This document shows, in pieces, positions 1 through 64,000 of a stretch of DNA of 64,000 nucleotides (position 1 is the first letter of the stretch; the number at the start of each line of letters is the position of its first letter). This stretch comes from an uncultured Anaerolineales bacterium (GTDB lineage Bacteria > Chloroflexota > Anaerolineae > UBA1429). Position numbers and translations under genes: made by a program. The stretch lies in the NCBI GenBank assembly GCA_964407215.1, contig CAYOUT010000006.1, positions 87,437 through 151,436 of the forward strand, given 5' to 3'. The notes below the pieces were generated by a model. It ran no database searches. It was not told the origin of the DNA and was given only the letters and a program-made list of their open reading frames with translations.

Positions 1-172
1 AACGCGGGCACGCCCTCGCGCAGGAGAAAGAAAAAGATCAGCGCCACAAACCCCACGGTGGAAAAGCCCAACACGCGGATGAGCGCTTCGATGAGGAACT
101 CTCCCCAGCGGGGTGCGCGGTTGGCGGGGGGCCTCTCCGCGCCGGTGGTGTGTTGCGTCGCCGATCTCATCG
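1..172 (-). CDS. pstC: phosphate ABC transporter permease PstC, N-terminal fragment (gene continues beyond window start)
   Basis: Reverse-strand ATG at ~170-172 translates to MRSATQHTTGAERPPANRAPRWGEFLIEALIRVLGFSTVGFVALIFFFLLREGVPA, a typical PstC N-terminus (first TM helix then ...REGVP). It lies directly downstream of pstS on the same strand. Too short to appear in the ORF track. Confidence 0.55.
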
Positions 173-212
173 TGTTCCCTCGTCCTCTGTGCGCAATCCG
201 CTCGTGGCCGGC

Positions 213-1088
213 CTAATGCAGCGGCACAAAGCCCAGCTCCAGCACCAACGCCTGCCCCTCGGTGAGGATCCAATCCACAAACTCGGCCACCTGGCCGGTG
301 GGCTCGCCGGCGGCGATCATGAACAGCGGGCGCGAGATGGGATAGCTGCCGTCCGTCGCCGCCTGCGCCGATGGGAGCACGGCGGGCGCCCCCTCGGCCA
401 CAGCCACGGCGATCACCTTCTGGTCGGGCGTGACGTAGCCCAGGCCGTCGTAGCCGATGGCGTTGGGGTTGTGGCGCACTTCCTCGCTGATCCCCTCCGA
501 CGAGGGCATCAGCAGGGTGTCGGCCGCAAAGAGCAGGTCCGAGTCCTCGCGGCCCATGCGGATCACGTGCTCTAAAAAGTACACATAGGTGCCCGAGTTG
601 GATTCGCGCGATAGCAGCACGATAGGCCGGTCCTCGCCGCCCACCTCGCGCCAGTTGGTGATCTTGCCGGTATAGATATCCGAAATCTGCTGGATGGTGA
701 GCTCGTCCACGGGGTTGGAGGGGTTGGCCACCACGGCGATGGCGTCCAGCGCGACGGTGATCTCCACGGGGTGGATGCCCCGGGCCTCGGCCGCCGCTAT
801 TTCCTCGCGGCTCATGGCGCGCGAGGCAGTGGCCAAGTCGGCGGTCCGGCTGATCATCGCGGCGATGCCGGTTCCCGTGCCGCCCCCCGTCACCGAGACG
901 CGCGCGCCGGGGCGGAGGGCCATGTAGGCCTCGGCCCAGGCGAGGGCCAGGTTCACCAGCGTGTCGGAGCCCTTGATGCTCACGACGCTGTCCAGCTCGG
1001 TGGAGGCGGTGGGACCGGGCGCCCCGGGCGATGGACGGCATCCGCAGATGACCGTGGCGAGGACAATTAGCGAGCACAGCGCGCCCAT
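213..1088 (-). CDS. pstS: phosphate ABC transporter substrate-binding lipoprotein PstS
   Basis: C-terminal 291 aa of the 1099-aa ORF 213..3512. Internal ATG (MGALCSLIVLATVICGC, lipobox) in frame. PstS-family motifs: SIKGSDTLVNLALAWAEAYM, VSVTGGGTGTGIAAM, LLSRESNSGTYVYF. The remainder of the long ORF is R/A/P-rich overprinting. Confidence 0.85.
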   Translation of the reverse strand: MGALCSLIVLATVICGCRPSPGAPGPTASTELDSVVSIKGSDTLVNLALAWAEAYMALRPGARVSVTGGGTGTGIAAMISRTADLATASRAMSREEIAAAEARGIHPVEITVALDAIAVVANPSNPVDELTIQQISDIYTGKITNWREVGGEDRPIVLLSRESNSGTYVYFLEHVIRMGREDSDLLFAADTLLMPSSEGISEEVRHNPNAIGYDGLGYVTPDQKVIAVAVAEGAPAVLPSAQAATDGSYPISRPLFMIAAGEPTGQVAEFVDWILTEGQALVLELGFVPLH

Positions 1089-1418
1089 GGCGCGCCTCAC
1101 AGTGCTCCGTGTGTCACTCTGTGCTGGTGTTGGCAACCTCGTTACGCCTATCTCGGCGCGCGGGCGGCCAGAGAGGCGGCGCCCGAACGCCGCGCGAGTT
1201 CGTCGGAGCGCAAGCGCATCAGCACCGATTCTACATCCTGAGGCGGGCAAGTCAAATCGGCTCTTTACAGTTGGGGCGCTTTGGCATAGACTGCATTGAG
1301 GCACACGGTGAGGGCGCGCGGCAGGGGGCCGCCCCTTTTTGCAGGGGCGGTCGACCGCACCACGCCGCGCCCGTTCGATTTCGACGCTCGCTCGTTTCGA
1401 CACGCTGAGGAGGTAGCT

Positions 1419-2708
1419 ATGGATTCGACCGATCTCGCCAATCGACCATTGGCCCTGCTGGGCGGGCCCAAGACGGTGTTGCGCGACGAGCCCGATCTCT
1501 TTCACTGGCCTATCGTCGGCGAGGAGGAGGAGTGGGCCGTGGTGGAGGTGTTGCGGGCCGGCAGCATGTCGGGGCTCGACATCACCCGCCAGTTCGAGGC
1601 CGAGTACGCCGAATGGCAGGGCGTAGAGTTCGCCCTGGCGCACTGCAACGGCACGGCGGCCATCGAAGCGGCGTTCTTTGGCTGCGGCCTGGGCCGCGGC
1701 GACGAGGTCATCTGCCCCAGCCTCACGTACTGGGCGTCGGCCATGCCGGCCTTTAGGCTGGGGGCGTCGGTCGTCTTTGCCGATATCGACGCCGATACGC
1801 TGTGTATAGACCCCAACGACATCGAGCGCCGCATCACCGACCGCACCAAGGCGATTATGGTGGTGCATTATTGCGGCCACCCCGTGGATATGGACCCGAT
1901 CCTCGACATCGCCCGCCGCCACGGCCTCAAGGTGGTGGAGGACGTCTCGCACGCCCACGGCGCCATGTACAAGGGCCGGATGGTGGGCGCGTTGGGCGAC
2001 GTGTCGGCCATGTCGCTGATGTCGGGCAAGAGCCTGGCCGTCGGCGAGGGGGGGATGCTCTGCTCTAACGACCGCGAGATCTATGAGCGGGCCATCGCCT
2101 ACGGCCACTACCAGCGACACCCGGGGTCGTTGACGTTGCCCGACCTTCAGGAGCTGGGCGGGATACCGCTGGGGGGCGTCAAGTTCCGCATCAGCCAGAC
2201 GGCCTCGGCCATGGGGAGGGTCCAGCTCAGAGACTACCCCGGGCGCATGCAAGAGATCCAAGACGCCACCAACCGCTTCTGGGATCTGCTGGAGGGGACG
2301 CCGGGCCTGCGCCCGCACCGGCCCGAGGCGGGCTCTGGCACCACCATGGGCGGCTGGTACAACCCCGTGGGGCACTATGTGGCCGAGGAGCTGGGGGGGC
2401 TGCCGCTGGATCGCTTTGCCGAGGCGGTGGTGGCCGAGGGCGGCCGCGCCGGGCGGGGGGTGAACTTTCCGCTGCACCTGCACCCCGTGCTCAACCGCGC
2501 CGACGTCTACCACGACGGTGCGCCCACTCGTATCGCGTTCTCGGAGCACGACCTGCGTCAGCCGCAGGGATCGCTGCCCGTGGCCGAAGCGGCCGGCGCG
2601 CGCACTATAGGCATCCCCTCGTTCAAGCGAGATCGCCCCGAGGCCATCGCCCGGCACGCGGCCGCCTTCCGCAAGGTGGCGCTGCACGCCGCGGACCTGT
2701 TGGGGTAG
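1419..2708 (+). CDS. DegT/DnrJ/EryC1/StrS family PLP-dependent sugar aminotransferase
   Basis: ATG at 1419 preceded by GAGGAGG SD. The fold-type I aminotransferase pattern (…ALAHCNGTAAIEAAF…, …MSGKSLAVGEGGM…) is typical of the DegT family. The upstream part of the track ORF (from 1296) is probably not translated. Confidence 0.8.
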   Translation: MDSTDLANRPLALLGGPKTVLRDEPDLFHWPIVGEEEEWAVVEVLRAGSMSGLDITRQFEAEYAEWQGVEFALAHCNGTAAIEAAFFGCGLGRGDEVICPSLTYWASAMPAFRLGASVVFADIDADTLCIDPNDIERRITDRTKAIMVVHYCGHPVDMDPILDIARRHGLKVVEDVSHAHGAMYKGRMVGALGDVSAMSLMSGKSLAVGEGGMLCSNDREIYERAIAYGHYQRHPGSLTLPDLQELGGIPLGGVKFRISQTASAMGRVQLRDYPGRMQEIQDATNRFWDLLEGTPGLRPHRPEAGSGTTMGGWYNPVGHYVAEELGGLPLDRFAEAVVAEGGRAGRGVNFPLHLHPVLNRADVYHDGAPTRIAFSEHDLRQPQGSLPVAEAAGARTIGIPSFKRDRPEAIARHAAAFRKVALHAADLLG

Positions 2709-2830
2709 CTGTGCGGCGCGGGGCGCCGCGAGGACGGCGGGTTCGGCCCGTATAACGGGTTCGGCCCGTACAACGGGTTTGGGCCCGTATAGCGGAGCCT
2801 GGCACTGTAGTGCCAGGCTCCGTGTGTGTA

Positions 2831-4003
2831 TTACAGCTCCGGAGAATCGCCCGGCATCACCACGTCGCAATACTGGCGTTTCGCTGCGGATTCGCGCGCC
2901 CACAGGCACGTCAGCGCGCTGACGATCCCCGCCGAGAGGGGGCTGCGCGAGGGGGTGCCGTCGCGCATGGCCCGCAAAAAGTCCAGGCACAGCTCGCGGT
3001 CGCCGCCGAAATGCGGCATCTCGCCGGTGAACTCGATGGTGTCCACCATGGGCGATTGGTGCTTGAACACGCGGATGACGTTCTCGTACCAGTCGAACTC
3101 GATGGTCCCCTTGTAGCCGTACAGCCGCGCACCGCGGCGCGCGGCCCTGAAGCGCGCAAACACGTTCTGCGTATAGCTGAGCTGAACGCCGTTCTCGTAC
3201 TCCAGGATCAGGTTGCTCAGGTCCTCGTTGCGGATCCCCTCGGCAAAGAGGCACATACGATCCGAGGCGGTGTCCACCTCGTGCCCGTGAAAGCGCTCGC
3301 GGAACAGGTTGAAGGGGCTCTCGGGGCACGTCTCCCACTCGTCGCAATCCACACACTTGAGGTCGAAGGGCTTGTCGCCGCCGTACACCCGCTGCGCCGT
3401 CATGGCGCACAGCGAGGCGGGGCGCTGGCCCACCAGGTAGTGGATATAGTCCAGATCGTGCGTGGCCTTTTGCAAAAAGAGCCCGCCCACCTCGGCATAG
3501 TTGCGATACCACGAGTAAAAGTACACGTCGCCGTAGGGCACGTCGTTGTAGGCGATGACGTGCTCCACGGTGCCGATGGTGTCGGCCTCGATCAGCTGCT
3601 TGATGGTCTGCACGTGCAGCGTCATCCGCAGGGGGAACGACACCACCGTGGGCGCGGTGACGCTGCGATAGGCGTCGCTCAGCGCCCGCAACTGCTCAAA
3701 GTTGATGGCCACCGGCTTTTCCAAAAAGAGCGGCAGGTTGTAGCGCGCCACTTTGCAGGCCATCTCGGTGTGTAGGTGGCAGCGCGTGCCCACCATCACA
3801 CCGTCCAGCTGCGATGCGGCCAGCATCTCGTCGGCGTCGGCGAAAAACGCGGCCTCCTCGAGGAAGGGATCGCCCTCCGCCCGCAACTCCTCGGCGCGCG
3901 GGTCGACGATGGCGGCCACGCGGTAGGGTATGCCGAAAGCCGCCAGCCCCTTGGCCATAGACGACACTCGCGCCCCGTATCCGATGATTCCCACCTTCAG
4001 CAT
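2831..4003 (-). CDS. Gfo/Idh/MocA family oxidoreductase
   Basis: Internal start MLKVGIIGYGARVS (Rossmann GxGxxG) with a GAGGTG SD. C-terminal alpha/beta domain typical of the family. The ORF track frame extends upstream to 4366 but lacks a start signal there. Confidence 0.85.
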   Translation of the reverse strand: MLKVGIIGYGARVSSMAKGLAAFGIPYRVAAIVDPRAEELRAEGDPFLEEAAFFADADEMLAASQLDGVMVGTRCHLHTEMACKVARYNLPLFLEKPVAINFEQLRALSDAYRSVTAPTVVSFPLRMTLHVQTIKQLIEADTIGTVEHVIAYNDVPYGDVYFYSWYRNYAEVGGLFLQKATHDLDYIHYLVGQRPASLCAMTAQRVYGGDKPFDLKCVDCDEWETCPESPFNLFRERFHGHEVDTASDRMCLFAEGIRNEDLSNLILEYENGVQLSYTQNVFARFRAARRGARLYGYKGTIEFDWYENVIRVFKHQSPMVDTIEFTGEMPHFGGDRELCLDFLRAMRDGTPSRSPLSAGIVSALTCLWARESAAKRQYCDVVMPGDSPEL

Positions 4004-4048
4004 TGTGTCACCTCGATTGTGGATCTGCCTCAAGCGAACCGTTGCCGC

Positions 4049-4077
4049 ATTATAGGCCCCGCACCCCGCCGAGCCAA
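4049..4077 (-). promoter_or_regulatory. putative sigma70-type promoter (TTGGCT-N17-TATAAT) for the Gfo/Idh/MocA gene
   Basis: Read on the minus strand: TTGGCT, 17-nt spacer, then a perfect TATAAT about 45 nt upstream of the ATG. Confidence 0.35.
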
Positions 4078-4095
4078 ACGCCGCCGCCCTCGCCC

Positions 4096-4125
4096 TTGCT
4101 AGCCGGGCGGCTGCGCCCCTATAAT
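4096..4125 (+). promoter_or_regulatory. putative sigma70-type promoter (TTGCTA-N18-TATAAT) for the beta-helix protein gene
   Basis: cccTTGCTAgccgggcggctgcgcccctATAATgg on the plus strand, about 65 nt upstream of the 4191 ATG (SD GCAGGAGG). Confidence 0.35.
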
Positions 4126-4190
4126 GGCGGGGATGGCAGAAAAGCAGCTGCCCTTGGAGGGCGCTACCTGAGACAAGCAGGAGGCAACCG

Positions 4191-6302
4191 ATGGCCGAGC
4201 AGTTCAAAGCACAGGATTTGTACATCTCGCCACAGGGCAACGATCGCTGGTCGGGGCGGCTGGCAGCCCCCAACGCCGAGGGCACCGACGGCCCGTTGGC
4301 CACCTTGGAGTGCGCGCGCGACGTGGTGCGCGAGCGCGTGCGCACCGGCGGCTTTGCCGGCTCCACGACGGTGTGGCTGCGAGGCGGGCGCTACCCCATG
4401 ACGGAGCCCGTGGTCTTTACCCCACAGGATTCGGCGCCGGTGACCTACGCCGCCTACCCGGGCGAGGAGCCGATTTTGGACGGGGGCGCGCTCATCAGCG
4501 GTTGGCGCCAAGAGCGCCTGGGCGATCGCGTGGCGTGGGTGGCCGATGTGCCGCCGGTGGTGGGGCGGAGGCTCGGGTACCAGCGGCTCGACCCCCAGCC
4601 GTGGCGCTTCCGCCAGCTGTGGGTGAACGGCGAGCGGCGTGCGCGCCCGCGCCTGCCCAAAAAGGACTATTATTGGATGGCCGATGTGCCGGCCATCGAC
4701 CTGAACGCCCAGCTCTTTGAGGGCAGCGACACCTTTCGCTGCGAGCCGGGCGACATCCGCCCCTGGCACAACCTGGAAGAGGTGGAGGTGGTGGCCCTCC
4801 ACTACTGGGTGGAGGAGCGCATGCCCATCGCGTCGTTCGACGAGGCCACCAACACGGTGCGCTCGTCGCGGCGCAGCATCTTTGCCCTGAAGGACGACTG
4901 GCGCGAGAGCTATGCCAAATACTATGTGGAGAACGTGTTCGAGGCGCTGACAGAGCCGGGCGAGTGGTACCTGGATACGACGCAAGCCCGGGTCTACTAC
5001 CTGCCGCTGCCGGGCGAGACGCTGGAGGGCATGGAGGCCTACGCCCCCGTCGCCGAGCAGTTGATCCGCCTGGAGGGCGCGCCGGACGAGGGGCGCTATG
5101 TCGAGCACATCCGCTTCCAGGGGCTGACGCTGGAGCACACCGAATCGCGCCAGCCCTCGGGCGGCGGCGAGGCCTTTGGCATGCCCGGCATCGAGTTCGC
5201 CGCGGCGCCACAGGCGGCCATGAACATCCCCGGCGTGATCCAGATGGAGGGGGCGCGCGCCTGCGCCGTGGAGGATTGCGTCATCCGCCGCATCGGCTGG
5301 TACGGCGTGGAGATCGGCGACGGCTGCAACGGGGTGCGCGTGGTGGGCAACACCATCTCGGATATGGGCGCCGGCGGCGTCAAGCTGTCGGGCGTGGATG
5401 TCGAGGGCCCCATAGCGCGGCGCTCGGGGAACTGTCGCATCACCGATAACTGGATCCACCACGGCGGCCACGTTTTTCACAGCGCGGTGGGCGTGCTGGC
5501 GCGCCACAGCTACGGCAACGACATCTCGCACAACCATATCCACGATCTGTACTACACGGGCATCTCTTGCGGCTGGGTGTGGGGGTTCGCCGCGAGCGTG
5601 TCGTGCAACAACCGCATCGAAAAGAACCACATCCACCACTTGGGCAAGCGCCTGCTGAGCGATATGGGCGGCATCTATACGCTGGGCGTGCAGCCGGGCA
5701 CGGTGCTGCGCGGCAACCTGATCCACGACATCGAAAAGTGGAACTATGGCGGCTGGGCCATCTACCCCGATGAGGGGAGCAGCCACCTGCTCATCGAGCA
5801 CAACATTGGCTACAACACCAGCAGCCAGCCCTTCCATCAGCATTACGGGCGCGAGAACATCGTGCGCAACAACATCTGGGCCTACGGCGGGGAGGGGCAG
5901 GCGCGCACCAGCCGCGTGGGTCCCGACAAGCAGTTCACCTTCCAGCGCAACATCTTGGTGAGCAACGGCACCCCCGTCTTTATCGGGGGGTACCCCGGCA
6001 TACTGGACCAGCGCAATTTCTACAGCGACGTGAACCTGCTGTGGGATGCCTCGGGCGAGGTGCAGGTGGCGGCCAACGTGCGCACCGACGCCGAGGCGCG
6101 CCAGCTGCTCGATCGCGTCTTCTCGCTGGAGGAATGGCAGGCTATGGGGTTCGACCGACACTCGATGGTGGCCGATCCGTGCTTTGCCGACCTGGAGGCC
6201 CGCGACTTTACCCTGGCCGAGGATTCGCCGGCCTGGGCGCTGGGGTTCGAGCCGATCGACCTGTCGGACGTGGGGCCGCGCCCCAAAGATCGGCGCGAAT
6301 AG
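4191..6302 (+). CDS. right-handed parallel beta-helix repeat protein (pectate-lyase-fold, probable glycan-active enzyme)
   Basis: 703 aa with repeated beta-helix signatures (NxxIxxNxI, GGxxxH; e.g. CRITDNWIHHGGHVFHSAVG, ISHNHIHDLYYTGIS, NNRIEKNHIHHLG). No signal peptide is evident. SD GCAGGAGG. Confidence 0.8.
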   Translation: MAEQFKAQDLYISPQGNDRWSGRLAAPNAEGTDGPLATLECARDVVRERVRTGGFAGSTTVWLRGGRYPMTEPVVFTPQDSAPVTYAAYPGEEPILDGGALISGWRQERLGDRVAWVADVPPVVGRRLGYQRLDPQPWRFRQLWVNGERRARPRLPKKDYYWMADVPAIDLNAQLFEGSDTFRCEPGDIRPWHNLEEVEVVALHYWVEERMPIASFDEATNTVRSSRRSIFALKDDWRESYAKYYVENVFEALTEPGEWYLDTTQARVYYLPLPGETLEGMEAYAPVAEQLIRLEGAPDEGRYVEHIRFQGLTLEHTESRQPSGGGEAFGMPGIEFAAAPQAAMNIPGVIQMEGARACAVEDCVIRRIGWYGVEIGDGCNGVRVVGNTISDMGAGGVKLSGVDVEGPIARRSGNCRITDNWIHHGGHVFHSAVGVLARHSYGNDISHNHIHDLYYTGISCGWVWGFAASVSCNNRIEKNHIHHLGKRLLSDMGGIYTLGVQPGTVLRGNLIHDIEKWNYGGWAIYPDEGSSHLLIEHNIGYNTSSQPFHQHYGRENIVRNNIWAYGGEGQARTSRVGPDKQFTFQRNILVSNGTPVFIGGYPGILDQRNFYSDVNLLWDASGEVQVAANVRTDAEARQLLDRVFSLEEWQAMGFDRHSMVADPCFADLEARDFTLAEDSPAWALGFEPIDLSDVGPRPKDRRE

Positions 6303-6428
6303 CCCGCGCCGCGGGATGAGGCCTGTGTGAGGCGGTTCGATGCGGGGGCGCACAGCCACAGCGCCGCAGGCGCCCGCCCCCGCGTACCATGGCTCGCGTG
6401 TGAGGCTGTGTACCGCGCGCTTGCCCGC

Positions 6429-7172
6429 CTAGCTCAACACCACGGGCTCGGCGGCAAAGCGCACCAGCTCTTGCACGCCCGCGTCAATCACAGCGGCCCA
6501 CAGCTTGGCGCCCAGCTCGGCGGAGGCGTGGGTGGGGTCTCCGATGACGCCGGTGGCCGAGATTCGCGAAAAGTCCAGCTCGGGGTCGTCCCAATCGACG
6601 GGGCCGTGCCGGGGGTTGCGCACCAGCTCGTGGCGCACCGCCTCGGCCCGCAGGTAGAGCGCGAGCGATGTGGCAAAGCTATCGGCGTGGCCGCCGGGCA
6701 CGTAAGGGTCGCCAAAGCGGCACCAGATCTCGTACAGGGGCAGCCTGATGGTTGTGGCCCGCGCCAGGCCGGCGTACTCGCGGTTGAGGCGCGAGACCGG
6801 TTCGTTGAGATGGTGCTGCTTGCAGCCCGGCAGTAACAGGATGCGCCGAAAGCCCTGTGCGGCCAGCGACGCCAGTACGTGGTAGAGCACCTGTTCGTGC
6901 AGCTCCTGCGGCAGGTTGATGTAGCCGCTGCCATAGCCCACGTGCGCGGGGGTGGGGCCGAAGGGCAGCGTGGGGGCCACCAACGACCCGATACCGTGCG
7001 TGAGCTCCGCCGCCTCCGAGATCCCCTCAGCCGCTTGGCTCACCCAAAAGGTGTCCAAATCCACGGGCAGGTGGGGCCCTTGCTGCTCGGTGCAGCCGGT
7101 GGGCACAATGGCCACCCATCCGGCCTGTGCTACCTCACTCACCTCCAAGTAGGTCAGATCCCCGAATCGCAT
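6429..7172 (-). CDS. creatininase family protein (creatinine amidohydrolase-like)
   Basis: Start MRFGDLTYLEVSE matches the family N-terminus (M…ELTW.E). …LPTGCTEQQGPHLP… carries metal-binding motifs. The SD is weak (GGAAG), so the start is chosen on family consensus. Confidence 0.7.
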   Translation of the reverse strand: MRFGDLTYLEVSEVAQAGWVAIVPTGCTEQQGPHLPVDLDTFWVSQAAEGISEAAELTHGIGSLVAPTLPFGPTPAHVGYGSGYINLPQELHEQVLYHVLASLAAQGFRRILLLPGCKQHHLNEPVSRLNREYAGLARATTIRLPLYEIWCRFGDPYVPGGHADSFATSLALYLRAEAVRHELVRNPRHGPVDWDDPELDFSRISATGVIGDPTHASAELGAKLWAAVIDAGVQELVRFAAEPVVLS

Positions 7173-7322
7173 ACGGCTTCCTTTCGCACGCGGGCAGCTG
7201 TTGGTACATGCTGCGGTGAACCGGCTCACCAGACGCATCGGATTGTAGACGATGCCGCTGGGCGACGCAAGCCCCAGCGGGCCATCCGGCAGGTGGCGGG
7301 CCATCCAGCAGGTGGCGGGCCG

Positions 7323-9470
7323 TCAGCCGCGAAAGTTGCGCACGGTGATCAGCCCATAGCTGTGCAGGCGGTGGATGTGGCACTCTACGCCGCCCTCGAT
7401 GGCATTTACAGACAGCCCGTCCGCCGCCTCTACATCCTCTGCGCGGATGGGGCCGTAGAGCCGCAGCCGCACGTCGCTCACGGGGATCACCACATCGACC
7501 GAGCGGGTGATCTCGCGGCCGGGCAGGTAGGCCGGCACCGTCTGGTTGGTCAGGTGGGCGTAGAGCGTCCCCTCGGCGTCGGTCTCCATGCTGAGCTCCA
7601 CGGTGATGGGGGCGCTGAGCTGGTACCCCTTTGTGGGGGCGAGGCCGTCGAGCAGGCCCGCCAGGATCGCCAGGGTTTGGTGATAGCCGGTGCTGTAGGC
7701 CGCATAGCCCAGCGACCCCGCCAGGTACCAGGCCGTCCCCTGGCCGAAGCGGTTGCAGGTGAAGAGCGGGTACGCCGAATCGGCCCCCGGCACCAGGTCG
7801 ACCCCCGAGCCCGAATCGGGGTAATCCGGATCGGGCTCCACCAGCGCCGCCAGGCTCTCGGCCGTGGTGGGCTGCACGCGCGCGGCGGTTCCCGCCGGCG
7901 GGGGCGCGCTCACCAGCACCGAGGGCTCCTTTCCCTCCCAATAGCTCCAATAGTACGCGGCAAAGGGGTAGGGCTCCACGTAGCGCACGCCCAGCACATC
8001 CTCCAGCAACGAGCGCTCTCTGGGGCGGCCGAGCCGGTCGCAGAGGCCGGTGTTGGCGGTGGCCAGCAGCTGGCCGCCGGCGGCCACGTACCCGCGGATC
8101 GCCTCGGCCAGGGGCTCCTCCATGCAGGCCACGTTGCCCAGGATCACCAGCTCGTAGCCGGCGAGGTCGTCGGCCGAGCGGATGCGCTCGGGCACCACGA
8201 TGTCGAACAGGCGGTGGTTCTCCAGCAGCGCCCGGCAGTAGCCCAGGAACTCGAACCGGTACCGCCACGTGTCCTCGCCCGGCTCGTAAAAGTCGCGCGT
8301 ATCCTGCGACCAGATCACCGCCACGTGTTTGACCGTCTCTCGCTGCGTTGCGTCGGTATCGGCGGCCGCGCGCTTGTAATCGGCAAAGACGAGCCCCATG
8401 GTCTCCACGGCGGCCTGACTGCTGCCGGTGGAGGGGTAGGCGCCCTGGCCGCAGGAGCCCAGGATGTAGCCGCCGTTGCCGAGCAGCGAGCTCGCGTGCA
8501 TGCGGTATTCCTGCTCGGCCAGCGGCGCGTGCGAAAAGCGCGGGTGTTGCCCCGTCACCAGCACCATGCCCGGCATCCCCAGGGCGCGCAGCCACTTGGC
8601 CACGATGGTGGTGCTGTGGGTATCCGCCACGCCCGATGCCAGGCGCAGCCAGGCCTCGGTGACGTAGCTGGCCAGGTACGGCCACCATCCGGGGCTCACG
8701 GCCATGGTGGGCCAGAGGTAGATGGGGCAAAAGGCGTTGGGCGCGAGCCCCACGCCGTGGCCGTGGGCGATGTCGGCCAGCTCGGCGATCAACGAGGTGG
8801 ACACCTCTTGCCGCCAGTGCAGATACTCGCCCCAGCGCTCGGTCACCGCGCGGTAGGTGATCTCGCGGGTGCCCAGCATCTCTTCCAGGTGGGGGCGGCA
8901 GGAATCGCACAGGCAGATGCCGGTGTTGAAGAACATGTCCAGGTGAAAGGCGTCCACCGGGTAGCGCTCCACGATCTCGCGCGCCACCCGCAGGATCTCC
9001 TCGCGCCGTGGGGAGTTGATGCAGGGGGTGAACCATCTGCCGTAGGCCACCTTGTAGACGGGGCCCTTGCCCTGGGGGCGATAGGCGGCGATCTCCTCCA
9101 TGCCGCTGGGGAGCGGCTCCACGGTGTCGTCCTGTGCGAGGCGGCGCCAGTGCCACTCGGGGTGGCGCGAGTCGAGCCAGTTGGTGTAGGCGATGACCTT
9201 TTTGCCGCGCTCCTTCAGCGCGCCCACCACCTCGCCGAAATAGTCGCGCTCGCCCAGCGACGGGTGCTTGGGGAACACGTCGCTGTCATAGTAGGCGATG
9301 CCCCACTGGTTGGTGGCATAGATGGCGTAGACGTCGGCGTCGATGGCGTCCAGATCGCGCATCACGGCGTCCAGCGTATAGTCTCTAAAGCCCGCCGCGT
9401 CGTAATAGTTCTTGACGTACTGATCGTACCACATGATCGTCTTGCAGCCCGCAAAAATGTCCTCGGCCAT
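7323..9470 (-). CDS. putative glycoside hydrolase (GH42-like/GHL TIM barrel plus beta-galactosidase-trimerisation/GATase1-like domain)
   Basis: Start MAEDIFAGCKTIMWYDQY with a GGAGGG SD. TIM-barrel region (…DAFHLDMFFNTGICLCDSC…) followed by a class-I glutamine-amidotransferase-like fold (…YELVILGNVACMEEPLAEAIRGYVAAGGQLLAT…) as seen in GH42 trimerisation domains. The exact GH family is not resolved. Confidence 0.6.
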   Translation of the reverse strand: MAEDIFAGCKTIMWYDQYVKNYYDAAGFRDYTLDAVMRDLDAIDADVYAIYATNQWGIAYYDSDVFPKHPSLGERDYFGEVVGALKERGKKVIAYTNWLDSRHPEWHWRRLAQDDTVEPLPSGMEEIAAYRPQGKGPVYKVAYGRWFTPCINSPRREEILRVAREIVERYPVDAFHLDMFFNTGICLCDSCRPHLEEMLGTREITYRAVTERWGEYLHWRQEVSTSLIAELADIAHGHGVGLAPNAFCPIYLWPTMAVSPGWWPYLASYVTEAWLRLASGVADTHSTTIVAKWLRALGMPGMVLVTGQHPRFSHAPLAEQEYRMHASSLLGNGGYILGSCGQGAYPSTGSSQAAVETMGLVFADYKRAAADTDATQRETVKHVAVIWSQDTRDFYEPGEDTWRYRFEFLGYCRALLENHRLFDIVVPERIRSADDLAGYELVILGNVACMEEPLAEAIRGYVAAGGQLLATANTGLCDRLGRPRERSLLEDVLGVRYVEPYPFAAYYWSYWEGKEPSVLVSAPPPAGTAARVQPTTAESLAALVEPDPDYPDSGSGVDLVPGADSAYPLFTCNRFGQGTAWYLAGSLGYAAYSTGYHQTLAILAGLLDGLAPTKGYQLSAPITVELSMETDAEGTLYAHLTNQTVPAYLPGREITRSVDVVIPVSDVRLRLYGPIRAEDVEAADGLSVNAIEGGVECHIHRLHSYGLITVRNFRG

Positions 9471-9659
9471 GGCGCCCTCCGTGTGCGGCAGTTGTGGTGG
9501 CGGGTCAGGTGTGTGGCTGCATTCTAGCGGGCGCGCGGGCGGCGTCAAGGGCGGGAGGGGGCTTGGGGCCGGGGCGCGGGCCCTTGGGGTTGCGCTGCCG
9601 CGGCGCTGGCGGTAACATACCGCGGCTGAGCCCAGCTGATCTCACGCAAGGAGGCTACT

Positions 9660-10511
9660 ATGCTATCGTTGGCTACCGACTATCTCGCGAGCAGCGGCAA
9701 CCCCGGGCCCTACCTGCGGCGCATCGCCGAGGCGGGGTTTTCGCACATCCACTGGTGCCACCAGTGGGACACCGATTTCCTCTACGCGGATTCTGAGGTG
9801 GAGCAGATCGTACGCTGGATGCGCGAGTACGGCCTGGCGCTCACCGATCTGCACGGCTCGCAGGGCCGCGAGAAGGGCTGGGTGGCCGCCGACGAGTACG
9901 CGCGGCTGGCCGGCGTAGAGTTGGTGCTGAACCGGGTGCGCATGGTGGCCCGCCTGGGCGGCGACGTGGTGGTGATGCACCTCCCCAGCGGCCCCGAGGC
10001 CACCGAGGATCCCGAGGGCTCCGCCCTCCACTGGGAGCGGGTTCACCGCACGCTGGACGCTCTGGAGCCGCCGTGCCGCTCCTACGGCGTGCGCATCGCG
10101 CTGGAGAACCTCAACATGCCGCACTTTGCCACCATCCGGCGGGTGCTGGATCGCTACGACGCCGGGTTTGTGGGCGTCTGCTATGATTCGGGCCACGGCA
10201 ATTTGGGCGGCGACGGCCTGGCGGCCCTGGACGGCATGAAGGATCGCCTCATCTCGGTGCACCTGCACGACAACAACGGCGCGGGGGATCAGCACAAGCT
10301 GCCCTTCATGGGCACTATCGATTGGACGCGCCTCGCGGGGATACTCGCTGCGTCGTCGTACGACAAGTGGATCAGCATGGAAGTGTCGATGACCAACAGC
10401 GGCTTTGAGGACGAGGGGGCGTTCCTGCAGCGCGCGGTGGAGGTGGGCAACCGCCTGACCCGCATGGTGTGGGGCACAGGAGGCGCCAGCGCAGGAGGCG
10501 CCGGCGCGTAG
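9660..10511 (+). CDS. sugar phosphate isomerase/epimerase (xylose isomerase-like TIM barrel)
   Basis: AAGGAGG SD. Motifs …IALENLN…, …VCYDSGHGNLGGD…, …LISVHLHDNNG… are typical of the AP-endonuclease-2 / xylose-isomerase-like fold. Confidence 0.85.
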   Translation: MLSLATDYLASSGNPGPYLRRIAEAGFSHIHWCHQWDTDFLYADSEVEQIVRWMREYGLALTDLHGSQGREKGWVAADEYARLAGVELVLNRVRMVARLGGDVVVMHLPSGPEATEDPEGSALHWERVHRTLDALEPPCRSYGVRIALENLNMPHFATIRRVLDRYDAGFVGVCYDSGHGNLGGDGLAALDGMKDRLISVHLHDNNGAGDQHKLPFMGTIDWTRLAGILAASSYDKWISMEVSMTNSGFEDEGAFLQRAVEVGNRLTRMVWGTGGASAGGAGA

Positions 10512-10567
10512 GCCCGCAGCGTGTGGCGGGCGGGGTACGGGCCGCGCCCATGCCCCGCCCGTGTGCG

Positions 10568-11392
10568 TCAGTACAGCGCGCCCTGCCCCAACGGCCCGCT
10601 GGCGTCGCGCGCCGCGCGCACGGCTTTGAGCTCGGCCTCCGCCTCTTTGAGCATGAACCGCACGTCGCTGGCCAGCGCCAGGAACTGGAACCCCTGTGTG
10701 ATCCGCTGGTTCACCTCCTCCGAGGCGAAGCAGTGCTTGCCCACCGGCGTGCCCACCTTGCGGCCCGCCTCCAGCACGCTCATCATGGCCGCCTCGTGCT
10801 CGGTGCCCGGGCCGGTGTCGCTCAGCTCGATCCCCATAGAGAGCGCCAGATCCGTGGGGCCGATAAAGCAGGCGTCCACCCCCTCCACCGAGAGGATCGC
10901 CTCGGCGTTGCGCGCCGCTTCGATGGTCTCGATCATCACCACGCACAGCACGTTGCGGTCCGACCAGGCGCGATAGTCGCCGTCCACGTAGGTGCGCAGG
11001 CGGCTGCCGCCGTAAGAGCGCTCGCCCGCCGTGGCGTAGCGCATGTTGCGCACCGCGTAGGCCGCGTCGTCCGCCGTGTTGATCATGGGGATGATCAGCC
11101 CCATGGCGCCGGCGTCCAGCATACGTTGAATGCTCACCGGGTCGTTGTGGGGGATGCGGGCCATCGGCACCGACCCCGCCAGCTGGATGGCGCGATAGCA
11201 TTCGACGGCGGTCTCGAACCCCACCGGCGAGTGCTGTACATCCACCGCCACCCAATCCCACCCGACGGCGGCCAGGGCCTCGGCCGCTGCGGCGGAGCAG
11301 AGGGTGATCCAGCCCCCCACCGCGGCGCGGCCCTCATCCAGCATCTGCTTTACGGGGTTCGCGGGGATCTTGGTTATGCCCAGGCTTGGCAT
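10568..11392 (-). CDS. HpcH/HpaI family 2-keto-3-deoxy sugar-acid aldolase
   Basis: Start MPSLGITKIPANPVKQM with a GAGGAG SD. HpcH/HpaI aldolase pattern (…VDVQHSP…, …MIETIEAARNAEAIL…GVDACFIGPTDLALSMG…). Confidence 0.85.
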   Translation of the reverse strand: MPSLGITKIPANPVKQMLDEGRAAVGGWITLCSAAAAEALAAVGWDWVAVDVQHSPVGFETAVECYRAIQLAGSVPMARIPHNDPVSIQRMLDAGAMGLIIPMINTADDAAYAVRNMRYATAGERSYGGSRLRTYVDGDYRAWSDRNVLCVVMIETIEAARNAEAILSVEGVDACFIGPTDLALSMGIELSDTGPGTEHEAAMMSVLEAGRKVGTPVGKHCFASEEVNQRITQGFQFLALASDVRFMLKEAEAELKAVRAARDASGPLGQGALY

Positions 11393-11450
11393 GGTTGCTC
11401 CTCTTATGGAATGAGATGGACGGATACGTGCTGGCGCGCGCGGCCCGCGC

Positions 11451-11972
11451 TTACCAGCGGTTGACGTGAACTCGCTCGGCGTCGTACTGTGTGCGGGGCG
11501 GTTTGTCCTCGGCCGGGCGGCCGATGGCGATGTAGGCAAAGGGCACGATCTCTGGCGGGATGCCCAGGATCTCGCGCGCCGAGCGCACGCGCTCCTCCAC
11601 GGGGTGCACCCCACACCACACGGCGCCCAACCCCAAGCCGGTGGCGGCCAGCAGGATGTTCTGGGTGGCGGCCGACAGGTCTTGCACCCAGAACTCTGCG
11701 CTATCCGGGTGGGCCAGCGCGAGTACGCCGCAGGGCACGATGCACAGCGGGGCGCCGGGCAACATCTTGCCGTGGGGGTGCGGCTCGGCCAGCCTGGCGA
11801 GCAGGGCGGGGTCGGTCACCACCACGAACTGCCACGGTTTGCGGTTGCCCGCGGAGGGCGCCGCCATGGCCGCCTGCAGCAGCGTGTCGAGCTGCGCCCG
11901 AGACACCGGCTCGTCGGTGTACTTGCGGATGCTGCGCCGGGCAAAGAGGTTGTCTATCGCAAGGTGTGGCAT
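11451..11972 (-). CDS. nitroreductase family protein
   Basis: Start MPHLAIDNLFARRSIRKY with an AAAGGAG SD. NADH/flavin nitroreductase pattern (RRSIRKY…, …PSAGNRKPWQFVVV…). Confidence 0.8.
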   Translation of the reverse strand: MPHLAIDNLFARRSIRKYTDEPVSRAQLDTLLQAAMAAPSAGNRKPWQFVVVTDPALLARLAEPHPHGKMLPGAPLCIVPCGVLALAHPDSAEFWVQDLSAATQNILLAATGLGLGAVWCGVHPVEERVRSAREILGIPPEIVPFAYIAIGRPAEDKPPRTQYDAERVHVNRW

Positions 11973-12065
11973 ACGGTGCTCCTTTCGTGCGCCATGCTCG
12001 CCCGCTATCCGATGCGGGCTTGGCGCGCCCATCGAGCCGCAGTATAGGCGGCGGCCCCGGGCGCG

Positions 12066-12698
12066 TCAACGCGCTGCGTTACCCCGGCCCTCTTGCGATA
12101 TCTCTTCGTAGGCCTCGCGCAGCCAGGGGTGCACCATTACCAGAGCCTCGCGGTGCTCCCAGATATAGTTCAGCAGGAGCCGGATGGCGTCGTCCAGCGA
12201 GCGGTTGAGCTCTCTCATCACCTCGCGCAGGTAGGGCGGCTCGCCCGAGAGGTCCCATTCGGTCTTGTCCGCCAGAAAGAGCGCCTTGTCGAGCATGGTG
12301 GCGCCCGGCCGCAGGGTGGTGTGGCAGCCGATAGCGGCCAGCACTCCCTCGTCCCGCTCGCCGAACAGCTCGCGCGCGACGACGGCCGAGAGCTTTTGAT
12401 GCAGCAGCACCGGCGCGGCCTCCTCCTCGGGCAAGACGTCCAGCCCCAGAGCCCGCGCTGCCGCCACTCGCTCGTCGTTGGGGATGGGGGCGCTCACGTC
12501 GTGGAGCCACGCCGCCCGGCCCGCGCGGTCGGGGTCGAGCCCCGCCCGCAGCGCGATGCGGCGCGCCTGGGCCGCCACCGCTGCGCTGTGGTCGGCGGTG
12601 GCTCGCTTCCCGTGCATCCGCAGGAACGCGGGCACATCCCGCTCGGGGCTGCCCGTCGGCTGCGTCCCCCGCGCCAGTTGTGCGAGCAGTGGGTGCAT
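12066..12698 (-). CDS. HD-domain phosphohydrolase (YqeK-like)
   Basis: Start MHPLLAQLA with a GAGGGGG SD. HD motif …HSAAVAAQARRIA…AAWLHDV…; about 210 aa, typical of YqeK/HD hydrolases. Confidence 0.65.
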   Translation of the reverse strand: MHPLLAQLARGTQPTGSPERDVPAFLRMHGKRATADHSAAVAAQARRIALRAGLDPDRAGRAAWLHDVSAPIPNDERVAAARALGLDVLPEEEAAPVLLHQKLSAVVARELFGERDEGVLAAIGCHTTLRPGATMLDKALFLADKTEWDLSGEPPYLREVMRELNRSLDDAIRLLLNYIWEHREALVMVHPWLREAYEEISQEGRGNAAR

Positions 12699-12875
12699 AC
12701 GATCCCCCTCGGGCGCGCCCGAGCCCCCGTGCCCGCCTCTGCCCCGCTGCAACCAGTTCGATAGCCGCGACACCCGTACCTCCTTCTCCGAGGTGTGGCC
12801 GCCCCGCCTCTCGCCACCGCCGCACACTCTGGCCCCACCGCACAATATACCGCGAGGGGCCGCCATCCGCCGCGG

Positions 12876-15368
12876 CTAGATCCGCGCCACCATATCGGTC
12901 AAGCTGAACACGCGCACCTCGCCCGGGTCGCCCGAGCAGGTGATGGTGACGGGCACGCCGGGCTCGAGTACGAAATAGTTGTCGCTCAGGTCCACATCGT
13001 TGGCCGGCTCTACCACCACGCCAAAGGCCGGCACGTCGCTGCGCAGCGTGATGCGGTCGCCCTCCACCGTCAGATCGGCGCGGGCCGGCGTCAGGTTCAG
13101 CCCGCGGTACCGGCCGAACAGCAGATAGTTGCGATAGACGGCGCCGCCCGCCTCGAGCTCGACGAACAAGACGGTGTCCAACAACTCGCCGTTGACCTCG
13201 TGCACCCGCGACTCTGCCACCTCGCCCGTGGATTCGTCCACCGGCACCACCCGCGGCACGTAGCCGATCCCCAGCTCCTCCAGGCTGAACACGCGCGCCC
13301 GGACGACGTCGTTAGCGGGGAGCTCGACATCGAAGCGCTGCTCTGCCACTTTGTCGCCCGAGAGGCGGTAGGCGGCGACGCGCGCCGAGCCCTGCACGGT
13401 GTGAAGGAGGTCGTTCACCACGGTGAGGGCCACCCGGCCGCCATCCATGTGCAGCGAGGGGAGCACCGCGTCAAAGAAGCGGCGCGACGCGTACCACAGC
13501 CCCTTCTTGCGGCGGGCGTAATCCAGGCAGGACCAGCTCGCCACCGGCCAGCAGTCGTTGAACTGCCAGTAGAGCGCGCCGGAGGTGCGGAACTTGCGCC
13601 GCCGCCAGTGCTCCACGCCCGTCTTGATGGCGTCGGCCTGGTTGAGCTGCGAGAGGTAGACAAAGCTCTGCAGGTCGGCCGGCAGGCCCATGCGCCCCAC
13701 CATGAAGCGCAAGAGCTTTTCCATCCCCTCGTTCATCTTTTGGTGGGCCAGCATCACGGGGCTCAGGATGGAGAGATCTTGGGGCCCGGCATAAGAGTGC
13801 ACCGTCTTCCAGTTGGGCATGGCCTGGAAGCCGAACTCGCTGATGAACCGGCCCGTGTCGGCCAGGTAGCCCTGGTGGTCGGCCCAGCGGCTCCACACCG
13901 TCCACGAGTGGCGATCGCCCTCCGACATGCCGTTGGGGTCCTCGCCGCCGTAGGGGCTCGAAACCCAGTAGGGGCGCGAGGGGTCGTTCTCCAGCACCAC
14001 CTCGGGGAGGATCTCGCGGTAGATGGTATTGCCGAGGTACTTGGGCGTGCCGTTGTCCCACCAATCGACAAAGCCCCAGTTGTTCTCGTTGTTGCCGCAC
14101 CACAGCACGATAGAGGGGTGGTTGCGCAGAGCCCGCACCACCGTGTCGGCCTCGTCGCGCGCCAGATCCTGGAACCACTCCAACTCGTCGGGGTATTGGG
14201 CGCAGGCGTACATAAAGTCCTGCCACACCATGATCCCCATCTCGTCGCAGGCCTCGTAAAAGGCCGGGTCCTCGTAGATGCCGCCGCCCCAGATGCGCAG
14301 CATGTTCATGTTGGCGTCGCGCGCCAGGCCTATCAGCGCATAGTAATCCTGCGCCGTCAGCCGCGGCAACAGGCTGTCGGCTGGGATCCAGTTGGCGCCT
14401 TTGCAAAAGACGCGCTCGCCGTTGATATCAAAGATAAAGCTGCGCCCCTCGGCGTCGGCCTCTTGGATCACCCGCACGGTGCGAATCCCCGAGCGGAAGC
14501 GCAACTCGTCGAGCGCCTGTTCGCCGCACAGCAGGCGGATGGTGACATCGTAGAGCGGCTGGCCGCCCATGCCGTTGGGCCACCACAGCTGGGGCTGGGT
14601 GATGCGCAGCTGTGTGGCGACGCTGGGGATCCCCTTGCGTACGGCCACGGGCACGCGCTGGCGGGCCACCTCGGCGCCGCCCAGCGCCACGATGACCTCG
14701 GCCTCCAGCGGGTCGGGCACGTAGGCCTCCACCGAGGCGGAGACGCGCACCAGGGCGCCGTCGGCATCCACCGTTTCGGTGTAAAAGAAGGGGTCGTACA
14801 GCTTGCCGGCGTCGATGCGCTCCAGATAAACGGGGCGCCACAGGCCCACCTGGGTGATGCGCGGGCCCCAATCCCACCCGTAAGAGTACTGCGCCTTGCG
14901 CACATAGACGCGGGCCGTCTCGAACACCGATTCCAGCTGGAAGGGGCTGTTGGCCTCGATGCGCTTTGCCGTGGTGATGGGCGAGTCGAAATGCACCTCC
15001 ACGGTGTTCTCGCCCTCCAAGACGAGGTCCGACACGTCGAACCGGTAGGGGATGAACATATTCTCGGCGCGGCCGACGAACTCGCCGTTCAGGTAGACGT
15101 CGGCCAGTGTGTCTATCCCCTCGAACACCAGGTCGAGGCCGGGGGCCTCCAGCGTCTCGGCATCGAGCGAAAAGGTTTTGCGGTAGACCCATTCCTTGGG
15201 CTCGAGGCGATGCATCTCGATCTCGTTCATGCCCACAAAGGGGTCGGGCACCTCGCCCAGCGCGAGGAGGTCGAGCTGCACGCAGCCCGGCACGTTGCCG
15301 TGCTTCCAACCCTCCGCGCCCAACTCTCGGAACTCCCACGCGCCGTCCAGAGATATCCTCTCGTTCAT
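12876..15368 (-). CDS. glycoside hydrolase family 2, beta-mannosidase-like
   Basis: 830 aa. N-terminal sugar-binding domain, GH2 TIM barrel (…WCGNNENNW…, …FISEFGFQAMP…) and C-terminal beta-sandwich domains characteristic of beta-mannosidases and exo-glucosaminidases. Confidence 0.9.
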   Translation of the reverse strand: MNERISLDGAWEFRELGAEGWKHGNVPGCVQLDLLALGEVPDPFVGMNEIEMHRLEPKEWVYRKTFSLDAETLEAPGLDLVFEGIDTLADVYLNGEFVGRAENMFIPYRFDVSDLVLEGENTVEVHFDSPITTAKRIEANSPFQLESVFETARVYVRKAQYSYGWDWGPRITQVGLWRPVYLERIDAGKLYDPFFYTETVDADGALVRVSASVEAYVPDPLEAEVIVALGGAEVARQRVPVAVRKGIPSVATQLRITQPQLWWPNGMGGQPLYDVTIRLLCGEQALDELRFRSGIRTVRVIQEADAEGRSFIFDINGERVFCKGANWIPADSLLPRLTAQDYYALIGLARDANMNMLRIWGGGIYEDPAFYEACDEMGIMVWQDFMYACAQYPDELEWFQDLARDEADTVVRALRNHPSIVLWCGNNENNWGFVDWWDNGTPKYLGNTIYREILPEVVLENDPSRPYWVSSPYGGEDPNGMSEGDRHSWTVWSRWADHQGYLADTGRFISEFGFQAMPNWKTVHSYAGPQDLSILSPVMLAHQKMNEGMEKLLRFMVGRMGLPADLQSFVYLSQLNQADAIKTGVEHWRRRKFRTSGALYWQFNDCWPVASWSCLDYARRKKGLWYASRRFFDAVLPSLHMDGGRVALTVVNDLLHTVQGSARVAAYRLSGDKVAEQRFDVELPANDVVRARVFSLEELGIGYVPRVVPVDESTGEVAESRVHEVNGELLDTVLFVELEAGGAVYRNYLLFGRYRGLNLTPARADLTVEGDRITLRSDVPAFGVVVEPANDVDLSDNYFVLEPGVPVTITCSGDPGEVRVFSLTDMVARI

Positions 15369-15673
15369 GGTTCTCGGCTCTCGCTTTCAACAGGCTGTAC
15401 GGTTTACGCTCTCGTTGCGTGCGACGCCGGCGGGCCAGCTCGCGCCACCGGCCGGCTCACTATATCGCAGCGCGCGCGGGCGGGTCAAGCGGAGCGTTCC
15501 GCGGCGCGCTTGTCGGCATCGGCGCGGGGTGGTAATATTCCTATTATTCCACTGTCAAGGTTCGTGTTCGAGGGCGCGATGCTTTGTTGTCCCCCCGGCC
15601 CGAGCGCCAGGCGCGCCCCCTCGCCCTCGAGGCGCGTCTCGATCAGCCGCTCGGTGTGTAAAAAGAGGCCTCG

Positions 15674-16906
15674 ATGCTGTGTTCGATTGATAATGGTGAC
15701 GTTGTTGTGCGATTGTTGGTGTTGGCCGGCTCGGAAGAGGATGCTGAGCCGTTGTTGAAGGAGATAGAGCGCGCGGGGCTGGAGCTCGCCAGTTGCCGCG
15801 TAGAGACGATAGAGACCCTGCCGGCCGCGCTACAGCAGGGGACGTGGCACCTCGCGCTGCTGGACGAGGGCGCGCCCGGCGGCGTGGACGACGCCCTGCG
15901 CCTGTTGCGGGCGGGCGCCCCCGCACTGCCCGCTGTGGTGGTGGGCGCCAAGCCCAGCGAGGAGGCGGCCGTCCGCGCTCTGCGGGCGGGCGCGCAAGAC
16001 TATGTGAGCCGGCAGCACTTGGAGCGCCTGGGCTCTGTTGTGAGATGCGCCCTGTGCACGGACGAGACAGGGCCGGATGGGGCGCCCTGTGCTGGGCGCG
16101 CGAGATGCGAGCCCAACACGCACAAGATGGAGGCGCTGGCACGTTTGGCGCACGGTGTGGCCCATGATCTGAATAACCTGCTGACCATCATCAAGGGCTA
16201 CTCGGCTATGGCACACGACGCGCTGCCAGAGTATCACCATGCGCGCCGCGATATGGCCGAGGTGATGATGGCGGCGGATCGCGCCACCGCCCTGAGTCGG
16301 CAACTCACGCTGTTGGCATCGCGGCAGCCCCTCGCCCGGCGCGTGTGGGATCTCAACGAGCTGGTGTTGGGCGCACACAAGATGCTCTGCGAGCTAGTGG
16401 GAGGGGGCGAGGATGGGGCCGGCGACGAGCGCGCCATCCACCTGGAGCTCGATCTCTCGCCCGACACACTGCCGGTGGCCGTGGATGCCGCGCAGCTGCG
16501 CCGGGTGTTGGCCTCGCTCGCCCGCAACGCCCGCGACGCCATGCCCGACGGCGGCCAATTGGCCATTCGCACGCGCCGGAGGCGGCCGGACGACAGGCTC
16601 GGTTGTGGGGGCTCCGGTGTGATCCCGGGCGAGCGCGCCCAGTTGGTGGTGCGGGATACGGGCGCCGGCATGAGCGCCGATGTGCTGGAGCACCTGTTCG
16701 AGCCGTACTATACCACCAAGCGGGGCCACGGCTTGGGGCTGGGCCTGGCCGTCGTCTATGGTATTGTGAGGCGGCACGACGGTTGCATCGCGGTGCAGAG
16801 CCTGCCGGGGCTCGGCACCACCATCAGCATCTGCCTGCCACGGGCGCAAGAGGGGGGGCAGGCTCCGCCGCCCGGCTCGCTCCGTACAGAGGGAGGAAGA
16901 TCATGA
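15674..16906 (+). CDS. sensor histidine kinase with N-terminal receiver-like (possibly degenerate REC) domain
   Basis: AAGAGG SD and ATG at 15674. HisKA H-box ([16 protein letters not shown]) and HATPase_c (…[24 protein letters not shown]…[11 protein letters not shown]…). The first ~120 aa resemble a CheY-like fold but the conserved acidic pocket and Lys are not obvious. The stop overlaps the next gene (ATGA). Confidence 0.8.
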
Positions 16907-17817
16907 AGATCGGGTTCGTCAGCGCCATCCTGCCGGATCTCTCGTTGGAACAGGTGTTGGCCTTTGCGGGCCAACAGGGTTTTGCCACAGTGGAGCTGAT
17001 GTGCTGGCCGGTGGGCCGCGCCGAGCGCCGCTACGCCGGCGTGACGCATCTGGATGTGACAGAGGTCGACGAGGCCGGCGCGCGCTATGTGCAGGAGCAG
17101 CTCGTGCAGAGCCGCGTGAGCATCTCGGGCTTGGGCTACTATCCCAACCCGCTCACGCCGGTTCTCGCCGACCGCCAGCGCTTCACCGACCATCTGCGCC
17201 GCGTGATGGACGCCGCCGCTACGCTGGGCGTGGAGGTGGTCAACACGTTTGTGGGGCGCGACCCCGCTCGGCCGGTGGAGGCCCAGTGGGACGATTTTAT
17301 GGAGGTGTGGCCGCCCCTCATCGAGTTCGCCGAGCAGCGCGGCCTAAAGGTGGGGATCGAGAACTGCCCCATGCTGTTTTCGTTGGACGAGTGGCCCGGC
17401 GGGACCAACATGGCCTCCTCGCCGGCCATCTGGCGGCGGATGTTCGAGCTGATCCCCAGCCCCGCTTTTGGCCTCAACTACGACCCGTCGCACATGATCA
17501 TCCAGCACATGGACGAGGTGCGGCCCATTCGCGAGTTCGCCTCGCGCATCGTCCACGTGCACGCCAAAGACCAGCGCATAGACTATGCCCTGCGCGACGA
17601 GGTGGGCGTGTGGGGCCTGGGGTGGTATATCCCCAAGCTGCCCGGCCTGGGCGAGGTGCGTTGGGGCGACTTTTTTGCCGCCCTCACCGACGTGCGCTAC
17701 GAGGGGGCCGTCTGTATCGAGGTGGAGGACCGCGCCTACGAAGACTCGCTCAGCGCCCGCCAGCGCGCGCTGATCCAATCCAAACGGTATCTGGATCAGT
17801 TCCAGGCCTGGGGGTAG
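16903..17817 (+). CDS. sugar phosphate isomerase/epimerase (xylose isomerase-like TIM barrel)
   Basis: Start [10 protein letters not shown] with a GGGAGGAAG SD. The ATG overlaps the TGA of the upstream kinase (ATGA). Motifs …VGIENCPM…, …[11 protein letters not shown]…, …VHVHAKD…. Confidence 0.85.
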
Positions 17818-17847
17818 GGGCGGGGGGGCGCGACGCGATGGTTATGT

Positions 17848-18150
17848 GTAGGGACGCAGGGCCGCGCGTGGCGGTGTGTGTAGGGGCGCAGGGCCGCGCG
17901 TGGCGGTGTGTGTAGGGGCGCACAGCTGTGCGCCCCTACATTCCCACATCGTATCCCCACATCGTGCGCTCCTACATTCCCACATCGTATCCCCACATCG
18001 TGCGCCCCTACATTCCCGCATCGTATCCCCGCATCGCATGCGCCTTGTACATTGCAGCGCAGAGACGCGCCGCCGGGGTTGTGTGCGCGGGGCGCAGGGC
18101 CGCGTGTGGCGGTGTGTGTAGGGGCGCACAGCTGTGCGCCCCTACACGGG
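17848..18150. repeat. REP/BIME-like palindrome array, 5' of the RAYT
   Basis: Two ~32-nt direct repeats (GTAGGG[AG]CGCAGGGCCGCGCGTGGCGGTGTGT), then the full palindrome, then three 36-nt tandem units (TTCCCACATCGTATCCCCACATCGTGCGC[TC]CCTACA), then a second palindrome copy. Confidence 0.7.
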
Positions 18151-18204
18151 TGGATTTACATGGTGCGCTCTTACATGGTGGCTACGCAAAGGCGATATCA
18201 GGCA

Positions 18205-18738
18205 ATGCCCTACGATCCGGACCGGCACCACAGACGCACGTTGCGCCTACAACAGCTCTATAGCCAAACGAACACTTTTTTTGTCACCCTGACGACACAT
18301 GAACGCGTTTGTCTTTTCGGCGAGGTGGTCGGCGGGGCGATAGTGCTGTCGGCGTTCGGAAAGATCGTCGAAGAGGAGTGGCTGAAAACGCCCGAGATCC
18401 GCCCCCAGGCCGTTCTCGACGCGTATGTCATCATGCCGAACCATGCGCACCTCCTCGTGAGACTTTCGGTTCACGCGGATGCGACAGGCGCCGTAGCGGT
18501 CGTCGGCCGCGATGACAGGCCCCTGGTGCGCCCAGCGAGATCGCTGGGCTCTCTCATCGCAGGGTTCAAGGCGGCTTGTACCACGCGCATTAACACGATG
18601 CGCGATACAGCCGGAGCGCGGGTGTGGCAGAGGAACTACTATGAGCGTATCGTACGCAACGAGAGAGAGTTGAACGCTCTCCGATGCTATATCCGGGAGA
18701 ACCCATCCAACTGGGCGGCGGATCCTGACAACGTATGA
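18205..18738 (+). CDS. REP-associated tyrosine transposase (RAYT; IS200-like Y1 HUH transposase)
   Basis: MPYDPDRHHRRTLRL…FFVTLTT…IMPNHAHLLV (HuH motif)…WQRNYYERIV (catalytic Tyr region). In-frame alternative ATGs lie at 18160 and 18175. GC content is visibly lower than the neighbouring genes. Confidence 0.8.
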   Translation: MPYDPDRHHRRTLRLQQLYSQTNTFFVTLTTHERVCLFGEVVGGAIVLSAFGKIVEEEWLKTPEIRPQAVLDAYVIMPNHAHLLVRLSVHADATGAVAVVGRDDRPLVRPARSLGSLIAGFKAACTTRINTMRDTAGARVWQRNYYERIVRNERELNALRCYIRENPSNWAADPDNV

Positions 18739-18788
18739 CGGCACGGCGCCGCCGGGGTTGCGCGCGGGGATGCGACGTGATGATATAT

Positions 18789-19130
18789 GTAGGCATATGT
18801 AGGGGCGCGGAGACGCGGCGTGATGGTGTGTGGTGATATGTGTAGGGGCATATGTAGGGGCGCACAGCTGTGCGCCCCTACATTCCCGCATCACGTGCGC
18901 CCACATCACGCGCTCCCATCGCGTGCGCCTTGTATATTGCAGTGTATCAAAGCGCAGGGGCACACCGTGATGGTGCCGGGACATGTGCAGGGGCGCGGAG
19001 ATGCGACGTGATGGTGTGTGGTGATATGTGTGAGCGCACAGCTGTGCGCCCCTACACCCGCATCGCTACATTCCCGCCCCTACATTTTCGTATCGTGCGC
19101 TCCTACACCGCGTGCATTTATATGGCACCC
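18789..19130. repeat. REP/BIME-like palindrome array, 3' of the RAYT
   Basis: GTAGG half-sites, the full palindrome at ~18854-18881, a module (TGCGCCTTGTATATTGCAG…) similar to one in the 5' array, and a degenerate palindrome at ~19034-19055. Confidence 0.65.
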
Positions 19131-19152
19131 CACCCCGCCACACCTTGCGAGA

Positions 19153-20229
19153 TCAGCACACGCGCGCGATCTGTTGGACGGCGCGCTCGGCCTCGGCGGG
19201 GCCGGCGAAGCGCGGCAGAGAGAGCATCAACCCGTCGGGGCCCAGGGCGCGCGTGAGGGCGACGGCCTCTTCCACCGAGGAGCAGCCCACCAGCAGGCAA
19301 AAGCCCATCTCGCGAATGCGACGGAAGGCGTCGATCCAACGCACCGGTGAGCCCGCGCCGGGCTCGGGGTTCCACTGGATGCCGTGCAGCCCCCGCACCG
19401 TGCGCAACAGGTCGAGAAAGCGCAGCTGCGACGTGCCATCGAGGTGGTACAGTGCGTAATCCATCGCGTCGCACGTGCGCTGCAGGTCGGGCAGCACCAG
19501 CCACTGGTACATGGGCGGCGAGAGCATCACGCTGAAATCGCACTGCACGGCCTCAAAGCGCCCCTCGGCCATGGGCTGCAGCCAGGTGGACGTGTCGCCG
19601 TAACCCAGCCCCCGCAACATGCTGTAGAAATGCTCGTAGGCGGCGGTATAGATGTCGGTCAGCGCGGCGCTCCAGCGCAGCACATCGTCGGGGCGCTTCA
19701 CCACGTCGTAGCAGAGCTGCTCGGGCGTGCGAAAGCTCGATAGCGTGGTGAGACCGTCCAGCATGGACGGTGGATTGACATAACCTCTATCTCCCACCAC
19801 CGCGGCGCAGGCGCGCAGGCACGCCTCCACTTTGCCCACGAGGGGCGAGTGCGGATCGAACCGGGGGATGGGGCGCTCCCACAGGCGGGGGATGGGCTTG
19901 ATCCACGTCGAGTCGCTGTGGTAGCCGTACTCGCCGCCGGCAAAGGCGGCCACGGTCACGAGCAGTGTGCCCCAACGGAACCCCACACCGGGCATCGCCT
20001 CGGCCAGGTAGAGGTTGCAGCGCAGCGCTTCGTCGTGGTACCAGGCGTGCCAGGCGGGGTCGAGGTCGGTCTCCAACGAGGGCGCCGGCGCCCCGCGCCA
20101 GGGGATCGGCTCGGCGTCGCGGTTGGCAGCCACTATGTAGAGGGCCGGGCGCCCCAGGCTGGCACCGGCCCAGAAGGCGCGCAACCGCTCGCGCGCGTCG
20201 GCCTCGTTGGGTTTGCAGGTGAAGGGCAT
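19153..20229 (-). CDS. hypothetical protein, distant uroporphyrinogen-decarboxylase (URO-D/MtaA)-like fold
   Basis: Start MPFTCKPNEADARERLRAFWAG with GGAG upstream. The N-terminus (…ERL.A…DR.P.) and C-terminus (…HLDGTSQLRFLDLLRTVRGLHGIQWNPEP…) resemble the URO-D-like gene at 44915. The ORF track frame extends upstream without a start signal. Confidence 0.5.
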   Translation of the reverse strand: MPFTCKPNEADARERLRAFWAGASLGRPALYIVAANRDAEPIPWRGAPAPSLETDLDPAWHAWYHDEALRCNLYLAEAMPGVGFRWGTLLVTVAAFAGGEYGYHSDSTWIKPIPRLWERPIPRFDPHSPLVGKVEACLRACAAVVGDRGYVNPPSMLDGLTTLSSFRTPEQLCYDVVKRPDDVLRWSAALTDIYTAAYEHFYSMLRGLGYGDTSTWLQPMAEGRFEAVQCDFSVMLSPPMYQWLVLPDLQRTCDAMDYALYHLDGTSQLRFLDLLRTVRGLHGIQWNPEPGAGSPVRWIDAFRRIREMGFCLLVGCSSVEEAVALTRALGPDGLMLSLPRFAGPAEAERAVQQIARVC

Positions 20230-20270
20230 AGCGGGCTCCGCCTCTCGGTGTGGGGTGATGTGTGGCGCGG

Positions 20271-21410
20271 CTACGGCCGAAAGGTCTCTACCACGCCAGC
20301 GTAGTGCCCCAGCTTGTCGGGGTCGAGCGCCAGGCCCAGGCCCGGCGTGCGCGGAATCTCCAGGTAGCCCTCGGCGTCCAGCTCGGGGGGATCCACCGAT
20401 AGGTCGTCCATATACGCGGAGGGAGTGAGGTACTCCACATACCGGGCATCGGGCATGGCGGCCGTCAGGTGGAGGTCGGCGTGGAGGCCCACCACGGTGT
20501 TCCAGCCGTGGGGCACCATCTCCACGTGGTGATCGTAGGCCATCCAGGCGATGCGGCGCGCCTCCGACAGGCCGCCCACCTTGGTGACGTCGGGCTGGAT
20601 GATATCCACCGCGTGCTGTTCGATCCAGGGGATGAACGACTGGCGCCGCGTCAGCACCTCGCCGCCGGAGATGGGCACCGGCGAGTTGGTGCGCAGTGCG
20701 GCATAGCCGTCGATATCGTCCGGGCGCAGCGGCTCCTCGAACCAGGTGATGTCGTAATCGTGCAGCATGTAGGCGGTATCCAGCGCCCATTTGAACTCGT
20801 GAGGCCAGAACTCGCCGCTGCCGCCGGCGTCCACCATCAACGCCACGTCCTCGCCCACGGCCAGGCGGGCGGTGCTCACCAGCGCCTCATCGCGGGTGCG
20901 GGTGCTGAGGCCAAAGTTTCCCCAGCCCAGCTTGATGGCGCGGTAGCCCGTGCTCACCAGCTCCTGCAGCGTATCGCGCAGGGCCTCCAGTGGCCACTCG
21001 AACAGGATCGACGCGTACGGCCGCACGCGCGTGCGGTAATAGCCGCCCAACAGGCGCGCCACCGGCTGCCCGCTGGCCTGCCCCAGCAAGTCCCAGAAGG
21101 CCATATCCAGCCCTGAGATAGTGTGCGTCACCGCGCCGCCGCGCCCCTGCCAGAAGGTGGCCTGGTGCAGCTTCTCCGAGACGCGCTCCGGCTCGATGGC
21201 CGACTCGCCCTCCAGGTGCGGCATCAACAGATGCAGCGAGGCGTTCACCAGCGCGGAGCTGGTGTAGCAGCTCCCCAAGCCCACTTGGCCGTCGTCGGCC
21301 ACCACTTGAATCAACGTGTGCAGGTTGTCCTCGGGCTGGGTCTCGCGCTCCCAGCCGTTCACCGGCGTCGAGCCCACTAGGGGGATGGTGCGTATCTCCT
21401 GGATTCTCAT
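20271..21410 (-). CDS. enolase-superfamily (mandelate racemase/muconate lactonizing enzyme family) sugar-acid dehydratase
   Basis: Start MRIQEIRTIPLVG with a GGAGGAA SD. MR/MLE pattern (…AIKLGWGNFG…, …MVDAGGS…, …WFEEPL…, …ISGGE…). Likely an L-rhamnonate, L-fuconate or galactonate dehydratase type. Confidence 0.85.
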   Translation of the reverse strand: MRIQEIRTIPLVGSTPVNGWERETQPEDNLHTLIQVVADDGQVGLGSCYTSSALVNASLHLLMPHLEGESAIEPERVSEKLHQATFWQGRGGAVTHTISGLDMAFWDLLGQASGQPVARLLGGYYRTRVRPYASILFEWPLEALRDTLQELVSTGYRAIKLGWGNFGLSTRTRDEALVSTARLAVGEDVALMVDAGGSGEFWPHEFKWALDTAYMLHDYDITWFEEPLRPDDIDGYAALRTNSPVPISGGEVLTRRQSFIPWIEQHAVDIIQPDVTKVGGLSEARRIAWMAYDHHVEMVPHGWNTVVGLHADLHLTAAMPDARYVEYLTPSAYMDDLSVDPPELDAEGYLEIPRTPGLGLALDPDKLGHYAGVVETFRP

Positions 21411-21442
21411 CGCTACTCGTTCCTCCGTTATGGCGCTGTGTG

Positions 21443-21471
21443 GAGCATAGCCCAGGGGGTGGTGGTTGTCA
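21443..21471 (-). promoter_or_regulatory. putative sigma70-type promoter (TTGACA-N17-TATGCT) for the enolase-family dehydratase
   Basis: Minus-strand reading: ggTTGACAaccaccaccccctgggcTATGCTcc, followed by the GGAGGAA SD and ATG. Confidence 0.4.
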
Positions 21472-21513
21472 ACCGAGCGTGCCGGCGGAAAGGGGCACGC
21501 GAACCCCCTCGCC

Positions 21514-21542
21514 TTGCCCTCGACACAGCTTTTCCTTATAAT
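21514..21542 (+). promoter_or_regulatory. putative sigma70-type promoter (TTGCCC-N17-TATAAT) for the inositol-monophosphatase-family gene
   Basis: ccTTGCCCtcgacacagcttttccTTATAATcg about 45 nt upstream of the 21586 ATG. Confidence 0.35.
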
Positions 21543-21585
21543 CGCGCCAGATGAGCCAGTGCGCAGACTGGAAAGGAGCGGTCGG

Positions 21586-22413
21586 ATGGATCTCATGCGC
21601 TTTACGTTAGAGTTGCGTACGGCGCTGTATCAATGCGGACAAGTGGCCACGGCGCTGCAGGGGACGGTGCGACGCGAGAACAAGCCGCCCGATTCGCCCG
21701 TCCAACAGAGCACCTCTGTCAGTGTGGTGGATCGCCTCTGCCAGGAGCTGATCCTGCTCAAGGCCTTCGAGATCGCCCCCGAGATGGAGATCTACAGCGA
21801 GGAGCTGTTCGCCTGCCCCCCGCACATCCTGGGCCTCTCTGTCGGCAACCGCCACCGCTACGCGTTGATTATCGATCCAGTGGACGGCACCGAGGACTAT
21901 CTCGACGGGCTCGACACCTACGCCCATGTGCTGGGCCTCCTTGATCAGGAGGCGGGCGCTATGGACATCGGCATGTTCTTTTTCCCCGCGTCGTGCCGGC
22001 TGTTCATCGGCATGCGGGGCCAGGGCGCCTACGAGGCTCAGGGCCTGTGGACGGTGCCGATGCCCATGACGCGCGTCGAGCCCGAGCGTACTGTGGGGGA
22101 TATCAAGCGCCTGACGCCGCAGGACTATGAGGTGTTTGCGCGGCACGGGTTCGAGCTGCTCCCCCAGGCCAGCCGGTCGGCGGCGTACGAGCTGATGCGC
22201 GTGGCCGAGGGCTCGTTGGGCGCGCTGGTGATGCGAGACTACCACGGGCACGACACCGCCATGGCCAGTGTGCTCATCGAAGCGCTGGGGGGCGCGATGC
22301 TGGGGCCCGACGGCAAGCCGGTGCGCTATGTGCGCGAGATGCCGCGTATGCCGCTGGTGGTCGCCTCGTTGCAGCCCGCCTGGGCGCGAGAGCTTGTGAA
22401 GGCCCTGAGCTAG
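21586..22413 (+). CDS. inositol monophosphatase family protein (IMPase/CysQ-like)
   Basis: Start MDLMRFTLEL with an AAAGGAG SD. Family motifs …IIDPVDGTEDYL… and …WDxAA-like region. Confidence 0.75.
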   Translation: MDLMRFTLELRTALYQCGQVATALQGTVRRENKPPDSPVQQSTSVSVVDRLCQELILLKAFEIAPEMEIYSEELFACPPHILGLSVGNRHRYALIIDPVDGTEDYLDGLDTYAHVLGLLDQEAGAMDIGMFFFPASCRLFIGMRGQGAYEAQGLWTVPMPMTRVEPERTVGDIKRLTPQDYEVFARHGFELLPQASRSAAYELMRVAEGSLGALVMRDYHGHDTAMASVLIEALGGAMLGPDGKPVRYVREMPRMPLVVASLQPAWARELVKALS

Positions 22414-22484
22414 GTGTGCGCCGCGCGCGTCAACATCGGCGGTTGCTGTGCTAACCGGACCCCCGCACGGGGCCGAGGAGCGCC

Positions 22485-23045
22485 ATGAGCCACCGCCTGG
22501 AGATCGTAGCGGCCGACATCACGGGGTTGCGCGTGGACGCCATCGTCAACGCGGCCAACCGCACGCTGCTGGGCGGCGGAGGCGTGGACGGCGCCATCCA
22601 TCGCGCAGCGGGCCCCGGCCTGCTGGCCGAGTGCCGCACCCTGGGCGGCTGTGAGACGGGCCAAGCGGTGATCACCGGCGGCTATCAGCTGCCGGCTCGC
22701 TATGTGATCCACACCGTGGGGCCCGTGTGGCGGGGCGGCGGGCACGGCGAGGCCGAGTTGCTGGCCGCGTGCTACCGCAACAGCTTGGCGTTGGCCGTGC
22801 AGCACGGCGTGCGCACCATCGCCTTCCCCGCCATCAGCACGGGGGTGTACGGCTACCCGGCGGAGCGCGCCGCCCGCATCGCTGTGGGGGCTGTGCGCGC
22901 GTTCCTCGCGGGCGACGATTCGCTCCGCAAGGTGATGCTGGTTTGCTACAACCCTGAGGCCTGCCGCGCCCTGCAACGGGTGCTGGGCGAGGCGCACCCA
23001 CCACCCACCGACGCACCATCCATCGGAGAAGCGACGGACAACTGA
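22485..23045 (+). CDS. macro-domain protein (O-acetyl-ADP-ribose deacetylase / ADP-ribose-binding, YmdB-like)
   Basis: …[27 protein letters not shown]…[13 protein letters not shown]…, the canonical macro-domain motifs. GAGGAG SD. The stop overlaps the next ATG (TGATG). Confidence 0.85.
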
Positions 23046-25096
23046 TGCGTAACCGACGATACGGCCCGATCATCACCGGCGCAGTGGGTTTGTTGGCACT
23101 GGCTCTGCTGGGCGCGCTTGTGCTGCGCCAGCCCTTTTGCGCATCGCTGCCCTCGCTCGATGGGGCGCCCTGGTGCCAGCACCCCCCTGAGCGGGCGTCG
23201 GCCGAGCCCGACGCCGACTCCTGGCCGCGCTACGCCGATGCTGGCCTGGGCATCTCGTGGAGCTGCCCGCCCGGCTGGACGGCCTTTGCCCTGGCCGACG
23301 AGGCCCCGCGCCTGATCGTCTTTATGCCGCCCGATACGTGGGACGCACCCGGCATGCTCTTGTTCCTCAGCGCCTCCACGGATCCGGCCGATGTGCTGCG
23401 TTGGGACCCCAAGGCCGCCAACACGCACGTCGCGGGGCAGCTCGCCCTGCTGGAGCGCTTCCCCGGCGGCCAGAACCCGCCCATGCGGCGCGTCTCTTTT
23501 CGTGCCGACGACCGGCTCGTCAGCTTGGCGCTCTCTTATGGCGACGGCGTCGATAGCACCGTTTTCGAGCGGATTGTGGCCACCGTGTCTCCCACCGCGG
23601 AGCTGGGCGCCCACACCACTTTTGAGACGCTGGCCGATCTTTCCGCCGCCTGGGACCCCTGCTCGCCCGGCTGCAACATCAAGAGCTATGACCCCAGCTG
23701 GTGCAACCTGCTGGTGAGTGGCGCGGATTGGGGCGGTGTGCCGGTCTACTCGAACGGCACCTCGGTGAACAACATCTGTACCGACACCTACGGGCTCAAA
23801 TTCCAGTGCGTGGAGCTCGTCCAACGCTACTACTGGGAAAAGGTGGGGCACGATACGGGCACCGGCTCGCCGCGCTGGGGGATCGCCAGCGCCTACCAAG
23901 CGTGGAACACCCACCCGGCCAGCCTGGTGCCGTGCGCCAACGGCGGCGGCTCGACGCCGCAACACGGCGACATCCTGATCTGGAAGGGCGAGGGGGTTTA
24001 TTATCCGCACGGGCACGTGGCCGTGGTGTCGCACATCGAGGGTGGCCGCGTGTACTATGTGCAGCAGAACGTGTCGAGCGTCGGCGGCTGGGGCTCGCGA
24101 GAGTGGAAGGACGGCCGCATCCAGGATACGTACATCATCGGCTGGCTGCACCACCAGAGGGGCGACACCACGCCCCCCACGGGCGGCCTCACCAGCCCTC
24201 CAGAGGGCGTGTTGGTGCGGCAGAACAGGGTGTACATCGAGGGCTGGGCCAGCGACGCCGAGAGCGGCGTCAAAGAGGTGCGCCTCATGGCCCACTATGC
24301 GGGGGCGTGGCACCAGGTGGGCTCGCCCTGGAGCTCGACGACCTATGCGTTGGATTGGGACATGGCCGCGGCCGGCGTGCCGGACGGGCGCGTGCAGTTG
24401 GCGGTGGACATCCAGGATAACGCCGGCAACTGGGCCCGTTCGCCGGGCGGCCTGCGCACTTTTGTCAAGCTGACGCGCCCCACGCCCTACAAGGCGTATC
24501 TGCCCGTTTGCGCACAGGCCGGCAAGTGGGAGCTGCGCTGCCAAGAGCTGCTGCGCAACGGCGGCTACGAGGGGGGCGACGGTTGGGTGTTCGGCAGCAC
24601 GCCGCGCCCGGCGGCGTACACCACAAAGACTGTGCGCTCGGGCGGGCGGGCGCTGCGGGCGGGGATAGAGCCCGGCACGGCGAACGTCGAATCCTACTCC
24701 TCGGCGTACCAGGCCTTTCGCGTGCCCCGCGAGGCCGCCAGCGCCACGCTGCGCTTCTGGTGGTGGCGGCGCACGGAGGAAGCGCCGTTGGCCCAAGCCC
24801 AAGCCCTCTCGCTCGAGGCCGCCGCGCTGCCCGTGCTGGTGGACGGCTGGCCCGCGCTGCAGGTGGTGGCGCCCGATACGCAGCAGGCCCTGCTGCTGGA
24901 CGCCGACACTCGGGTCATCGTGGCCCGAATATCGGTCGACCGCGTCAACGACGGCGGCTGGGTGCAGCAGACCTACGACCTCATGCCGTACCGAGACCGC
25001 AACCTGCTGCTGTACCTGAACGCGTACAACGACGGGGCGGGCGGGCGCACCTGGATGTATGTGGACGATGTGAGCATCAGCTACTGTTTGCCATAA
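23045..25096 (+). CDS. membrane-anchored CHAP-domain protein (putative peptidoglycan amidase/peptidase) with C-terminal beta-sandwich domains
   Basis: N-terminal TM/signal (ITGAVGLLALALLGALVL). CHAP motifs (…CVELVQRYYW…Cys…, …HGDILIWKG…GHVAVV…His). Translationally coupled to the macro-domain gene. Confidence 0.7.
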   Translation: MRNRRYGPIITGAVGLLALALLGALVLRQPFCASLPSLDGAPWCQHPPERASAEPDADSWPRYADAGLGISWSCPPGWTAFALADEAPRLIVFMPPDTWDAPGMLLFLSASTDPADVLRWDPKAANTHVAGQLALLERFPGGQNPPMRRVSFRADDRLVSLALSYGDGVDSTVFERIVATVSPTAELGAHTTFETLADLSAAWDPCSPGCNIKSYDPSWCNLLVSGADWGGVPVYSNGTSVNNICTDTYGLKFQCVELVQRYYWEKVGHDTGTGSPRWGIASAYQAWNTHPASLVPCANGGGSTPQHGDILIWKGEGVYYPHGHVAVVSHIEGGRVYYVQQNVSSVGGWGSREWKDGRIQDTYIIGWLHHQRGDTTPPTGGLTSPPEGVLVRQNRVYIEGWASDAESGVKEVRLMAHYAGAWHQVGSPWSSTTYALDWDMAAAGVPDGRVQLAVDIQDNAGNWARSPGGLRTFVKLTRPTPYKAYLPVCAQAGKWELRCQELLRNGGYEGGDGWVFGSTPRPAAYTTKTVRSGGRALRAGIEPGTANVESYSSAYQAFRVPREAASATLRFWWWRRTEEAPLAQAQALSLEAAALPVLVDGWPALQVVAPDTQQALLLDADTRVIVARISVDRVNDGGWVQQTYDLMPYRDRNLLLYLNAYNDGAGGRTWMYVDDVSISYCLP

Positions 25097-25192
25097 GCTG
25101 AGAGCCATACGGACCGGCCGGGCCCCGCGCAAACGGCGCTCGGCCGCACTGCATCGCAAGGGCTGCCAACACGCGGCAGCCCGGGAGGTGCC

Positions 25193-25756
25193 ATGCGCAT
25201 GTTGAAACGTGTGCCCGTCCGCCGCCTCGCGCTGCCTTGGCTCTATCTGCTCTCGGCGGGGTACGTCTCCACCATGTGGCTCATAGACACCCGCCCGTAT
25301 ATCAACCTCAACGGCTACGAGCGCGCCCGCTTTGTAGACATGGTCTACGGCCGCACCTACAAGCCGTTCGTGTTGCGCGCCCTGCTGCCGCTGGTGATCC
25401 GCGGGCTGCGCGCGCTCATCCCCAACCACATCAACTACCCCATGCACGGGGTGATCTATGCCCGGTTCCCCGCACTCTACCGCGTTATGCTCTACCTGGG
25501 CTGGGAGCTGGAGTACCTCACCGAGTACGCGCTGGCGGCGCTGCTGCTGTACGCCTCGCTGCTCGGCACGATCTTGGCGCTGCGGGCCGTCTTGGCGCAT
25601 CTCGGTGGGCAGCTGCTCATCGGCGGCGCCGTGCTGGGCGCGCTCACCGCGGCCTTTCGTTGCCGGGCGCCGGCCGGCTGGGCGCCCTCTCGCAGGCTCG
25701 ACATGCTCGCGCGGGCTCGCTATCATGGCTCGCGAACCGCAACCCATTCTTTGTGA
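25193..25756 (+). CDS. hypothetical membrane protein
   Basis: GGGAGGTG SD and ATG. Aromatic-rich hydrophobic segments (…ALPWLYLLSAGYVSTMWLI…, …LLLYASLLGTILAL…). The two alternative frames over this region are R/A/P-rich junk, including the N-terminal extension of track ORF 25237..27489. Confidence 0.5.
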   Translation: MRMLKRVPVRRLALPWLYLLSAGYVSTMWLIDTRPYINLNGYERARFVDMVYGRTYKPFVLRALLPLVIRGLRALIPNHINYPMHGVIYARFPALYRVMLYLGWELEYLTEYALAALLLYASLLGTILALRAVLAHLGGQLLIGGAVLGALTAAFRCRAPAGWAPSRRLDMLARARYHGSRTATHSL

Positions 25757-25764
25757 GGTGCATC

Positions 25765-27489
25765 ATGAGAGAGATCCTCTGGCGAGATGGCAAGTTCGTG
25801 CGGCGGGACGGCTCAACGTTCGTGCCCTACGGCGGCGTGTTCGCCGAGGCGATCTTTGCCGATCGCTGCGGTATCACCATCCGCCCCGAGTGTCGCCGCC
25901 CCTGGGGCGCATCGAACCTGTTGCGCTTTGACGACGCCAACGACGACGAGCTGCTCAAATGGTTGCGCTATCTCAAGGCCGAGGGGATGAACTACATGCG
26001 CTACTTTTGCGCCTCCGCCCGGCGCATGGCCGGCGAGCCGCTGGACATCGGCGGCAAGCTCAACCCCAGCATCTGGCCCAAGCTGCTGCACTATATGGAC
26101 CTCGCCGCCCAGGAGGGGGTCTATTTCCACTTTGTGCTCTTTCCCGAGCCGCGCACCACGATCTATATGCAGCAGCGGCACCTGGAGGAGAACGCCCTGC
26201 AGTACTATACGCCCGACGAGATCGCCGCGCTGCCCGCCCATCGGCGGCGCTTTCTCGACCCCGCCCAGCCCCGCGTGGGCTATGACACCTACTTTGCCGA
26301 CGCCGACGTGTTGGCCTGCCATATAGACCTCCTGCGCGCCATGGCGCCCGATCTTGTAGACCACCCCGCGCTGCTGTGCGTAGAGCTCTACAACGAGCAG
26401 CAATGGGACAACGACCAGTTCCAGAAGGGGCGCTGCTTCCTGTGGGAGGTGCACGACCAGGAGGTGGCCTGGAGCGCCGAGCTGGTGCGCGCCGTCCACC
26501 GGGAGCTGCCCGGCGTGCCGGTGTGCTGCTCCTTCGCCGGCCTGGGCCTCGCGGCGCAAGACCCGCTCCTCTGGATCGATCGCATCCCCATGGACTTTTT
26601 CAGCCCGCACCTGTACCAGGGGCTGGCGGGGGTGCCGCTCAAGCTCGATTTCGCTGGCATCTCGGATGTGGCACTGAAATACTCGCAGCCCGAGCTGCCC
26701 ACCATGATCGGCGAGTTCGACCCCAGCGATTTCAAAGAGGGCGTGGGCAACGAGCGCCTCGTCGTGCGCGACGTGGCCTGGTTCTCGGTGTTGAACAACT
26801 GCCCCGGGTTCGGTATGTGGACCTCCCGCGGCTACGCCGAGTTCGACATCCCCCGCCGGGTGATGGAGAGCATCGATTTCGCCCACTTTCAGCCGAAAGC
26901 GCCGGCTGTGATGGTGAACATTGCGCCGCAGGTGGAGTATTTCCACAGCTTGGAGCACGGCGCCGGCCCCGATTGCCTGCTGCCCGCCGATTACTGGTGC
27001 CCCCACCGCCCCGAGGACCACGACCACATCTACTGCAAGAAATTCGCCAGCCGCGAGCTGGACGACCTCCACAACTGGGCGCACTTTGCGCTGGAGAACG
27101 GCGTCAACTATGCCTTTACGCGGCACCCCGAGCGCTACGAGCGCGTGTGGAACATCCGCGATTTCGGCGCCGACAGCCTGGCGCGCATGCCGCGGCCGTT
27201 CGTCCCGGCCGAGGGGGTGCAGCTCAAATACATGTCGTCCGCCGACGACCGCACCCACGTGGTGTACCTGCGCCAGTTCACCTACTATCGCGTAAAGGAG
27301 CACGCCGGCCGCATCAAGCGCGAGCCGGTGGAGGTGCGCGTGACGGTGGACCTGCCCGGCGGCGATTACGACGTGGAGGTGTGGAACCTGGACACGCGCC
27401 AGCGCACCGAGCGCACCTGCGGCGCCCGCGACGAGATCGCTCTGGGCACCACGGCGGACGATTTCGCCCTGGTGCTCCGCGCGAGGTAG
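25765..27489 (+). CDS. clan GH-A (GH5-like) glycoside hydrolase
   Basis: Start MREILWRDGKF with a GTGAGGTG SD. Acid/base …LLCVELYNEQ… and nucleophile …TMIGEFDPSD… motifs in the spacing expected for (beta/alpha)8 clan GH-A enzymes. Confidence 0.7.
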   Translation: MREILWRDGKFVRRDGSTFVPYGGVFAEAIFADRCGITIRPECRRPWGASNLLRFDDANDDELLKWLRYLKAEGMNYMRYFCASARRMAGEPLDIGGKLNPSIWPKLLHYMDLAAQEGVYFHFVLFPEPRTTIYMQQRHLEENALQYYTPDEIAALPAHRRRFLDPAQPRVGYDTYFADADVLACHIDLLRAMAPDLVDHPALLCVELYNEQQWDNDQFQKGRCFLWEVHDQEVAWSAELVRAVHRELPGVPVCCSFAGLGLAAQDPLLWIDRIPMDFFSPHLYQGLAGVPLKLDFAGISDVALKYSQPELPTMIGEFDPSDFKEGVGNERLVVRDVAWFSVLNNCPGFGMWTSRGYAEFDIPRRVMESIDFAHFQPKAPAVMVNIAPQVEYFHSLEHGAGPDCLLPADYWCPHRPEDHDHIYCKKFASRELDDLHNWAHFALENGVNYAFTRHPERYERVWNIRDFGADSLARMPRPFVPAEGVQLKYMSSADDRTHVVYLRQFTYYRVKEHAGRIKREPVEVRVTVDLPGGDYDVEVWNLDTRQRTERTCGARDEIALGTTADDFALVLRAR

Positions 27490-27614
27490 GCGCACACCGC
27501 AGCGCGGCGCGGCCAGTTTGTGCCCCGGCGAGCATCTGCTACACTTGTACGTACAACATCGGAGCGGGCCGGAGGAATGCCCCGCCCGCCGCCCTTTCGC
27601 ACAAGGAGCTCTCT

Positions 27615-28625
27615 ATGATCGACCTATCCGCATCCGGGGCCGCCGGCTCGTCCGCGTCGCCCCCCCTCCTGAGCATGTATCGCACCATGCTGCTCATCCG
27701 CCGTTTCGAAGAGCGCTGCAACGAACTCTACATGGAGGGCCGCATCCCCTCCACGTTGCACCTCTACATCGGCCAGGAGGCCGTGGCCACCGGCGTGTGC
27801 GCGCACCTGACGAACGACGACTATATCCTGAGCACGCATCGGCCCCACGGCCACGCGCTGGCCAAGGGGGTGGCGCCGCGCGACATCATGGCGGAGCTGT
27901 TCGCCAAGCGCACCGGCTGCTGCGGGGCCAAGGGCGGCTCGATGCACGTGGGCGACATGCGCGTGGGCGCGCTGCCCGCCATCGCCATCGTGGGCGCCAA
28001 CATCCCCATCGCCGCCGGGGTGGCGTTGGCGGCCAAGCGGTTGGGCACCGATCGCGTGTGCGCCTGCTTTTTCGGCGACGGCGCCGCCAACGAGGGCGCC
28101 TTTCACGAGGGGCTTAACATGGCGGCCATCTGGAAGCTGCCCGTGGTGTACGTGTGCGAGAACAACCTCTACGCCGCGTCCACCCCCTTTCGCACGGCGT
28201 TCGCCATCCAGCAGGTGGCCGATCGCGCCGCGGCCTACGGCATGCCCGGCGTGGTGGTGGACGGCTACGACGTGGCCGCCGTCTACGAGGCCGCCGGCGA
28301 GGCCATCGCCCGCGCGCGCCGCGGCGAGGGCCCCACGCTGCTCGAGTGTATGACCTACCGCCACTGCGGCCACTCGCGCAGCGACCCGCGCACCTACCGC
28401 ACCAAGGAGGAGGAGGCCGAGTGGAGGGCGCGCGACTCTATCGCGGTGCTGGGCCGGCAGCTGGTGGAGCTGGGCCTGGCCACCGAGGCGGATTTGGCGG
28501 CCCTGGAGGACGACGTGCAGGAGCGCCTGGCCGACGCGCTAGAGTACGCCGAATCGAGCCCCGAGCCCGAGCCGCACGAGCTGTGGGAGAACGTCTACGT
28601 CGAATCCGCGGCGGAGGAGAACTGA
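27615..28625 (+). CDS. pyruvate/2-oxoacid dehydrogenase E1 component alpha subunit (TPP-dependent)
   Basis: AAGGAG SD. E1-alpha motifs (…YIGQEAVATG…, TPP-binding …GDGAANEGAFHEGLNMAA…VCENNLYA…). Confidence 0.9.
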   Translation: MIDLSASGAAGSSASPPLLSMYRTMLLIRRFEERCNELYMEGRIPSTLHLYIGQEAVATGVCAHLTNDDYILSTHRPHGHALAKGVAPRDIMAELFAKRTGCCGAKGGSMHVGDMRVGALPAIAIVGANIPIAAGVALAAKRLGTDRVCACFFGDGAANEGAFHEGLNMAAIWKLPVVYVCENNLYAASTPFRTAFAIQQVADRAAAYGMPGVVVDGYDVAAVYEAAGEAIARARRGEGPTLLECMTYRHCGHSRSDPRTYRTKEEEAEWRARDSIAVLGRQLVELGLATEADLAALEDDVQERLADALEYAESSPEPEPHELWENVYVESAAEEN

Positions 28626-28626
28626 T

Positions 28627-29640
28627 ATGGCACAGATGAGCATCGCCCAAGCGTTGCGGCAGGCGATCCGCCAGGAGATGCTGCGCGACGAGCGCGTGTT
28701 CTGCATCGGCGAGGATATCGGCGTGGAGGGCGGCTTTGGCGGCGCGTTCACCGTCACCCAAGGGCTCTCGGCCGAGTTCGGCCACGAGCGGATCCTGGAT
28801 ACGCCCATCTCGGAGATCGGCATCGCGGGCGTGGCCATCGGTGCGGCCATGGCGGGCCTGCGCCCCATCGCCGACGTGCAGTACGGCGATTTCCTCTTTT
28901 GCATGATGGACCAGCTCGCCAACCAGGCCGCCAAGATGTGCTACATGGCCAACGGCACCGTCTCGGTGCCCATGGTGATGCGCGCGCCGGTGGGCGCCAC
29001 CTCGCGCGGGGCGCAGCACGCCCAGAGCCTGGAGGCCTTTTTCACCCACATCCCGGGCCTCAAGGTGGTGGCCCCCGCCACGGCCTACGACGCCAAGGGG
29101 CTGCTGGCGGCCGCCGTGCGCGACGAGAACCCCGTCATCGTGTTCGAGCACAAGCTGCTCTACGGCGCCCAGGGGCCGCGGTCGGAGCGGGGCGCCCTGA
29201 GCCCCATCGGCGAGGTGCCCGAGGAGGACTATATCGTGCCCATCGGCCGCGGGATCGTCCGCCGCGAGGGGGCCGACGTCACCATCGTGGGCAAGCTGCT
29301 CACGCTCTACCGCGCGCTGGCCGCCGCGGAGGAGCTGGCGGCGGAGGGGATAGACGCCGAGGTGATCGATCCGCGCACGCTGGTGCCGCTGGACAAGGAG
29401 CTGATCCTGGGCTCGGTGCGCAAGACGGGCCGGCTGGTGGTGGTGGAGGAGGACAACCTCACCAACGGCTGGGCGGCCGAGATCGCCGCCATCGCCGCGG
29501 AGGAGGCGTTCGACTATCTGGACGCGCCCATCGTGCGGGTGTCGGCGCCGGATGTGCCCCCGCCCTTTGCGCCCGTGCTGGAGGCCCACTATGTGCCCAG
29601 TGTGGAGCGCGTGGTGGCCGCGGTGAGGTCGCTGTTCTAA
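28627..29640 (+). CDS. pyruvate/2-oxoacid dehydrogenase E1 component beta subunit
   Basis: Transketolase-like pyrimidine-binding and C-terminal domains (…FCIGEDIGVEGGFGGAF…, …VVAPATAYDAKGLL…). Starts 1 nt after the E1-alpha stop. Confidence 0.9.
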   Translation: MAQMSIAQALRQAIRQEMLRDERVFCIGEDIGVEGGFGGAFTVTQGLSAEFGHERILDTPISEIGIAGVAIGAAMAGLRPIADVQYGDFLFCMMDQLANQAAKMCYMANGTVSVPMVMRAPVGATSRGAQHAQSLEAFFTHIPGLKVVAPATAYDAKGLLAAAVRDENPVIVFEHKLLYGAQGPRSERGALSPIGEVPEEDYIVPIGRGIVRREGADVTIVGKLLTLYRALAAAEELAAEGIDAEVIDPRTLVPLDKELILGSVRKTGRLVVVEEDNLTNGWAAEIAAIAAEEAFDYLDAPIVRVSAPDVPPPFAPVLEAHYVPSVERVVAAVRSLF

Positions 29641-29658
29641 ACGGGGCGGGCGCGGGGG

Positions 29659-29718
29659 CCCCGCAGCCGCTCTGGCGGCCCCGCAGCCGCTCTGGCGGCC
29701 CCGCAGCCGCTCTGGCGG
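29659..29718. repeat. 3 x 20-nt perfect tandem repeat (CCCCGCAGCCGCTCTGGCGG)
   Basis: Three identical head-to-tail units between the convergent E1-beta (ends 29640) and HTH gene (ends 29724). Confidence 0.85.
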
Positions 29719-29723
29719 CCGCC

Positions 29724-30860
29724 CTACGGATCGGGGCGTAACGTGCCGGGGCGCGCCGACACGAACGTCAGCCGATACTCTGTGCCGGTGACGGCCCGCA
29801 GCGCGTCGCACACGTCGCGATAGAGGCGCTTGTCGAGCCAATCCACCGCGATGGGCGAGCGCACGGCCACCGTCAGGCTGCGCTCGTCGTGGCCGACGGG
29901 CACCGACCCCGCCAGCCAAACGTCCACCCGCTCGGCGCCCAAGCGCTGGCGCAGCTCGGCCAGCGTGTCGAGCCAGGGCTCCACCATCACCCAGTGCGGG
30001 TGGGCGCCGGGGGCCGAGCGACACTCGATGCCGAGGTCGTCGTCGTCCAGCGCGTCGGCCTCGCCGCCCCAACCCGCTTCGTCGTCGGCGCCCGCCTCGT
30101 CCCCCACGGGGCCGTGCCCCTCCGGCGGCGCGTGCTCCGCGCCGGGCGGGCGGGGGGCGGGCAGGCACGTCTCGGGCCGGCTCAGCACCGAGGCCAGCAC
30201 GCCGGCCGGTGCGCGCACCCGCCGGTTGCCCCGCAAATGGGCCCACCAGGCCGATACGACCTCGGGCGTCACCCAGGGCTGCAGCGCCAGCCTGTGGGCG
30301 ATCCCCGGAAAGACCCCCGCCTCCAGCAGCAGGCTAAAAGCAGTAGAGTGATTATCCCCATCAGTAGGAACTACAAGCTTCTTCTCTAGTAGACCCCTGC
30401 CGTCCGCTGCGGCGGCGGGCGCACCTGCGGCGGTGGGTGTGTCCGCAGCGGGCGCACCCTCGCCGTCGGTTGCGGGGGTGGGCGAGGGGCCGGCGTCGGC
30501 GGGGGGCGAGGCGGCGCTCGGCGGCGGATCGCACGGGGGGGCGCCGTCGGCTGCGGGGGTCGGCTCCTGCGCGGGCGGGAGGCCCAGGAGCACCAGCACC
30601 AGCTTGCGCCCCTCGCGGCCGGGCAGGTTGGCCACCAGCTCGCGGCGACGCAGCTCGCGCAGGTGGGCGTCTATGGCGCGCAGGCTCACGCCGCGCAACG
30701 CCGCCAGCTCGCGCCGGCTGACGGGGGGCGTGCGGCGGCCGGGCTGGCCCCAGGCCAGCGACAGGATCAACTCGTAGGTGCGATGGAGGTGGTCGGGCAG
30801 GGACCGATCACCCAACACCCGCCAGGGCAGCACGATGTAGCAGCTGGGAGAGAAGCTCAA
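29724..30860 (-). CDS. HTH (winged-helix) DNA-binding protein with Pro/Ala-rich linker and C-terminal DnaA-N-terminal-like domain; TTG start
   Basis: The ORF track frame runs 29724..30914. A consensus promoter and AAGGAGG lie inside its first 18 codons, with TTG 6 nt after the SD (…AAGGAGGtcccgtTTG), so the start is placed at 30860. N-terminal …SRRELAALRGVSLRAIDAHLRELRRRELV…. C-terminus …WLDTLAELRQRLGAERVDVWLAGSVPVGHDERSLTVAVRSPIAVDWLDKRLYRDVCDALRAVTGTEYRLTFVS matches the DnaA_N pattern (W..L..L….F..W…L.V.PN.F..DW…Y…). Confidence 0.65.
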   Translation of the reverse strand: MSFSPSCYIVLPWRVLGDRSLPDHLHRTYELILSLAWGQPGRRTPPVSRRELAALRGVSLRAIDAHLRELRRRELVANLPGREGRKLVLVLLGLPPAQEPTPAADGAPPCDPPPSAASPPADAGPSPTPATDGEGAPAADTPTAAGAPAAAADGRGLLEKKLVVPTDGDNHSTAFSLLLEAGVFPGIAHRLALQPWVTPEVVSAWWAHLRGNRRVRAPAGVLASVLSRPETCLPAPRPPGAEHAPPEGHGPVGDEAGADDEAGWGGEADALDDDDLGIECRSAPGAHPHWVMVEPWLDTLAELRQRLGAERVDVWLAGSVPVGHDERSLTVAVRSPIAVDWLDKRLYRDVCDALRAVTGTEYRLTFVSARPGTLRPDP

Positions 30861-30878
30861 ACGGGACCTCCTTGAGGG

Positions 30879-30906
30879 CTGTACTAGAACGTATGTTCTA
30901 GTACAG
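30879..30906. promoter_or_regulatory. perfect inverted repeat CTGTACTAGAAC-GTAT-GTTCTAGTACAG (candidate operator)
   Basis: 12-bp arms with a 4-bp spacer. It abuts or overlaps the -10 and TSS of the HTH gene promoter and sits directly 5' of its SD, a classic autoregulatory operator position. Confidence 0.55.
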
Positions 30907-30933
30907 CATACCACATCGGAGCGCGTCGGTCAA
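30905..30933 (-). promoter_or_regulatory. putative sigma70-type promoter (TTGACC-N17-TATGCT) of the HTH/DnaA-N-like gene
   Basis: Minus-strand reading: ccgTTGACCgacgcgctccgatgtggTATGCTgtactagaac…, with the -10 immediately followed by the palindrome. Confidence 0.45.
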
Positions 30934-31018
30934 CGGGCGCTGCGGCGTGCAGGGGTGCTGCCCGCGGCGGAATCCGGCGCGCTGCGTAAATTCCGCAAAA
31001 ACTCTGAGCGAATTGGGG

Positions 31019-31047
31019 TTGACGTAGGGCGCGACTCTTGGTATGCT
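31019..31047 (+). promoter_or_regulatory. putative sigma70-type promoter (TTGACG-N17-TATGCT) of the large surface-protein gene; about 213-nt 5' UTR
   Basis: ggggTTGACGtagggcgcgactcttggTATGCTacc with an A-rich upstream tract. The ATG at 31267 has a GAAGGAGG SD. Confidence 0.45.
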
Positions 31048-31266
31048 ACCCACATGAGCTTGCTTTAAGCGCGCACCGCAGTGTTTGCGGCCGCCCACGG
31101 CCCTTTGGCCCCCCGTAAGCTCTGTGATGCTATCGGGTGTGTTCCGTTGGAGTACGGCGGCAGCACACCGCCTCAGCTCGGGATCCCCGCTCTTCCGCGG
31201 CGGCGAACCATAGACCCGTTACCGGAATGTGCACCGCGCAACAATTCGATCGTGAAGGAGGCTACC

Positions 31267-34200
31267 ATGTCCAAACACCGTAGGGCCGCAGAGTTCACCG
31301 GGCACGGGGCGCGCTGGCTGCGCCTGCTGCTGGCCGTCGCCCTGCTGTTGTCGTTCTCTGCCGCGGGGGCGCCGAGGCCCGTCCAGGCCGATCCGGCGAG
31401 CGATCCGGGCGCGGGCGGCGCGTCGATGAGCCCGCTGGCGGATGAGGTATGCACCACCGTCCATCTGGTGGCCGTGGCCGACACGTATATGAATGGCGCA
31501 CAGAATAGCCAGACCCGGAATTACGGCAACGAGACGACGGTGAGGCAAACTGTACCTCGCAGTCAGGTTGCCTCCGAGGGGGGCCTCTACAAGTGGAACC
31601 TCTCCAGCATCCCCGCCGGCGCCAGAGTGGATTCGGCCAGTTTAACGTTCCGCGTCACCGCCGGGTCTAGCCGGGTGTTCAACCTGTACCGCGTGCGCAA
31701 GAATTGGACCGAGGGCGGGGCGACTTGGCGCACTTATAATGGAACCACCTCTTGGAGCTCCAACGGCGCCGCCGGTACCACAGGCTTCACGCCAGACCGC
31801 GACAGCACGAGCATGTGGACGGTGCAAGCCAGTGCCTTTAACGCGACCGGCGTGCAGGAGTTCACCCTGAACGCAACCGGCCGCGGCGTTCTGGAGGACT
31901 GGATCAACAACTCCAGCACCAACTACGGGGTGACGATTCAGAACTACACGTCGGTTACGGGCACGCAGTCGAGCAATTGGACAGTGCAGTCCAGAACCGG
32001 CTCGGGTGGTGGCCCCGGTGTCCCCTCCACTCCCCCCACGCTGAACGTGACCTACTGCGTTCCGGCGGAGTACGGCGTGACGCTGACGCCCGCCGCCGCT
32101 GCGCAGTCGGGCGACTCGGGCGATACGGTGACCTACACGCTGACGGTGCGCAACACCGGCGACGTCGAGGACACGTTCACCCTGGCCCTTGGCGACAGTG
32201 ATTGGGATGCGACGCTGTCGATATCGCCCCCGAGCGTGACGCTGGCTGCGAACGCGACCGCCGTTGTGCAGGTGAGCGTCGACATCCCGGCGAACGCACT
32301 GGCGGGGGCTGAAGACGAGGTGGCGGTGACGGCCACGTCACAGGGCGACACCACAAAATCGGCCAGCGCCACCCTCACAACGAGCGCAAACACGGTGTAC
32401 GGCGTGACGCTGACGGCCGACACCAATACGCAGACGGACAACATAGGCACGACGGTGGCCTACACCCTGACGGTGACCAACACCGGCAACGACGAGGACA
32501 CGTTCGACCTGGCCCTGGGCGGCGGTACGTGGACGACGACGCTGTCGGCCGCGAGCCTGACGTTGGATGCGGGCGATAGCGACACGGTGACGGTGGAGGT
32601 AGAGATCCCCGACGACGCTTGGGGCGGAACTAGCGACGCGGTGACGGTGACGGCCACGTCACAGAGCGACGGCACAAAGTCGGCCAACGTCACCCTCACG
32701 ACCGTCGTCTCCCAGTACGCCGTGATGCTGACGCCCGACTTTCATACGCTGACGGGCGACCCGGGCGGCGCGGCGGCGGTCTACAATCTGACGGTGACCA
32801 ACAACGGCAACGTCGCGGACACGTTCGAACTGGAGCTCGGCACCAGCGCGTGGGGTGCGACGCTGTCGGACGACGAAATAACGCTGGATGCGGGCGCGAG
32901 CGCCACAGTGCAGGTGAGCGTCGCTGTTCCCGCGGGTGTGGCGGGCGGCGCCACCGACTCTGTGGAAGTGACGGCCAGGTCACAGGGCAGCAGCGGGAGG
33001 GAAACGACCAGTGTCACCCTCACGACGCGCGCCAGGAAGGTGTACGGCGTGACGCTGGAGGCCGTCGAGGGCGTCGTCGAGCTGTCGGACAACCCGGGCG
33101 AGACGGTGACCTATATGCTGACGGTGACCAACACCGGCAACACCGCGGACACTTTCAAGGTCGCTGTCAGCGGGAACGTGTGGACAGTGTCGACGGCCAC
33201 AACGGTGGGGCTGGACGCCGGTGAGAGCCTCTTGCACACGGTGAAGGTGACCATCCCGGCGGGCGCGCTGGCGGGCGCCAGCGACGCCGTGACGGTAACG
33301 GTCACGTCAGACAACGATGATGACGCAACGGACAGCGTCACCCTCACCACGAGCGCCAACACGGTGTACGGCGTGGAGGTGGCGGCCGACAACAACAACC
33401 TGACGGGCGACGCGGGCGATACGATGACCTACACGCTGACGGTGACCAACACCGGCAACGCTGAGGACACGTTCACCCTGGGCTCCGAAGACGATAGGTG
33501 GCCGACGTGGGTGTCGCCCCTGAGCGTGACGTTGGATGTGGGCGCGAGTGCAGAGGTGACGGTGGAGGTAAAGATCCCCGACGACGCGCTGGGCGGCGAC
33601 AAAGACACCGTGACGGTGACGGCCATGTCACCGAGCAGTGTATCCGACAGCGTGGACCTGACCACTCGCGTCAGGACGGCGCGCGAGGTCGAGTTGACGG
33701 CCGCCGCCGCTGCGCAGTCGGGCGACCCGGGCGTGACGGTGGTCTACAATCTGACGGTGACCAACGCCGGCAACATCGTGGACACGTTCGACCTGGACCT
33801 CAGCGTCTCTACATGGACGACGTGGTGGATGATGACGCCCGCCCAAGTGACGGTGGGACCGGGTGCGACCGCCGCGGTGACGGTGAGCGTCACCATCCCG
33901 GCGGACGCGCTGGCGGGCGCCAGTGGCGCTGCGACGGTGACGGCCACGTCGCGGAGCGACGCAACGGTATCGGACAGCATCACCCTCACGACGAGCGCCA
34001 ACGCGGTGTACGGCGTGCAGGTGGAGGCCGCCGACGTCGCTCTCTCGGACTATGCGGGCGAGACCGTGTCCTATGTGGTGACGGTGACCAACCTCGGCAA
34101 CGCTGAGGACACGTTCGACCTGGATCTCAGCGGCGCCACGTGGACGACGGATCAGTCGCGCACGAGCATGGTGTTGGCGGCGGGCGCGAGCGACACGGTG

Positions 34201-34368
34201 ACGGTGGAGGTAGAGATCCCCGGCGACGCTCGGGGCGACGACAGCGATACCGTGACGCTGACGGCCACGTCACAGGGCGACGACAACATCTCCGCCGGCG
34301 TGGAACTGACCACCACGACAGAGTATTTCTGGCTCTATCTCTATATTCCGTCCGTTAGCAGGCGGTAA
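31267..34368 (+). CDS. large secreted surface protein: signal peptide + DNRLRE-like domain + 7 tandem DUF11/CARDB-like repeat domains
   Basis: Start MSKHRRAAEF…LLLAVALLLSFSAAGAPRPVQA (signal peptide) with a GAAGGAGG SD. N-terminal domain (…LSSIPAGARVDSASLTFRV…YRVRKNWTEGGATW…) resembles DNRLRE domains. Then seven ~108-aa repeats, each with a TYTLTVTNTGN..DTF.L…W..TLS…VTL.AG.S..V.V.V.IP..A..G..D.VTVTATSQ core (nt ~32071-34330). The upstream part of the track ORF (from 31081) is not used. Confidence 0.85.
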   Translation: MSKHRRAAEFTGHGARWLRLLLAVALLLSFSAAGAPRPVQADPASDPGAGGASMSPLADEVCTTVHLVAVADTYMNGAQNSQTRNYGNETTVRQTVPRSQVASEGGLYKWNLSSIPAGARVDSASLTFRVTAGSSRVFNLYRVRKNWTEGGATWRTYNGTTSWSSNGAAGTTGFTPDRDSTSMWTVQASAFNATGVQEFTLNATGRGVLEDWINNSSTNYGVTIQNYTSVTGTQSSNWTVQSRTGSGGGPGVPSTPPTLNVTYCVPAEYGVTLTPAAAAQSGDSGDTVTYTLTVRNTGDVEDTFTLALGDSDWDATLSISPPSVTLAANATAVVQVSVDIPANALAGAEDEVAVTATSQGDTTKSASATLTTSANTVYGVTLTADTNTQTDNIGTTVAYTLTVTNTGNDEDTFDLALGGGTWTTTLSAASLTLDAGDSDTVTVEVEIPDDAWGGTSDAVTVTATSQSDGTKSANVTLTTVVSQYAVMLTPDFHTLTGDPGGAAAVYNLTVTNNGNVADTFELELGTSAWGATLSDDEITLDAGASATVQVSVAVPAGVAGGATDSVEVTARSQGSSGRETTSVTLTTRARKVYGVTLEAVEGVVELSDNPGETVTYMLTVTNTGNTADTFKVAVSGNVWTVSTATTVGLDAGESLLHTVKVTIPAGALAGASDAVTVTVTSDNDDDATDSVTLTTSANTVYGVEVAADNNNLTGDAGDTMTYTLTVTNTGNAEDTFTLGSEDDRWPTWVSPLSVTLDVGASAEVTVEVKIPDDALGGDKDTVTVTAMSPSSVSDSVDLTTRVRTAREVELTAAAAAQSGDPGVTVVYNLTVTNAGNIVDTFDLDLSVSTWTTWWMMTPAQVTVGPGATAAVTVSVTIPADALAGASGAATVTATSRSDATVSDSITLTTSANAVYGVQVEAADVALSDYAGETVSYVVTVTNLGNAEDTFDLDLSGATWTTDQSRTSMVLAAGASDTVTVEVEIPGDARGDDSDTVTLTATSQGDDNISAGVELTTTTEYFWLYLYIPSVSRR

Positions 34369-34396
34369 ACGCGCCGCAGGACGGTAGGCAGCACGA

Positions 34397-34427
34397 GGGG
34401 ACGGGCATCGCCCGTCCCCTTTTTTTC
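34397..34427 (+). terminator. rho-independent terminator of the surface-protein gene
   Basis: GGGGACGGGC-atcg-GCCCGTCCCC followed by TTTTTTT. Confidence 0.65.
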
Positions 34428-34484
34428 GTCTCGTTGGGCGGCCTGTGCGCCCCCGTGCGTCGCATACGGGGGGCCGCGCCGCCC

Positions 34485-35798
34485 TCACGCGGCGGCGTAC
34501 AGCCGCTGGGCGTTGTCGCACATCACATCCCGCGCGATCTCTATCAGCGCCCCCTCGCCCAACCCCAGCGGGCGGGCGGCCTCCGTCAGGCAGCCGGCCA
34601 GGGCCTCGCGCAGGAAGCACAGCGCGCCGACGGCCATCTCCACCGAGGTGGCGTCGTGCGAGCACATCAGCTTGTGGGCGGGCACGTAGGTGAGCCACGT
34701 GGCAAAGCTCTCTCGCAGGAAGGAGGGGCTCAGGATGGGCTGCCAGCAGGCGTCGATGTAGACGTTGGGCAGGTGCTTGGCCAGCCAGCCGGCCTCCGCC
34801 ACAAAGGGCCAACAGTGCAGCTGCACAAAGGCGATGCGCGGGTAGCGCGCCGCCAGCGCCGCCAGCGGCAGCGGGTTGGATTGCGTCAGGTTGTGGGTGC
34901 CCACGTGGACCTGGAAGGGCCAGCCGCGGGCCTCGGCCTGCTCGCAGCAGGCGTGCACCACCCAATCCTGAAAGGCGCGCACGGCGGCGGGCGCCAGGTC
35001 GCCGCGATAGGCCACCTCGTCGTCGGAGTGCGGCACGAACTCTAGCGGGCGCGTGTAGGCTTGGAGCTGCTTGATGCCCAGCGCCCCTCCGTGGGCGGCC
35101 CGCTCGAACAGCGCACCGATGAGGGCGCGCCAGCCGGCGGCGTCGCGGGGGTCCTCCACCCCCAGCCCCTGCGCCAGCTCGCTGCGGCGCGAGGACTCGG
35201 GGCGCCACATATCCAGCAGCGGGTCCACGCGCAGCATCGATCGGGTGAAAGCGCGCTCCTGCGCGGCGGTCTCGGGCGTGTCCTCGTAGAGATAGAACTC
35301 GGGCTGGGCCGGGCGGATGAGCGCGGCAAAGGGGGCGCGCTGCATAACCTCAGTATACCAAGTGAAGGGGTTGGCATAGTTGGCGGCGACGGCGTCATCC
35401 AGCGCCTGGACGCGCCGGGGGTCCGCGTCCTCGTCGATATCCACGCCGTAGAGCCGGGCGATGCCGCGGCGCAGGCACTGATAGGCGCCCACCAGGCGTT
35501 GGCGGCGCAGGGCGGGGCGCAGGGCGTTCAAAGCGCCGGGCACGGAGCGCTCCACAGCGGCGCGCATATCCGCATAGCCCGCGGCTTGTGCCAGCGCGTC
35601 GGGGTCATCGCCGCCCTGGCGCATAAAGCCGCCGAAATAGGGATCGAGCAGCAGGTCGAACAGGCCGGTGCGGCGGGTGGGCAGCGCGCCCTGTACGGAA
35701 TCGGCGCGAAAGCCCTGCGGCAGCGTGCCGATGCTGTCGATGGAGCCCCAGTGTTCGTGGGCGCAGTAGCTGGGCAGAGTGTCGAGATCGAGGGACAT
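34485..35798 (-). CDS. amidohydrolase-fold TIM-barrel metal-dependent hydrolase/isomerase (uncertain; possibly uronate-isomerase-like)
   Basis: Start MSLDLDTLPSYCAHEHWG (HxH metal motif) with a GGGAGG SD. …FQVHVGTHN…, …CSHDATS…. Track ORF frame extends to 36101 but overlaps the upstream gene. Confidence 0.5.
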   Translation of the reverse strand: MSLDLDTLPSYCAHEHWGSIDSIGTLPQGFRADSVQGALPTRRTGLFDLLLDPYFGGFMRQGGDDPDALAQAAGYADMRAAVERSVPGALNALRPALRRQRLVGAYQCLRRGIARLYGVDIDEDADPRRVQALDDAVAANYANPFTWYTEVMQRAPFAALIRPAQPEFYLYEDTPETAAQERAFTRSMLRVDPLLDMWRPESSRRSELAQGLGVEDPRDAAGWRALIGALFERAAHGGALGIKQLQAYTRPLEFVPHSDDEVAYRGDLAPAAVRAFQDWVVHACCEQAEARGWPFQVHVGTHNLTQSNPLPLAALAARYPRIAFVQLHCWPFVAEAGWLAKHLPNVYIDACWQPILSPSFLRESFATWLTYVPAHKLMCSHDATSVEMAVGALCFLREALAGCLTEAARPLGLGEGALIEIARDVMCDNAQRLYAAA

Positions 35799-35833
35799 AG
35801 CATCCTCCCTATGGGCTGGCGCACGGCGCGGCG

Positions 35834-37204
35834 CTAGAGCACCGGCTCGTCCGCGGGGCGATAGTTGGATTCCAGCGAGCGCCAGGGCTCGCCGCACAGC
35901 TCGCTGATCACCGCCCACTCGCCGGCGGTGAGGTTGCCCTGGTGATGGTAGAGGAAGCGCTGCAGGCCGGCGCCTTGGGCGGCCAAGAGCAGCTGGCGGA
36001 GTTGCCCCGGCGGCATGGGGTCGCCGTCGTGCGGGTTGCGGCCGGCCTCCACCCAGGGCACCACGCGTCGGGGGTCGTCCACGGCCGCCAGGGCGCGGCA
36101 CGTCTCGTGGGCCACCACCCCCTCGAAAAAGGCGGGCGTCAGCGCGTCCTCCAGATCCTCACGGCGCGACACGCCCGGCAGCCTCAGGCCGCAGAGCGCC
36201 TCCACCACGGCCAACGCGTCGGCGTCGCTCAGGCGCGGGCTCCAGGCAGTGAGCGTCTCGACGTAACGATACACCGTGCCGAGCAGGCCGTCGAACCCCC
36301 GGTGCCAAAAGTAGTGTTTGGGCAGCAGCACGTCCACGAACTCGGCCAGGCGCGCAAAATCGTAGCCGCAGAGCGGCGCGAACGCGGCGGTGCGCGGCCC
36401 CACGGCCAGCTTCACGGGGCGATCCAGCTCGGCGTCCAACGCGTGGCGAAAGGCGCGATAGTGCTCGGTCAGCGCGTCGGCGCGAAAGCGCATCCAGGCC
36501 AGCAGGTGAGGGTCGGCGCCCAGCAGGTGGAAGGCGCCCAACAGGCCGCCGCCGGCGTGCAGCGCCACACGGGCGGGGTCCAGCTCGTGCAAGCGGCGGT
36601 GCAGGCGCTCCATGGCGGCCACCAGCTCGGCGTAATCGTAGCCCAGCTCGGAGCATCTGCTCGCCGCAGAGGGCGGCAAGTCGTGAAAAATGTACGAGCG
36701 GTGATCCATGTGGTGCGGGGCGATCTCGTACCCCCACTCGGGGCCGTCCAGCACGGCGCCATCGGCCATGGAAAAGTGGGCCAGCGTGTCCACCGCGCGC
36801 GCCAGCAACGCGTCGCGAGCGCGGGGGTCGATCAGCGGGTGGCCCGCGCCGGCGGGGACGGGGGCGCCGTGGACGGGTTGAAAGATCCACACGGCCCAGC
36901 CGCGATCCTTGGCGGCGACGAGGGCGCGCTCCAGCGCGCGGCGCAGCTCGGGGTCGGTGCGCTCGGGCGGCGGCGGGGGCTCCACGCCGTAGCGCGCATA
37001 GACGGCGGGGTTGGGGTCGAAACAGGCGCGGGGCGGCAGGCTGCCGGGGAGGGGGCGCGCGCCGGGCAGCAGTTTGGCGGCGTGAAAGCTCAACGGCCCC
37101 ACCACCAGGCCCTCGACGCCGCCGGCGGCCCAGGCGTCGTAGAGGGGCTGCACGTCGCCCAGAAGGGGATCCAGATCGCGCATAACGTCCATCCAGAGCT
37201 TCAT
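35834..37204 (-). CDS. hypothetical protein (possible glycoside-hydrolase-like TIM barrel; family unresolved)
   Basis: Start MKLWMDVMRDLDPLLG with a strong GAGGAGGTG SD. 456 aa with a globular composition. The upstream in-frame 230 codons of the track ORF are R/A-rich with no start signal. Confidence 0.55.
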   Translation of the reverse strand: MKLWMDVMRDLDPLLGDVQPLYDAWAAGGVEGLVVGPLSFHAAKLLPGARPLPGSLPPRACFDPNPAVYARYGVEPPPPPERTDPELRRALERALVAAKDRGWAVWIFQPVHGAPVPAGAGHPLIDPRARDALLARAVDTLAHFSMADGAVLDGPEWGYEIAPHHMDHRSYIFHDLPPSAASRCSELGYDYAELVAAMERLHRRLHELDPARVALHAGGGLLGAFHLLGADPHLLAWMRFRADALTEHYRAFRHALDAELDRPVKLAVGPRTAAFAPLCGYDFARLAEFVDVLLPKHYFWHRGFDGLLGTVYRYVETLTAWSPRLSDADALAVVEALCGLRLPGVSRREDLEDALTPAFFEGVVAHETCRALAAVDDPRRVVPWVEAGRNPHDGDPMPPGQLRQLLLAAQGAGLQRFLYHHQGNLTAGEWAVISELCGEPWRSLESNYRPADEPVL

Positions 37205-37390
37205 AGCACCTCCTCGGTGAGCGCGGATCGTGGGCCACATGATGGCGCGGGGCGTGTGCGGTGTCAAGGCGCGCGGGGGGGCGTCGCTTGTGCCCGGCGC
37301 CCCACGTGTGCCATAATCCGCGTGCCAGAGCATCGCGGCCACATCCCAGCCGGGTAGGTCTGTGTAGTGTGAGCATTCAGGAGGTGTGTG

Positions 37391-38242
37391 ATGGAGAAGC
37401 GCGTGTTGGGCAGGACGGGCGCCGAGTTGTCGGTGGTGGGGTTCGGCGGCATCATCGTGATGGACGTCGAGCCCGAGGAGGCCGCTCGCAACGTGAGCGA
37501 GGCCATCGAGCGCGGTGTGAACTATTTCGATGTGGCGCCCTCTTACGGCAACGCGGAGGAGCGGCTGGGCCCCGCGCTGGAGCCCTATCGGCAGGGGGTG
37601 TTCCTGGCCTGCAAGACGGGCGAGCGCACCAAGGGCGCGGCCAGGGCCGAACTGGAGGGCTCGCTCCAGCGGCTGCGCACCGATTACTTTGATCTGTACC
37701 AGCTTCACGCGGTGACCACCGCGGAGGACGTGGAGACGATCTTTGGGCCCGGCGGCGCGATGGAGGCCCTCCTCGAGGCGAAACGAGAGGGCAAGGTGCG
37801 CTTTCTGGGGTTCTCGGCCCACTCGGAGGAGGCGGCCATCGCGTGCATGAACCGCTACCCGTTCGACAGCATCTTGTTCCCCTTTAACTGGGTGACGTGG
37901 CACGAGGGCGGGTTTGGGCCGCGCGTGCTGGATGCGGCGCAGGCCAAGGGGGCGGGGCGGTTGGCGCTGAAGGCTCTAGCCAAGCGCAAGTGGCGCGAGG
38001 GCGAGGCGCGCCAGTGGAGCAAGACCTGGTATCGCCCGGCTGAGAGCTTTGAGGACGCCGACCTGGGGTTGCGGTTCACCCTGTCGCTGCCGGTGACCGC
38101 GGCGGTGACGCCCGGGCACATCGAGCTGTTCCGTTGGGCGTGCGACAGCGCCGACCGCTACACGCCCCTCACCCCCGAGGAGGTGCAGCGGCTGGCCGAG
38201 TTGTCTCGCGGGCTCGAGCCGATCTTTGAGCACGCCTCGTAG
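37391..38242 (+). CDS. aldo/keto reductase
   Basis: AGGAGGTG SD and ATG (MEKRVLGRTGAELSVVGFG…). AKR motifs (…NYFDVAPSYGNAEERLG…, …GFSAHS…). Confidence 0.85.
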   Translation: MEKRVLGRTGAELSVVGFGGIIVMDVEPEEAARNVSEAIERGVNYFDVAPSYGNAEERLGPALEPYRQGVFLACKTGERTKGAARAELEGSLQRLRTDYFDLYQLHAVTTAEDVETIFGPGGAMEALLEAKREGKVRFLGFSAHSEEAAIACMNRYPFDSILFPFNWVTWHEGGFGPRVLDAAQAKGAGRLALKALAKRKWREGEARQWSKTWYRPAESFEDADLGLRFTLSLPVTAAVTPGHIELFRWACDSADRYTPLTPEEVQRLAELSRGLEPIFEHAS

Positions 38243-38342
38243 GGGCGGGGTCGCTCGGCCTTGCGCCGAGCGAAAGAATGCCGGGGCGGCCTCACAGCGT
38301 GGGGGGTCGCCCCGGTGCTCTCGGCAGCAAAACACACAGCCC

Positions 38343-38370
38343 GTAGAGACGGGGCACACCCCGTCTCTAC
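38343..38370 (-). terminator. stem-loop (12-bp perfect stem GTAGAGACGGGG/CCCCGTCTCTAC), candidate terminator for the SBP gene
   Basis: On the minus strand the hairpin is followed by a moderately U-rich tract (…GGGCUGUGUGUUUUG). Confidence 0.3.
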
Positions 38371-38386
38371 CTTGCACAAATCCAGC

Positions 38387-40057
38387 CTAGACTTCGGGCT
38401 GGCAATCCCACTGGGTGAGGTCCCAGTTGCCGTCCTCACTGTACTGGATGGCGTCCTCGCGTATGTCCTCGGGCGCCGCGTCGTGGGTGACGGCGGTCAT
38501 GTTGGCCATGGTCTGTTCCAGCGTCTGCTCGCCTATGAAGTACAGGTCGTTCTCGCGGTAGAGGAAGTCGCGGTACTTGCCCCCCATGCCGAACAGCCAG
38601 GTGATAGGGGGTATCGGCAGGCCGCCGCCGGGCAGGCGCGACTCGCCCACGAACAGATTGGCGATCTCGGGCAGGGCGCGCGCCTTCTTGACGGACGGGA
38701 TGAACGAAGGCACCTCGTTGACGACGAGCTCGTCGTGTTCGGGCGTGGTGAGGAACATGAGCCAGTCCACGCACTCGTCCACGTTGCCGCGCTGGAGGCA
38801 CATGCGGTTCAGGCCGAAAGCGATGGAGCCGTAGCCGCCGACGCCGACGGGCAGCAGCGGGGGATCCTTGGCGAACTCGGAGGTCTCTTGGGTGACGGGA
38901 GGCAGCCAGAACGACGAGAACTCAAAGTCGCGCCGGTCGTCGTCGCGCAGCGGGCCGTACTGCCAGGTGCCCTCCCACAGCATGGCCACTTGACCGGTGG
39001 CGAACGCCTGGTAGGCGGCGGCGCCGTCTCTCAGCGTCCAGTCCGTCGGGAAGTACTGCGCCCACTCCTTCTGGATGCGGTACATATCCTGGACCTCGGG
39101 CTGCTCGAACAGGAACCAGTCGTAGCACCAATACTGGTGGGCCGTCTCCTCCAGGCTGACATAGCCCTCCTGCTTCCACAGGGGCACCGTCTCGTGGTAG
39201 TTGAGCGTGTCCATAAAGTCGAGCCAGTTCCAGCAGAGCTCGTTCCCCAGGACGCGCCAGATCCAGTCGTGGCCCGTGCTGCTGGGGCTAAAGGGCACGA
39301 CGCCCGCGTCCTGCAGCATCTGGTGCCACTCCATGAAGGTGACCCAATCGGGGGGTGAACCCAGCTCGGGGTCGATGCCCGCCTCCAGGTCGATGCCCGC
39401 TTTCTCAAAGAGGTCTACGTTGACATAGACGCCGGTAGAAACCAGGTCCATCGGCACGCCGCCATAGTTCCCCTTGGAGCTAAAGCTCTCGATGAAGGGA
39501 TCGAGAAAGTGCTCCTTCCAAGGGGCGGGATCGTCCGGGATGTACTTGTTGGGCATCTCCAGGTAGTCGTTGAGGGGTACGCACTTGCCCTCATCGACGA
39601 AATCGTGCAGGCTGCTCAGCCACAGCCAGAAGACGTCCGGCCCCGTGCCGCCGATGAGCTGCGTCTGCAGCCAATCCACATAGTCGCCGGTGGGGGCGCC
39701 GATGAACTTCATGGTGACGCCGGGGTGGAGATCGTTCCACTCCTCCGCCAGGTCGTCCAGCGCGCGGCGCTTGGGGGCGTTGGGGTCGGGGTTGGTGTCG
39801 GCGGAGAGGGGCGTGTAAACCTGAGCATAGTGCTCGATGACGCCCTGGAAGCCCACGGGCTTGGCCTCCTCGGTCGGCTCCTCGACGGGCTCTGTCGGTT
39901 CGGCCTCTGCCTCGGGCGGCGCCTCACCCTCGGTCTCTGTCGGGGCCGTTGGGGCGGGGGGCTGGGCCGGTTGGCAGGCCGCTGCGATAGTGGCTAACGC
40001 TGCAACGCCGGAGAAACGCAAAAAGTCACGTCGCTTGAGTCGCAAGTCGTCTCGCAT
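38387..40057 (-). CDS. extracellular solute-binding protein (family 1, sugar ABC transporter) with Tat/lipoprotein signal
   Basis: MRDDLRLKRRDFLRFSGVAALATIAAAC (twin-arginine motif plus lipobox), Glu/Pro-rich linker, then an SBP family 1 fold. AAGGAG SD. No adjacent permease genes (orphan SBP). Confidence 0.85.
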   Translation of the reverse strand: MRDDLRLKRRDFLRFSGVAALATIAAACQPAQPPAPTAPTETEGEAPPEAEAEPTEPVEEPTEEAKPVGFQGVIEHYAQVYTPLSADTNPDPNAPKRRALDDLAEEWNDLHPGVTMKFIGAPTGDYVDWLQTQLIGGTGPDVFWLWLSSLHDFVDEGKCVPLNDYLEMPNKYIPDDPAPWKEHFLDPFIESFSSKGNYGGVPMDLVSTGVYVNVDLFEKAGIDLEAGIDPELGSPPDWVTFMEWHQMLQDAGVVPFSPSSTGHDWIWRVLGNELCWNWLDFMDTLNYHETVPLWKQEGYVSLEETAHQYWCYDWFLFEQPEVQDMYRIQKEWAQYFPTDWTLRDGAAAYQAFATGQVAMLWEGTWQYGPLRDDDRRDFEFSSFWLPPVTQETSEFAKDPPLLPVGVGGYGSIAFGLNRMCLQRGNVDECVDWLMFLTTPEHDELVVNEVPSFIPSVKKARALPEIANLFVGESRLPGGGLPIPPITWLFGMGGKYRDFLYRENDLYFIGEQTLEQTMANMTAVTHDAAPEDIREDAIQYSEDGNWDLTQWDCQPEV

Positions 40058-40218
40058 GTTCGATCTCCTTGTACAGAGTGGGGACGATTGCGCGCCCTAC
40101 CGCGAACGACCTCCTTTCACAGTGCGCCGGAACATATGGGGCGCAAGCAACGGTCCGGTGTGAGCAGCGCGGGCCTGCGAGCGGGCAGCCACAGTGCGGT
40201 GCAAAGCCCGAACGTACA

Positions 40219-40251
40219 AAGCAGGCGCACAAAAGCTCGTCGTGCGCCTGC
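40219..40251 (-). terminator. stem-loop (11-bp perfect stem AGCAGGCGCAC…GTGCGCCTGCT), candidate terminator of the MBL/MOSC operon
   Basis: Lies 230 nt downstream of the MBL gene stop on the minus strand. The U tract is weak. Confidence 0.3.
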
Positions 40252-40479
40252 TCTCATAGTTCGTAGCTCCTCTCTGATGCCAACCAAGAATCAGACAGTG
40301 CTCATACGGGACGCAGACTAGTTCGTGGTCCCATTATAGCGAATGGGTTATGGGGTGTCAAGGGATCGTGCTCGCGCGGCGCCGTTGCCCTTTGGCTGGG
40401 CAGGGGCGTTTGCGAGGGTTGGGTGCCCTACGCATATGGCGGTGCGTGTGCGGGCCCGCGGCCCGCAGCGGGCGCTCTC

Positions 40480-41298
40480 TCAGAACTCGACCACCGTGCC
40501 AGCGGGGCAGGGCGAGACCCGCGCCCCCATGGCCCGCGCCAGGCGTATCAGGGCCCGTTGGCCGGTGCAGTGGTTGAGGTATAGCGCCGCAGAGCCCTCC
40601 ATCAGCGTGCTGATCACATGCCCCAGGTGTGTTTCGTCCGCGGAGACGAGGTGTGCCCCCCCAAGCACCGCCGCCGGGTCGCGCCCGAAGGTGTTGCGCA
40701 CGTGCAGGAGCGTGTTCAGCAGGCCGGCGTGGCAGCAGCCACACACCAGCACCGGGCCGACGGCGGTCTCTAGCACCAGGCTCATATCGTCCTGGTAAGA
40801 GTCGGGGCTCCAACCGCGCCCCGAGCGCATATAGTGGCGCGGGCTGCGCCCCTCCGGCTCGGGCCGCTCGCGAATCTCGCCGGTGGTCCAGACGCCGGGG
40901 ATGATCTCTTGCGGCTCGGCGCTCAAGTGGAGGTCGGTCCATTGGTGCAGCAAGCTGGGCGAAAAAGGCAGGCCGATGGAGCGCATCTCGTCGCCGTTTT
41001 GTGCGAACCGCTCGCGCAGCAAAGTGGGGTGAGCGTAGATGGGCAGCCCCGGGCGGCGCTCGAGGAGGGCCTGTACGCCGCCGGTGTGGTCGTAATGGCC
41101 GTGGCTCAGCACCAAGGCGCTGATGCTGCGCGGCGCGATGCTCACCGCCTCCATGTTGTGCAGCAGCACCGTGCCGCTGGCGCCGGTATCCAGCAAAAGG
41201 CGCGCGCTGCCGGTGTCGATGAGGAATGAGAGGCCGTGTTCGCCCCACAGCGGCGAGCTCTGGCCCACAGCGTTATCCACCAGGCACGTGGCTTTCAT
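40480..41298 (-). CDS. MBL-fold metallo-hydrolase
   Basis: HGHYDHTGG (HxHxDH) metal-binding motif. 272 aa. Confidence 0.85.
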   Translation of the reverse strand: MKATCLVDNAVGQSSPLWGEHGLSFLIDTGSARLLLDTGASGTVLLHNMEAVSIAPRSISALVLSHGHYDHTGGVQALLERRPGLPIYAHPTLLRERFAQNGDEMRSIGLPFSPSLLHQWTDLHLSAEPQEIIPGVWTTGEIRERPEPEGRSPRHYMRSGRGWSPDSYQDDMSLVLETAVGPVLVCGCCHAGLLNTLLHVRNTFGRDPAAVLGGAHLVSADETHLGHVISTLMEGSAALYLNHCTGQRALIRLARAMGARVSPCPAGTVVEF

Positions 41299-41732
41299 TC
41301 CGCCTCCAGCCTCTCAATAGCGTCGCCCTGGGCTATGCGGCCGCCCCGCACAACGCGGCAAAAGACCCCCTCGCGCGGCAACACCGATACGCCCTGAAAG
41401 TTATAAGTGTGGGCTGCGCTGACGGGCTTGCCCAGCTGCACCACTTCAAGCTCCGCCTCCCCCGCGCGGAGGCGGTCGCCCACGCGCAGAGCGAGGAGGT
41501 CGATCCCCTGCACGGTGAGGTTCTCGGCAAAGGAGCCGGGGATTGCGGTGATGCCGTGCTCTCGGTTCGCGCGCTCGATGCTCTCGAGCGCCAACAGGCT
41601 GATCTCTCGCTCCGATTGGCCCGCGTGTGAATCGCCCTCGAGCCCATAGCCCGCGCGCAGCACGCCCGAGCCGATGCTCACCTTGGGCAACGCGCGCTCC
41701 TGGCTCGCACACACCGCCACCACCTTTGCCAT
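41295..41732 (-). CDS. MOSC-domain protein (YiiM-like)
   Basis: AAGGAGG SD. MOSC beta-barrel pattern (…VSIGSGVLRAGYGLEGDSHAG…). Its stop overlaps the MBL gene ATG (ATGA). Confidence 0.8.
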   Translation of the reverse strand: MAKVVAVCASQERALPKVSIGSGVLRAGYGLEGDSHAGQSEREISLLALESIERANREHGITAIPGSFAENLTVQGIDLLALRVGDRLRAGEAELEVVQLGKPVSAAHTYNFQGVSVLPREGVFCRVVRGGRIAQGDAIERLEAE

Positions 41733-41915
41733 GCATCCTCCTTACTACGGCCCCCGCACGAGTGTGAATCTATGAGGCACACCCCGGGACGCGTGCCACG
41801 GGTACAGCAGATGTCGGCAGGGGCGGGCCGCCCGCGGCGGCGTGGCTGTGTGCCCCTACCGACTCTTGCAAGTGGGCGCGCCCTCTCGCGATGTGGCAGC
41901 GCCCGCACAAACCGC

Positions 41916-42260
41916 TTAGCTCTTTAACGACCCCACCGTGGGTTCAGAGCCCGCACCCTCGTGGCCCTCGGAGAGCATCTCGTCCACCTCGGCCCGGCCC
42001 TCGGCGATCCAGCGAGCCTCGTCGCCGGTGAGGATCTCCAGCAGCCGCTCGAACTCGCCGATGTGCACGCGCTCTTCGTTGGCGATGTCTATCAGCACGC
42101 GCTTGGCCAGGGGGTGGTCGATAGCGTCGGCGTGAGACATGTAGAGGTGCACCGCTTCGTGCTCGGCGGCGATGTTCAGCCGGATGGCACGAATCAACTC
42201 CTCTTTGGAAAGCTTGCGATCAGGCACTTTGCCACTGAACGGGTTTACAAACTCGGGCAT
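41916..42260 (-). CDS. ferritin-like/rubrerythrin-family small protein
   Basis: AAAGGAG SD. Paired E..H-type helices (…IAAEHEAVHLY…, …IANEERVHIGEFERL…). Confidence 0.65.
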   Translation of the reverse strand: MPEFVNPFSGKVPDRKLSKEELIRAIRLNIAAEHEAVHLYMSHADAIDHPLAKRVLIDIANEERVHIGEFERLLEILTGDEARWIAEGRAEVDEMLSEGHEGAGSEPTVGSLKS

Positions 42261-42609
42261 AGCTCGCTCCTTTCACTTTGGGGCAGCGCTTCCCACGGCG
42301 GGCCCGCGCTGCGACGTCGCTTTGCGCGCAGTATAGCCGCGCACAACTGTTGTATACCCCATGATGGGGGTTTGCGTCAAACGCACGCGCTGCGCCCTTG
42401 ACGAGCAGCGCAATGGACGATAGGATGAGCTTGGAAGCGCCGACTCTATCCCCGCTGTGCTGTTACGCGCGCGAGAGGAGGTGATGCCGAGTTCATAACG
42501 ACCGGATCGCACTCCGTTTGATGTGCTGTCTATGCGCCTACAGGTGGCCTTTTCCCCTCTCCCCCACATCGCGGCTTCAGTGGATCACCGGCCACGGAAA
42601 GGAGCCAGC

Positions 42610-43647
42610 ATGAACGCGAGATCTGTCGCCGACCGCGTGGGGGCAACCCACGCCCACGGTTGCTATCACTTTAGCGACGAGCACTTTCTCATGGAGGGGG
42701 CGCGCGCCCTGATCGAGATGGGGACTCGGGTCATCAAGGTGTTCGCCGATCCAGATCTGTATCCGTTCAACAGCCGTTGGCCCGACGACACCCCCACACT
42801 GCTGAGTGTGCTGCAGACGGACCACTTTCGCGAGCTTTTCGATCAGCCCTTTACCACCTTTCTCGTAGAGGCCTTTGCCCGAGGGGTGCCGGCGGCGTCG
42901 GCCGTCAGGCCCCACGAGCAGCGAGAGACGGAGGGCCAATTCTACGACGCCACCCTCTGGCTGTTGGAGGCCTACGCCGGCAGCGGCAAGACTTTTGTGC
43001 TACAAAACTGGGAGGGCGACTGGGCCATGAAGCCCCGGCTCGAGTACGAGCTCGAGACCCCCCCAGAGGCCGCGCGGGCTATGGTGGCCACACTCAACGC
43101 CAGGCAGGCGGGGGTGGATCGCGCTCGCAGAGACGTTGGCGCCACGGGTGCGCAGGTGTATCACGCCGCCGAGGTGAACCACGTGGCGCGGGCCATCGAG
43201 GGGCATTGCACCATGTGTAACGATGTGCTGCCGCACACGCATTGCGACCTCTACTCGTACTCTGCTTGGGATACGAGCAACGACCGCGATGCGTTTCGCG
43301 ACGCCGTAGAGTACCTGCGCTCCAAGGCGCCGCCCAGTGAGGCGTTCGGCACCGACAACGTCTATATCGGCGAGTTCGGCTGCCCCGAGAACGAGTTCGG
43401 CGCCGAGACGCAGCTGAGGGTCACTCGCGATGTGGTGGAGGTGTCGCTGGAGCTGGGCCTGCCCTACGTAGTGTATTGGGAGCTCTATTGCAACGAGCCC
43501 AGGGGCGAGGGCGGCGGGGCGCCCGGACGCGGCTCGCGCGTCCCCAACCCCACCAACGCGGATCAGCGGGGCTTTTGGCTCATCCGCGCCGACGGCAGCC
43601 TGACGCCCACCTGCGACTATTTGCGCGCGCTGTTGGCCTCGGCCTGA
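42610..43647 (+). CDS. hypothetical protein, clan GH-A-like (beta/alpha)8 glycoside hydrolase candidate
   Basis: GAAAGGAG SD and ATG (MNARSVADRV). …VLQNWEGDW… and …YIGEFGCPENE… resemble the acid/base and nucleophile strands of clan GH-A. No signal peptide. Confidence 0.55.
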   Translation: MNARSVADRVGATHAHGCYHFSDEHFLMEGARALIEMGTRVIKVFADPDLYPFNSRWPDDTPTLLSVLQTDHFRELFDQPFTTFLVEAFARGVPAASAVRPHEQRETEGQFYDATLWLLEAYAGSGKTFVLQNWEGDWAMKPRLEYELETPPEAARAMVATLNARQAGVDRARRDVGATGAQVYHAAEVNHVARAIEGHCTMCNDVLPHTHCDLYSYSAWDTSNDRDAFRDAVEYLRSKAPPSEAFGTDNVYIGEFGCPENEFGAETQLRVTRDVVEVSLELGLPYVVYWELYCNEPRGEGGGAPGRGSRVPNPTNADQRGFWLIRADGSLTPTCDYLRALLASA

Positions 43648-43789
43648 CGCTTTGCGGGCTGCTGTCGCAGCGGGGCAGGCCGGGGGGGAAATCCCCTGGC
43701 CCAATCCGCACGGCGTGGCGGCAGGCGCTCGGCAACCCCCCGGGCGCTTTAACGCCCGGCTCGTGGCGCGGCAGCGGGCTAGCCGTTGC

Positions 43790-44911
43790 TTACCACGCCC
43801 GCGAGTCGGGCACGTCGAGCCAGCGGCCGCCCTCCAGGATCGAGCGCTGGCTTACGAGGCCGGGCAGCGTCATGTCCATCGCCTCGTGGATCCCCACCAT
43901 AGGCGGATGCTCGCCTCGCAGAGCCTCGCAAAAGTCGAGCAGCTCGAACAGGTCGCCGCCGCCGTGCCCCACGCGCTCGGCCAACGCCGCGCCCTCTCGC
44001 CAAAAGCTTGGCAGATGCTCCTCAAAGTCGAACAGGTCGCGCCAGGCGTTGGGGTCGTCAGAGTGGGCGCGCAACCACACGCGGTGCCGTTCGCCGGCGG
44101 TACGGGCCGACTCGTAACAGCCGTCGGTGCCCTGCAGGCAGTGGTTGTGCATGGCGTGGGGCCGGTCCGACAGCATATCCACTCGGATCTTGGCCAGGCC
44201 GCCGCTTTGCATCTTGCAGAGCATGACACACGAGTCCTCGTTCTCGTACAAGTCGCCGCGCGGGTCGCGATAGTGGTGGCCGCTGCCGGCGCAACAGACC
44301 GATACCACGCGCTCACCGGGCATCCACTGCAGGATGGGCCCCAGGCTGTGAGTGCCGTAGGTTACCCCGTTAATGCCCGTCTGCCATTTGCGGCGCCAGG
44401 GCGTGATCTCGTTGAGCTCTTTGAGCTCGTGGATATACTCGCCCTCTGCATAATAGGGCGTGCCGAACAGCCCCTGGCGCGAGAGCTCGCGCACCAGCAT
44501 GTTGGGACGGGTAAAGATATAGTTCTCGGCCATGGCGTAGAGGGCGCCGGTCTCGCGGGTGGCGATTACCAGCTCGCGGCACTCTTCGATGGTGACGCCG
44601 GCGGGCACTTCGCTGAGCACCGCCACCCCCTGGCGCAACGCGTCGAGGGCCTGCGGCACGTGCAGCGGCATCGGTGTGCCGATGAGCACCGCGTCCAGGT
44701 CCGAGCGTGCCAGCATGTCGTGGTAATCGGCGTAGGCCTCGTCGGCCCCCAAGCGCGCGCGCACATCGTCTAACGACTCGGCGTTGGGATCGGGCAGATC
44801 ACAAATGGCGCGCACGCGCACACCCTCCAACGCCTCAAAGACCTGCCTGAAGGAGCCGCCGCGCCCTCGCGCGCCGACGATGCCAATGTGTAGCGGTTCT
44901 CGGGTCGCCAT
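43790..44911 (-). CDS. Gfo/Idh/MocA family oxidoreductase
   Basis: MATREPLHIGIVGARGRGGSF (Rossmann) plus a C-terminal dimerisation domain. Starts 3 nt after the upstream URO-D-like gene stop. Confidence 0.85.
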   Translation of the reverse strand: MATREPLHIGIVGARGRGGSFRQVFEALEGVRVRAICDLPDPNAESLDDVRARLGADEAYADYHDMLARSDLDAVLIGTPMPLHVPQALDALRQGVAVLSEVPAGVTIEECRELVIATRETGALYAMAENYIFTRPNMLVRELSRQGLFGTPYYAEGEYIHELKELNEITPWRRKWQTGINGVTYGTHSLGPILQWMPGERVVSVCCAGSGHHYRDPRGDLYENEDSCVMLCKMQSGGLAKIRVDMLSDRPHAMHNHCLQGTDGCYESARTAGERHRVWLRAHSDDPNAWRDLFDFEEHLPSFWREGAALAERVGHGGGDLFELLDFCEALRGEHPPMVGIHEAMDMTLPGLVSQRSILEGGRWLDVPDSRAW

Positions 44912-44914
44912 GGG

Positions 44915-46063
44915 TTAGCCCTTTCCGTACGCCCCCATCCGACGCGCGGCACGGAACATCGTCAGCACGTTGGCGGGGGGGACGTCGCTTTGAATGTTGT
45001 GGGCGGCCGAAAAGATGTACCCTCCGCCGGGCTTCATGGCGTCCATCACGCGGCGCACCTCGGCCTCGATGGTTTCTCGGGTGCCAAAGGGCAGAACGTT
45101 CTGCGTATCGAACCCGCCGTGAAAGACAACCCGGTCGCCGTAGGCGGCTTTGAGCGCATCGGGCTCCATGTGCGCCGCGCCGGGCTGCACGGGGTTCAGG
45201 ATCTCCACACCGGCCGCGATGAGATCCGGCAGCAGGGCGTAGACGGAACCGCAGGTGTGGTGCCAATAGTGTGCGGCGGTGAACTCGCGGGTGTAGGCGA
45301 TCCGCTCGGCGAAATAGGGCAGCACCAGCTCGCGGAAGGCCTTGGGCGCCATAAATGGCCCCGTCTGTGTGCCGAAATCGTCGCCGCTGGTGGTGAGGTG
45401 GGCGAACTCGCCCACAGCTTGGTAGTAGGGGCGGATGAACTCTTTTTGCAGCGCCAGCAGTTTGCCGAAAAGCTTGTGCACAAAGGGTCGATCGGCCGCC
45501 AAGCGCCAGAGGATGTCCTCAAAGCCGCACATCCAGCAGGCCAGCTCGAACACGCCATAGACGGGATGCTCGGCCACCACCACATAGTCGGTCTCCTCCC
45601 ACAAGCGGCGAGCCTCGGAGCGGTAGGTCTCGAGAAGGGGCTCCAGGTTCAGCCGAGCGGGGTCGGGCCAGGGGAAGGAGTCGAGGTCGCCCAAGGTGGC
45701 ACCGCGCAGCGGCGAGTAGACGATATCCCAGTATTCGCCCGTCCAACGGCGCACCACACCCCAGATGTCCACACGGTGATCGGCCTGTAGCGGCGCCTCG
45801 GGTGCGTCTACGCCGCCCACCAGGTTGCCCACGCGGCGGAAATCCACCTCCAGCGCCTGCAACACGGGCTCGCTCAGGTGGCCGCCGGAGATGGCCGGCG
45901 CCTCGAGGCCCAGGATGCGCGCCAGCCCCGTGGCCACCTCTGGGGCGACGCTGGTGAGCGAGGTGCCGTCGAGATCCAGCGGCACGCGGTCGGCCTCCTG
46001 GTGGGCCATGATGCGGGCGAACCGCTCGCGCGGGGTGTACGTGTCGGCGCTCTGGCAAGACAT
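44915..46063 (-). CDS. uroporphyrinogen decarboxylase (URO-D)-like / MtaA-CmuA-family protein
   Basis: Start MSCQSADTYTPRERFARIMAHQEADRVPLDL with a CAGGAGG SD. URO-D fold signatures through to …HHTCGSVYALLPDLIAAGVEILNPVQP…. Confidence 0.8.
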   Translation of the reverse strand: MSCQSADTYTPRERFARIMAHQEADRVPLDLDGTSLTSVAPEVATGLARILGLEAPAISGGHLSEPVLQALEVDFRRVGNLVGGVDAPEAPLQADHRVDIWGVVRRWTGEYWDIVYSPLRGATLGDLDSFPWPDPARLNLEPLLETYRSEARRLWEETDYVVVAEHPVYGVFELACWMCGFEDILWRLAADRPFVHKLFGKLLALQKEFIRPYYQAVGEFAHLTTSGDDFGTQTGPFMAPKAFRELVLPYFAERIAYTREFTAAHYWHHTCGSVYALLPDLIAAGVEILNPVQPGAAHMEPDALKAAYGDRVVFHGGFDTQNVLPFGTRETIEAEVRRVMDAMKPGGGYIFSAAHNIQSDVPPANVLTMFRAARRMGAYGKG

Positions 46064-46208
46064 GCGAACCTCCTGGGCGGGTGTTGGGGGCAAGATAGCG
46101 CAGGGCGGCGCAACATGCAAGGCGGGGCGCGGGGCGGCATGGGCCGGGCAAAGTCCCCGGCCGGTTTACGGGATGCTCGCCGCCACGCCGCGCTCCGCCG
46201 CAGGGGGG

Positions 46209-46781
46209 CTAGGTATCCAAGATGACGTCGGCCAGGGCGTGCTTGGGCACGTGGTGCACCCCTTGGTCGTCTCGGTAGTACAGGGTGTCGGCGTCGGGCC
46301 CCACGTCCTCCAACACCACCGTCTCGTTGGGCGTGCCGAGGGCCACCGCCAGGATGATGTCGTAGCGTTCGGGGATGCGCAGCACTTTGCGCAGGGCGTC
46401 GCGGTCGATAGAGCCCAGCATGCAGCCCCCGAGGCCGCGTTCGGCAGCGCCCAGCAGAATCGTCTGCGCGGCGATCCCGTGGTCGCAGCCGGGGTTATCG
46501 GTGATCTCGCGGTCCGACAGGATGATGATATAGCCGGAGGGCCGCTCGCCCTCGGCGGGGCCGCCCCAATCCTTGAGGTCGAGCGCCCAGGCCAGGCAGG
46601 CAAAGATGCGCTCGTTGGTCTCCCGCTCGCTCGAGACGATGTACCTCAACGGCTGGCGGTTCCTGGCCGACGCCGTAACGCGCGCCAGGTCCACCAACTC
46701 TACCAATGTCTTGCGGTCCAGCGGGGCGGCTTCGTAGAACCGGCGGTAGCTGCGGTTCTTGAGCACCAGATCTCGTAACAT
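46209..46781 (-). CDS. nitroreductase family protein
   Basis: GGAGG SD. …RSYRRFYEAAPLDRKTLVELVDLARVTASARNRQPLRYIVV…. Confidence 0.8.
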   Translation of the reverse strand: MLRDLVLKNRSYRRFYEAAPLDRKTLVELVDLARVTASARNRQPLRYIVSSERETNERIFACLAWALDLKDWGGPAEGERPSGYIIILSDREITDNPGCDHGIAAQTILLGAAERGLGGCMLGSIDRDALRKVLRIPERYDIILAVALGTPNETVVLEDVGPDADTLYYRDDQGVHHVPKHALADVILDT

Positions 46782-46882
46782 AAACTATCCTCCTGATGGT
46801 TTCCGGCGGGCCGTATGGCGAGCCGCTGTGCCGCCACAGTTGGCACGAACGCGCCCCAGTGTAGACGATACCGCGCGCGGGC

Positions 46883-47431
46883 TCAACCGGAATCGGCCCG
46901 GCGCCACTCGTCCTCGAGGATGGACATCATTACATCGCTCTGCCATCGGCCCGCGACGAGGGCGCCGTCGCGTTCGACGCCCTCCACCACAAAGCCGCAT
47001 TTGCGATAGCAGGCCACGGCGCGGTGGTTGATGTCGAGCACGCGCAGATCCACTCGGTGCAGGCCCAGGCTCGTAAAGGCATAGCGCAACACCAGGCGAG
47101 TGGCTTCGGTGCCCAAGCCCAGGTTCCAGGTCGAGGGATCGTGTATGCCGATGGCGTAGCGCGCGCGCCGATCCGCCGGCTGCTCGCGCAGGCGCGCCAC
47201 ACCGATGCAACGCCCGTCCACCTCCAACACCCAGGCCAGCGGCTCGGCGCACAGGTCGCTGTACCATTGTTCGGCCACGGCGCGTGTCAGGGGCGGGGTG
47301 TGGTGCGGATCGCCCCCGCACATGAGGATGAACTCGGCGTCGCGGCCGTAGCGCAGGCGATCGTTCACGTCCTCGGGGCGCGGCGGGCGCAGGGTTACGC
47401 GCTCTCCATACAAAACGGGCACATGGTCCAA
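46883..47431 (-). CDS. GNAT family N-acetyltransferase (RimJ/RimL-like); TTG start
   Basis: …LRYAFTSLGLHRVDLRVLDINHRAVACYRKCGFVVEG… (acetyl-CoA-binding motif A). First codon is TTG, with AAAGGAG 10 nt upstream. Confidence 0.8.
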   Translation of the reverse strand: MDHVPVLYGERVTLRPPRPEDVNDRLRYGRDAEFILMCGGDPHHTPPLTRAVAEQWYSDLCAEPLAWVLEVDGRCIGVARLREQPADRRARYAIGIHDPSTWNLGLGTEATRLVLRYAFTSLGLHRVDLRVLDINHRAVACYRKCGFVVEGVERDGALVAGRWQSDVMMSILEDEWRRADSG

Positions 47432-47496
47432 TACGGTGTGCTCCTTTGGCGTGGGTGAGGCCGGCCGGCCTCAGTGGGTGTTGTGGCCGCGCGGCG

Positions 47497-48540
47497 TCAA
47501 CGCTCGGGCGGCGCTCCGCGCTTGGCCCAGCGGCTCACCTGCCGGCCTCGCTCGTGTTCGTCGCGGCGCACGCGCTGCTGGCTGCTCAGCTCGTCGATGT
47601 TCGGGTGCCTGTTGAGCCTGCGGTACCCATGCAGCCTCTCCGGCTTTACCGCGCCGGTCTCGATGGCCTCGCGCACGGCGCAACCCGGTTCATGGCGGTG
47701 GGTGCAATCGCGAAAGCGGCAGCGCTCGGCCAGGGCCTCGATGTCGTCGAAGCGGTCCTCGGCGGGCGCGGCGCCCGGCGGGCCCGCGCGGCCGGCCGTA
47801 AGCTGTAGCCCGCGCAGCGCGGCGGTGTCTATCAGCAGGCCCCCATCGGGCAGGAGGTACAGGCCGCAGCGCCCGTCGCCCCCCGGCGGTCGAGGGCTCA
47901 GCGAGGCCACCAACTGTGCGGTGGCGGCTTGGGGGCCGGGGGCGCTCAGGAAGGCGGTCGTCCAGCCGATGCGCAGCTGTGCGCGCAGGGCGTCCAATCC
48001 CTGGCCGGTGGCGACGCTGACGGGGTGCACCGCCATGCCCGGGCACACGTCGCCCACAGCGGCCGCGCGCGCCACCACGTCGGGGCAGCGATCGGCCTCG
48101 GCCAACAACACCACCGGGCTGGCGCCGCTATCCCAGGCCAGGGCCAGGTAGCCCTCCAGGGCGCGGAGCTCCGGCTCTTCGCCCAGGCTGGCCACCAGAA
48201 AGAGGACGTCGACGTTGGCGGCCAGCACCCGCCCCCGGTGGGCGATGCGGGTTCGGGCGGGCAGCACGGCATGGATCGTCGCTTTGCGGCTGCCGCTACC
48301 TTGCGGGCGGATGGCCACCCAATCGCCCACGGCGGCACGGTCCGCGTCGGCTTGCGCTTCGCGAAGGGGCTCCGAGGGGGCGGCCATCCACGCGTCGGTG
48401 GCGTCGCGCTGATCGGGCCCCAACACAAAGCAGACTCCATGCTCTTCGTGTGCGACCCGGGCGGGGATGAGCCCATGCGGTTCGTACTCGCGGAACTGCT
48501 GTCGAAGCTGATAGTTCCATCCAAGCGTTGTGAGGTCCAA
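47497..48540 (-). CDS. RsgA/YjeQ-like protein with degenerate GTPase motifs and intact C-terminal zinc finger; TTG start
   Basis: Circularly permuted RsgA architecture is recognisable. The G4 position is AEAD instead of NKxD. The P-loop position is GPQAATAQ instead of GQSGVGKS. G3 is DTAA instead of DxPG. CRFRDCTHRHEPGCAV matches the RsgA Zn-finger. GAGAGGAG SD and TTG. Confidence 0.7.
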   Translation of the reverse strand: MDLTTLGWNYQLRQQFREYEPHGLIPARVAHEEHGVCFVLGPDQRDATDAWMAAPSEPLREAQADADRAAVGDWVAIRPQGSGSRKATIHAVLPARTRIAHRGRVLAANVDVLFLVASLGEEPELRALEGYLALAWDSGASPVVLLAEADRCPDVVARAAAVGDVCPGMAVHPVSVATGQGLDALRAQLRIGWTTAFLSAPGPQAATAQLVASLSPRPPGGDGRCGLYLLPDGGLLIDTAALRGLQLTAGRAGPPGAAPAEDRFDDIEALAERCRFRDCTHRHEPGCAVREAIETGAVKPERLHGYRRLNRHPNIDELSSQQRVRRDEHERGRQVSRWAKRGAPPER

Positions 48541-48625
48541 AATCTCACTCCTCTCAAGTCACCGAGGCGATGGCTCGTAGAGGAATCGCGCTAGCGATCG
48601 GGTGCTGTGCATCGGAGGGACGCGA

Positions 48626-48682
48626 TTACCCCTGCGAGCCCCTATACAACGCGGGACGTCGGTTGGTGGATGGATGTCGCAT
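48626..48682 (-). CDS. 18-codon leader ORF (MRHPSTNRRPALYRGSQG) upstream of the rsgA-like gene
   Basis: Perfect SD CAAAGGAGG-6nt-ATG, about 45 nt downstream of a near-consensus promoter. Ends ~85 nt before the rsgA-like TTG. Confidence 0.35.
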   Translation of the reverse strand: MRHPSTNRRPALYRGSQG

Positions 48683-48739
48683 GCGGATCCTCCTTTGCGG
48701 GGTGTTGCACAATGCATAGATAGCCCAACATTGGCGGCG

Positions 48740-48767
48740 ATTATACCGCTGTGGCGCGTGGCGTCAA
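48740..48767 (-). promoter_or_regulatory. near-consensus sigma70 promoter (TTGACG-N16-TATAAT)
   Basis: Minus-strand reading: gcTTGACGccacgcgccacagcggTATAATcgcc. Drives the leader ORF and the rsgA-like-GNAT-nitroreductase gene string. Confidence 0.5.
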
Positions 48768-48896
48768 GCGGACGCGCTGCGCCGTGGCGAGCGGGCCGAC
48801 GGGGCGGCTGGATGGTACGCTACGGGGGCCCCAGCGAAGGCTGTGAAGAGCGAGGGCGCCCGCCAGCGTACCTTAGGGGGCGTCTTAGGCGGCGCC

Positions 48897-50369
48897 CTAG
48901 GGCGCGCCCTCGGGTGTGCCGAGGGGTGCCTGTAGGCTGATGCGTGTGCCGAGGCCGGGCGCGGAGGCGATGGCCATCCGCCCGCCCACCATCTCCAGCC
49001 GCTCGCGAATGCTGAGGAGGCCGTAGCCGCTAGAGGGCGACACGTCGCTCAGGCCGTCGGTGGGGGCGAACCCCCGGCCGTCGTCGGCCACCTCGATCTC
49101 CAGCCATCCGCTGGCGGGGCGCCGCAACAGTACGCGGGCATGTTGGGTGTCGGCGTGTTTGACGACGTTGAACAACAGCTCGCGCACCGCCTGAAAGAGC
49201 AGCACGCGCACCCCCTCCGCCGCGGGCGGCGCCTCGTCATCCGCCTGCAGCTCGACGGTGAGCCCGTGGTTATCGTGCATCCAGCTGGCCAGCCAGCGCA
49301 GCGCGGGCCCCAGGCCCAGGTCGTAGAGTACGGGCGGACTGATATCCATAGAGAGCGAGCGGCAGGCTTGGATAGACTGATCCAGCAGCTCGTCGGCGAG
49401 GCGCAGCGTCTCCTGCATCGTGCTGGCTTGCGCCTGCCTGGCCGCCGCCGCCAGCCGCAGCCTGATGGCCGCCAACAGCTGCTGCAGGTCGTCGTGGAGC
49501 ATCTGCGCCAGCCGACGGCGCTCGCGCTGCTCGGCCACCGAGAGCTCGAACACCAGGCCGCGCAGCTGCTCGGTGCGCCGCTCCAGCTCTCGGTGGGTGC
49601 GCTGGAGCGCCTCCTCCGCGCGTTTGCGCTGGGTAACGTCGCGTGCGGCGGCGAAAACGCCCTGCAGCTCGCCGGCCTCGTTGCGGTAGACGCTGGCGTT
49701 ATAGAGCACGTCTATGGTGCGCCCCGAGGTGTGGCGGATCGTCAGCGGGTAGTCTCGCACCTCGCCCTCGGAGAGGACGCGCCGATAGCCCTCGCGCGCC
49801 CTCTCCGGCTCGGTAAAGCTGGCGCCGAAATCGCTGCCGATGAGCTGCTCGCGGGGCAGGCCGGTGGCATCCTCGGTGGCGCGGTTGACGTCGGTGATGA
49901 CGCCGGCGGGGCTGATGGCCACCAACGGGTCGGGGCTGGCCTCGAGCAGGCTGCGGGCGTAGCGCGAGGCGCGCGCCATCTCCACCTCGTGGCGTTTGCG
50001 TTCGATGGCGTAGCGCAGCGTACGCACAAGCAGCGTGCCGTGCGCCTCCCCTTTGAGGAGGTAATCTTGGGCCCCGCTCTCCATGGCGCGCAGCGCGATG
50101 GCCTCGTCGTGCAGGCCGCTCAACAGCACCACGGGCAGGTCGGGTGCGTGGGCGTGCACGCGCAGGAACGTCTCCAGCCCCTGGCTGTCGGGCAGGCCCA
50201 GGTCGAGCAGCATCACCGCCGGCTCGATCTCGGCCAGGCGCTGTAGGCCATCCTGCAGGGTGGTGGCCAGCTCCAGCTGAAACGGCGCGCCCGCATCGCG
50301 GAGCAGCTCGTGCGTCAGCCGCGAGTCGCCCGGGTTGTCCTCAACGAGAAGAACGATCTCCTTGATCAT
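48897..50369 (-). CDS. hybrid sensor kinase: N-terminal REC domain + PAS + HisKA_3 (NarL-type H-box) + HATPase_c
   Basis: [15 protein letters not shown]…LLDLGLPD… (receiver with conserved Asp), PAS region, H-box …[13 protein letters not shown]… (HisKA_3), HATPase (…EVADDGRGF…[12 protein letters not shown]…). GGGAGGGG SD. Confidence 0.85.
49645..49963. repeat. ~319-bp segment, apparently nucleotide-identical to 51579..51897 (PAS-domain coding region shared between two kinase genes)
   Basis: Encodes …[108 protein letters not shown]… in both genes. Flanks diverge immediately outside. Confidence 0.8.
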
Positions 50370-50829
50370 CGGGACCCCTCCCGTTGGGTGGCAAAACCAC
50401 GACCGTGAACCAAAACTCTTGGATAGACTTGACGACGCTCAGGAACTCTTCGAGGCCCACCGGCTTGGTGATGTAGCAGTTGGCGTGCAAACCGTAGCTT
50501 CGCAGGACGTCCTCCTCGTCGCGCGACGTCGTCAGAATGACCACGGGGATGCGTCGCAGGTCGGGGTCCTCTTTGATCTCCGCCAAGACCTCGCGCCCGT
50601 CCTTGCGGGGCAGGTTCAGGTCTAACAGGACGAGATCGGGGCGCACGGTGTTGGTGTAATGGCCTTGGCGGCGCAGATACGCCAGCGCCTCCACGCCGTC
50701 GCCCACGATGTTGAGGCGATTGAGCACGCGCCCCTCTTTGAGCGCCTCCTGCGTGAGGCGCACGTCGCCCGCGTTGTCCTCTACCAACAGGATCTCGATG
50801 GGGCGGCCTACCGATAGGTTACCGGCCAT
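50341..50829 (-). CDS. single-domain response regulator (CheY-like receiver)
   Basis: …[13 protein letters not shown]…[13 protein letters not shown]…PVVILTTS…. No output domain. Overlaps both flanking kinase genes (29 nt and 11 nt). Confidence 0.85.
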
Positions 50830-52834
50830 GATGTGTACGTTTCCTTTCGGGGATGGAAAAGTAGAATGTGGATCCGCTGCCGGGTGTGGATTCGACCCAA
50901 ATGCGTCCTCCGTGGCGCTCTACGATCCGCTTGCACACGGGCAAGCCGATGCCGCTGCCCGCGTAGCGATCGCGGCTGTGCAGCCGCTGAAAGAATAAAA
51001 AGATGCGATCGCTGTATTCGGGCGAGATGCCGATGCCGTTGTCTTGGACGGCGAACACCCACTCGCCGCGCTTGCGCTGCGCCGAGATCGCAACGCGCGG
51101 GGGGGCGTCGCCGCGGAATTTGATGGCGTTACTCACCAGGTTCTGCAGCAGCTGTTCCATCTGCGTGGCATCGGCCGAGATGGCGGGCAGTGGGCGGTGA
51201 GTGACGATGGCGTCGTGCTCGTGGATGGCCAGCTGCAGGTTTGCGAGCACCTGCGCCAGTATACGGTTCATATCCACCGGTTCAAAGTCGGCGCCCCGGG
51301 TGTTGACGCGCGAGTACACCAGCAGGTCGTTGATCATGTGCTGCATGCGGTTGGCGCCATCCACGGCAAAGCCGATGAACTCGTTGGCCGCCTCGTCCAG
51401 CTGGTCTGCATAGCGCTGCTGCAGCAGCTGGGTAAAGCTCGCCACCATGCGCAGGGGTTCCTGCAGGTCGTGCGAGGCCACGTAGGCGAACTGCTGCAGG
51501 TCGGCGTTGGAGCGCTCCAGCTCGGCGGCCTGGCGTTGCAGCGCCTCCTCGGCGCGCTTGCGCGCGGTGATGTCTCGCGCGGCGGCGAAAACGCCCTGCA
51601 GCTCGCCGGCCTCGTTGCGGTAGACGCTGGCGTTATAGAGCACGTCTATGGTGCGCCCCGAGGTGTGGCGGATCGTCAGCGGGTAGTCTCGCACCTCGCC
51701 CTCGGAGAGGACGCGCCGATAGCCCTCGCGCGCCCTCTCCGGCTCGGTAAAGCTGGCGCCGAAATCGCTGCCGATGAGCTGCTCGCGGGGCAGGCCGGTG
51801 GCATCCTCGGTGGCGCGGTTGACGTCGGTGATGACGCCGGCGGGGCTGATGGCCACCAACGGGTCGGGGCTGGCCTCGAGCAGGCTGCGGGCGTAGCTCG
51901 AGGCGGCGCGCAACTCGGCGGTGCGCTCGCGCACGCGCTCGTCCAGCTCGTCGTTGGCCCGGCGGAGCGCCTCCTCGGCGTGCCTGCGCTCGGTGATGTC
52001 TATCCCCATGCCGATGAGGTACGGGGCACCGTCGATCTCGATCCGCAACCCGCTGAAATCGTAGGGGATTTTGCGGCCGTCTTTGGTGATGATCTCCGCC
52101 TCGATGCGAGCCTCGCCCTGTGAGAACACTTGGCGGATCCGCTCCTCCAGCAGGCGCCGGTCCTCACCCTCGAAATAATCCAGCGGGCTCCTCCGGACCA
52201 CCTCTTCGGAGGTGTACCCGGTGACGCGCTCCCAGTTCCTGTTCCAGCGGATAAAGCGCCCCTGCTCGTTGTAGAGGTAAAAGATGCCCGGCAGGCTCTC
52301 CAGCGTTCGCTCGGAGAGGGTGGCCAGCTGGTGCAACTCGGCGGTGCGCTCGGCCACGCGGCGCTCCAGCGACTCGTTAGCCTCTTTGAGGGCGCTCTCG
52401 GCGCGCACGCGCTCGGTGATATCCAGGCCCACCTCGAGTATCTGTTGCGCCCCATTCGCCCCCTGAAAGGGGTAATCGTAGATGTCGTAGATGCGGCGGT
52501 CGGGGCCCGTCCACACCCAGTGGTGGGGGGCGCCGGTTTGCAGGGAGTGGTAGGTCTCGCAATCCTCGCAGGGGGCGCCGCGCTCGAACAGATATTCGTA
52601 ACAGGGGCGGCCGTCGGCCTCACCGAAGCGCTCTGTGAAGAAGCGGTTGGTAAAGGTGACGCGGTAATCCGCGGATAGCAGGATAATGTACACCGGCAGT
52701 GTGTCGAGCAGGTGGTAGAGCTGCTCGCGCCCCAGGATCGCGCCGTGCATCGGCGCTGTCTCGAGCTCGGCCACGCGGCGTCGCAGGGCGGTCAGCTCCT
52801 CGCGCAACCGCGCTATCTCTGCGTCACGATCCAT
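50819..52834 (-). CDS. multi-PAS sensor histidine kinase (HisKA + HATPase_c), cytoplasmic
   Basis: N-terminal coiled coil, at least three PAS/PAC units, H-box …[14 protein letters not shown]…, HATPase …[11 protein letters not shown]…[13 protein letters not shown]…. AGGAGG SD. Confidence 0.85.
51579..51897. repeat. second copy of the ~319-bp PAS-coding segment (see 49645..49963)
   Basis: Apparently identical nucleotide sequence in the same orientation. Confidence 0.8.
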
Positions 52835-52948
52835 GCGCCTGCCTCCTGGTCACAGCAAAGCGTCCGGCCGAGCTCCCCGGGCGAGGCCCGCCACCATGTT
52901 CGGTAAGCTGAGCCGGGCACGCCAACCCCTGGCCGACCCGACGCGGCA

Positions 52949-53548
52949 TCAGTAATAGATGTTGTCCATCACCACCCGGCCGTTGGGGTGGAAGCGCACG
53001 CCCTCCAGTTCGAGCAGCGCGCGCTTTAACGGCAAGCCCCCGCCAAAGCCGCTCAGGGCGCCGTCGGAGCGCACCGTGCGGTGGCACGGGATCACCAGCG
53101 GGAACGGGTTGGTCGCAAGGGCGCGCCCCACCGCTCGCGGGCCCCTGGGCACGCCCAGGTGCTGCGCGATGCGGCCATAAGTGCTCACCATGCCGCGCGG
53201 GATGGCGTACTCGGCCAGCAGCACACGGCGCTGAAAGGGCCTCATCACCGCGCCGGGGGGCGCATCGTCCAACGCCAACAGGTCCAGCGGCAATGTTACG
53301 TCGTCGCCGCGCAGGCTGCGCTCCAAGCGATCGCCCAGATCGTCCACCTCGGGGCACGACGCCGCATGGCAACCGGGGCAGGCCCGCTGGGCCAGCGCCG
53401 CCGCGGACACCTCGGGGCCGACGGGCAGCAGGATGCGCACGACGCGGGGTTCGTTGCAGCCGTCAACGCCGGCCGCCGCGCGCCAGATCAGCGCCACGTC
53501 GCCAAAGGGGGAGGGGACGCCCACAAAGCTCAGGGGTGTGGGATCCAT
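52949..53548 (-). CDS. ogt: methylated-DNA--protein-cysteine methyltransferase (Ogt/MGMT family)
   Basis: Start MDPTPLSFVGVPSPFGDVALIW with an AAAGGAAG SD. Active-site …VIPCHRTV… (PCHR motif) and the HTH of the DNA-binding domain. Confidence 0.8.
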   Translation of the reverse strand: MDPTPLSFVGVPSPFGDVALIWRAAAGVDGCNEPRVVRILLPVGPEVSAAALAQRACPGCHAASCPEVDDLGDRLERSLRGDDVTLPLDLLALDDAPPGAVMRPFQRRVLLAEYAIPRGMVSTYGRIAQHLGVPRGPRAVGRALATNPFPLVIPCHRTVRSDGALSGFGGGLPLKRALLELEGVRFHPNGRVVMDNIYY

Positions 53549-53688
53549 GCGCGTTCTTCCTTTCAGGACAAGGCCAAGCCATACCATATGATAGCCCGCT
53601 CGCGCGCGAATCACAAACCCCGCTTGCCACGGTGTGCCGAGCTGTCTTGTGAATATGTCGTGCATGTGAAATTCATCGCAAAAAAGGG

Positions 53689-53717
53689 TTGACATCCCAG
53701 TACAGATGTGGTAATAT
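53689..53717 (+). promoter_or_regulatory. consensus sigma70 promoter (TTGACA-N17-TAATAT) with A-tract UP-like element
   Basis: aaaaagggTTGACAtcccagtacagatgtggTAATATcatagttg. TSS predicted at ~53722-53725. Confidence 0.6.
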
Positions 53718-53722
53718 CATAG

Positions 53723-54074
53723 TTGCAGAGCCTCGAGAGATTAGAGTCACTTTAACTACCTTAGGGCAGGCGAACGATCAGCGGCGACCATGACGCGAGT
53801 TGTGGCGGCACCGTAAGCTGGACGAAAGGGAACCCGTCAAACAGGCTCCCGAGGATGCCAGCGAGCGAGTACACCGAGAGATCGGAGGAAAGCGAGTCGG
53901 AAGCGAGCCCAGCATGGGTGTTGGGCCAGTAGCACAGCTCGAGACCCAGGTGGGGGGTAGTTGAAGCGGATGAAGGTCACTTGAGGCTCTGCGTTTTCGA
54001 GGTTCTGCGAGTTGTAGGGTTCCGTGTGGGAAGCCGTGCCGGGTGAGTGTTTGCCCGGCACGGCTTCGTTTTGC
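53723..54074 (+). ncRNA. candidate ~350-nt non-coding RNA of unknown family (promoter to intrinsic terminator, no ORF)
   Basis: Bounded by the consensus promoter and a 14-bp GC-rich terminator. No plus-strand ORF of 60 aa or more, and stop codons are frequent in all three frames. Lower GC than flanks at the 5' end. Not recognisable by eye as RNase P, tmRNA, SRP or 6S. Confidence 0.45.
54030..54074 (+). terminator. rho-independent terminator (14-bp perfect stem GAAGCCGUGCCGGG…CCCGGCACGGCUUC + GUUUUG)
   Basis: gaagccgtgccggg-tgagtgtttg-cccggcacggcttc gttttg. Confidence 0.65.
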
Positions 54075-54095
54075 CCCCCAGAGGGTGCGGCGTCG

Positions 54096-55829
54096 TTAGC
54101 GCTCCACCGCCAGCGCGCGCACCCGCAACGTGTGGCCCGCCGCGCCGCCGTGTTGCCGCACGCGCAGCTCGGCGCCATCGGCCAGCGCGCTCGCCGCGTA
54201 GAATGCGCCCACCCAAGAGATGCCGGCCCAGATGGGCACGTCCGGCAGGATGCGGAGCGGCGCTATGGGGCGCCCCCCAACCGTGAGCTCGATGTGCACC
54301 TGCTCGCGCGAGGCGGGCTCCGTAGGGCGCTGGCCCTCGCGTGTCGTCTCTTGGCCGAACCGCACCGGCAGGCCGCCGCCACCCACACCCGAGGAGTCGG
54401 TTGCGCTGTGAGCCTGCGCAAACACAACCACCTCGTCAGCCTGGGGAGGGGCACCGCGCCACACACCGGTGAGCTCGCCGGGCCCGGTGGGGGCGAAAGC
54501 GATATCCAGCGGCCGCATGCATCGCGGTACGGGGCAATCGGCGGCGGGCGTTAGCGCGAGGTCGGCGCTGGCGTAGGCGCCCAGCCCGATGACGGCCATC
54601 TGCTCGGGCGCAAGCTCCACCAGCAGCGCGCCCTCGCCAGCGATCTGTACGGCGGCATCGGGCCCCGCGTCGGCGTACAAGGCCGTCGCTCGGGCGAGGC
54701 CGGGCAGCGCCAGCTCGATCTGCTGGGAGGTTCGCGAGCCGTTCACCAAGGAGAGCAGGCCACGCGCCGCACCGCCCGTGAGGCAGCCGTGCCAGGGCGC
54801 TACGCCGGGCTCTCCCCCCAACCAAGCGGTGCTCAGCCCCCGGCCAAAGGCGTCGAAATAGAGGCGCCGCGCCGCCGCCATAAAAGCCACGTCGCCGTCC
54901 GCCAGCAGGGTGGGGTCGCCGTAGTAGAGATCGCGCCGGCCGCCGCGCGCCAGATGGGCCAGGTAGGTGCGCCGGAAGCCGTGGGCGCCCTGGTAAAAGC
55001 TGGTGTTGGTGCCGCCCACCATGCAGCCGTGGTCATCTATGCGCTCCATGGGGAAGCCCAGCCGGCTCAGAAGCCACACTTGGTGATCTTGGAAGGCGTC
55101 GATGGAGCGGCGCAGGTCGGTGCGCGGCAGGTCGCTGGGGCGCGGATCGCCCGAGTAGACGTAATCGAACACCTCGAGCCACGAGAGATCAAAGCCGGGG
55201 TGCGTGGGCGAGCCCATGGGGCGCGACAGGTAGCCCGGCCAGCGTTCGATGCCGTTGTAGGCGATGATCACCAGGTCGGGGTATTCGGCGCGCAGGCGCG
55301 AGAGGATGCTGCGCAGGGCGGCGCCGTTGGCCTGCCCGGCCTCTTCGGGCGTGGCCCAGCCGCAGCCGGGCGGCCGCGCAGAGAGGTTGGCGAAATCGAG
55401 CTTGAAGAGGCGCACGCCCCACGTTTCCAGCGCGTGGCGCCAGCCGGCCTCGAGAGAGGGGCCGTAGGGGCCGTAGGCCAGGCTGTGGGCCCGCCGCTCC
55501 GGGTCGTAGCTGGGGGCCCATTCGGCCACCTGCAAATGGCTGCCGGAGAGGTCGAACCAGAGCCCCGGCAGCATCCCCAGCTCGCGGATGCGCGCCAAGG
55601 CCGGCGCAAAGCCCCGCGGCCAGTGGGGGCGTTTAAAGGCGGTGTACGGCTGGCCCGGGTCGAACCAGAAGGCGTCCAGCAAATAGTAATCGAACCCCAC
55701 GCCGTGGCGCGCCCGCCAGCCCGCCAGGGTGTCGAGGGCGGTCATCGTCATGGCCTCGTCGAGCTCGACGCGGTCTCCCAGTTCGTCGTGAAAGGCCCAA
55801 TCGCAGTAGATGGAGAAGGGACGTTGCAT
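54096..55829 (-). CDS. putative clan GH-D (GH36/GH27-like) glycoside hydrolase
   Basis: Start MQRPFSIYCDWAFHD with an AGGAG SD. …FDYYLLDAFWFD… (compare the DDGWF motif) and …VRLFKLDFANL… (compare the nucleophile K.D motif of alpha-galactosidases). Track ORF extends to 56006 with R/W/A-rich junk. Confidence 0.5.
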   Translation of the reverse strand: MQRPFSIYCDWAFHDELGDRVELDEAMTMTALDTLAGWRARHGVGFDYYLLDAFWFDPGQPYTAFKRPHWPRGFAPALARIRELGMLPGLWFDLSGSHLQVAEWAPSYDPERRAHSLAYGPYGPSLEAGWRHALETWGVRLFKLDFANLSARPPGCGWATPEEAGQANGAALRSILSRLRAEYPDLVIIAYNGIERWPGYLSRPMGSPTHPGFDLSWLEVFDYVYSGDPRPSDLPRTDLRRSIDAFQDHQVWLLSRLGFPMERIDDHGCMVGGTNTSFYQGAHGFRRTYLAHLARGGRRDLYYGDPTLLADGDVAFMAAARRLYFDAFGRGLSTAWLGGEPGVAPWHGCLTGGAARGLLSLVNGSRTSQQIELALPGLARATALYADAGPDAAVQIAGEGALLVELAPEQMAVIGLGAYASADLALTPAADCPVPRCMRPLDIAFAPTGPGELTGVWRGAPPQADEVVVFAQAHSATDSSGVGGGGLPVRFGQETTREGQRPTEPASREQVHIELTVGGRPIAPLRILPDVPIWAGISWVGAFYAASALADGAELRVRQHGGAAGHTLRVRALAVER

Positions 55830-55839
55830 CGGCGTGCTC

Positions 55840-56733
55840 CTATGGGGCATCCGGCCAGTACTTGGATGCCAGCTCGCGGGCGGCCACGACGCTGCGCAGC
55901 GTCTCGGGCTCGCCATCGCCCAAGTATTCGATGGCCACATGGCCCGTGTAGCCGCGCTCCAGGAAGGTGCGCAGGATCCAATCCAGGTCCAGCGTGCCCT
56001 CGCCAAAGGGCACCTGGATTCGCCCCGGGGCGGCGTCTCGCAGGTGTACGTGAGCGGCCGCGTCCATCAGGGGGATGGCGTCGCGCGGGTCGATCTCTTG
56101 CGCGGCGAGATGCGACGGGTCGTAGGCCAGGCGCAGGCCGGGCACCGCATCGAGCAGCCACAGGGCGCCGTCGAGGGTCTCGGCCACCGAATCGATATGG
56201 TTCTCTAGCGCCAAGACCACGCCGGCCTCGTCCGCGATGGCCACCATCTCGCGCAGCGATGCGGCGGTGTCGTCCATGACGCTGGCCAGCGGGCGGGTGG
56301 GGTCTATCTGGCGCGGCTGCAGCGAGGCCACGGCGATGCCCATGTCGCGCATAAAGCGCACGATGGCGCGTGTCTCGGCGTCGCGGGCGGCGCAGGCCTC
56401 CGGCGAGCGGTCGTAGGTTTGCGGCGAGACGCCGGTGTTGATGGCGCCCAACGCGAGACCGGCGCGTTGCAGGGCGGCCCGCGTGCGCGCCAGCACGCCG
56501 TCATAGTCGGTGACCAGCTCGGACGGGTGCACGTGGTTCCAGCCGTCGACGGCCAGCAGGTCGACCGAGGCGAAGCCGAGGCCGGCGATGGCGTCGAGCG
56601 CCGCTTGCAGCGGCGACTTGTTGACTGCTGTGGTAGAACAGAGGATAGACAGCGCGGTGCCTCCTTTCGTGTGCGGGCCAGCGTCAGGGGTCGGTAACTC
56701 TGGCTCGGTTGGCGGCGTGTGATGGCGAGCCAT
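55840..56733 (-). CDS. sugar phosphate isomerase/epimerase (xylose isomerase-like TIM barrel); start uncertain
   Basis: …LALENHIDS…, …LAYDPSHLAAQEID…, …HVHLRDA…. The only ATG (56733) lacks an SD, whereas a strong AAAGGAGG lies 25 codons inside, followed by CTG (…GGAGGcaccgcgCTG TCT ATC…). The true start may be non-canonical. Confidence 0.7.
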   Translation of the reverse strand: MARHHTPPTEPELPTPDAGPHTKGGTALSILCSTTAVNKSPLQAALDAIAGLGFASVDLLAVDGWNHVHPSELVTDYDGVLARTRAALQRAGLALGAINTGVSPQTYDRSPEACAARDAETRAIVRFMRDMGIAVASLQPRQIDPTRPLASVMDDTAASLREMVAIADEAGVVLALENHIDSVAETLDGALWLLDAVPGLRLAYDPSHLAAQEIDPRDAIPLMDAAAHVHLRDAAPGRIQVPFGEGTLDLDWILRTFLERGYTGHVAIEYLGDGEPETLRSVVAARELASKYWPDAP

Positions 56734-56800
56734 TCGGGCGGCTCAGCCGGACACTTTCGATGGATCGCCTGGCCCGGCTGAGCGTCATTACACCACGAGC

Positions 56801-57871
56801 TTACGAGGGGAAGGTGCCGTCCTCTACCATGGCCAGGAACGGGTTGTCGGGGATGTCGGCCGGGAAGCGCACGATGCCCCGGCGCCGCGACGACTCGTAA
56901 ATCCCCATCATGATCTCCATGGTGGCGCGCCCGTTCTCTCCGCTCAGCGGGTGCGGGGCGCCCGTCTCGATGGATTTGATGACATCCTGCACCTCCAGGG
57001 CGATGGCGCCCGGCTTGGTAAAGATGTCCACCGGCACCACTTCTACGTCGCCGCCGCGCAGGATGCGCACGAACCAGCGATCCTCCTCGGGGTCGTAGCC
57101 GTCGCCCGAGACTTCGATGGTGCCCGTCTCCCCGTGGATGGCGAACGCGTGATAGTTCAGCGCGGCGTCGTCCCAAGCGGGGTTGATGCGAACGTCCGGG
57201 TCGCGCGACACGCGGCCCCAGATCAGGTAGGCGTAGGTGCCGTTGTCAAAGGCGAGATAGGCGTTGCCGGCCTCCTCGCAGCGGTGCCCAAAGTAGACAT
57301 AATCAGAGTGGCCGTCGATCTGGCCGATGAGATGGGTGACTTTGGGCTCGCCCATGAGGTGCATGAGCATGTTGATAGTGTGGGTGTGGTCCGTCATGAG
57401 GCACTGGTACTTGCCCCAACCCTCGCCAAAGCGCACCTTGCCGATGGCGCCCTGGCGGATCAGGTCGCGCGCGCGGGCGTACTGCGGCGAGTAGTAGCGC
57501 TGATGGCTGACGGTGAGCACGGCGCCGTTGGCGCGGCAGGCCTCGATCATGCGGTCGGCCTCGGGCAGGTTCATGGCCATCGGCTTTTCGCAGATGATCC
57601 CTTTGACCCCCGCCTCGGCGGCGGCCACGACGGCGGCGCAGTGCAGCTGCTCCGCGGTGACCACCGAGACCAGGTCGGGCCGCACCTCTTTGAGCATGAC
57701 GTTGAAATCGGCGTATTTGCCCTGCATGCCGAACGATTCTTCGTACTGGTCCAGCGCCTCGGGCGCGATATCGGCCCCGGCGACGAGGGGGATGCCCAGT
57801 TCCAAGAACGAGTGGGCGTGGCCTCGGCCCATGCGTCCACACCCGATGATGGCGGCACGATAGTCGGACAT
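56801..57871 (-). CDS. Gfo/Idh/MocA family oxidoreductase
   Basis: Start MSDYRAAIIGCGRMGRGHA with an AGGAGG SD. …EKPMAMNLPEADRMIEAC… is typical of the family. Confidence 0.85.
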   Translation of the reverse strand: MSDYRAAIIGCGRMGRGHAHSFLELGIPLVAGADIAPEALDQYEESFGMQGKYADFNVMLKEVRPDLVSVVTAEQLHCAAVVAAAEAGVKGIICEKPMAMNLPEADRMIEACRANGAVLTVSHQRYYSPQYARARDLIRQGAIGKVRFGEGWGKYQCLMTDHTHTINMLMHLMGEPKVTHLIGQIDGHSDYVYFGHRCEEAGNAYLAFDNGTYAYLIWGRVSRDPDVRINPAWDDAALNYHAFAIHGETGTIEVSGDGYDPEEDRWFVRILRGGDVEVVPVDIFTKPGAIALEVQDVIKSIETGAPHPLSGENGRATMEIMMGIYESSRRRGIVRFPADIPDNPFLAMVEDGTFPS

Positions 57872-58098
57872 TGTGTTGCCTCCTGCGTTACGGAAAGGAT
57901 GCGTGAGCGGCGAGCAGGTGCCACCGCCGCGCCGCCCCAAAAGCGTATACAGTGGGCCCGATCGGGTAGGGCGGGTTGTGTGCCCTTTGGGGCCAGGGGC
58001 GCAAGCACACGCCCGGCCCGAGGGCACCCACCCAGGGGTGCAACGCGTGCGCCCCTGGGTGCGCGGTGAGATCTGTCTCGTGCCTCTCGAAACAGGCG

Positions 58099-59085
58099 TT
58101 ACTTGCTATGGCGGGCGACGATGTCGTCGCGCAGTTTAAAGGCGTACTCGGCGCTGTGCCACATGCGCGAGGCCATCACCATGGGCACGTCGTAGCTCTT
58201 GAACTCCTCGGGGCGCGGATGCATGCCCGCTTCGAGCTGTTTGCGGCCTTTTTCCAGGAACTGGAAGAACTTGGCCATTTTGGTGGGCGTGAGGTCGTCA
58301 AAGCTCTCGAGGAACGCCTCGTCGTACATGGGGATGGCGATAAAGCCAAAGCCATCCTCGATGTTGAGGTTGATATCCGGGTTGTGCTGGTAGAGCAGCT
58401 CGGTGATGGTGGGAAGATCCACCAGGCCGGTGCCCAGCGGGGCGCCGCCCTGCCAGTTGTACCCCTCGGGCGTCGCGTAGACGCAGGTGTCTTTGTAGTG
58501 CGTCGTCTTGGCGTACGGTGCGAGAACGCGCGCCGCCTCCACTGGGTCCTCCATCATGCCCAGGGCGTTGGCGGTGTCGAGGTTCACGCCGATGCCGGGG
58601 GAGTTGACCTGTGTCATCATGTTGGCCAACTCGGTGTAGGTCAGGTCCACGTGCAGCTCCATGGTCACCACCACGTTGTGCTCTTCGGCTATAGGGGCCA
58701 GCTTGCTGAGCACCTCGGTGGTCATCTTGTACTGCTCGGCAAAGGTGGGGGAGGCCATGGTGCGCTCTTTTAACAGGCCAAAGCAGGTGTTGAGGGTGGG
58801 AGAGCCCATCTCGGCCGCCAGCGGGAAGAGCGGCTTCCACGACTCGACCAAGTCGTCGACCGACTTGCCCGAATCCCGCGGGTTGACGCCGCTGCCACCC
58901 AGCTCCACGTACATATCGTGGGCCTGTAGCTTGTCCATAAAGCGCTTGCGCAGGTCGGCGTCCTTGAGGAAGGCCTGCGAGCCGAGCTGCAGTCCCTCGA
59001 GCCGATAGTCGATGGCCTTTTGCAGGAGGCCCATCGAATCCAGGTTCCAAGAACTGAAGGAAATAGTGTCCAGTCCAACGCGCAT
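58099..59085 (-). CDS. sugar phosphate isomerase/epimerase (xylose isomerase-like TIM barrel)
   Basis: AAGGAG SD. …VVTMELHVDL…, …GVNLDTANALG…, …HYKD…. Confidence 0.85.
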   Translation of the reverse strand: MRVGLDTISFSSWNLDSMGLLQKAIDYRLEGLQLGSQAFLKDADLRKRFMDKLQAHDMYVELGGSGVNPRDSGKSVDDLVESWKPLFPLAAEMGSPTLNTCFGLLKERTMASPTFAEQYKMTTEVLSKLAPIAEEHNVVVTMELHVDLTYTELANMMTQVNSPGIGVNLDTANALGMMEDPVEAARVLAPYAKTTHYKDTCVYATPEGYNWQGGAPLGTGLVDLPTITELLYQHNPDINLNIEDGFGFIAIPMYDEAFLESFDDLTPTKMAKFFQFLEKGRKQLEAGMHPRPEEFKSYDVPMVMASRMWHSAEYAFKLRDDIVARHSK

Positions 59086-59137
59086 GATGTTCGATTCTCC
59101 TTGTCTGCTGAAAAACGGTCTTTACGCCCGGCCGGTG

Positions 59138-60154
59138 TTACAGATCGCCGTTGGCGATCATAGCCTGTAAGGGATTATCCAGCACATCGATGGGCAGCGT
59201 CAAGCGGCAGCGCCGGCGAGAGGATTCGAAAATCGCCACGATGATCTCCAGCGCCGCACGGCCCGATTCGCCGCTGAGGATGTGGTTGGGGATATCGCCC
59301 TCGATCCAACGCATCAGGTCGCGCATGTACATGCCGAACGGGTTCATGACGCTGCTCTGGTCCACCTCGTGGAGCACCCAGCCGGCCTGCTGGCCGTTGC
59401 AGATGCGCCAGCGCTCCTCGCTGTCGCCACCGATCTCGATGCGGCCCTCGGTGCCCTGCAGGGTGATGCGCTGGTAGGCGGGCTGCGGCGAGACGTCTCC
59501 CGTCTGCACGATGCCGCGCACGCCGCTGGCAAAGCTGAGGAAAGCGAACGCCGCATCCTCCACGTCGTGGCCGAAGCGGCTGTTGCCGCGCTTGCGCTCG
59601 ATCTGCCCCAGCACCCAATCCACCGGGGAGTCGTCTACAAAGAAGCGCATCAGGTCGAGGCTGTGGGTGGCGTCGGTAAAGAGGTCGCCACGGCACAGGC
59701 TCTGTACCTCCACCAGCTCGCCGATGGCGCCGCTATCGAGCGCAGCCTTGGCCTGGGTGTAGCGCAGGTTGTAGCGCCGCTGATGGCCCACCACGAGCTT
59801 GGTGCCCGACGCGGCGCAAGCCTCCACCATGCGGTTGGCGTCGCTGCGGGTGAGGGCCATCGGCTTTTCGCAGGCGATCCCCTTGACGCCGGCCTCGGCG
59901 GCGGCCACCACCATATCGGCGTGCAGGGGCGGCCAGGTGCAAATGCTGACGATATCGAGCCGCTCTTTGGCGAGCATCTCGATGTAATCGCTATAGAGCG
60001 CGGTGCCCGGCCACTGCTCGCCGAACTTGTCCAGCGCCGCCTGCGAGACATCCGCTGCAGCGACGACCTGGGCCTCCGGCAGGCTGGTGTAGCCGTGCAT
60101 GTGGGCGCGAGAGATGCCGCCCAGCCCAATCAACCCAACACGATACTCGGCCAT
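59138..60154 (-). CDS. Gfo/Idh/MocA family oxidoreductase
   Basis: MAEYRVGLIGLGGISRAHMHGY… with an AGGAGG SD. …ACEKPMALTRSDANRMVEAC…. Confidence 0.85.
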   Translation of the reverse strand: MAEYRVGLIGLGGISRAHMHGYTSLPEAQVVAAADVSQAALDKFGEQWPGTALYSDYIEMLAKERLDIVSICTWPPLHADMVVAAAEAGVKGIACEKPMALTRSDANRMVEACAASGTKLVVGHQRRYNLRYTQAKAALDSGAIGELVEVQSLCRGDLFTDATHSLDLMRFFVDDSPVDWVLGQIERKRGNSRFGHDVEDAAFAFLSFASGVRGIVQTGDVSPQPAYQRITLQGTEGRIEIGGDSEERWRICNGQQAGWVLHEVDQSSVMNPFGMYMRDLMRWIEGDIPNHILSGESGRAALEIIVAIFESSRRRCRLTLPIDVLDNPLQAMIANGDL

Positions 60155-60344
60155 TCGAAACGTCCTCCTGAGAAAAGAGTGATGAGAGTGGCGGCGCTAG
60201 CAATCTGGATGGGCGCACACCGAGTGCGCCCGCGCGCCGCCAACGGGCTGCGATGAATCTGTGTGACGTAGCGTGGGTGGAAGCGTGTGCGCCCGCGCGC
60301 CCGCATACTGGGTGCTCTCGCAAGGGTGCACGCCGCTACCCCGC

Positions 60345-63212
60345 TTACGTCATCGCCTCGCCAAGCTTGAGCGCCTCGAACACGCGGATGCGCGTGAGGA
60401 ACCAGATGACGCCCAAGTTGGTGGCGAAAGAGGTGACGAGCATGGCCAAGACAGCTTTGGCCACGTCGCCCCAGGCCATGGTCACCAGGAAGGGGGGCAC
60501 CAGATCGGCCGCGGTGTAGCCCACCTGCAGGAAGGGAATAAAGAGCTCGCTGGTGATGAGCCCCACATAGAGCCCCACGCCGATGCCCACTAGGGTGATG
60601 AGCGCCAACTCGCTGGAGAGCGACACGGCCAGCTGCCACGATGAGAGGCCGATGGCGCGGATCATGCCGAACTGGATGAAGCGCTGGCGGAACGAGAGCA
60701 GCGCATAGATCACCTGCGCCAACATGCTCAGCCCCACAGTGACGACAAAGCCCACCGAGAGAAAGCCGAACAGCCCTGTGCGCTCGGGGCGCGTCTGGGC
60801 GGCGGCGATCTGCACACGCGCATCCTGCGAGCTCATGATGCGGAACCCGATGCGCTCCAGGTCGTCCACCAGCGTTTCGAGATCCACCTCATCGGCCACG
60901 GAGAGCCACACATCGTAGGGCACTTCGCCGCCGATGTTCTCAAAGATGTAATCCAGGTTGGTCACAAAGATCGAGCCCTTGTCTGGCAGGGCGGTGGGAA
61001 AGTAGTGGATCACGCCGACGATGGTAAAGGGCACCGTCTTGTTGCCGGTGGAGAACAGGCCGGCCAAAGGGAGCGTATCGCCCAGGGTGAGGCCGGTGGC
61101 AGAGAGGACGTCTTCGCTCACCAGGATCCCGTCGCGGTGGGAGGCCAGGGCGTTCATCAACGCGCCCAGCGACTGGTCGGCGAAATCGGAGCGAAAGAAC
61201 CCCACTTGCGGAAAGTCGAGCCGGTCGATGCCGTACACATTGCCGACGGCGTAGCCGCTGGCGCGGGCCTGCCCTTTGAACTGGCCCACGCGGGCCACGG
61301 CGCGCACGCCTTGGGCGTTGAGGTGCTCTTGCACCGGCGCCATAAGGTACACCGGGCGCTCGTCGCTCGGCCCCTCGTCGTCCTCGGCGCCCGCAACGTC
61401 GCCCGGCTGCGATGCGATGGCCACGCCCTCGCGCAGGGCGACGTCCGCGCCCACGCGGTAGCGTATCTGGCTCACCACATTCTCATCCATGGTGCGCGCG
61501 GCCGAGGCGGTAAAGGTGCCCAAGCCCGTGGTGAGGATCAGGATCAGCAGCAAGCCTACGTGAGCGTACCCGGCGCGCGTGAGGTTGCGCATGGCCAACA
61601 ACAGAGATACGCCGCTGGTCTGCCCCACAATCCAACTGGGGAGCCACAGGAGCGCCGGAAAGATGCGTACACTCACCAACCCGGCCGCCAGGATGAACAG
61701 CGCCGGCGCCAAGAAGAGGAGCGGGTTGGAGAAGGGGCTCTCTTGCCGCCCCATCTGCAAAAACGCGATGCGGCCCTGGCCAAAGAGCTGGTAGTAGCCG
61801 TAGATGGCCACGGCCAGCAACAGCAGGTCGAGGTAGTAGCGCTGCCAAAAGGGCCGGTTGGTGGAGCGGGCCGATTCGGCGCGTGCGCCCACCACCGTCA
61901 TGCGCGAGGCGCCCACGGCGGGCAACACGGTGGCCAACATGGCGATGATCAGGCCGCCCAGCGCGTAGCGCAGCGCCGGCACGGTGATGGCGACGTTCAA
62001 CGGCTCGCGCGTGGTAAAAGAGAGAAAGCTGTAGGTGGCGCCGATGGCTTGGGCGATGTAGCGCCCCAGGATGGGGCCGATGACGATGGCCGCCGCCCCC
62101 AGGAGCGCAGCTTGAAAGATATAGATCCCGAACACTTGCATGCTGCTGGAGCCGCGCGACTTGAGCATGGCGATCTCGAGGCGCTGCCGAGCCACCGATC
62201 CGCTGGCCACCAGTACGATGAAATAGATCACCAGCCCGATAAAGGGGATCAAAAAGCTGACCAACTGGATGGCCTGGGCCGAGGCGGCGCGCTGGTAGCG
62301 CAGCAACGCCGACACGGGCGAGACGGTGAGGCCGGTGCCGGGCAGCAGCACGTTGATGCGCGAATTGACGCGGTTGATGCGCCGCAAGAGGCCGGGCACG
62401 TTCTCGGCGCGGACGTGGCTGCCGTCGAACTCTTGGTACCACCCCAGGCTGTAGAGCGCATGGGGCACCCTGCCCGAGGCGGCCAGGGAGACGTACTGCG
62501 GCTCCAGCAGCAGGAAGGTGGTGTCGAACGCACTGGGCGAAACGTACCAGAACCTGGAGGTGGCATCTTTTACCTGCCACACGCCGACGATGCGCGCCTG
62601 CAGCTCCAGGCGGGGGCGCACGCCAGCCGCCGTCTCGCCGCCCTGGTCGAACAGCGTGATCAGCTCGCCCGGCTGCAGCCCCAAGTCCTGAGCCAGCTTC
62701 TGGCTGATGAGGACCTCCAGCGGCCCGTCCTCGGCCGCGGGCTGGGGCATGCCCCCTTCGACGACGGTGATCTGTTCCTCCAGGCCGCGGATGAACCCCA
62801 GGTTGCCGCGAGTCAGCAGCTCGCGAGCGGTGTACTGCCCGCCGGCGGGGTAGACGGCAAAGAGGTCGCTCTTGCCATAGTGCATATCCTGCGTCCGGCG
62901 CAGGCCCATGGCTTGGGGGAGGTTGGCAGCCATATACTGCCGCAACGCGTCATAGTTCTCCCAAGTGGCGCCCGCCGACGTGCCGCCGGTGTAGGTGTAG
63001 TGAAAGCCGTAGGTGGGCGCTGTGCTGGAGCGCTTGGAGAGCTCGCGGGCGAGAAGTTGCTGGTTTACGGCGTCCGTGTACATGGGGATGGCCGCCGTCA
63101 GAGCCACGAACGCGGCCCAGCCGAACAAGAGGCTCACGGTCAACGCGGGTTCGGCGAGCAGGCGAGCGAACACGAGACGCCATAACCCGGTGAATCTCAA
63201 AAGTGCGCGCAT
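60345..63212 (-). CDS. FtsX-like ABC transporter permease (two FtsX domains, MacB/YknZ-like, ~10 TM)
   Basis: 955 aa with a large extracytoplasmic domain after TM1 and two FtsX-type 4-TM bundles (…MLKSRGSSSMQVFGIYIF…, …MIRAIGLSSWQLAVSLSSELALI…). No adjacent ATPase in the window. Confidence 0.8.
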   Translation of the reverse strand: MRALLRFTGLWRLVFARLLAEPALTVSLLFGWAAFVALTAAIPMYTDAVNQQLLARELSKRSSTAPTYGFHYTYTGGTSAGATWENYDALRQYMAANLPQAMGLRRTQDMHYGKSDLFAVYPAGGQYTARELLTRGNLGFIRGLEEQITVVEGGMPQPAAEDGPLEVLISQKLAQDLGLQPGELITLFDQGGETAAGVRPRLELQARIVGVWQVKDATSRFWYVSPSAFDTTFLLLEPQYVSLAASGRVPHALYSLGWYQEFDGSHVRAENVPGLLRRINRVNSRINVLLPGTGLTVSPVSALLRYQRAASAQAIQLVSFLIPFIGLVIYFIVLVASGSVARQRLEIAMLKSRGSSSMQVFGIYIFQAALLGAAAIVIGPILGRYIAQAIGATYSFLSFTTREPLNVAITVPALRYALGGLIIAMLATVLPAVGASRMTVVGARAESARSTNRPFWQRYYLDLLLLAVAIYGYYQLFGQGRIAFLQMGRQESPFSNPLLFLAPALFILAAGLVSVRIFPALLWLPSWIVGQTSGVSLLLAMRNLTRAGYAHVGLLLILILTTGLGTFTASAARTMDENVVSQIRYRVGADVALREGVAIASQPGDVAGAEDDEGPSDERPVYLMAPVQEHLNAQGVRAVARVGQFKGQARASGYAVGNVYGIDRLDFPQVGFFRSDFADQSLGALMNALASHRDGILVSEDVLSATGLTLGDTLPLAGLFSTGNKTVPFTIVGVIHYFPTALPDKGSIFVTNLDYIFENIGGEVPYDVWLSVADEVDLETLVDDLERIGFRIMSSQDARVQIAAAQTRPERTGLFGFLSVGFVVTVGLSMLAQVIYALLSFRQRFIQFGMIRAIGLSSWQLAVSLSSELALITLVGIGVGLYVGLITSELFIPFLQVGYTAADLVPPFLVTMAWGDVAKAVLAMLVTSFATNLGVIWFLTRIRVFEALKLGEAMT

Positions 63213-63309
63213 ATCCCTTCCAACATAAGTCTGGGCTCCGCTGTTCGGGACCCCATACAGTCGGTTTCGCTTCGGCCGGGCTCGTTTTTACACGGTACGC
63301 ACGAGCTCG

Positions 63310-63407
63310 CCGCCGGGCTGGCCAGGGGGTAAAGCCCCGGCACAGGTTCCTGGGCGTGCCAAGGGCACCCGGCAGACCCAGCCCGGTACTGCAGTGTCGG
63401 GCGCGCC
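63310..63407. repeat. ~100-nt structured intergenic repeat, copy 1
   Basis: CGCCGGGCTGGCCAGGGGGTAAAGCCCCGGCACAGGTTCCTGGGCGTGCCAAGGGCACCCGGCAGACCCAGCCCGGTACTGCAGTGTCGGGCGCGCC. Contains two hairpins. Confidence 0.7.
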
Positions 63408-63439
63408 CCCGCGCACGCACCCCATTCGGTGGCGCGCGG

Positions 63440-63537
63440 CGCCGGGCTGGCCAGGGGTTGAAACCCCTGGCACAGGTTCCTGGGCGTGCTGAGAGCACTC
63501 GGCAAACCCAGCCCGGTACTGCAGTGCCGGACGCGCC
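63440..63537. repeat. ~100-nt structured intergenic repeat, copy 2 (about 85-90% identical)
   Basis: Same order of motifs. Hairpin 2 differs by a compensatory pair (GUGCC-AAG-GGCAC versus GUGCU-GAG-AGCAC). Hairpin 1 is perfect in copy 2 (GCCAGGGG-uugaaa-CCCCUGGC). Ends at the stop codon of the permease gene. Confidence 0.7.
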
Positions 63538-63539
63538 TC

Positions 63540-64000
63540 TTAGACTTTGAGCGCGCCCGAGGCGAGGCCCTCGACGAACAGCCTGCTGGTAAAGGCGAAC
63601 AGGATGATCATCGGGATGGAGGCGATGACATAGCCCGCCATCAACGTACCCCAGCGCGTGTACATCTCGTTGCGGAACGCGTACAGGCCGATGGTCAGCG
63701 TCATGAGCTTTTTGGTGTTGACAGTGATCATGGGCCAGATCAGGTCGTTCCACGTGCTGGTGATGTGCATGATGGCCACCACACCCACGATCGAGTTGGC
63801 CAGCGGCATCGCCACCCGCAAAAAGGTAGAGATCTCGCTGGCGCCGTCGATGCGGGCCGCCTCGAATAGCTCCTCGGGCATCCCCTCAAAGAACGAGCGC
63901 AACACAAAGATGGCGAACACCTGCCCGCCCGCCATGTAGGGCAGCATCAGCACCCAGCGGGTGTTGAGCAACCCCAAGGAGTTCACCAACAGGAACGAGG
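63540..64000 (-). CDS. carbohydrate ABC transporter permease (MalG/UgpE-like), C-terminal part; gene continues beyond window end
   Basis: EAA loop (…FEAARIDGASEISTFLRVAMPLA…) and terminal TM helices. Open at the window edge. Confidence 0.8.
   Translation of the reverse strand, partial: SFLLVNSLGLLNTRWVLMLPYMAGGQVFAIFVLRSFFEGMPEELFEAARIDGASEISTFLRVAMPLANSIVGVVAIMHITSTWNDLIWPMITVNTKKLMTLTIGLYAFRNEMYTRWGTLMAGYVIASIPMIILFAFTSRLFVEGLASGALKV

Follow-up and report, generated by a model that had tools for sequence, protein, structure and literature searches.

The 6S RNAs are rod-like molecules of 150–200 nt with a large central bubble, Ms1 is about 300 nt long, and the primary sequence of both is poorly conserved between lineages. 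Classical trans-acting sRNAs usually comprise 50–250 nt, have an accessible seed, and in many cases occur in a single species or genus only, while the sites recognized by CsrA are GGA motifs in hairpin loops. The raiA motif, OLE, ROOL, and GOLLD RNAs are not explained by base-pairing regulation. Classes of the raiA type are defined by occurring widely across the phylogeny, by dozens of nucleotides that do not vary, and by strong covariation, and raiA is rare or absent in Anaerolineae (PMC10861870).

Here, we compare with these RNAs a candidate RNA gene located next to ogt in a 64-kb stretch of Anaerolineales DNA (the whole stretch analyzed, hereinafter the window). Like raiA, OLE, ROOL, and GOLLD, the candidate would be a stand-alone gene (single-copy in the window) of a few hundred nucleotides with a multi-branched predicted fold, GNRA tetraloops, and E-loop-like purine-rich loops; unlike them, it is without detectable relatives, and none of their Rfam models gives a match. 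Similarly to 6S (RF00013) and mycobacterial Ms1, it stands alone behind a strong housekeeping-type promoter, lacks an ORF, and has its ends paired in a long irregular helix, its length being close to that of Ms1, whereas its interior is branched, with a three-way junction followed by a junction with three hairpins, and contains no central bubble. With the classical trans-acting sRNAs it shares an orphan intergenic position, its own promoter, a Rho-independent terminator, and a narrow range, but its 268 nt are almost wholly paired, the longest loop being 10 nt. Finally, like CsrB/RsmZ, it is about 350 nt long and carries a repeated short motif (GCGAG six times, with about one copy expected, and GGA eight times); unlike in CsrB/RsmZ, the repeats lie on the 3′ side of internal loops that are symmetric, no Rfam model is matched, and csrA is not seen in the window. 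The candidate is most likely real, lineage-restricted, and placed in no known family.

The locus is organized as follows.

52949–53548, minus strand: ogt gene (PF01035)
53549–54095: intergenic gap of 547 bp, bounded by two minus-strand genes
53680–53685, plus strand: A6 tract, UP-element-like, just 5′ of the −35 hexamer, as read in the sequence
53689–53717, plus strand: predicted sigma-70-type promoter, TTGACA (53689–53694), 17-nt spacer, TAATAT (53712–53717)
54030–54072, plus strand: intrinsic-terminator-like hairpin, 17 bp with a 4-nt loop, followed by UUUU
54096–55829, minus strand: convergent gene encoding a 577-aa protein with no Pfam domain

The mechanically delimited ogt ORF (52949–53695, minus strand) encodes 248 aa and is longer than its homologues; as the latter have 185–206 aa and the exact database entry has 199 aa, the start of ogt is ATG 53548 and not 53695. 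This start leaves a divergent promoter region of 176 bp, and a weaker promoter-like site lies within it on the minus strand, at 53616–53588. The gene orientations confirm that, as the preliminary description had it, the candidate unit is situated between the divergent ogt and a convergent gene; the downstream gene being convergent, the unit is not a leader or a 5′ UTR. In turn, the label “GH gene” given there to the convergent gene is not established; no Pfam domain is found in its product. Relatives of this protein, 40–58% identical, occur in MAGs labelled Chloroflexi, Anaerolineae, Verrucomicrobia, Ca. Brocadiia, and Stellaceae; the name “alpha-amylase family” is used for it in one source.

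In the surrounding ~20 kb (43790–63989), all 16 predicted genes are on the minus strand, and the RNA candidate is the sole plus-strand unit; its predicted transcription would thus run head-on to all its neighbors in this region. The 44 window ORFs scanned with Pfam include sugar-metabolism enzymes, two-component systems, and transporters; among them, there is no gene for a partner protein of the kinds looked for, namely, Hfq, CsrA, Ro (TROVE), a reverse transcriptase (RT), or Cas.

The promoter matches the consensus at 10 out of 12 positions and has a TGn extended −10 element, and together with the A6 tract it bears out the near-perfect sigma-70 promoter reported earlier. Sites with at least 10 matches out of 12 number 14 in the 64-kb window, both strands considered, and TGn is present only at this one. 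The promoter lies within the most AT-rich island of the window (53641–53770), and both its hexamers are the same in the two haplotypes described below, the spacer differing at one base. Counting from the −10 hexamer, transcription is predicted to start at G53725, and it is with this base that the helix closing the predicted RNA structure begins. Judging by the quality of the promoter, expression may be strong and discrete, as had been suggested.

One more promoter in the window deserves mention: a perfect sigma-70 promoter, TTGACA-17-TATAAT (12 out of 12), is found at 40333–40361 on the minus strand, about 270 nt upstream of a gene for a sugar-binding protein (38387–40057, SBP_bac_1). The respective long leader (40058–40330) has no match in Rfam; about 46 codons in it, with GAGAGGAG in front, may constitute an ORF.

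The terminator-like hairpin is located ~345 nt downstream of the promoter. Of its 17 bp (54030–54046/54051–54067), 14 form a perfect GC-rich core, and the stem is followed by G-UUUU-G. The terminator scan yielded no sites, as this hairpin, with its 4 U, falls short of the rule of at least five T in eight. Thus, of the “textbook” terminator claimed previously, the GC-rich hairpin is indeed present, but the wording is somewhat overstated, given that the tract has only four U. The convergent gene has its stop codon 22 nt from the end of the terminator.

To characterize the RNA itself, we folded the full transcript (53722–54074) and its core (53725–53992, 268 nt). The minimum free energy (MFE) is −163.7 kcal/mol for the full transcript (z = −5.98, none of 100 shuffles being as stable) and −122 kcal/mol for the core (z = −6.39, none of 200 shuffles). 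The centroid structure of the core is the same as the MFE structure, most pairs having a probability of at least 0.9. The predicted elements, all on the plus strand, are as follows.

53725–53992, plus strand: structured core; G53725 pairs with C53992
53725–53762, plus strand: closing helix, 5′ strand; 33 bp, irregular, AU-rich
53764–53782, plus strand: helix P2, 5′ strand; GGGC-AG-GC-GAA-CGAU-CA-GC
53783–53809, plus strand: hairpin with a GCGA (GNRA) tetraloop
53810–53870, plus strand: long hairpin B, with a 6 × 7 internal loop ACGAAA/GAGGAUG and a 2 × 2 loop AA/GA
53874–53885, plus strand: hairpin CCGA-GAGA-UCGG with a GNRA tetraloop, flanked by AGUA (5′) and GGAAA (3′)
53892–53910, plus strand: helix P2, 3′ strand; GC-GA-GUCG-GAA-GC-GA-GCCC, containing two of the six GCGAG repeats
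53912–53951, plus strand: hairpin P3, with the 10-nt loop CAGUAGCACA at 53927–53936
53954–53992, plus strand: closing helix, 3′ strand; pairs with 53725–53762
53993–54029, plus strand: G/U-rich, weakly structured linker of 37 nt between the core and the terminator

The closing helix consists of segments of 13, 4, 3, and 13 bp and includes seven G–U pairs. Inside it, a three-way junction leads to hairpin P3 and helix P2, and the latter leads to the second junction, from which three hairpins emerge, two of them capped by GNRA tetraloops (GCGA and GAGA). Nearly all internal loops of the core are symmetric and purine-rich (A/A, AGA/GAA, AG/GA, GAA/GAA, CA/GA, AA/GA); in P2, these are the 2 × 2 loop AG/GA, the 3 × 3 loop GAA/GAA, and the 2 × 2 loop CA/GA. 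The 3′ strand of these loops is repeatedly GA or GAA, and it is this recurrence that gives the transcript six plus-strand copies of GCGAG, compared with ~1.1 expected from the window frequency, an excess that was noticed post hoc. Judged by eye, the GAGA hairpin could be extended by a loop-E/S-turn-like element made up of the flanking AGUA and GGAAA.

Single-stranded sequence is scarce. The core contains only six unpaired runs of at least 4 nt, all of them purine-rich, and the P3 loop is its sole long single-stranded loop. A search for loop–loop pseudoknots within the RNA revealed only weak G–U-rich 5–6-mers. The linker at 53993–54029 may serve for processing or for pairing.

These observations bear directly on whether the RNA could be a base-pairing regulator, acting either in trans, via the loop of P3 (10 nt) or the G/U-rich linker on the 3′ side, or in cis, by convergent transcription or by read-through that covers the 3′ end of the glycoside-hydrolase-like operon in antisense. 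The unit does have the traits typical of sRNAs, namely, its own promoter, an intrinsic terminator, and restriction to one species; 37 weakly structured nucleotides are available immediately 5′ of the terminator, and, given the short U tract and the 22 nt that separate the terminator from the convergent stop codon, read-through would yield an antisense RNA. However, an almost fully paired core of 268 nt goes far beyond the needs of a seed-bearing sRNA; a crude duplex scan against 41 start regions of the window produced nothing above the shuffled controls (shuffled RNAs even scored better), and if the terminator is not read through, the transcript does not overlap the neighboring genes. We therefore consider regulation by base pairing unlikely, if still worth weighing. 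Since almost all nucleotides of the core belong to a helix, a GNRA tetraloop, or a symmetric purine-rich loop, action by shape is favored over extensive pairing with mRNA.

We next consider how exceptional the fold is, which strand it prefers, and how it varies. When 268-nt segments were sampled over the whole window on both strands (322 segments, with z-scores that are rough, being based on 12 shuffles per segment), the z-score of the core was the most negative of all. The only region of comparable structure is a cluster of REP-like palindromes at 17.9–19.1 kb. This second most structured region of the window (17850–19110) harbors a gene for an IS200-like Y1 transposase, probably of the RAYT type (ORF 17908–18738, with a weak match to PF01797 in its C-terminal part, under Pfam’s own cut-off), on either side of which lie clusters of the perfect 26-nt palindromic REP-like repeat GGGGCGCACAGCTGTGCGCCCCTACA (four sites, with none expected).

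For the reverse complement of the core, the centroid is much weaker and the MFE is −98.7 kcal/mol (z = −4.19), and the pairs of the core include 14 G–U as opposed to three A·C oppositions, that is, G–U pairs on the opposite strand. The excess of G–U pairs together with the weaker fold of the minus strand points to selection at the RNA level on the plus strand and not to a DNA palindrome, and the strand preferred by the fold is the one that carries the promoter and terminator. The GC content of the core is 59%, compared with 67.5% for the window; a GC content lower than that of the genome is usual for RNA genes in high-GC genomes. According to blastn and the covariance model (CM) search, the unit is single-copy in the window, and it is unrelated to the REP sequence; within the window, it thus shows neither the multiple copies nor the absence of strand bias that characterize REP/BIME or MITE-like repeats. 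In these searches, two minus-strand segments, 49824–49890 and 51758–51824, located in sensor-kinase genes (48897–50369 and 50819–52834, respectively), had equal chance-level blastn and CM scores, which suggests a repeated segment common to two paralogous PAS kinases.

Variation within the species was assessed using strain variants sought via 90% protein clusters, which yielded one further haplotype. The species is found in metagenomes from anaerobic digesters (ENA PRJEB19949, Danish plants, described in PMC5481317; GCA_002049705.1; Logan SRR8925752), and the two haplotypes, ~99% identical, both retain the RNA unit. The transcript contains five differences between them, three in stems and two in the terminator loop (54047–48). 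Two of the stem changes, C53806U and C53992U, convert G–C to G–U, the latter preserving the pair of G53725, and the third one, in the terminator stem, converts A–U to G–U. Hence, in the comparison of two haplotypes, 114 out of 117 predicted pairs are invariant, three have one-sided changes to G–U, and none has a compensatory change; three wobble-compatible substitutions would occur by chance in about one case out of eight. The density of substitutions is 0.75% in the core, 1.7–2.4% in other non-coding regions, and 0.5–1.5% in genes, numbers too small for significance.

The search for relatives outside the species was negative in all collections considered. The nearest relatives of both flanking proteins are 56–58% identical and belong to Chloroflexi/Anaerolineae MAGs. 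The loci of these relatives are not syntenic. In four loci of relatives containing homologues of the flanking proteins, no equivalent intergenic region was observed; in one relative, the gap upstream of ogt is occupied by a gene for a 99-aa lipoprotein-like protein, and the fold there is no better than shuffles (z = −0.06). Nor did nhmmer and a covariance model of the 150-nt center find anything in 244 kb of the relatives’ loci. The scan of JGI metagenomes with GGAGGAAAGCGAGNNNNGAAGCGAG retrieved only two unrelated purine-rich sequences, while a pattern made of both strands of helix P2 in the R/Y code, sought in the GTDB representative genomes, had seven matches, approximately the chance number estimated beforehand and none homologous (one of them is, by eye, a helicase-type coding sequence, probably mfd). 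In viral contigs from IMG/VR, two patterns produced zero and seven chance matches, respectively, the latter without stem complementarity, and blastn against plasmids and phages gave no match. The scans of collections require an exact match to a guessed core and thus have low sensitivity for a diverged RNA; therefore, the missing homologues are weak evidence of absence. An exact pattern from the window also missed the source organism among 185,579 GTDB species representatives, so that the source species is apparently absent from these representatives and known from metagenome assemblies only.

The same data allow us to weigh the possibility that the unit is not functional, being a decaying remnant (for example, a structured-RNA gene now dead, or what is left of a mobile or foreign element whose ends are inverted) or a DNA palindrome beside a promoter-like AT patch. 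Its presence in one species only, with no homologues in the collections searched, would fit this explanation, as would its ends, which form a long inverted repeat, the REP-type palindromes elsewhere in the genome, and a deficit of substitutions that is not significant. However, a mere palindrome agrees poorly with the prevalence of G–U pairs over A·C oppositions and with the much weaker fold of the minus strand; moreover, promoter start and helix start are in register with each other and with the terminator, the sequence has a single copy in the window and no relation to the REP repeat, and no transposase or integrase is adjacent. On balance, a non-functional origin seems rather unlikely.

At the gathering thresholds, Rfam 15 has no match in the whole window; in the region 53600–54150, at E ≤ 10 with permissive filters, there are only three spurious minus-strand matches on the terminator hairpin (CRISPR-DR29, hairpin ribozyme, and L2 leader), rejected as driven by the terminator and lying on the wrong strand. 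ARAGORN detected no tRNA and no tmRNA in the window. Thus, the Rfam check proposed in the preliminary description has been carried out and matched no known family, and the impression, obtained there by eye, that the unit does not resemble RNase P, tmRNA, SRP, or 6S RNA is upheld by Rfam and, for tmRNA, also by ARAGORN.

Individual families compare with the unit as follows. RNase P RNA, SRP RNA, and tmRNA have no Rfam match, and ARAGORN found no tmRNA. The covariance models of the raiA motif, OLE, ROOL, GOLLD, HEARO, and other large Rfam classes are unmatched. A retron or DRT-type ncRNA is rejected, as no RT domain is present in the 44 scanned ORFs of the window; a bacterial Y RNA (YrlA), as there is neither an Rfam match nor a TROVE domain among the scanned window proteins; and guide-RNA families, as no membership is detectable and no Cas is encoded by the scanned window ORFs. 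As to CsrB/RsmZ, only two to three of the eight GGA are unpaired and none lies in a hairpin loop. Several local likenesses seen only by eye, that is, of GAGGAAAG to RNase P CR-I, of CCUUAG/AUGG to the 11-nt tetraloop receptor, and of the 6 × 7 loop to a K-turn, were dropped, having no model match.

A further possibility is a regulator of the 6S/Ms1 type, an abundant RNA with paired ends that binds RNA polymerase, either mimicking promoter DNA or binding the core enzyme; such an RNA could evolve too fast in sequence for its homologues to be detected. The stand-alone gene with a strong sigma-70 promoter, both ends forming a long irregular closing helix, and the size near that of Ms1 agree with this possibility, and homologues missed by sequence are typical of the class. 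Nevertheless, no Rfam family, including RF00013 and related 6S models, is matched even at E ≤ 10 with permissive filters; the core, at 268 nt, is well over the 150–200 nt of 6S; and its confidently predicted fold is branched and not rod-like, the large central bubble being absent and the largest internal loop (6 × 7) lying in a side hairpin. Hence, a 6S/Ms1-type function appears improbable.

With regard to coding potential, the longest plus-strand ORFs within the unit have 54 aa (from TTG, 53800–53964), 34 aa, and 25 aa, and there is also one of 8 aa; none of them has a Shine–Dalgarno (SD) sequence at a proper distance. This is consistent with the earlier statement that no plus-strand frame reaches 60 codons and that SDs are lacking, and the overlapping antisense ORFs, described there as junk-like, are frame artefacts of a genome with 67% GC. 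A search with the translation of the 54-aa ORF, aimed at catching mis-annotated homologues, had no matches at E ≤ 0.001 among 1.84 billion representative proteins. Accordingly, that the unit encodes a small protein of at most 54 aa, its RNA structure being incidental, is highly improbable: besides these four ORFs, this explanation can invoke GGAGGA at 53886–53891, but the latter has no start codon at the SD distance, the closest downstream AUG being 24 nt away, the 54-aa product has no match, and the ORF starts are buried in stable predicted helices.

Summing up, the designation of the unit in the preliminary description as a candidate novel structured ncRNA stands with regard to its promoter, hairpin, and fold and to its having neither an ORF nor an Rfam family, whereas in the collections searched no homologue outside the species, and between the haplotypes no compensatory change, has been found to support it. 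We regard it as probable, on the signals read from the sequence, that the unit is an independently transcribed gene of a structured ncRNA. The joint statement that it is such a gene and that its non-coding RNA acts through shape is somewhat favored.

As for the particulars, our inferences on transcription and its exact ends, on processing, and on how the RNA acts are as follows. Transcription would start at about G53725 from the extended −10 sigma-70-type promoter and stop at the 54030–54072 hairpin, producing a primary transcript of ~345 nt. The 5′ end of the transcript would pair with 53954–53992, thus closing the core of 268 nt, and the 3′ linker and the terminator may be trimmed off, leaving a mature RNA of ~270 nt. 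This RNA would work by its shape, as a stable protein-binding scaffold, as a sequestering RNA, or as a self-contained tertiary fold. Such action is suggested as most likely by the scarcity of single-stranded sequence and by the purine-rich loops and GCGAG repeats, which were noticed post hoc.

More tentatively, and with a rather low probability, the candidate could be the first member of a new class of medium-to-large RNAs with a complex tertiary fold (either catalytic or scaffolds of an RNP) that are similar in nature to raiA or OLE and confined to a poorly sampled lineage of digester Chloroflexota. That this lineage has almost no sequenced relatives would explain why such a class has been missed by comparative pipelines.

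At present, the unit is a candidate from a single species and a well-delimited target, and not yet a discovery. If transcribed, it would be a stand-alone bacterial RNA of ~270 nt, unusually rigid and multi-branched, with no counterpart in Rfam. Non-coding RNAs are almost unstudied in Chloroflexota, members of which are abundant in wastewater digesters. Few large structured RNAs of unassigned function are on record, and any addition to them may hold new RNA biochemistry.

Follow-up and report, generated by a model that had tools for sequence, protein, structure and literature searches.

The window, i.e. the whole stretch of 64,000 nucleotides analysed here, carries on its minus strand between positions 54096 and 60154 a string of five genes which, in the order of transcription, encode a Gfo/Idh/MocA oxidoreductase (GFO; g5), a xylose-isomerase-like TIM barrel (g4), a second GFO (g3), a second TIM barrel (g2) and a GH-D-like protein (g1; Table 1). 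The first-pass annotation had described this string, and Pfam searches bear it out, with all genes present and the families correct; equally real by Pfam are the further GFO genes at 2831 and 43790 and TIM-barrel genes at 9660 and 16903 that it had listed. A Shine-Dalgarno-like sequence lies upstream of each of the five operon genes, g5 and g4 are spaced by 52 bp and the g2 stop codon and g1 by 10 bp, and signal peptides are absent from all five proteins. The reading frame of g3 extends upstream to 58027, but its ribosome-binding site and Rossmann motif point to a start at 57871. For g2 the real start is probably a CTG, since alignments with homologues begin at residue 28-29 and AAAGGAGG lies ahead of this codon. 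The g1 frame extends upstream to 56006, and homologues of 575-580 aa fully cover the query from MQRPFSIY.

Table 1. Features of the 54-64 kb locus and the other GFO and TIM-barrel genes of the window
Feature	Position	Strand	Description
g1	54096-55829	-	577 aa; clan GH-D-like (beta/alpha)8 and C-terminal beta-sandwich domains (AlphaFold/Foldseek)
g2	55840-56652 (ORF to ATG 56733)	-	xylose-isomerase-like TIM barrel, ~270 aa, second subfamily; PF01261 E 8.9e-26; probable start CTG 56652
g3	56801-57871	-	Gfo/Idh/MocA NAD-type oxidoreductase, 356 aa; PF01408 E 7.9e-21
g4	58099-59085	-	xylose-isomerase-like TIM barrel, 328 aa; AP_endonuc_2 (PF01261) E 8.9e-20
g5	59138-60154	-	Gfo/Idh/MocA NAD-type oxidoreductase, 338 aa; PF01408 E 4.4e-24, also PF22725, PF02894
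Tandem FtsX/MacB-like membrane protein	60345..63212	-	955 aa; Pfam FtsX x2 and MacB_PCD
Two tandem ~103-nt repeats	63305..63537		GC-rich hairpins, REP-like; permease-FtsX gap
CUT1-type sugar ABC permease, C-terminal part	63540..64000	-	BPD_transp_1 PF00528 E 1.6e-11; gene continues past window end
GFO gene	2831..4003	-	true start ATG 4003; between DegT aminotransferase gene and GH141-like beta-helix gene
GFO gene with Glyco_hydro_109_C	43790..44911	-	PF21252 45.7 bits (cut-off 27); co-directional with URO-D-like gene
PF01261 TIM barrel	9660..10511	+	adjoins GHL6/GH42M gene and HpcH aldolase gene
PF01261 TIM barrel	16903..17817	+	4-bp overlap with histidine-kinase gene stop

Upstream of g5 follows the gene of a tandem FtsX protein, for which the hydropathy profile indicates about 9-10 transmembrane helices and two external domains of ~250 aa. 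Its orthologues (371-994 bits) immediately precede g4-type TIM genes in loci L085, L087, L088, L089, L095, L096, L099, L100 and L105, and besides the window about seven distinct related loci have a gene for such a ~950-aa protein; no ABC ATPase gene was found near it in the related-locus neighbourhoods examined. The repeats that separate it from the permease gene belong to families D14 and D16 (85-88% identity), give an RNA fold on the minus strand with z = -3.7 and have zero matches in an Rfam search. At the position corresponding to the permease, ahead of the FtsX and TIM genes, related loci carry an SBP_bac_8 and two BPD_transp_1 genes. The conserved unit is larger than the five-gene operon: a CUT1 importer belongs to it, as does the tandem FtsX protein here and in the roughly seven related loci mentioned.

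The last gene of the operon stands apart. The g1 protein belongs to a family that Pfam does not model and has zero sequence matches in Pfam, NCBIfam and the PDB; its homologues number 74, and the loci in GTDB genomes 299. The earlier description of g1 as GH-D-like is correct at the level of the fold, as its AlphaFold model (pLDDT 92.3) best matches GH27/GH36 structures in Foldseek (3a21, 3.9e-15; 4fnp; 6phw). The likeness to these families of clan GH-D includes the domain order, a K-x-D motif past beta4 and an invariant Asp past beta6 (in g1 K143-x-D145 at the end of beta4 and D228, besides the likewise invariant D52/W55), whereas identity is 13-14% and the TM-score about 0.45. The Melibiase Pfam model matches the family below threshold in 7 of 39 members (best E 0.031). 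We regard g1 as a candidate retaining glycosidase. One homologue carries the source label 'alpha-amylase family protein'. Homologues of g1 seldom adjoin a GFO or TIM gene (directly at 1 of 80 loci, with one more at 4 kb) and their neighbours are heterogeneous; the link of g1 to the GFO-TIM genes is therefore lineage-specific.

Conservation of the oxidoreductase-TIM barrel pair

Orthologues of g4 (48-70% identity) nearly always adjoin a GFO. In counts that include some redundant loci, a GFO is adjacent to the g4-family TIM in 24 of 26 close (evaluable) loci and in 19 of 28 distant loci, as compared to none in 371 kb of flank lying more than 3 kb from the TIM gene across all loci searched. The pairing is beyond chance. 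Moreover, TIM barrels of the g2 type are fused to a GFO in two proteins (P0338 and P0419), and orthologues of g3 (56-58% identity) come after g4-type TIM genes in L084 and L085. Where the second oxidoreductase or TIM differs, related loci (L085-L088) carry an SDR and an IolE-like TIM, TIM284, and L084 has an additional Zn-ADH gene; the second oxidoreductase or TIM has been replaced non-orthologously, with all four roles still filled. Distant relatives of g4 adjoin GFOs whose best NCBIfam match is LgdA (296 bits) or the BT_2158 glycoside 3-dehydrogenase (150 bits), and plasmid-borne distant homologues occur that have no GFO partner.

The first-pass annotation had spoken of recurrent pairing of the two families next to glycoside hydrolases. 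For the operon at 54-60 kb this stands: the pair is conserved, and it is accompanied by a sugar ABC importer and by hydrolases that vary with the lineage (GH-D-like in the window, GH78-like in L108 and L086, GH1 in L086, GH130/43-like in L114). It holds for this operon only, because the other four genes are singletons that are not paired with each other and have different neighbours. Nor does an organism-wide 3-keto strategy, which had been read from the density of GFO and TIM genes, follow from the window.

One might also assume that the genes share no pathway: two very large families would have expanded in a Chloroflexota-like genome that degrades glycans, with which the four GFOs and four TIM barrels of the window would accord, and the operon members would be mere neighbours. 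Or else one might regard the GFOs as WlbA-like biosynthetic sugar-nucleotide 3-dehydrogenases. Several g5 homologues are indeed named 'UDP-N-acetylglucosamine 3-dehydrogenase' by JGI, and g5 gives full-length alignments with NF040723 (110 bits) and with 3q2k (81 bits), labelled just 'oxidoreductase' in the PDB, which we take to be Bordetella WlbA. However, adjacency that is kept among orthologues of such divergence, the fusion proteins, the tight spacing of the genes and the importer upstream all argue against this explanation, as does the absence of aminotransferase, glycosyltransferase and nucleotidyltransferase domains from the operon in domain searches, and we hold it to be very improbable.

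Predicted chemistry of the four enzymes

The two oxidoreductases are paralogues (37% identity) that both retain the catalytic lysine motif EKP (residues 96-98 of g5 and 95-97 of g3). Over its full length g5 is best matched by sugar 3-dehydrogenases of the WlbA type and by inositol dehydrogenases, none of these matches reaching the family cut-off, and g5 is a candidate sugar dehydrogenase or keto-sugar reductase. Oxidation at C3, as previously asserted, finds no anchor here: nothing fixes the position. The NCBIfam models for LgdA (66-75 bits, cut-off 650) and BT_2158/2159 (19-30 bits, cut-offs 750 and 650) score g5 and g3 far below their cut-offs, as does the best match, IolG (122 bits for g5, 89 for g3; cut-off 355); DgpA matches g5 with 79 bits in a PDB sequence search, and where DgpA and LgdA from the PDB match g5 and g3, the Rossmann domain alone is aligned. 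No operon protein reaches one of the characterised clades Lgd, Dgp, BT2158/9 and Iol, nor the NCBIfam equivalog cut-offs (LgdA, BT_2158, BT_2159, IolG, IolE).

The g4 and g2 proteins are mutually unrelated PF01261 barrels, each bearing a predicted metal site. In g4 (AlphaFold model pLDDT 95.8) this site comprises E143, D170, H196 and E243, accompanied by H145 and K198-D199, and E143-x-H145, D170, H196-x-K198-D199 and E243 are invariant or nearly so across the family. The g2 family has as invariants E150-x-H152, H181, H203, R205 and E242, with D178 invariant or nearly so. C- and O-glycoside beta-eliminases are reported to have an [E/H]-x-H motif (PMC10628242), to which the E-x-H and H-x-K positions of g4 correspond. 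The E-x-H motif is not exclusive to glycoside lyases; its position beside the metal site would fit enolisation or elimination chemistry. The g4 subfamily is uncharacterised, and we regard g4 as a candidate for a metal-dependent enzyme that eliminates from, hydrates or isomerises a keto-sugar. Nothing marks the barrels as 3-keto-glycoside lyases: known lyases or hydratases of 3-keto-glycosides resemble them no more than epimerases, isomerases and dehydratases do, and comparing folds fails to tell lyase, hydratase, epimerase and isomerase relatives apart. DgpC matches the g4 profile with only E 0.005.

Could the barrels instead be epimerases or isomerases? In a scheme like that of E. coli YcjQ/YcjR/YcjS, an imported glycoside or sugar would be oxidised and re-reduced by the GFOs, while the TIMs would invert or shift a stereocentre beside the ketone; a rare sugar would become a common one without cleavage of a glycosidic bond, which would be left to g1 or other hydrolases. 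In the PDB profile search g2 comes nearest to UlaE, an epimerase, and IolI, an isomerase (67 bits each), ahead of Art22 (60), AtHYD (41; E 1.5e-9) and IolE (40); in L084 the g5 orthologue is immediately preceded by a Zn-ADH gene, which recalls YcjQ; and a CUT1 transporter context surrounds ycj too. Ketose 3-epimerases, however, use as bases two metal-ligand glutamates, and the His two residues past the first metal ligand that g4 and g2 both have is missing in UlaE, as seen in alignment to the g2 profile matches. Furthermore, YcjR shows negligible sequence similarity (19 bits with the g2 profile, none with that of g4), and a single TIM barrel would suffice for epimerisation, whereas two different ones are present. 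We consider this scheme unlikely, if credible.

Catabolism of a cyclitol, carbocycle or sugar acid, with inositol-type dehydrogenases, an IolI-like inosose isomerase and an IolE- or AsbF-like dehydratase, would accord with the IolG, IolI and IolE matches and with the IolE-like TIM284 (86-88 bits) of related loci. AsbF, deposited as probable 3-dehydroshikimate dehydratase, shares the E-x-H and H-x-K positions of g4. Its R102, which presumably binds the substrate carboxylate, is replaced by a conserved N99 in g4, though, and the scores fall far short of the cut-offs for IolG and IolE (290). Neither the locus nor its relatives showed a domain typical of IolB, IolC, IolD, IolJ or IolA, the transporter is of the CUT1 oligosaccharide type rather than the Peripla_BP_4 inositol type, and glycoside hydrolases recurrently adjoin the pair. 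Such a pathway thus appears distinctly improbable to us.

A putative keto-sugar elimination route and its known counterparts

The operon looks like an uncharacterised member of a known keto-intermediate route of sugar breakdown. From its gene content and order, the retained motifs and the conserved neighbourhood we tentatively suggest, somewhat short of calling it probable, that the region from the permease at the window edge to 54096 is a single catabolic locus by which a glycoside or oligosaccharide is imported and broken down via keto-sugar elimination steps. Speaking against it are the scores below the equivalog cut-offs, the PDB matches confined to the Rossmann domain, the nearness of g2 to UlaE and IolI, the wider occurrence of E-x-H, the rarity of GFO or TIM neighbours among g1 homologues and the plasmid-borne g4 homologues that lack a GFO partner. 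One GFO would introduce a ketone into the sugar by oxidising a secondary hydroxyl, most likely that at C3. The metal of one TIM barrel would polarise this ketone while the His two residues past the first metal ligand takes the alpha proton, and the C1 substituent would be expelled by beta-elimination. The other TIM barrel would then hydrate or isomerise the resulting enone and the second GFO reduce the ketone, regenerating NAD+, for a net non-hydrolytic 'hydrolysis'. The part of g1 would be to shorten or otherwise prepare the imported glycan through ordinary retaining hydrolysis.

The combination of two GFOs and two PF01261 barrels with a sugar transporter matches published pathways whose four enzymes carry out an oxidation, a beta-elimination, a hydration and a reduction (PMC7676230, PMC10066097, PMC10628242, bioRxiv 10.1101/2024.03.25.586180). 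In DgpA with DgpB/DgpC and in CarA/CarB/CarC, oxidation at C3 is the task of a GFO (DgpA), and the 3-keto-glycoside is then cleaved by a PF01261 barrel that has E-x-H; their barrel requires, however, a small DgpB/CarC subunit. The ORF list of the operon holds no gene of this type, and a C-deglycosylase reading is therefore unlikely. E. coli YcjQ/YcjR/YcjS (3-keto-D-glucoside 4-epimerase, PDB 6WN6) likewise combines a GFO and a PF01261 barrel with an adjacent CUT1 transporter, 3-keto-glycoside substrates and, as in L084, a Zn-ADH. Bacteroides BT2156-2160 and Alistipes AL1-AL5, which perform broad non-hydrolytic glycoside cleavage, share two GFO-like oxidoreductases and a PF01261 lyase (bioRxiv 10.1101/2024.03.25.586180). 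The GlycDH operon of Agrobacterium tumefaciens includes the O-glycoside beta-eliminase AtOGE (8BVK) and the hydratase AtHYD (8RO4); it resembles ours in its four-enzyme logic, its two 'sugar phosphate isomerase/epimerase' barrels and a metal site whose first ligand is followed two residues on by a His (PMC10628242).

Finally, LgdA/LgdB1/LgdB2/LgdC of Bacillus smithii and Paenarthrobacter unite two GFOs and two PF01261 TIM barrels that differ from each other (about 275 and about 325 aa) with an adjacent sugar ABC transporter (PMC7676230, PMC10066097). No Lgd protein is among the listed sequence or fold matches; different from the Lgd systems, GH-D-like and tandem FtsX genes are attached here and levoglucosan is not indicated as the substrate. 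In both, the second TIM is lineage-variable, LgdB2 alternating with LgdB3 there as g2 does with the IolE-like TIM284 here.

The operon, its importer and the rest of the window

The first-pass annotation had described a five-gene string on the minus strand of the window, and Pfam families and gene orientation bear this out. The genes g5, g4, g3, g2 and g1, named here in order of transcription, are co-directional, each is preceded by a Shine-Dalgarno-like sequence, and the intergenic gaps measure 52, 227, 148 (or 67) and 10 bp in a window of about 67% G+C. By Pfam, two nicotinamide-dependent oxidoreductases of the Gfo/Idh/MocA (GFO) family, g5 and g3, and two PF01261 TIM barrels, g4 and g2, stand together in this one operon (see table). 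The annotated ATG of g2 at 56733 is doubtful and translation probably starts at CTG 56652, because the alignments of g2 homologues begin at residue 28-29 of the open reading frame and AAAGGAGG lies 9 nt 5' of this CTG. The start of g1 was placed at MQRPFSIY since homologues of 575-580 amino acids span the whole query. None of the five proteins carries a signal peptide, and their chemistry would therefore be cytoplasmic and act on an imported substrate.

A linked sugar uptake system is indeed present, as a BPD_transp_1 permease gene at the window edge and as solute-binding protein and permease genes in related loci. Directly 5' of g5 is the gene of a 955-aa protein that combines two FtsX domains with a MacB-type external domain and has some 9-10 transmembrane helices; the permease gene is located beyond it. 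In six loci with g4 homologues (L085, L087, L088, L089 (Caldilineaceae), L099, L105) an SBP_bac_8 gene and two permease genes are found upstream, and the order is binding protein, two permeases, large FtsX protein, g4-type TIM barrel and GFO, optionally followed by an SDR and a second TIM barrel. The binding-protein gene belonging to the importer at the window edge is located past the window end; its orthologues occupy 1458-2927 in L085 and 2355-3830 in L089. The junction of FtsX and TIM barrel genes recurs in L095, L096 and L100. In all, nine sampled loci, about seven of them distinct, keep a tandem FtsX protein of about 920-967 amino acids between a CUT1 permease and the TIM/GFO genes; the related loci of 17-19 kb contain no ABC ATPase gene near the FtsX gene. 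The gap between permease and FtsX genes in the window is filled by two tandem repeats of about 103 nt (85-88% identical) with CCAGGGG...CCCCTGG hairpins and a strong predicted fold (z = -3.7). A partial third copy occurs elsewhere in the window, and a scan of the window, these repeats included, gave no Rfam match.

Positions of the operon genes and of further features in the window and in related loci (L handles: loci with g1 or g4 homologues in other genomes or metagenomes)
Feature	Position	Strand	Length	Annotation
g5	59138-60154	minus	338 aa	Gfo/Idh/MocA, PF01408, 4.4e-24
g4	58099-59085	minus	328 aa	xylose-isomerase-like TIM barrel, PF01261, 8.9e-20
g3	56801-57871	minus	356 aa	Gfo/Idh/MocA, 7.9e-21
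g2	55840-56652 or 56733	minus	~270 aa	PF01261, 8.9e-26
g1	54096-55829	minus	577 aa	no Pfam match
Tandem FtsX protein, window	60345-63212	minus	955 aa	5' of g5
Tandem FtsX protein, L085	5173-7941
Tandem FtsX protein, L089	6034-8937
Permease, window	63540-64000			BPD_transp_1
Tandem repeats, window	63305-63537		~103 nt each	partial third copy at 43663-43696
URO-D-like gene, window	44915-46120
URO-D-like gene, L004	8943-9980
URO-D-like gene, L005	8933-9991
URO-D-like gene, L009	3889-5094
URO-D-like gene, L054	8812-9933
URO-D-like gene, L084	2293-3351
358-aa protein, window	19153-20229	minus	358 aa	no Pfam match
Homologue of 358-aa protein, L065	8700-9854
Homologue of 358-aa protein, L097	4923-5993
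Homologue of 358-aa protein, L102	3274-4344
Repeat region, window	17851-19115			short palindromic and 36-nt tandem repeats
Transposase-like gene, window	18160-18738	plus	192 aa	IS200/Y1-like
Sensor genes, window	48897-50369; 50819-52834			share 49599-49898 and 51533-51832 (300 nt, 97% identical)
Ig-like repeat protein, window	31081-34368	plus	1095 aa	FixG_C / NPCBM_assoc type
Further carbohydrate genes, window	4191-6302; 7323-9548; 12876-15368; 38387-40057			GH141-like beta-helix, GHL6+GH42M, GH2 beta-mannosidase-like, 556-aa sugar-binding protein

The first-pass annotation had spoken of a recurrent pairing and had listed further members of both enzyme families elsewhere in the window. The four further genes named (2831, 43790, 9660 and 16903) are genuine family members by Pfam, yet all four are unpaired and have other neighbours, so that the recurrent pairing comes down to the one operon. 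The GFO gene named at 2831 actually starts at 4003 and is flanked by genes for a DegT aminotransferase and a GH141-like beta-helix protein, the TIM barrel gene at 9660 has a GHL6/GH42M gene on one side and an HpcH aldolase gene on the other, and that at 16903 follows a histidine-kinase gene. The GFO gene at 43790 (region 43790-46120, minus strand) is located directly downstream of a URO-D/MtaA-like gene, and its product carries a GH109-type domain at the C-terminus (45.7 bits; cut-off 27). GH109 enzymes are NAD-dependent glycosidases, and this protein may therefore be a single-protein oxidative glycosidase.

Genes for glycan utilisation are plentiful in the window as a whole. It also encodes a 1095-aa protein with about six tandem Ig-like repeats of roughly 321-327 nt. 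The IS200/Y1-transposase-like gene and the dense repeats around it resemble a REP-associated tyrosine transposase and the REP array that belongs to it, and the 300-nt stretch common to the two neighbouring sensor genes suggests that a PAS segment was recently duplicated or underwent gene conversion.

Conservation and family placement of the oxidoreductases and TIM barrels

Related loci were collected from annotated contigs and a metagenome scan for g4 homologues, and their open reading frames were typed with the window proteins as queries. A GFO gene adjoins the g4-family gene in 24 of 26 evaluable close loci (at least 33% identity) and in 19 of 28 more distant ones, whereas the same search found none in 371 kb of flanking sequence more than 3 kb away. 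The pairing thus exceeds chance; the counts are somewhat inflated because some loci are duplicates (L084=L094, L099=L105, L114~L115). Moreover, the representative library contains natural fusions of a GFO with a g2-type PF01261 domain, P0338 (654 aa) and P0419 (595 aa). Conserved adjacency and fusion both weaken the view that these genes share no pathway or serve a biosynthetic, WlbA-like role, which we consider very improbable.

The core of the locus consists of g4 and one GFO from the g3/g5 clade. The genes of L084, from a Chloroflexota MAG, run Zn-ADH, g5 (65%), g4 (60%), a second g4 (61%), g3 (58%) and g2 (46%). Herbiconiux ginsengi (L086) has a GH1 gene beside those for a g4 orthologue, a GFO and an IolE-like TIM barrel; a GH78, an aldo-keto reductase, a sugar ABC system and a protein of periplasmic-binding fold, probably of LacI type, are encoded close by. 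Elsewhere the pair is accompanied by GH78-like (L108), GH130/43-like (L114) or heparinase-like (L110) genes, and the second TIM barrel, g2 in the window, is IolE-like at 86-88 bits. These variants show that the second TIM barrel and the second oxidoreductase can be exchanged, and so can the accessory glycosidase.

Both oxidoreductases show the Rossmann N-domain and the alpha/beta C-domain of Gfo/Idh/MocA above the Pfam gathering threshold (PF01408/PF02894; 75-86 bits against 24) and retain the catalytic lysine motif EKP (residues 95-97 in g3, 96-98 in g5). At 37% identity they are the only clear paralogues here; the four TIM barrels of the window share at most 28% pairwise. Neither oxidoreductase could be placed in one of the clades whose C3 specificity is proven (LgdA, BT_2158, BT_2159, DgpA): g5 and g3 score 75 and 66 bits against the LgdA model of NCBIfam (cut-off 650) and 19-30 bits against those of BT_2158 and BT_2159 (cut-offs 750 and 650), and among PDB entries DgpA and LgdA match them over the Rossmann domain only, DgpA at 52-79 bits over the N-terminal domain. 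The best NCBIfam models for g5 and g3 are IolG (122 and 89 bits, cut-off 355) and then UDP-GlcNAc 3-dehydrogenase (110 and 76 bits, cut-off 450), and none of the four GFOs and four TIM barrels of the window exceeds any equivalog cut-off.

These IolG matches bear on an Iol/AsbF-type route for a cyclitol or a sugar acid, which we think distinctly unlikely. The IolG equivalog level is not reached (89-122 bits against 355), nor is that of IolE (g2 24 bits against 290, g4 without match), and the domains expected for iolB, iolC, iolD, iolJ and iolA were absent by Pfam from the window and six related loci. The absence of other iol genes weakens this route, as do the CUT1 transporter and the recurrent glycosidases.

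The TIM barrels g4 and g2 likewise lie above the PF01261 gathering threshold and have the (beta/alpha)8 fold; the g4 subfamily bears in addition a beta-hairpin and a C-terminal helical extension. By sequence, both barrels have metal ligands on beta5-beta8, and g4 has the canonical set E143, D170, H196 and E243, together with H145 and K198-D199. In g2, E150-x-H152, D178, H203 and E242 are invariant or nearly so within its family, where E150-x-H152, H181, H203, R205 and E242 are invariant. A His two residues past the first ligand ([E/H]-x-H) is the catalytic base of C- and O-glycoside eliminases (PMC10628242), and judged on sequence g4 (E143-L-H145) and g2 both have it. In the g4-family alignment 32 of 39 members carry E-x-H; the other seven have His at the E143 position and Ser or Ala at that of H145. 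In the profile alignment E-L-H and H-x-K of g4 stand opposite E-T-H and H-F-K of AsbF, whose deposited title is probable 3-dehydroshikimate dehydratase.

Sequence and profile searches of g1-g5 against the PDB gave superfamily-level matches only. The g4 profile is led by 3tva, Art22 and AsbF, with DgpC1 at E 0.005 only and AtOGE absent, and neither barrel resembles the known lyases and hydratases of 3-keto-glycosides more than it does other members of PF01261. Nearest to g2 are UlaE and IolI (67 bits each), followed by AtHYD (41) and IolE (40). A route that epimerises or isomerises a keto-sugar, of the YcjQRS type, is conceivable and deserves some weight, though we consider it unlikely; UlaE, an epimerase, lacks the His of the [E/H]-x-H motif in the g2 profile alignment. 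One g4 homologue bears the JGI name '3-oxoisoapionate decarboxylase', an unverified automatic label that offers a D-apiose lead and that no NCBIfam match backs.

Orthologues of g4 share 48-70% identity. Its plasmid relatives in Agrobacterium, Rhizobium and Salmonella (26-28%) have no GFO partner and say nothing on function. The GFOs beside distant g4 relatives have LgdA (296 bits) or BT_2158 (150 bits) as their best models, which is supportive but indirect evidence for the pathway proposed below.

The GH-D-like protein g1

No match to g1 was found in Pfam, NCBIfam or the PDB sequences. Its AlphaFold model, built from a 39-sequence alignment (pLDDT 92.3), shows beta-sandwich domains C-terminal to a (beta/alpha)8 barrel, and Foldseek places GH27/GH36 structures on top (E 4e-15 to 1e-11), led by the beta-L-arabinopyranosidase 3a21 (3.9e-15), AgaA and SpAga; the label 'GH-D-like' given to g1 at first reading was hence correct. 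TM-scores to GH27/GH36 structures are about 0.45 at 13-14% identity, and Pfam Melibiase gives only sub-threshold matches in 7 of 39 family members (best E 0.031). K143, D145 and D228 are invariant across the 39 sequences, at the ends of the predicted strands 141-145 and 223-225. On the predicted strands, K143-x-D145 ends beta4, D228 follows beta6 and the likewise invariant D52/W55 follow beta2, an arrangement that may fit the catalytic layout of clan GH-D, where the nucleophile Asp sits in a K-x-D after beta4 and the acid/base Asp after beta6.

In the protein database the family counts 74 clusters, and GTDB genomes hold 299 of its loci, in Chloroflexota, Planctomycetota, Verrucomicrobiota, Acidobacteriota and Bacteroidota, the closest matches being Chloroflexota MAGs (55-58% identity). 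A general link of g1 to GFO/TIM genes was rejected: among 80 sampled homologue loci they are adjacent in L007 only, where they lie directly upstream, and in L022 they are 4 kb away. The other neighbours are heterogeneous (beta-helix, PFK, EF-G, URO-D-like and GH63-like genes). g1 is thus one exchangeable accessory of the locus and would serve as an ordinary hydrolase that trims the substrate.

URO-D-like genes are found directly 5' of g1 homologues in several loci and also near GFO/TIM clusters. Two g4 loci carry homologues of a 358-aa window protein, and another lies directly 5' of a g1 homologue (318 bits).

Proposed pathway and known systems

The make-up of the locus, the residue evidence and the missing signal peptides make oxidation, elimination, hydration and re-reduction, with trimming by g1, the best reading of the g5-g1 locus, and we hold it tentatively, at somewhat short of even. 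An imported glycoside would undergo NAD-dependent oxidation, then elimination aided by metal and His, then hydration and finally re-reduction. Our confidence in this pathway is limited because every placement test failed or was indecisive. A C-glycoside deglycosidase (DgpBC/CarBC) would likewise draw on enzymes of this kind but is unlikely, since a gene for the DgpB/CarC-type small subunit (about 140 aa) is absent between and beside g5-g1, where the largest gap is 227 bp.

A wider picture would be that of an uncharacterised non-hydrolytic glycoside-processing locus of Chloroflexota-like and actinobacterial genomes, made up of a CUT1 importer, an orphan tandem FtsX protein and four enzymes: a g4-type TIM barrel and a GFO, plus one further TIM barrel and one further oxidoreductase. 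In it g4 would be an eliminase of a new subfamily, the FtsX protein would serve in substrate capture or extraction, and g1 would found a new family of clan GH-D; as a whole we regard this as doubtful.

Cleavage of glycosides by oxidation and elimination, in parallel to the classical glycosidases, has been recognised only in the last few years, from Firmicutes, Actinobacteria, Proteobacteria and Bacteroidota. The use of GFO enzymes and PF01261 barrels for such oxidative, non-hydrolytic processing is already published, and the g5-g1 locus is an uncharacterised member of that kind with divergent components; the g4 subfamily, the GH-D-like family of about 570 amino acids and the conserved orphan FtsX protein are unnamed by current resources. 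The locus thus offers a defined, conserved candidate for oxidative glycoside cleavage in a Chloroflexota-like lineage, and the binding protein of its transporter could reveal the substrate. If the chemistry holds true, annotation of the very large and generically labelled GFO and PF01261 families would improve; if it is not confirmed, the locus is another generic cluster of oxidoreductase plus sugar isomerase.

A close parallel to the proposed route is the levoglucosan pathway, in which oxidation at C3 by LgdA is followed by elimination (LgdB1), hydration (LgdB2) and reduction (LgdC) (PMC7676230). The same pathway logic applies to the Agrobacterium operon with the O-glycoside beta-eliminase AtOGE (PMC10628242) and to BT2156-2160 and AL1-5 of gut Bacteroidota (bioRxiv 10.1101/2024.03.25.586180). 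Like the levoglucosan system, the g5-g1 locus combines two Gfo/Idh/MocA enzymes with a sugar ABC importer and with two PF01261 barrels that are unrelated to each other, and just as the second barrel of that pathway differs among lineages (PMC10066097), so the second TIM barrel is exchangeable in the g4 loci.
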